This document shows positions 1 to 20,940 of a DNA stretch of 20,940 bases, piece after piece. Positions within the stretch are counted from its first letter, which is position 1; the number at the start of each line of letters is the position of its first letter. The position numbers and the translations under genes were made by a program. The DNA lies in NCBI RefSeq assembly GCF_006345805.1, contig NW_021824027.1:1-20940 (forward strand). Reading direction: 5' to 3'. This DNA comes from Octopus sinensis (taxonomy: Eukaryota). The notes under the pieces are model-generated. The model did not search any database. It saw only the letters and a list, made by a program, of their open reading frames with translations, and was not told the origin of the DNA.

Positions 1-37
1 AAAGCGAAGCGACCTGGACCTCGGCAGAATTTGAAAC

Positions 38-100
<63 letters not shown>
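38..100. repeat. (AAT)n microsatellite
   Basis: Direct reading. Confidence 0.98.
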
Positions 101-242
101 TCTTTCTGTTGGAAGCACAAGGCCTCGAATTTGAGAAAAGGGATTGAGTCAATTTACATCAACCCCAGTACGTAACTGGTACTGATTTTATCGACCCCCC
201 CGAAAGGATGAAAGGCAAAGTCGACCCCGGCGGAATTTGGAA
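101..242 (-). mobile_element. Fragment of tRNA-derived SINE family B (further fragments at 1-37 and ~300-360)
   Basis: Shares ATCGACCCC..GAAAGGATGAAAGGCAAAGTCGACC.CGGCGGAATTTG with 14406-14809. Confidence 0.75.
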
Positions 243-404
243 TTATAATAATAATAATAATAATAACAACAACAATAACGATAATAATAATTAATTCGTT
301 TATTGGCCACAAGGGCTGACAAAAATCAATTAAAACAGAAAGGGACAAACACAGGACGGAAGTTACAAAAGGGTTTTGTCCGTTTGAAATAATAATAATA
401 ATAA

Positions 405-745
405 TCTAGAAGTCCAAAATGTGGTCCTTTGCTATTCGCAAGACCCGCAGAAGAGAAAGCAGGTCAACCCCCGACACCGAGAGCTTCGACGGATGGATGA
501 ATGCACATCCAGGCTCAGCGGTTGCGTAGGAAGTCGGGGACAAGAAACAGGAAGAAAGAGTGAGAGAAAGTTGGGGCGAAAGAGTACAAAAGGGGTCGCC
601 AACCTCCACTCCCTGCCGGAGCCTCGTGGATCTTTTAGGTGTTTTCGCTCAATAAACACACACAGCGCCCAGTCTGGGAAGCGAAACCGCGATCCTTCGA
701 CCGCGAGTCCGCTGCCCAAACCACTGGGCCATTGGTGGCCTCCAC
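405..745 (-). mobile_element. tRNA-derived SINE family C, tail variant 1, (ATT)n-ended
   Basis: Minus-strand head GTGGAGGC..TGGCCCAGTGG (A box) and GGTTTCGCTTCC (B-box-like); ~195 bp shared with 17415-17720. Confidence 0.8.
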
Positions 746-989
746 TGCTGCTGCTGTTTGGGCAGCTATAGCGTCTTCAGCCGGAATTAGCCGGAACGTA
801 GTCGAGGCATAAAGGGGAACAAGGATGTACTTGAAAGAAGGACTTATATTGAGTGGAAAGTACAGCAACAGTTTGAGATTTTTCCTGTATTTACTGAACG
901 GACCATGAGGTGATAGGATGCCTTATTAAGAAGTCAAACCAAAATCTGCTGTGGATGTAGAAAACATCTAAATACTATCAGACGGATAA

Positions 990-1620
990 CATTTATATAC
1001 ACATTATATATACATTGACACACACATACATACATATACACACACAAACATTTATTTATGTATATATATATATATACACATTATATATACATTGACACAC
1101 ACATACATACATATACATATATATACACACACAAACATTTATTTATATATATATATATACACACATTATATATACATTGACACATACATACATATACATA
1201 TATATACACACACAAACATTTATTTATTTAAATATATATATATACTCTTATATATGGATGTATGTGCATATACGTGCATTTAAGAGTATTGATAATTAAC
1301 AGTACATAGATAAATATACATTCACATGTATATACACATATAAAGATCTTATATACATATATATATACTTATATACAATATATATATATGATATAATTAT
1401 ATACATAATATATAGACATTCAAACATATGTGTATATACACACACACAACTTATATGTAACTATTCAAACATATATATACACAATCAAAGCACAAATACT
1501 TAACAGCCATACATATATATAAACATAAATAAATATATATATATATATCCATTCACACATTCATATATACAATTTATACATACATATATACACACACACA
1601 TACACACATATATATATAAA
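990..1620. repeat. Compound (TA)/(CA) microsatellite with ~75-80-bp higher-order repeats
   Basis: TACACATTATATATACATTGACAC...CACAAACATTTATTT recurs three times in ~1000-1225. Confidence 0.9.
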
Positions 1621-1897
1621 ATAATAATATTATTAGGGAGTATAACTCCAAACTTATAGGGAAAAATTCAATTTAGTAATACTAAATCAAATTTCGCAAT
1701 TTATATTACATGTTTATAAATTAGAGAAGTTCTAGGTAAATCTTTTATCGTACCTTTAATTATTTTCTACATGGTAATAACATGGTATGATTTAATTATA
1801 TCATTGCTGAATTGCTACATGGTGGTTCTTCTCTAATTTCTATACATACATACCCACACACACACACATATATATATATATACACACATATATATAT

Positions 1898-2020
1898 GCT
1901 CTTTTACTCTTTTACTTGTTTCAGTCATTTGACTGTGGCCATGCTGGAGCACCGCCTTTAGTCGATCAAATCAACCCCAGGGCTTATTGTATCGGTGTCT
2001 TTTGCCGAACCACTAAGTTA
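1898..2020 (-). mobile_element. 3' fragment of SINE family A
   Basis: Reverse complement of the ...GGTGCTCCAGCATGGCC.CAGTCAAATGACTGAAACAAGTAAAAGAGTAAAAGAG tail. Confidence 0.85.
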
Positions 2021-2195
2021 TATAATATATATATATACATATACACACATACACACACACACACATATATATATTTATAAACACACACGCATATTCATAC
2101 ATACATACATACGGGCGTTAAAAGCTAACATTATCACATAATCGTCAAAGCCGTCATCAGCATTATCGTCATCCGTCATCCTTCAACTCTGCCCT

Positions 2196-2202
2196 TATAA
2201 AT
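2196..2202 (+). promoter_or_regulatory. Possible TATA box
   Basis: TATAAAT about 40 nt upstream of ATG 2241. The motif is common in AT-rich DNA. Confidence 0.25.
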
Positions 2203-2240
2203 ATTATTGTTGTTGTCGTTGTCGTGTCGTCGTCGTCCTG

Positions 2241-2342
2241 ATGGAGAGAAAGATAAAGAAGAAGAAGCAAGGGGTCGGCTTGGCTCATTTAATGAGGCAA
2301 TTACAATATGGGAAATTACAGGGTCACGCCAAATTGCCACCG
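2241..2342 (+). CDS. Putative first coding exon (MERKIKKKKQGVGLAHLMRQLQYGKLQGHAKLPP) of the class-V aminotransferase gene
   Basis: ATG at 2241, 34 codons, then a consensus donor CCG|GTGAGT at 2343 in phase 0. This matches the phase-0 start (GTC ACC ATG) of the exon at 9017. TATAAAT lies at 2196-2202. No homology support for this peptide. Confidence 0.4.
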
Positions 2343-2444
2343 GTGAGTTTTTGCGAAGGACCTTCAACCGTTTGTTTTGTTGCTTGTTGTTGTTGTTGTT
2401 GTTGTGTTCTTGTTGTTCTTGTTGTTCTTGTAGCTGCTGTTATT

Positions 2445-3512
2445 ATTGTTGTTTAGCCCAAGGTCAGTCCTCATCCAAAGAGACAGACTAGTGATCAAAT
2501 ATGTTCCAGCTGTGACCATCCCATCTTATATTCAGGCATAGTGTATCTAGGACTACATTATCTAATGTATAGTATAGGAGTTAGTATTAGTGGCTATAGC
2601 TGTTGTTGTTGTTGTTGTTTAGCCCCAGGTCAGTCCTGATCCAGACAGACCTATGATCAAAGATGCTCCAGCTGTGACCATCCCATCTTTTATTCAGACT
2701 ACATTATCAAATCTATAGTATAATAGCTTGTATTAGTAGCTTTAGTTGTTGTTGTTGTTGTTTAGCCCCAGGTCAGTCCTGATCCAGACAGACCTATGAT
2801 CAAAGTTCTTCCAGCTCTGACCATCCCATCTTTTATTCAGGCATAGTGTATCTAGGACTACATTATCTAATGTATAGTATAGTAGTTAGTATTAGTGGCT
2901 ATAGTTGTTGTTTAGCCCTAGGTCAGACATAGGATCAAAGACGTTCCAGCTGTGACCATCCCATCATTTATCAAGCATAGTGTATCTGGGACTGCATTAT
3001 TTAATGTATAGTATAGTAGTTAGTATTAGTGGCAATAGTTGTTGTTTAGCCCTAGGTCAGACATAGGATCAAAGACGTTCCAGCTGTGACCATCCCATCA
3101 TTTATCAGGCATAGTGTATCTGGGACTGCATTATCTAATGTATAGTATAGTAGTTAGTATTAGTGGCAATAGTTGTTTAGCCCTAGGTCAGACATAGGAT
3201 CAAAGACGTTCCAGCTGTGACCATCCCATCATTTATCAGGCATAGTGTATCTGGGACTGCATTTTCTAATGTTTAGTATAGTAGTTAGTATTAGTGGCTG
3301 TAGTTATTGTTTAGCCCCAGGTCAGTCCTGATCCAGTTAGACCTATGATCAAAGATGTTCCGGCTGTGACCATCCCATCTTTTATTCAGGCATAGTGTAT
3401 CTAGGACCACAGTATCTTAATGTATAAATAGTAGTTAATATTACTGGCTATAACTGTTATTGTTGTTTAACCCCTGGTCCATCCTGATCCAAACAGACCT
3501 ATGATAAAAGAC
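2445..3512 (+). repeat. Tandem array of ~130-165-bp satellite (7 full units + partial)
   Basis: Unit starts GTTTAGCCC at 2451, 2617, 2760, 2910, 3044, 3175, 3309, 3465. Confidence 0.95.
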
Positions 3513-3919
3513 ATGTCCTCAGATTGACACGTAAACACTCTGAAATGTTCCTATTGGATCTTCCAGCTTGAATGCCAAGCAGTACAGCATTTCTGACAGG
3601 GTGAATTGTGTCATGGTGCTGTTTCTCTCACAGACTGTGCCCAACTGACCCTACTATACTGTGTAGTCAATAAAATTTAAAACAAACTGTGTGCATTTCA
3701 CGAAATTAAAAATATAAAATAACAACAATTTATCCATCGTACCCAGTATGTATGTATGTGTGTGTGTATGTATATATCCAAAACACAAAATTTGAAAAGT
3801 GATAATAATGCCGGTTATTATGCTGGAAGGAGAAAATCTTGTTTTGTAGAATATTTTATAATACTTTCGCGTGTAAAACAAATTTTCTGTATTTCTTCAT
3901 CTTATTTTGTTCCGTATAT

Positions 3920-3947
3920 CTACATATACATATATATGTATATTTAT

Positions 3948-4017
<70 letters not shown>

Positions 4018-4107
4018 ATATATATATATTTATACATATATGTATGTATATATGTATATATGTATATACATATATATGTATATATATATTTATACATATA
4101 TATATTT

Positions 4108-4184
<77 letters not shown>

Positions 4185-4270
4185 CATGTATATTTATGTA
4201 TATATATATTTATGTATATATATATATATGTATATATGTATGTATGTATATATATATGTTTGTATATAAA
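3920..4270. repeat. (TA)n/(TATG)n/(CA)n compound microsatellite
   Basis: Direct reading; similar tracts at 4930-5068, 12020-12335, 16055-16190. Confidence 0.97.
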
Positions 4271-4339
4271 GAAAGGCCACTGGTTTTAATTGATTAATAT
4301 CAATTTCTACCCGTATTCAATTTTATATATGTATATATG

Positions 4340-4371
<32 letters not shown>

Positions 4372-4578
4372 ATGTGAAATAGAAAGATGAATAATCTTGT
4401 AGTAGATTAATCAAAAGTTTAACCGATACCTTGGTAGCAAAAATCACAGCAGTAAACAGCACGGTTGGAGGTACGACCATATGGTGTTGCAACCGTGCGT
4501 TGGTGCGGATAATTGAAATAAAATATTATTGGTGAATTGAAGAAATGGAGCTGAACGAAGATTGAACAGAAATCGTTT

Positions 4579-4671
4579 TATTTCATTCTACACGTGTTTC
4601 GAAAGGCACAATTTACCAAAATCCGATTGAATAATGAGACCATATTGTGTCTTTCTCTTCAGGAAGAAATA
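4579..4671 (-). ncRNA. Type I hammerhead ribozyme (left arm of palindrome 4523-4933)
   Basis: Minus strand: UAUUUCUUC-CUGAAGA-[stem II GAAAGACACAAU/AUUGUGCCUUUC, 11/12 paired, 31-nt loop]-GAAA-C-ACGU-GUA-GAAUGAAAUA. Stem I is 9 bp with one bulge. Core intact. Confidence 0.8.
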
Positions 4672-4784
4672 GGAAATCCGTTGGAAAAAACAAAAACAGA
4701 AGTTTTGCCATGGGCTCTTAGGAGCCTAGTTCAATTTGTTTTGCTCCGCCTCTGTTCTGTTTTTGTTTTTTCCAACGGATTTCC

Positions 4785-4877
4785 TATTTCTTCCTGAAGA
4801 GAAAGACACAATATGGTCCCATTATTCAATCGGATTTTGGTAAATTGTGCCTTCCGAAACACGTGTAGAATGAAATA
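4785..4877 (+). ncRNA. Type I hammerhead ribozyme (right arm of palindrome 4523-4933)
   Basis: CUGAAGA 4794-4800; stem II 4801-4812/4844-4855 (10/12 paired); GAAA 4856-4859; palindromic ACACGUGU stem III; GUA cleavage triplet 4865-4867; stem I 4785-4793/4868-4877. Confidence 0.78.
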
Positions 4878-4929
4878 AAACGATTTCTGTTCAATCTTCG
4901 TTCAGCTCCATTTCTTCAATTCACCAATA

Positions 4930-5000
<71 letters not shown>

Positions 5001-5002
5001 AT

Positions 5003-5047
<45 letters not shown>

Positions 5048-5228
5048 TTATATATATATATATATGCATACGGGTTATAAACAGAGAACAAATTTAGAGT
5101 GGATTGTAGGTATTTGACATCTACTTCTAGCGTACAGGCACTGGCATTTCAATGCCCTTAATTATAATTATATTTTTATAAATATATACTTAAAAATATC
5201 TTTTATTCTCTCTCTCTCTGTTTATTTC

Positions 5229-5578
5229 CTTGTGGCCCTTTCTGTTGAAGAGCATAGGCTCAAAACATAAAATACTTTCTCACCTTCCCAAGTGTGTCAA
5301 ACAAATACACCTGCTTGTTCTTTATACACCTCTCTTTGTCTTTTGTTTTTCTGTAAATTTCAACTATATATATATAAATGTGACCGCCTGTGTACCGTTG
5401 GAGATTTTATTTTCCTCCGTCTTCCCTTTCTTGGATCTTTCCTTTTCCTATGTTTCTGACGAAGAGCTCCGCTCGAAACGTTAAACCCCCCTTCTTCCCT
5501 TCCTTCCGGAGCATCCAATAATACTATATTTGTTCCACGTCCTCGCGTTGTTGTGTTTTCTCTTTGTGTTTTCATCCT
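5229..5578 (+). mobile_element. Penelope-like / retrozyme-like terminal repeat carrying minimal hammerhead motifs
   Basis: Contains hammerhead motifs at 5452-5486 (intact) and 5238-5273 (degenerate). Its 3' part recurs on the minus strand at ~9391-9560 and ~10271-10440. Confidence 0.55.
5452..5486 (+). ncRNA. Minimal type I hammerhead ribozyme (dimer-type)
   Basis: GUUU-CUGACGA-A-GAGC(UCC)GCUC-GAA-ACGU-U-AAAC. Stem I is 4 bp, there is an extra A after A9, stem III is palindromic ACGU, and cleavage is predicted after U5482. Confidence 0.7.
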
Positions 5579-5579
5579 T

Positions 5580-5770
5580 GGCGTTAGGAAGGGCATCCTG
5601 GCATTAGGAAGGGCATACTGGCGTTAGGAAGGGCATCCAGCCATAGAAACATTGCCAGATCAGACTGGGCCTGGTGCAGCCTTCTGACTTCCCAGACCCC
5701 AGTTAAACCGTCCAACCCATGCCAGCATGGAAAACGGACGCTAAACAAAGATGATGATGATGATGAAGAT
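5580..5770 (+). mobile_element. 3' fragment of (GAT)n-tailed retroelement family D, with a triplicated 20-bp GGCGTTAGGAAGGGCATCC motif
   Basis: GGCGTTAGGAAGGGCATCCAGC...CCAACCCATGC.AGCATGGAAAACGGACG.TAAAC(GAT)n also found at 7914-8620, 16362-16697, 16871-17008, 17725-18200. Confidence 0.8.
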
Positions 5771-6175
5771 GAGATATATATATATTTCAGTTGGATTGGA
5801 GCTGTAATTTTGTGTGTACACATAGCACGAAATAACATAATTTGTATAGAAGGTTTAGCGAGAGCGAGAGAGTATGTGTGTGTGTGCTAAAAGAAGTTAT
5901 TCTATGGCTTTCTTTCATTTGAAGCAGCAAAATTGTCAACTCAATCATATGATTGTTCGTTAATTTCCGTAAAAATATTTAATTTCTTTATGCTTTGAAG
6001 AGATCAAAAATTGAGAGAGAGGAGAAAGTGAAAAGGTGATATTTGCTTTGAAGTGAGAGCAGAAAGGGAAAGGTGTATGTATGTGTATATGAAATGGACA
6101 CGTGTGTGTGTGTGTGTGCATGAGAGAGAGAGAGTGAGTAAGTAAAGGTGTGTGTTGTCATGTATGTGTAAGTGG

Positions 6176-6223
<48 letters not shown>

Positions 6224-6287
6224 TTATCTTTCATATGCACGTACATGAATACATATGTATATATCATTTTTCCCTCAAATTAATTAA

Positions 6288-6469
6288 TGGAGCATAGGTA
6301 CAAAGCAGTGTTTACGCATGAGCAGAATATAGGTTAGGTGAAATTTGTTTTTGCCATAAGAGAGAGATTTTTTCTCCACGGTAATTACAGTGCATTTGGC
6401 TGTAGCAGTTGAAATATGTGACAAACATATTTCACCTAATTCGAAACACTGCTTTGCGCCTATGGTCCC
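6288..6469. mobile_element. 182-bp MITE flanked by TTAA (Kolobok/T2- or Harbinger-like termini)
   Basis: TTAA 6284-6287 and 6470-6473; 26-bp TIRs TGGAGCATAGGTACAAAGCAGTGTTT vs GGGACCATAGGCGCAAAGCAGTGTTT (4 mismatches); inner inverted TTAGGTGAAAT.TGTTT. Confidence 0.7.
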
Positions 6470-6500
6470 TTAAAATATATAACAGAGAAACAATTCTTAA

Positions 6501-6722
6501 CCCTTTTGTTACCAACCCGGTTGAAACCAGCTCTGGCTCTGTAATACAAGTGTCTTGTTTTCATAAGTTTTGAATTAAAATCTTCCACCAAACCTTAGTC
6601 ACAATTTATGTTCCTAACACTAGCTTAATGATAACTAAGTTATTTTGCTAAATATTTTGTTATATTTAAAATTAATTGAAAGAAACACAGAGCATCTCAA
6701 CAGAAATATGGTAACAAAAGGG
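6501..6722. mobile_element. 222-bp piggyBac-like MITE, copy 1
   Basis: TTAA|CCCTTTTGTTACC ... GGTAACAAAAGGG|TTAA: perfect 13-bp TIR, CCC termini and TTAA target duplication. Confidence 0.85.
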
Positions 6723-6753
6723 TTAAAATATATAATAGAGAAACAATTCTTAA

Positions 6754-6975
6754 CCCTTTTGATACCAGCTTGGCTGAAACCACCTCTGGCTCTGTAGTAC
6801 AAATGTCTTGTTTTCATAAGTTTTGAATTAAAATCTTCCACCAAACCTTAGTCACGATTTATGTTCCTAACACCAGCTTAATGGTAACTAAGTTATTTTA
6901 CTAAATTCTTTGTTATATTTAAAATTAATTGAAAGAAACACACAGCATCTCAAAATAAATACTGTAACGAAAGGG
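6754..6975. mobile_element. 222-bp piggyBac-like MITE, copy 2
   Basis: TTAA|CCCTTTTGATAC ... GTAACGAAAGGG|TTAA; roughly 10% diverged from copy 1 by eye. Confidence 0.85.
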
Positions 6976-7913
6976 TTAAAATATATATATATATACATAC
7001 ATACATAATATATACAAACATATATTTATATATATATATACTGTTGTGTCTGGGGAGAGTCATTTTCTTTTTGTACCTTATAATATAACACACTCACGGG
7101 TAAAATTTCCACTTATTTCTTATTTTTATTTATATATATATATATGTATAAAACATAGGCCTTCACCAGTAATAAATACAGACTGCTCTATGATATGTGT
7201 TTCTGTGTCAGATGTCATTTCTGATCCTTATCTCTGTTGTATCTTAATTGCCTCCTTGGTCCCATCCAGATCAGCATCCCTTTGGTGATAGGGTCATTGG
7301 GATTCTTAACCCAAAGTTAATTTCTTATCACAACTCACATTCGTTCACTCTGTGTGTGTGTGTGTGTGTGTGCGTGTGTGTAAGTGCATATCTGTATATA
7401 CATATGTGTGTTATAATCTGTGTATGTGAGCGCAGGAATGTGGGTTTGTAATAAATGAAATCTGGGTTAGGGATCCCCCCAAGAACTGTCACCAGACAGG
7501 CATCGCCCCCTGGATGGAAGGAAAGGGACTGTTAAGAAATACAACAGAGATAAGGATCACAAATGATGTCTACTTAATGCTTGTAATGTGTGCGGGGGTG
7601 GGGGCTACATAGAGGTGTGTTTATATATGCGTATATTTTTGTATGTGGGTATATACATATATAATATATATATATATATATATAATAAAATAATAATATT
7701 AGGGAGTACAGCTCCAAACTTACAGGGAAAAATTAGATTTAGGATTAAATCAAATTTCACAGTATAAATATATAAAATATGAATTAGAGATAAAACCACT
7801 TTTATATATTATATTAATTATATTTATATTATTTGTTATTTATGTATTGGTTTATGTCTCACTGTTTAGGTTTTATCTCTAATTCATATCATCATCATCA
7901 TCATCATCATCAT

Positions 7914-8620
7914 TAACGTCCGCTTTCATGCTAGCATGGGTTGGACGGTTCAACTGGGGTCTGGCAAGCCGAAGAAGCTGACCAGGCCAGTCGGATCTGG
8001 CAGTGTTTCTACAGCTGGATGCCCTTCCTAACGCCAACCACTCCGAGAGTGTAGTGGGTGATTTTATGTGCCACTGACACAGGTGCCAGACGAGGCTGGC
8101 AGACGGCCACGCTCGGATGGTGTGTTTTTTATGTGCCACCGACACAGGTGCCAGACGAGGCTGGCGAACGGCCACGCTCGGATGGTGTTTTTTATGTGCC
8201 ACCGACACAGGTGCCAGACGAGGCTGGCGAACGGCCACGCTCGGATGGTGTTTTTTATGTGCCACTGACACAGGTGCCAGACGAGGCTGGCAGACGGCCA
8301 CGCTCGGATGGTGTTTTTTATGTGCCACCGACACAGGTGCCAGACGAGGCTGGCGAACGGCCACGCTCGGATGGTGTTTTTATGTGTCACCGACACAGGT
8401 GTCAGACGAGGCTGGCAGACGGCCACGCTCGGATGGTGTTTTTTATGTGCCACCGACACAGGTGCCAGACGAGGCTGGCGAACGGCCACGATCGGATGGT
8501 GTTTGTTACGTGCCCACAGCACGGAGGCCAGTCAATGCGGTACTGGCTACGGCCACGTTCGGATGGTTTTCTTATGTGCCACCGGCACTGGTACCACAAA
8601 GATACAAATTCCATTGATGT
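7914..8620 (-). mobile_element. Family D element with internal 63-bp tandem expansion
   Basis: (ATC)n tail at 7888-7913; 63-bp units start at 8066, 8131, 8194, 8257, 8320, 8382, 8445. Confidence 0.85.
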
Positions 8621-8664
8621 TCATCTATTTTGATTTGGTTTGATATATATATATATATATATAT

Positions 8665-8760
8665 AGTGGCTGTGTGGTAAGTAGCTTGCTTCCCAACCAC
8701 ATATTTCCGGGTTCAGTCCCACTGCATGGCACCTTGGGCAAGTGTCTTCTACTATAGCCT
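8665..8760 (+). mobile_element. 5' fragment of tRNA-derived SINE family A
   Basis: TGGCTGTGTGG A box and GGTTCAGTCCC B box; truncated after CTATAGCCT. Confidence 0.85.
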
Positions 8761-9016
8761 GTTTTTTGAAAAACAAGGGGGGATTTGTGGCGGTGTTCAG
8801 TGAACAAATTAAACACACTACCCAGCAGTGGCTAAAACGCAAACCAATCAAGTTTATGTATAAATTTTCTTTTTAATGTTTGTTGCCTTTTACACAATAT
8901 TAAAACAAGGGATAAAAATTTTCTGAAGCAGAACCCCCGACCCTTAATTTTATCTATGAACCACCACTGACATTGTTGTTATATATTTATATTTTTGTCT
9001 TAATGTCTCCCCGCAG

Positions 9017-9116
9017 GTCACCATGGATGGCGACGAGAACCCGGTTCTTAAAACCCTCAGGGAAAACGTCATAGGGTCAGACCTGATAGTCAATGGCCCC
9101 TATGGGCCAGTCAAAG
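9017..9116 (+). CDS. Exon of PLP-dependent class-V aminotransferase / cysteine-desulfurase-like gene (VT-MDGDENPVLKTLRENVIGSDLIVNGPYGPVK)
   Basis: Acceptor ccgcag|9017; ATG 9023 in good Kozak context (gtcaccATGG); donor G|GTAAG at 9117 (phase 1). The LRENVIG..GPYG motif is typical of this family's N-terminus. Confidence 0.85.
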
Positions 9117-9203
9117 GTAAGCGCAACTTTCTAAAGGCCTCTGTGTTTCACTCACCCTTATTGTATAGAGTCATAATCATCACCACAAGTACCCCCTCCA
9201 TGT

Positions 9204-9360
9204 GTGGCTGTGTGGTAAGAAGCCTGCTTCCCAACCACATGGTTCCAGGTTCAACCCCATTGCATGGCACCTTGGGCAACAGTCTTCTGCTGTAACCTTG
9301 AGCCAACCACAGCTTTATGAGTGGATTTTGTAGACGTAAACTGAAAGAAGCCTGTTGTAT
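9204..9360 (+). mobile_element. Diverged 5' half of SINE family A
   Basis: Homologous to 9652-9820. Confidence 0.8.
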
Positions 9361-9380
9361 ATACGTTTATATATGTATAT

Positions 9381-9606
9381 ATATATATAGTTAATCCAAA
9401 CAAGAAAACACAGAAAAAAACACAGCAACGGGAGGACGTGGAACAATTAAAGTATTATTGGACGCTCAGGAAAGAAGGGAAGAAGGAGGGTTTAACGTTT
9501 CGAGCGGAGCTCTTTGTCGGAAACAAAGGAGAAGGAAAGATCCCGAGAAGGGAAGACAGAAGAAAAAAATTTTTTGCTGGTGGTGCTCAAGAGATCACAT
9601 GTTGAA

Positions 9607-9651
<45 letters not shown>

Positions 9652-10485
9652 GGCGTAGGAGTGGCTGTGTGGAAAGTAGCTTGCTTACCAACCACATGGT
9701 TCCGGGTTCAGTCCCACTGCGTGGCATCTTGGGCAAGTGTCTTCTGCTATAGCCCCAGGCCGACCAATGCCTTGTGAGTGGATTTGGTAGACGGAAACTG
9801 AAAGAAGCCCATCGTATATATGTATATAAATATATATATATAGGCGTAGGAGTGGCTGTGTGGAAAGTAGCTTGCTTACCAACCACATGGTTCCGGGTTC
9901 AGTCCCACTGCGTGGCATCTTGGGCAAGTGTCTTCTGCTATAGCCCCAGGCCGACCAATGCCTTGTGAGTGGATTTGGTAGACGGAAACTGAAAGAAGTC
10001 CGTCATTTATATGTATATATATATATGCATGTGTGTGTTTGTTTATCTGAGTTTGTACCCCTAGCATTGCTTGACAACCGATGCTGGTGTGTTTACGTCC
10101 CCATCACTTAGCGGTTCAGCAAAAGAGACCGATAGAATAAATACTGGGCTTACAAAGAATAAGTCCTGGGGTCGATTTGCTCGACTAAAAGGTGGTGCTC
10201 CAGCATGGCCACAATCAAATGACTGAAACAAGTAAAAGAATAAAAGAGTAAAGAGTATATATATATATAGTTAATCCAAACAAGAAAACACAGAAAAAAC
10301 ACAGCAACGGGAGGACGTGGAACAATTAAAGTATTATTGGACGCTCAGGAAAGAAGGGAAGAAGGAGGGTTTAACGTTTCGAGCGGAGCTCTTTGTCGGA
10401 AACAAAGGAGAAGGAAAGATCCCGAGAAGGGAAGACAGAAGAAAAAAATTTTTTGCTGGTGGTGCTCAAGAGATCACATGTTGAA

Positions 10486-10530
<45 letters not shown>

Positions 10531-11139
10531 GGCGTAGGAGTGGCTGTGTGGAAAGTAGCTTGCTTACCAACCACATGGTTCCGGGTTCAGTCCCACTGCG
10601 TGGCATCTTGGGCAAGTGTCTTCTGCTATAGCCCCAGGCCGACCAATGCCTTGTGAGTGGATTTGGTAGACGGAAACTGAAAGAAGCCCATCGTATATAT
10701 GTATATAAATATATATATATAGGCGTAGGAGTGGCTGTGTGGAAAGTAGCTTGCTTACCAACCACATGGTTCCGGGTTCAGTCCCACTGCGTGGCATCTT
10801 GGGCAAGTGTCTTCTGCTATAGCCCCAGGCCGACCAATGCCTTGTGAGTGGATTTGGTAGACGGAAACTGAAAGAAGTCCGTCATTTATATGTATATATA
10901 TATATGCATGTGTGTGTTTGTTTATCTGAGTTTGTACCCCTAGCATTGCTTGACAACCGATGCTGGTGTGTTTACGTCCCCATCACTTAGCGGTTCAGCA
11001 AAAGAGACCGATAGAATAAATACTGGGCTTACAAAGAATAAGTCCTGGGGTCGATTTGCTCGACTAAAAGGTGTGGTGTCCAGCATGGCCACAATCAAAT
11101 GACTGAAACAATAAAAGAATAAAAAGAGAATAAAGAGTA
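9381..11139. repeat. Near-identical ~880-bp tandem duplication (9381-10260 / 10261-11139), each unit = dead-hammerhead repeat + SINE A head + full SINE A
   Basis: Offset 879-880; the ORF track repeats with offset 879; differences are limited to a 1-nt A-run change and the last ~70 bp. Confidence 0.95.
9490..9524 (-). pseudogene. Core-mutated copy of the 5452-family hammerhead (identical copy at 10369-10403)
   Basis: Minus strand GUUU-CCGACAA-A-GAGCUCCGCUC-GAAACGUU-AAAC: U4C and G8A substitutions in the core. Confidence 0.7.
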
Positions 11140-11154
11140 AAGAGTTATATATAT

Positions 11155-11197
<43 letters not shown>

Positions 11198-11207
11198 GTA
11201 TGTATAT

Positions 11208-11415
11208 TTGTCTGTCTCTGTATTTGACCCGCGACCACCACCACCAATGTTGGTGAGTTTACGTTTCTGTGACTTAGTAGTATGGCAAAAGACACTGATC
11301 AAATAAGTACTAGGCTTACTAAGAATAAGTCCTGGAGGAGTAGGGGGCAGCACTTGTTCAACTAAAAGCGGTGCTCCAGCATGACCGCATTCAAATGACT
11401 GAAACAAGTAAAAGA

Positions 11416-11416
<1 letters not shown>
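11208..11416 (+). mobile_element. Diverged 3' half of SINE family A
   Basis: ...GGTGCTCCAGCATGACCGCATTCAAATGACTGAAACAAGTAAAAG tail. Confidence 0.8.
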
Positions 11417-11446
<30 letters not shown>

Positions 11447-11482
11447 ATACCAAGAAAAAAGCAGCAAGAATGGATTAGTAGT

Positions 11483-11570
11483 TTTAGTACAATTGTTTCA
11501 TACTTAGAGCAATTTTATTTGAAGCTGCAAATATTGCAGCAAATATAATGTCCAGTATTCATCAGCTAAA
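11483..11570 (-). ncRNA. Type I hammerhead ribozyme (left arm of inverted repeat 11450-11896)
   Basis: Minus strand: UUUAG-CUGAUGA-AUACU...long stem II ending in GCUGCAA/UUGCAGC hairpin...AGUAU-GAAA-C-AAUU-GUA-CUAAA. Core intact; stem I 5 bp. Confidence 0.8.
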
Positions 11571-11775
11571 TCAAATATATATGTTTTCCAGACATCCTAG
11601 AGAGTTTGACTATCCTCATGAAGTTATTAGGAGTGAGTTCTATGAAATTTAAAGTCAAATTATAAGCAGTCTTAAAATGCTTTCTAATGATGCACAGTTT
11701 TATAAAAAGTTTTTAAAAAGATTGTTAACTTCCCAGAGAAGGTGAATCCATCTATAAAAATGCATTTTTATGTGA

Positions 11776-11864
11776 TTTAGCTGATGAAAACTGGACATTT
11801 GTATTTGCTGCAATATTTGCAGCTTCAAATAAAATTGTTCTTAGTATGAAACAATTGTACTAAA
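11776..11864 (+). ncRNA. Type I hammerhead ribozyme (right arm of inverted repeat 11450-11896)
   Basis: CUGAUGA 11781-11787; GAAA 11848-11851; palindromic ACAAUUGU; GUA 11857-11859; stem I UUUAG/CUAAA. A.A mismatch at the second pair of stem II. Confidence 0.75.
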
Positions 11865-12019
11865 CGACTAATCCATTCTTGTTGCTTTTTTCTTGGTTAT
11901 AATCACCCCACATAATTTTATGGTTAATACCATAAAGTATTCTGGTGCATCTAAGTTAAGTACCGCATTCATGTGAATTCATTGGAATTCACTTGAATCT
12001 TAATTGTTTTTGCTGAAAT

Positions 12020-12093
<74 letters not shown>

Positions 12094-12125
12094 ATGTATA
12101 TATATATATATAATATATATATATA

Positions 12126-12178
<53 letters not shown>

Positions 12179-12206
12179 ATATATATATATGTGTGTGTGT
12201 GGTGTG

Positions 12207-12260
<54 letters not shown>

Positions 12261-12269
12261 ATATATATA

Positions 12270-12304
<35 letters not shown>

Positions 12305-12374
12305 ATACACACACACACACACACAAGCATATATATATAATCTAAGTAGGCTTCATCTCTTATGCTCTATGCTT

Positions 12375-12889
12375 TACATTAGATAATGTAGTCCTAGATA
12401 CACTATGCCTGAATAAAAGATGGGATGGTCACAGCTGGAACATCTCTGATCATAGGTCTGTCTGGATCAGGACTGACCTGGGGCTAAACAACAACAACAG
12501 CTATAGCCACTAATACTAACTACTATACTATACATTAGATAATGTAGTCCTAGATACACTATGCCTGAATAAAAGTTGGGATGGTCACAGCTGGAACATC
12601 TTTGATCATAGGTCTGTCTGGATCAGGACTGACCTAGGGCTAAACAACAACTATAGCCACTAATACTAACTACTATACTATACATTAGATAATGTAGTCC
12701 TAGATACACTATGCCTGAATAAAAGTTGGGATGGTCACAGATGGAACGTCTTTGATCATGGATCTGGACTGTCCTGGGGCTAAACAGCAATTATAGTCAC
12801 TAATACTAACTACTGTACTATACATTAGATATTGTAGTCCTAGATACACTATGCCTGAATAAAAGGTGGGATGGTCACAACTGGAACGT
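12375..12889 (-). repeat. Second array of the 130-165-bp satellite, opposite orientation (~4 units)
   Basis: Reverse complement of 2445-3512 units (GGGATGGTCACAGCTGGAAC...GGGCTAAACAAC). Confidence 0.95.
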
Positions 12890-13162
12890 GAGAATAATCT
12901 ACCAGTTGTAGCCACTAGTACTAGCTACTACAGATTTGTAGTGTTTTTCCCAAGAACTTCTCATAGAGAAAGCAAGAGAGTGAAGAAGAGAGAGGGAGAG
13001 AGAGAGAGAAGCTAGATTCTAGGAAAGAATCCAGCATCATTTCATCACAAATGTTGTTTTCCGTTTGTGTGAAGGATTGGCTCTGCAACATGAGCAGACA
13101 CGATATGCACTTAACAAGGGCTTAAAAACTCAAGACACAAGTCAAGTGTATCTTTGACAAAG

Positions 13163-13354
13163 TTAAGGCGGCAAGCTGGCCAAAATGCTCAACCGGTTAA
13201 GGTCAAACAACTGACAAGCAAATCTGTGGTATTGAGCAGAATATTTGCTGTAAAACCCATCTTTTATACCAACACAAAACAATGTATATGATAACACTTC
13301 CAATCAGTTAAGATCAGAAGCCATCAGAGCCACTGCCTGGTACTGCGTCAGGGC

Positions 13355-13356
<2 letters not shown>
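13163..13356 (+). mobile_element. SINE-like element with family-B-type head and (ATT)n tail
   Basis: AAGGCGGCAAGCTGGC head; ends CTGGTACTGCGTCAGGGCATT followed by (ATT)n 13357-13415. Confidence 0.55.
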
Positions 13357-13415
<59 letters not shown>

Positions 13416-13418
<3 letters not shown>

Positions 13419-13700
13419 TAGTTTTATTTTTATATCGTGCTTTCACTTCACTACCGAGCGCAGCTCTGTGTGCCTTGGGTATGTGCTGTGATTTGTTGTG
13501 ATGCTCTGATGGTTATTGTATGGAAAGTGTTCTGCGTAGGATGTGTGCAGTACCTAGTAGTGCAATTTTCTGTATGTTATATGTGTTTGTAAGTCCTGGT
13601 GTTTTTGTTATGTATTTGTCTGAATATTTTTTTATCATGCCTAATGCGCCTACTATGATAGGAATTGTTTCTGTTTTCAGAATTGGTTCTATTTTTTCTA
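13416..13700 (-). mobile_element. 5'-truncated non-LTR retrotransposon 3' end with restriction-like endonuclease C-terminus (R4/Dong-like)
   Basis: Peptide ..TIPIIVGALGMIKK..IQKIALLGTAHILRRTLSIQ* (stop 13513-13515) matches the P.V.GALG / Q...LLGTA.ILR signature; ~97-bp 3' UTR; (TAA)n on both sides. Confidence 0.75.
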
Positions 13701-13868
13701 TTATTATTATTATTATTATTATTGTTATTTCCATTTATCATTAAAAGGTATTATTGAATGCTGTTTAGTTTCAACTTTTGTCTTGTACTTGAGATAATCA
13801 TAAATATGTTTAAAGGGTTTAAGGGAATAGTGCGAGCAAGTGAAACAGCATGGTGAATAGAAATTCCA

Positions 13869-14280
13869 CAGGAGTGGCTGTGTGGTAAGTAGCTTGCTAA
13901 CCAACCACATGGTTCCGGGTTCAGTCCCACTGCCTGGCATCTTGGTCAAGTGTCTTCTGCTATAGCCCTGGGCCGACCAATGCCTTGTGAGTGGATTTGG
14001 TACACGGAAACTGAAAGAAGCCTGTCGTATATATGTATATATATATATGTATATGTATGTGTATGTGTTTGTGTGTCTGTGTTTGTCTCCCTAGCATTGC
14101 TTGACAACCAATGCTGGTGTGTTTACGTCCCCGTCACTTAGCAGTTCGGCAAAAGAGACTGATAGAATAAGTACTAGGCTTACAAAGAATAAGTCCCGGA
14201 GTTGATTTGACTCGACTAAAAGGCGGTGCTCCAGCATGGCCGCAGTCAAATGACTGAAACAAGTAAAAGAGTAAAAGAGA
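13869..14280 (+). mobile_element. Near full-length SINE family A
   Basis: A/B boxes, central (TA)/(TG) tract, AAGTAAAAGAG tail. Confidence 0.9.
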
Positions 14281-14405
14281 GAGGTCTCAAGGTATATGCA
14301 ATGGGCATTCCTGTGCAATAAGGAGACAAAAGCAGCCTCACACCCTTGGGGTCAGCAGAGGTCAAATGTGTTTACATAGAAATTCCACAGGTCTGAAGGA
14401 ATCTG

Positions 14406-14809
14406 TTTCTTTATTACCCACAAGGGGCTTAAACACAGAGAGGACAAACAAGGACAGACAAAGGGATTAAGTCGATTACATCGACGCCAGTGCGTAACTG
14501 GTACTTAATTAATCGACCCCGAAAGGATGAAAAGCAAAGTCGACCTCGGCGGAATTTGAACTCAGAACGTAGCGGCAGACGAAATACCTATTTCTTTATT
14601 ACCCACAAGGGGCTTAAACACAGAGGGGACAAACAAGGACAGACAAATGGATTAAGTCGCTTACATTGACACCAGTGCATAACTGGTACTTAATTTATCG
14701 ACCCCGAAAGGATGAAAGGCAAAGTCGACCTCGGCGGAATTTGAACTCAGAACGTATTGGCAGACGAAATACCACTAAGCATTTCGCCCGGTGTGCTAAT
14801 GGTTCTGCC
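14406..14809 (-). mobile_element. tRNA-derived SINE family B with its ~185-bp 3' body duplicated in tandem
   Basis: Minus-strand head TGGCAGAACCATTAGCACACCGG and B box GAGTTCAAATTCC; units ~14406-14590 and ~14591-14772. Confidence 0.8.
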
Positions 14810-15047
14810 AAAAGCAGCCTCACGCCCCTGGGGTCAGTAGAGGTCAAATGTGTTTACTACAACTAGTGATCAATGAGAGCACTAACCTTTGCCAGGAAAT
14901 GAACCAATTCACCTTGTTCTATTTTTAATTACTGATAGACAGAAACAATTATTTATAAGGAGAGAAAGAGGATTGTTTCAATTCATGGAACAGGGATTAA
15001 GTGATAAAGCCAGAGCAGTAAGAAGAATTCATTGGTTCACTGAAGTA

Positions 15048-15630
15048 GGCGCAGGAGTGGCTGTGTAGTAAGTAGCTTACTACCAACCACATGGTTCTGG
15101 GTTCAGTCCCACTGCGTGGCGGCACCTTGGGCAAGTGTCTTCTACTATAGCCTTGGGCTGAACAGAGCCTTGTGAGTGGATTTCGTAGATGGAAACTGAA
15201 AGAAGCCCATCGTGTGTGTATATATAGGCATAGGAGTGGCTGTGTGGTAAGTAACTTGCTTACTAACCACATGGTTCCAGGTTCAGTCCCACTGCATGGC
15301 ACCTTGGGCAAGTGTCTTCTGCTATAGCCTCGGGCCGACCAAAGCCTTGTGAGTGGATTTGGTAGACGGAAACTGAAAGAAGCCCGTCGTATATATGTAT
15401 ATATATATCTGTATGTGTGTGTATATGTTTGTGTGTCTGTGTTTGTCCCCCCAACATCGCTTGACAACCAATGCTGGTGTGTTTACATCCCCGAAACTTA
15501 GCAGTTCGGCAAAAGAGACCAATTGAATAAGTACTAGGCTTACAAAGAATAAGTCCTGGGGTCGATTTGCTTGACTAAAGGCGGTGCTCCAGCATGGCCG
15601 CAGTCAAATGACTGAAACAAATAAAAGAGA
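15048..15630 (+). mobile_element. SINE A head (15048-15215) followed by full SINE A (15227-15630)
   Basis: Same head-plus-full layout as 9652-10255. Confidence 0.9.
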
Positions 15631-15699
15631 ATATATATATGTGTGTGTGTCCCTCCATCATCACTTGACATCCAATGTCGGTGTGTTTACATCCCCATA

Positions 15700-15865
15700 A
15701 CATGATGTTGGTGATGATGAGGACGACGATGAAGATGACAACATTGATGGTTGTTGTGGTGGCAACGGTGGTGACTGTTGATTGTGGTGGTGGTGGTGGT
15801 GGTGGTGGTGGTGATGCCCATTATGATAATGATTATGATGATTATGGTGACGATAATAACGATAA
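15700..15865. repeat. (GAT)/(GGT)-rich trinucleotide tract just upstream of the 31-nt exon
   Basis: Direct reading. Confidence 0.9.
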
Positions 15866-15885
15866 ATATTTTTCCTCTTTTTCAG

Positions 15886-15916
15886 TTATCTACTGTGATT
15901 TTACAGCATCAGGAAG
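15886..15916 (+). CDS. 31-nt exon of the same gene (V-IYCDFTASG-R)
   Basis: Polypyrimidine tract + ttcag|15886; donor AG|GTGAG at 15917. Phase 1 to phase 2 fits both neighbouring exons. YxDxTASGR is the conserved family motif. Confidence 0.9.
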
Positions 15917-15979
15917 GTGAGTTATTCATTTGCATACTTTATTGATTCCCTGAACTCAATTAACATTCAACAGGCTCTG

Positions 15980-16052
15980 GTTGCAGTGGAACTGAACCTG
16001 GACCATGTGGTTGAGAAGCCAGCTTCTTACCACACAGCCACACCTGTACCTA
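15980..16052 (-). mobile_element. SINE A head fragment
   Basis: Reverse complement of GGTGTGGCTGTGTGGTAAG...GGTTCAGTTCC. Confidence 0.75.
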
Positions 16053-16060
16053 TGTGTGTG

Positions 16061-16101
<41 letters not shown>

Positions 16102-16103
16102 CA

Positions 16104-16155
<52 letters not shown>

Positions 16156-16361
16156 CATATTTATATATACATATATATATATAAATATGTAGAAAAATAC
16201 AAACTGGGACAAGAACGTAAAACATTAGAAGATGATACAAAAAACACGGACGGGACATTCGAAGCCTTCAATCTTCAGTCAAGATCCGGATCATCCTAGC
16301 AATTTCGGCTTGATTAATCTTGAAATACATATATATATATATACATGTATATATATATAGC

Positions 16362-16694
16362 CAGGATCCCATGTCTGGTGGTACGTAAAAAGCACTATCC
16401 GACTCGTGGCCGATGCCAGCACCGCCTCGACTGGCTTCCGTGCCGGTGGCACATAAAATACACCAATCCGACCGTGGCCGTTGCCAGCCTCGCCTGGCAC
16501 CTGTGCAGGTGGCACGTAAAAAGCACCCACTACACTCACGGAGTGGTTGGCGTTAGGAAGGGCATCCAGCCGTAGAAACACTGCCAGATCAGACTGGAGC
16601 CTGGTGCAGCCTTCTGGCTTCCCAGATCCCCGGTCGAACCGTCCAACCCATGCTAGCAAGAAAAATGGACGTTAAACGATGATGATGATGATGA

Positions 16695-16728
<34 letters not shown>

Positions 16729-16778
16729 GTCCAACCCATGCTAGCATGGAAAACGGACACTAAACGACGATGATGATG

Positions 16779-16827
<49 letters not shown>

Positions 16828-17005
16828 GGAGAGTATTGTAGTTTGCTTGAAGCATTGTGTATTGTTTGTAAAGGGCATCCAGCTGTAGAAACTCTGCCAG
16901 ATTAAGATTGGAGTCTGGTGCAGCCATCTGGTTCGCCAGTCCTCAGTCAAAATCGTCCAACCCATGCTAGCATGGAAAGCAGACGTTAGATGATGATGAT
17001 GATGA

Positions 17006-17008
<3 letters not shown>
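16362..17008 (+). mobile_element. Cluster of family D copies (16362-16697, 16728-16778, 16871-17008), each ending in (GAT)n
   Basis: Repeated CCAACCCATGCTAGCA..GAAA..GGAC.TTA.A(GAT)n ends. Confidence 0.8.
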
Positions 17009-17065
<57 letters not shown>

Positions 17066-17169
17066 CTGTGTGTGTGTAAAGAATAAGAAGTTTTGAATGG
17101 TACAACAATGCACTATAATACCAACAATGGGCTGTGTATACCTGTTGTAATTTAGTCATCCATAATCTG

Positions 17170-17206
17170 ATATGATATTTCGGAATAGAATTCCTTCTTC
17201 AGATAT
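17170..17206 (-). ncRNA. Minimal type I hammerhead ribozyme (dimer-type)
   Basis: Minus strand: AUAU-CUGAAGA-A-GGAAU(UCU)AUUCC-GAA-AUAU-C-AUAU. Perfect 5-bp stem II, palindromic AUAU stem III, AUC triplet, 4-bp stem I. Confidence 0.7.
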
Positions 17207-17414
17207 TCTTAGATGGAGTCGTTGCTATAATCGGTTTTCCAACGTCTTTTCAATTTTATATTTTTTCCGGAAGTATTTCAGCGGTGGTCTCACGAAGCTC
17301 CTTCCAGAATTCCTCATAAGAAGTGTGTGAGGTCGGCCATGTCTCAACCTCGTGGGTGCTGGTACATCCGTAGCGCTGCTTCTAAGTTATGTATCATACA
17401 TGCATATGTATGTA

Positions 17415-17720
17415 TATTACCGTGGCCGACCAGGCTGTCAGATGTTGCTACACATCGCTGGTCACAATGCGCTTCGCATTGTTTTTAGCCTTCAAATGAC
17501 GCCACCCCGCTGGCTAAGCGAGTAGGCCAACAGAAGAAAGTGTGAGAGAAAGTTGTGGCGAAAGAGTACAGCAGGGATCGCCACCACCCCCTGCTGGAGC
17601 CTCATGGGGCTTTAGGTGTTTTCGCTCAATAAACACTCACAATGCCCAGTCTGGGAATCGAAACCACAATCCTCCGACCATGAGTCCACTGCCCTAACCA
17701 CTAGGCCATTGCGCCTCCAC
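17415..17720 (-). mobile_element. tRNA-derived SINE family C, tail variant 2
   Basis: Minus-strand TGGCCTAGTGG A box and GGTTTCGATTCCC B box. Confidence 0.85.
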
Positions 17721-17724
17721 ATGT

Positions 17725-18200
17725 ATCATCATCATCATCATTTAACGTCTGTTTTCCATGCTAGCATGGGTTGGACGGTCCAACTGGGGTCTGGGAAGCC
17801 AGAAGGCTGCACCAGGCCCAGTCTGATCTAGCAGAGTTTCTACAGCTGGATGCCTTTCCTAACGCCAACCACTCCGTGAGTGTAGTGGGTGCTTTTTACG
17901 TGCCACCGGCACGGGGGCGAGGCGACGCTGGCAACGGCCACAATCGGATGGTGCTTTTTACGTGCCACCAGCACGGGGGCCAGGCGAGGCTGGCAAATGG
18001 CCACGATCGGATGGTGCTTTTTACGTGCCACCGACACGGGGGCCAGGCGAGGCTGGCAAACGGCCACGGACGGATGGTGCTTTTTACGTACCACCAACAC
18101 GGAGGCCAGGCGGGGCGGCGCTGGCAACGGTCACGATCGGATGGTTCGCTTACTTGTCACTGGCACTGGTATCACAGCTGCAATTTCCATTGATGTTGAT
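17725..18200 (-). mobile_element. Family D element with ~4 internal ~62-bp units
   Basis: Homologous to 7914-8620. Confidence 0.85.
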
Positions 18201-18256
18201 CGACTTCAATTTTGGTTCTGCTTTCTGATATCTCATTTGATTACAAAACATTGTAG

Positions 18257-18373
18257 GTCAATGAAGTTCATTGAAGATTACATAAATGAATATGTCCGAC
18301 CATTCTACGGCAACACACATACAACCACGAGTATAGTCTCCAGACAGACGACCAAGTTCAGGGACGAGGCCAG
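18257..18373 (+). CDS. 117-nt exon of the same gene (R-SMKFIEDYINEYVRPFYGNTHTTTSIVSRQTTKFRDEA-R)
   Basis: tgtag|18257 acceptor and AG|GTAAG donor at 18374; phase 2 to phase 2. FIEDYI..V.P.YGNTHT and QTT.FR.EAR motifs of cysteine-desulfurase-like class-V enzymes. Confidence 0.92.
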
Positions 18374-18402
18374 GTAAGATAACACCTATTTTATAATTTT
18401 TA

Positions 18403-18752
18403 TTGTTGCTGTTGTTGTTTAGCCCCAGGTCAGTCCTTGATCCAGACAGACCCATGATCAAAGATGTTCCAGCTGTGACCATCCCATCTTTCACTCAGGC
18501 ATAGTGTATCTAGGACTACATTATCTAATGTATAGTATAGTAGTTAGTATTAGTGGCTATAGTTGTTGTTGTTGTTTAGCCCCAGGTCAGTCCTGATCCA
18601 GACAGACCCATGATCAAATATGTTCCAGCTGTGACCATCCCTTCGTTTATTCAGGCATAGTGCATCTAGGACTATATCATCCAATGTATAGTATAGTAGT
18701 TAGTATTAGTGCCTCTATTGTTGTTTAGCCCCAGGTCAGTCCTGATCGAGAC
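18403..18752 (+). repeat. Third array of the 130-165-bp satellite (2 units + partial), starting ~30 nt after the exon donor
   Basis: GTTTAGCCCCAGGTCAGTCC unit starts at ~18417, ~18575, ~18722. Confidence 0.95.
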
Positions 18753-18987
18753 ATTGACAGGCTTTCTGTGCCCTATCAGTATTTGCAAAGGGAATTCATG
18801 ATACACACGGACCCGAGTTTCTGGTTATATATATATCTATCTATCTTTTTTGTCTCTGCCACAGCAGACAAATTATCAAGAAAATTGATTAAGGTTGTTC
18901 ATCGTTTTTTCGGTCTGCAGAGAACTGGCTAAAATTTGCCGTCTATAAATATACCATATATTACGTATATATATATATATATATATA

Positions 18988-19202
18988 CTCTTTTACTCTT
19001 TTACTTGTTTCAGTCATTTGACTGCGGCCATGCTGGAGCACCACCTTTAGTCGGGCAAATCAAGCCCGGGACTTATTCTTTGTAAGCCCAGTACTTATTC
19101 TATCGGTCTCTTTTGCCGAGCCACTAAGTGACGGGGACGTAAACACACCAGCATCGGTTGTCAAGCAATGCTAGGGGGACAAACACAGACACACAAACAT
19201 AT

Positions 19203-19250
<48 letters not shown>

Positions 19251-19448
19251 TATATACGACAGGCTTCTTTCAGTTTCCGTCTACCAAATCCACTCACAAG
19301 GAATTAGCAGAAGACACCTGCCCAATTTGAACGCAATCGGATGGAGGATGCCCAAGATCCCAGAAGACACACACACAGACAGTGGGACTGAACCCGGAAC
19401 CATGTGGTTGGTTAGCAAGCTACTTACCACACAGTCGCTCCTGCGCCT
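18988..19448 (-). mobile_element. Full SINE A with a rearranged middle
   Basis: Complete head and tail; 19324-19382 is replaced by foreign inverted sequence. Confidence 0.88.
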
Positions 19449-19457
19449 ATATATATA

Positions 19458-20006
19458 TCTATTATATAAAATCCATTCTGTCTGTCTGTGTGTGTGTCTT
19501 CTGGGATCTCGGGCATCCTCCATCCGATTGCGTTCAAATTTGATATGTAGATACTGACGGTATCAGGGCGTGTATAAGTCTTGAAAAAATTACAAAAATC
19601 GATTCCAGGTGAGAATGCGATCGATAAAACCGTTTTTGTCCTGCTTTTCTTCCGTCAACCTGTACCCTCCATTTTTTGTTGTTTTTGTCCTGCTTAAAGG
19701 CACGTTTCTTTCCTGCCAAGCTTACTGTTTAAACCATGTTTGTGTTACCCCAGTCAACAGCCTTATCCATTACTGGTACTTTAAACTCTTCGGTTGAATA
19801 TTTGTGTGAATAAAATCGTTTTTCTTTGGAATAGAGAAAAGGTTTATTTTTATTTCTTCTTTTGCTGGTGTCTCAAATTTAGGTTAAATCAGTGTTTCTC
19901 AAAGGGGAGGCCTATGGAGCGGTCGGACAAGTTGTCTTGAGAAAATTTGGTTTAAATGTTTGACAACTCAACACCGTCCATTGGACGGGGGTGGGCATTT
20001 TGCTCG
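19458..20006 (+). mobile_element. Non-autonomous Helitron-like element
   Basis: A|TC start (TCTATTATATAAAA..(CTGT)n..CCGATT..AAATTT); subterminal hairpin CCGTCC-ATT-GGACGG 19974-19988; ends CTCG|T (CTRR variant); inserted between A and T with no TSD. Confidence 0.55.
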
Positions 20007-20079
20007 TATATACACACACACACATATATCCATCTATTATATATATATATCTATCTTTTTTTTTTCCTTGCCACACCAG

Positions 20080-20209
20080 ACAAATTATCAAGAACTGTGT
20101 GAATGCCACGGACGATGATGTGGTCATCTTCTGTGGAGCTGGCTGCACTGGGGCCATTCACAAGCTGATTGGGGGTCTGGACATACAGGAGGAACAGAAG
20201 GAGAAGACG
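20080..20209 (+). CDS. 130-nt exon of the same gene (R-QIIKNCVNATDDDVVIFCGAGCTGAIHKLIGGLDIQEEQKEKT); gene continues beyond the window
   Basis: T-tract + accag|20080; donor ACG|GTAAGT at 20210; phase 2 to phase 0. The VIFxGxGxTGA motif is the PLP-contacting segment of class-V aminotransferases. The PLP lysine is not in the window. Confidence 0.92.
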
Positions 20210-20370
20210 GTAAGTAGATATATACGTTGTTCTATGCTTTGTTTTGGACTGCGGCCATGCTGGGGCACCGTCTTGCAGGGTTTTGGGTCGAAACTAATTG
20301 ACTGCTGTACTTCAGTTTTGGAGGCTGGGTATTTATTCTCTCGGCCTCTTTTTATGCCGGACCACTCACC

Positions 20371-20940
20371 GGGATGTAAACAAACTGACACCACTTGTCA
20401 AGCAGCGGGATGTAAACAAACCGACACCACTTGTCAAGCAGTGGGATGTAAACAAACCGACACCACTCGTCAAGCAGTGGGATGTAAACAAACCATAAAC
20501 TGACACCACTCGTCAAGCAGTGGGATGTAAACAAACCAACACCACTTGTCAAGCAGCAGGATGTAAACAAACCAACACCACTCGTCAAGCAGTGGGATGT
20601 AAACAAACCAACACCACTTGTCAAGCAGTGGGATGTAAACAAACCAACACCACTTGTCAAGCAGTGGGATGTAAACAAACCGACACCACTTGTCAAGCAG
20701 TGGGATGTAAACAAACCGACACCACTCGTCAAGCAGTGGGATGTAAACAAACCATAAACCGACACCACTCGTCAAGCACTGGGATGTAAACAAACCAACA
20801 CCACTCGTCAAGCACTAGGATGTAAACAAACCGACACCACTCGTCAAGCAGTGGGATGTAAACAAACCAACACCACTTGTCAAGCAGTGGGATGTAAACA
20901 AACCAACACCACTTGTCAAACAGTGGGATGTAAACAAACC
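20371..20940 (+). repeat. 36-bp minisatellite (16 unit starts, two 43-bp variants), running off the window
   Basis: GGGATGTAAACAAACC(A/G)ACACCACT(T/C)GTCAAGCAGT at 20371, 20407, 20443, 20479, 20522 ... 20925. Confidence 0.97.

What the first reader, a model, noticed from the sequence alone, without database searches (positions are those of the whole stretch)
4523..17206. Four unrelated hammerhead-ribozyme families in one gene, all with palindromic stem III, and every gene-sense copy handicapped
Seen: six motifs with an intact CUGANGA...GAAA...NUH core and complementary stems (4579-4671 -, 4785-4877 +, 5452-5486 +, 11483-11570 -, 11776-11864 +, 17170-17206 -). They share no flanking sequence across families, yet each has a self-complementary stem III (ACACGUGU, ACAAUUGU, ACGU, AUAU). 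Established: Penelope-like elements and animal retrozymes carry type I hammerheads whose palindromic stem III permits dimeric cleavage. Seen: both + strand (pre-mRNA-sense) copies in the inverted cassettes have a mismatch at the second base pair of stem II (A4802.C4854; A11789.A11846), while their minus-strand twins pair there. The third + copy needs a dimer partner and its neighbour is degenerate. Inference: selection may be muting self-cleavage of the host pre-mRNA. With n=2-3 this could be chance.
Basis: partly seen in the sequence, partly recalled or inferred. Interest (0 to 1): 0.85.

Follow-up and report, generated by a model that had tools for sequence, protein, structure and literature searches.

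The report
Retrotransposon hammerhead ribozyme relics
The six hammerhead-ribozyme motifs are real, but they look like ordinary leftovers of Penelope-like retrotransposons scattered in and around an animal gene, and nothing in this window shows that the gene has silenced the copies on its own strand.

Summary
Observation confirmed. All six motifs sit at the stated coordinates, with an intact CUGANGA...GAAA...UH core, type I topology, a self-complementary helix III and the predicted cleavage sites. A strict descriptor finds 4 hits against 0.001 expected per shuffled window. The four families share no sequence beyond chance.

They match a known kind: the type I and minimal hammerheads of Penelope-like elements (PLEs). 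The two short motifs have the unpaired base between A9 and G10.1, a G10.1-C11.1 pair and a palindromic 15.x-16.x. The two "inverted cassettes" are head-to-head inverted copies with their 3' ends outward. Most insertions end near (TA)n tracts, as described for PLE insertions. No PLE reading frame is in the window, and Rfam's hammerhead threshold is not reached (best 14.8 bits against 34).

The "sense copies are handicapped" idea is not supported:
- The one fully intact sense copy (5452-5486) has antisense relatives with dead cores (CCGACAA).
- The + twin of the second cassette has the more stable stem II overall.
- Lacking a dimer partner applies equally to the minus-strand copies.
- Each cassette folds into a 125-180 bp hairpin that buries the ribozyme whichever strand is transcribed.
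- Two of the four families lie upstream of the ATG exon, so they may not be intronic.

The parts
4523..4933 (.). Family 1 cassette. Two head-to-head inverted copies (arms 4523-4701 and 4755-4933, 2 differences in 179 nt) with a 53-nt centre. The 3' ends point outward and the right end abuts (AT)70 at 4930-5065.
   Evidence: Folds as a hairpin of about 180 bp, -310 kcal/mol.
4579..4671 (-). F1- hammerhead. Helix I is 3 bp, a bulged U, then 6 bp. Core CUGAAGA, G10.1-C11.1, 55-nt helix II, GAAA, helix III ACACGUGU (a 2-bp stem with ACGU loop, or an 8-bp intermolecular helix). H17 is A and the predicted cut is after 4589.
   Evidence: Rfam RF00163 14.8 bits, E 0.46, below gathering 34.
4785..4877 (+). 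F1+ twin. It differs from F1- at two stem II positions: A4802.C4854 instead of A-U, and C-G instead of U.G further up the stem. Predicted cut after 4867.
5238..5273 (+). Decayed family-3-like motif in 'unit A', about 213 nt upstream of the intact one. It reads CUGUUGA-A-GAGC/GCUC-AAAA-ACAU. The core changes are at former CpG sites.
   Evidence: alignment, sequence.
5381..5592 (+). Family 3 unit B, about 210 nt. Its 5' end lies next to a short (TA)n run.
5452..5486 (+). F3+ minimal hammerhead. Helix I GUUU/AAAC, core CUGACGA, an unpaired A, helix II GAGC-UCC-GCUC with G10.1-C11.1, GAAA, helix III ACGU. H17 is U and the predicted cut is after 5482. Core and stems are fully intact.
9404..9606 (-). 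Family 3 copy in antisense orientation, 87-88% identical to unit B. (TA)n lies at its 5' end and 15 nt from its 3' end. The core is dead: CCGACAA at 9514-9520.
10284..10485 (-). Second antisense family 3 copy with the same dead core (10393-10399). It was produced by the 879-bp tandem duplication and is not an independent insertion.
   Evidence: (D18).
11449..11897 (.). Family 2 cassette. Head-to-head inverted copies (arms about 11449-11577 and 11763-11897, 92-93% identical) around a centre of about 185 nt. TATAAT is found on both flanks, and (AT)n lies 10 nt from the left end.
   Evidence: Hairpin of -216 kcal/mol.
11483..11570 (-). F2- hammerhead. Helix I UUUAG/CUAAA, core CUGAUGA, A10.1-U11.1, 59-nt helix II, GAAA, helix III ACAAUUGU. 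H17 is A and the predicted cut is after 11488.
   Evidence: No Rfam hammerhead hit.
11776..11864 (+). F2+ twin. It has an A11789.A11846 mismatch at 10.2/11.2 and four more stem II differences. Stem II as a whole is more stable than in F2-. Predicted cut after 11859.
17170..17206 (-). F4- minimal hammerhead, a single copy. Helix I AUAU/AUAU, core CUGAAGA, an unpaired A, helix II GGAAU-UCU-AUUCC, GAAA, helix III AUAU. H17 is C and the predicted cut is after 17174. About 95 nt downstream the unit runs into (CA)n(TA)n at 17010-17078.
9017..9116 (+). Host-gene exon. AG acceptor, ATG at 9023, 31 codons plus 1 nt, GT donor.
   Evidence: ORF.
15886..15916 (+). Host-gene micro-exon of 31 nt (phase 1 to 2), encoding VIYCDFTASG.
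20080..20209 (+). Host-gene exon of 130 nt (phase 2 to 0), encoding RQIIKNCVNATDDDVVIFCGAGCTGAIHKLIGGLDIQEEQKEKT.

Best explanation
The motifs are the 3'-proximal hammerhead ribozymes of at least four different, heavily 5'-truncated insertions of Penelope-like retroelements, or of short non-coding elements mobilised by them. They landed in and upstream of a + strand gene, mostly at or next to microsatellites.

Each unit keeps 40-110 nt between the predicted cleavage site and its 3' end. Families 1 and 2 were integrated as head-to-head inverted pairs, the 'inverted 5'-truncated copy' arrangement known for PLEs. That puts one ribozyme on each strand.

In the active parent elements the ribozymes presumably process long or tandem element transcripts. 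Helix III would form either as a weak 2-bp stem with a tetraloop (families 1 and 2) or between two copies as a dimer (families 3 and 4).

Here they are most likely inert passengers. No copy has an intact same-strand partner. The inverted pairs collapse into long hairpins in any read-through transcript. The differences between copies look like neutral drift and CpG decay.

Shown: the motifs, their statistics, the architecture and the decay pattern. Inferred: PLE parentage, the mechanism of integration and the lack of activity.
For: Significance. 4 strict hits against 0.001 expected, and 6 of the 11 CTGANGA heptamers carry the full layout.

- an unpaired base between A9 and 10.1 in F3 and F4;
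- G10.1-C11.1 in F1, F3 and F4;
- palindromic 15.2-16.2 or loop 3 in all four;
- short helix I of 4-5 bp;
- 'dual min-HHRs 100-700 bp apart on opposite strands'. Here the two core starts are 132 and 216 bp apart.

PLE insertion habits (PMC8557442): an inverted 5'-truncated copy next to the 5' end, the hammerhead near the 3' end, and a bias for (TA)n. In this window both cassettes are head-to-head with 3' ends outward. Four of five independent insertions have an end within 15 nt of a (TA)>=4 run, while only 14% of window positions lie within 12 nt of such a run.

No selective signature. Core-dead copies differ at CpG sites. Differences between the arms both weaken and strengthen stem II.

Hairpin dominance is shown.

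Low intrinsic activity of such motifs, even as dimers, is reported in PMC4209133.
Against: - No PLE reverse transcriptase or GIY-YIG reading frame is present in the window.
- No other genomic copies could be fetched, so family consensus, covariation and linkage to PLE ORFs are untested.
- Rfam's hammerhead model is not reached at gathering score.
- F2 has A10.1-U11.1 rather than G-C. F1 and F2 have unusually long (55-60 nt) helix II and lack the extra base.
- F2 is flanked by a TATAAT direct repeat and F1 by possible TA. That is also what a DNA-transposon MITE would show.
- MFE folding does not favour the hammerhead fold for F2, F3 or F4.
Confidence: 0.75

Rival explanations
1. First reader's hypothesis. 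Selection has disabled the hammerheads that lie in the sense orientation of the host pre-mRNA, by stem II mismatches or loss of the dimer partner, while antisense copies stay intact.
For: Both + twins carry a mismatch at the same base pair, 10.2/11.2, where the - twins pair. By the strict descriptor 3 of 4 independent minus-strand copies pass and 1 of 4 plus-strand copies pass. A 2026 preprint reports that retrozymes are depleted from introns in Xenopus, so some selection against genic copies is plausible (10.64898/2026.07.22.740005).
Against: - The sense copy F3+ is fully intact while its antisense relatives have dead cores.
- F2+ stem II is more stable overall than F2-. In F1 the second difference improves the + twin.
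- Lack of a partner applies to all copies alike.
- With n = 2 twin pairs the chance that both + twins are the 'worse' copy is 0.25. My hand-calculated Fisher p for the census is about 0.5.
- The hairpin architecture already buries the ribozyme on either strand.
- F1 and F3 are not shown to be inside the transcription unit.
- Natural active retrozyme hammerheads with a mismatch at the base of helix II exist (axolotl HHR_Amex2, PMC7229834).
Confidence: 0.06
2. Families 1 and 2 are foldback or MITE-type DNA transposons, or a distinct palindromic non-autonomous element class, that carry a hammerhead in each terminal inverted repeat. On this view they are not products of PLE integration.
For: They have long near-perfect inverted arms, 179 nt at 99% and about 130 nt at 92%. 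F2 is flanked by TATAAT on both sides, and F1 has possible TA flanks. No PLE ORF is nearby.
Against: To my knowledge no DNA transposon is known to carry hammerheads. Two unrelated elements both carry a hammerhead with the PLE or metazoan helix III signature. Head-to-head inverted 5'-truncated copies and microsatellite targets are already described for PLEs. Opposite-strand pairs of minimal hammerheads are already reported in Schistosoma.
Confidence: 0.12
3. Some or all of the motifs are chance matches to a loose pattern. F4 in particular is suspect, being a single AT-rich copy with helix I AUAU and helix III AUAU.
For: There is no Rfam hit for F2, F3 or F4 even at E<=10 on short pieces. F4 has no second copy in the window. 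In family 3 a CpG-decay route from CCGACGA to CUGACGA cannot be excluded from three copies.
Against: The expected number of chance hits is 0.001-0.02 per window against 4 independent hits. Allowing two core mismatches adds no unrelated hit. F3 and F4 both carry the unpaired base 3' of A9 and a G10.1-C11.1 pair, features that were not required by the search.
Confidence: 0.05

Closest known systems
Minimal hammerhead ribozymes of Penelope-like elements (Cervera & de la Pena 2014, PMC4209133; dimer cleavage shown by Lunse, Weinberg & Breaker, RNA Biol 2017, cited from PMC6765202)
   Same: Type I topology, CUGANGA/GAAA/UH core, and helix III absent or reduced to a palindrome. F3 and F4 have the unpaired base between A9 and 10.1. 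F1, F3 and F4 have G10.1-C11.1. Helix I is short. Many unrelated sequence families occur in one genome, mostly as solo copies. Pairs on opposite strands a few hundred bp apart are known.
   Different: No PLE ORF or pLTR context is seen in the window. F1 and F2 have a 55-60 nt helix II instead of 6-8 bp and lack the extra base. F2 has A10.1-U11.1. Activity is untested.
PLE insertion architecture (Craig, Yushenova, Rodriguez & Arkhipova 2021, PMC8557442)
   Same: An inverted 5'-truncated copy adjoining the 5' end gives inverted repeats. The hammerhead lies near the 3' end. Insertions favour microsatellites, including (TA)n, which makes target-site duplications hard to read.
   Different: Here both copies of each pair are extremely truncated (130-320 nt), so no coding part is left. 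The (TA)n preference was reported mainly for Naiads, which lack canonical hammerheads.
Canonical metazoan type I hammerheads of non-LTR retrozymes (Cervera & de la Pena 2020, PMC7229834)
   Same: In F1 and F2 helix III can be read as a 2-bp stem closed by a palindromic tetraloop (ACGU, AAUU), as described for invertebrate type I hammerheads. The units are short, non-coding and AT-rich.
   Different: Retrozymes are head-to-tail tandem repeats with a hammerhead in each unit. Here the copies are inverted or solo. The only tandem pair (5190-5592) has one dead unit that aligns only loosely with the intact one. The loop 1-loop 2 tertiary contacts are not recognisable.
Intronic hammerheads of amniotes (RECK, CTCL and DTNB introns; review PMC6155905)
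   Same: Type I hammerheads lying inside introns of protein-coding genes.
   Different: Those are single, deeply conserved copies that are thought to have been domesticated. The motifs here are parts of repeats, are decaying, and show no evidence of conservation.

Membership tests
Hammerhead ribozyme, type I (Rfam RF00163) | Conserved core C3 U4 G5 A6 N7 G8 A9 ... G12 A13 A14 ... A15.1-U16.1, H17 | tested here: met
   All six motifs meet it. Three further family-3 copies fail it.
Hammerhead ribozyme, type I (Rfam RF00163) | Three helices in type I order, with helix I open and helices II and III closed | tested here: met
   Helices I and II are present in all six, with a 10.2/11.2 mismatch in the two + twins. 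Helix III exists only as a 2-bp stem with tetraloop (F1, F2) or as a 4-nt palindrome that needs a second molecule (F3, F4).
Hammerhead ribozyme, type I (Rfam RF00163) | Score at or above Rfam's gathering threshold (34 bits) | tested here: not met
   No hit at gathering threshold. F1- scores 14.8 bits, E 0.46, on a 121-nt piece. F2-, F3+ and F4- give no hit at E<=10.
Hammerhead ribozyme, type I (Rfam RF00163) | Site-specific self-cleavage | not testable with these tools
   This needs in vitro transcription of monomer and dimer constructs.
PLE minimal hammerhead (Cervera & de la Pena 2014) | [quoted passage not shown] | tested here: inconclusive
   Present (an A) in F3 and F4. Absent in F1 and F2.
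PLE minimal hammerhead (Cervera & de la Pena 2014) | Conserved G10.1-C11.1 pair | tested here: inconclusive
   Present in F1, F3 and F4. F2 has A-U.
PLE minimal hammerhead (Cervera & de la Pena 2014) | Palindromic 15.2-16.2, and palindromic loop 3 when present | tested here: met
   ACACGUGU, ACAAUUGU, ACGU and AUAU.
PLE minimal hammerhead (Cervera & de la Pena 2014) | Location in the terminal repeats of an element that encodes RT and a GIY-YIG endonuclease | tested here: not met
   No such reading frame appears in the window's six frames on inspection of the translations; no profile search was run on them. The paper itself says that most genomic motifs are solo copies outside full elements, so this does not exclude PLE origin.
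PLE minimal hammerhead (Cervera & de la Pena 2014) | Multi-copy consensus families with covariation in the helices | not testable with these tools
Metagenome scans, the ORF look-up and the protein search all came back empty.
Non-LTR retrozyme (Cervera & de la Pena 2020) | Head-to-tail tandem repeats of about 170-400 bp, each with a complete type I hammerhead | tested here: not met
   F1 and F2 are inverted and F4 is solo. The F3 tandem (units A and B, about 213 nt apart) has one dead, highly diverged unit.
MITE / foldback DNA transposon | Terminal inverted repeats flanked by a fixed-length target-site duplication | tested here: inconclusive
   Inverted arms are present. TATAAT lies on both flanks of F2. 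The flanks of F1 are ambiguous within AT-rich sequence.

The most novel reading that the evidence does not exclude
Families 1 and 2 could represent a distinct class of short palindromic, hammerhead-bearing non-autonomous elements. Their read-through transcripts would form 125-180 bp perfect hairpins. These could feed small-RNA or RNA-editing pathways instead of, or in addition to, ribozyme processing. The shared 10.2/11.2 mismatch in the gene-sense arms could then be a first hint of orientation-dependent selection on intronic ribozymes.
Probability: 0.08. Interest if true: 0.55.

Novelty: new member of a known kind. Interest (0 to 1): 0.22.

Why it matters
The result is mainly useful for annotation. 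It shows that a strict structural descriptor picks out PLE-type hammerheads that Rfam's curated thresholds miss, and that four unrelated ribozyme-bearing families can accumulate within 13 kb of one locus. The broader question of whether host genes select against self-cleaving RNAs in the sense orientation of their introns is still open. The one recent study found here tested only intron against intergenic position, not orientation. This window gives no evidence either way. It does point to the confounders such a test must handle: CpG decay, hairpin formation by inverted pairs, and uncertain transcript boundaries.

Tried and rejected
1. Rfam. Searches at gathering threshold and at E<=10 on the whole window gave no hammerhead. 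The many miRNA 'hits' are generic matches to TA/CA microsatellites and to the F1 hairpin, all far below their thresholds. Piecewise searches gave one sub-threshold RF00163 hit.

2. Fetching other copies for covariation, with no result:
- exact-pattern scans of the metagenome collection with F3 and F1 sequences, 0 hits;
- look-up of an ORF spanning F3, not on record.

3. Identifying the host gene. A protein search with the spliced 85-aa peptide found no candidate. Pfam found nothing. PDB gave only noise. The resemblance I recalled to class V aminotransferase-like proteins is therefore untested.

4. A possible LINE or PLE coding remnant upstream of F4 (17259-17381, minus strand). The exhaustive HMMER search returned two repetitive proteins with multi-stretch artefact matches and nonsense Pfam hits, so the idea is dropped.

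5. Chance as an explanation is rejected by the shuffles.

6. tRNA-like heads of the SINEs: ARAGORN finds none.

7. A shared 3' terminal motif between F2 and F3 (UUUUCUUGG-like) is not above shuffled controls.

8. MFE folding of single motifs and homodimers. Only F1- adopts the expected double-hammerhead dimer. The others prefer alternative folds. This is not decisive for hammerheads.

Full report
WHAT IS THERE

The window is AT-rich and packed with repeats: microsatellites, SINE-like units and minisatellites. Only 11 CTGANGA heptamers occur on the two strands. Six of them are followed by a complete type I hammerhead layout. So do the six predicted cleavage sites: after 4867, 5482 and 11859 on +, and after 4589, 11488 and 17174 on -.

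IS IT MORE THAN CHANCE?

I wrote a descriptor requiring helix I of at least 3 bp, CUGANGA, 0-1 extra base, helix II of at least 4 bp, GAAA, a self-complementary A...U stretch and a non-G residue. It returns four hits, one per family. The two + twins fail only because of the 10.2/11.2 mismatch.

In 1000 dinucleotide-preserving shuffles the mean is 0.001 hits per window. Without the palindrome requirement it is 0.021, and no shuffle gives more than one hit. Allowing two core mismatches adds only decayed members of family 3. The four families give no local alignment score above shuffled controls and no blastn cross-hit.

RFAM

There is no hammerhead match at gathering score or at E<=10 over the window. 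On short pieces F1- aligns end to end with Hammerhead_1 (RF00163) at 14.8 bits, against a gathering score of 34, with E 0.46. F2-, F3+ and F4- give nothing. The curated membership criterion is therefore not met. That is expected for motifs with a 50-nt insertion in helix II or with no helix III hairpin.

ANATOMY OF THE ELEMENTS

Family 1 (4523-4933) and family 2 (11449-11897) are inverted pairs.
- Family 1 has arms of 179 nt with 2 differences, separated by a 53-nt centre.
- Family 2 has arms of about 130 nt at 92-93% identity, separated by about 185 nt.
- In both, the ribozyme of the left arm is on the - strand and that of the right arm is on the + strand. The two copies are therefore head to head, with their 3' ends at the outer borders.

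Family 3 is a unit of about 210 nt.
- The copy at 5381-5592 (+) holds the intact motif.
- An 87-88% identical copy lies at 9404-9606 (-). It is repeated at 10284-10485 by a perfect 879-bp tandem duplication.
- A strongly diverged tandem neighbour lies at about 5190-5380 (+).

Family 4 is a single copy at 17170-17206 (-).

In every unit the predicted cleavage site lies 40-110 nt from the 3' end. Four of the five independent insertions have an end within 15 nt of a (TA)>=4 run, although only 14% of window positions lie within 12 nt of one. The fifth runs into (CA)n(TA)n. My rough binomial estimate for this association is about 0.02.

COMPARISON WITH WHAT IS KNOWN

Cervera and de la Pena (PMC4209133) described minimal type I hammerheads in the terminal repeats of Penelope-like elements and scattered through metazoan genomes. 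The features they reported are:
- many unrelated consensus families per genome, mostly solo copies;
- a short helix I;
- an unpaired nucleotide between A9 and 10.1;
- a conserved G10.1-C11.1 pair;
- a palindromic 15.2-16.2 or loop 3;
- pairs of motifs 100-700 bp apart on opposite strands;
- very low activity in vitro, even as dimers.

F3 and F4 show the unpaired A, the G10.1-C11.1 pair and the 4-nt palindrome.

F1 and F2 have an 8-nt palindrome. It can equally be read as the 2-bp stem with palindromic tetraloop typical of invertebrate type I hammerheads (PMC4209133; PMC7229834). They are unusual in having a 55-60 nt helix II, and F2 in having A10.1-U11.1.

Craig et al. (PMC8557442) describe PLE insertions as heavily 5'-truncated. 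Often an inverted 5'-truncated copy abuts the 5' end, the hammerhead lies near the 3' end, and insertions are biased toward microsatellites. The two cassettes fit that picture.

The best reading is therefore relics of PLE-type retroelements or of their non-autonomous derivatives. No RT or GIY-YIG frame is present in the window, and I could not fetch other genomic copies. PLE parentage remains an inference.

THE HOST GENE

Three + strand exons have canonical AG/GT borders and compatible phases: 9017-9116 (ATG at 9023), 15886-15916 and 20080-20209. F2 and F4 are therefore intronic.

F1 and F3 lie 3.5-4.5 kb upstream of the ATG exon. That exon has an acceptor site, so an upstream non-coding exon must exist. 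Its position is unknown, so these two families may be intronic or intergenic. The gene family could not be established.

THE 'HANDICAPPED SENSE COPIES' IDEA

The narrow observation is true. Both + twins have a mismatch at 10.2/11.2 and both - twins pair there. The inference does not hold up.

1. In family 3 the sense copy is the intact one. The antisense copies have CCGACAA, with U4C and G8A changes.
2. The other differences between arms run the opposite way. In F1 the second difference turns a U.G pair into C-G in the + twin, and stem II energies are -11.7 against -10.9 kcal/mol. In F2 the + twin gains two G.U pairs, and its stem II is more stable, -15.0 against -13.5. An active axolotl retrozyme family naturally has a U.U mismatch at the base of helix II.
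3. The third 'handicap', lack of a dimer partner, applies to every copy on both strands.
4. The count of independent copies passing the strict descriptor is 1 of 4 on + and 3 of 4 on -. My hand-calculated Fisher p is about 0.5. For the twin pairs alone, the chance that both + twins are the weaker copy is 0.25.
5. A continuous transcript of either strand folds each cassette into a hairpin of about 180 bp (-310 to -316 kcal/mol) or about 125 bp (-202 to -216). The single motifs fold at about -15 to -20. Because the copies are head to head, the ribozyme-sense arm is always the downstream one. It emerges when its complement is already present. The architecture alone should suppress cleavage.
6. 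The core changes in dead family-3 copies are CG to CA or TG changes, the signature of neutral CpG decay. One caveat follows from the same logic: with only three copies, an ancestral CCGACGA for family 3 cannot be strictly excluded.

VERDICT

The motifs are real and far beyond chance. In kind they are known: PLE-type or metazoan type I hammerheads in truncated, partly inverted retroelement copies. The selection hypothesis is not supported by this window. It would need a genome-wide, age-matched and CpG-aware comparison. The 2026 preprint that reports intron depletion of retrozymes did not examine orientation.

Noticed in passing
window 9415-10293 and 10294-11172: A perfect 879-bp tandem duplication (100% identity over the 300 nt reported). 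It contains one family-3 copy and several SINE-like units. It is either a very recent duplication or an assembly artefact.
   Followed up: partly
window 8665-8760, 9203-9298, 9660-9755, 9851-9946, 10539-10634, 10730-10825, 13873-13968, 15235-15330 (+); inverted relatives near 19039-19237: At least eight copies of a SINE-like repeat, 85-93% identical, with a GGTTC(A/G)NNCC-type box. ARAGORN calls no tRNA. From memory it resembles cephalopod SINEs, but the organism was not identified.
   Followed up: partly
window 8063-8601 and 17892-18179: Arrays of a 63-nt minisatellite (7 and 3 units) embedded in another repeat family. The flanking GGCGTTAGGAAGGGCATCC motif recurs at 5599-5640, 8017-8037, 16547-16567 and 17848-17868.
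   Followed up: no
window 20335-20924: A tandem array with a 36-nt period, at least 10 overlapping copies, lying 126 nt downstream of the third exon's donor site and running to the window's end.
   Followed up: no
window 2443-3452, 12313-12889, 18406-18717: Tandem arrays of a 131-156 nt unit present in both orientations (inverted pairs I1, I4, I7). No hammerhead-like core was found in them by the degenerate scan.
   Followed up: partly
window 6470-6975: Two tandem copies of a 253-nt unit, 92% identical, with no hammerhead core.
   Followed up: no
window 4633-4823: The family-1 hairpin gives sub-threshold Rfam matches to several plant MIR hairpin families (58-60 bits against thresholds of 83-184). 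These are generic long-hairpin matches, but such a hairpin in a transcript could be a substrate for Dicer or ADAR.
   Followed up: partly
window 9017-9116, 15886-15916, 20080-20209: Three + strand exons of a gene that could not be named. The spliced 85-aa peptide has no match in the protein collection, Pfam or PDB. The 31-nt middle exon is a micro-exon.
   Followed up: partly
window 17420-17715 (-) and 421-771: A second SINE-like family with a tRNA-like head (GGCCTAGTGGTTAGGGC...GGTTTCGATTCCC) lies directly upstream of the family-4 unit on the minus strand.
   Followed up: no
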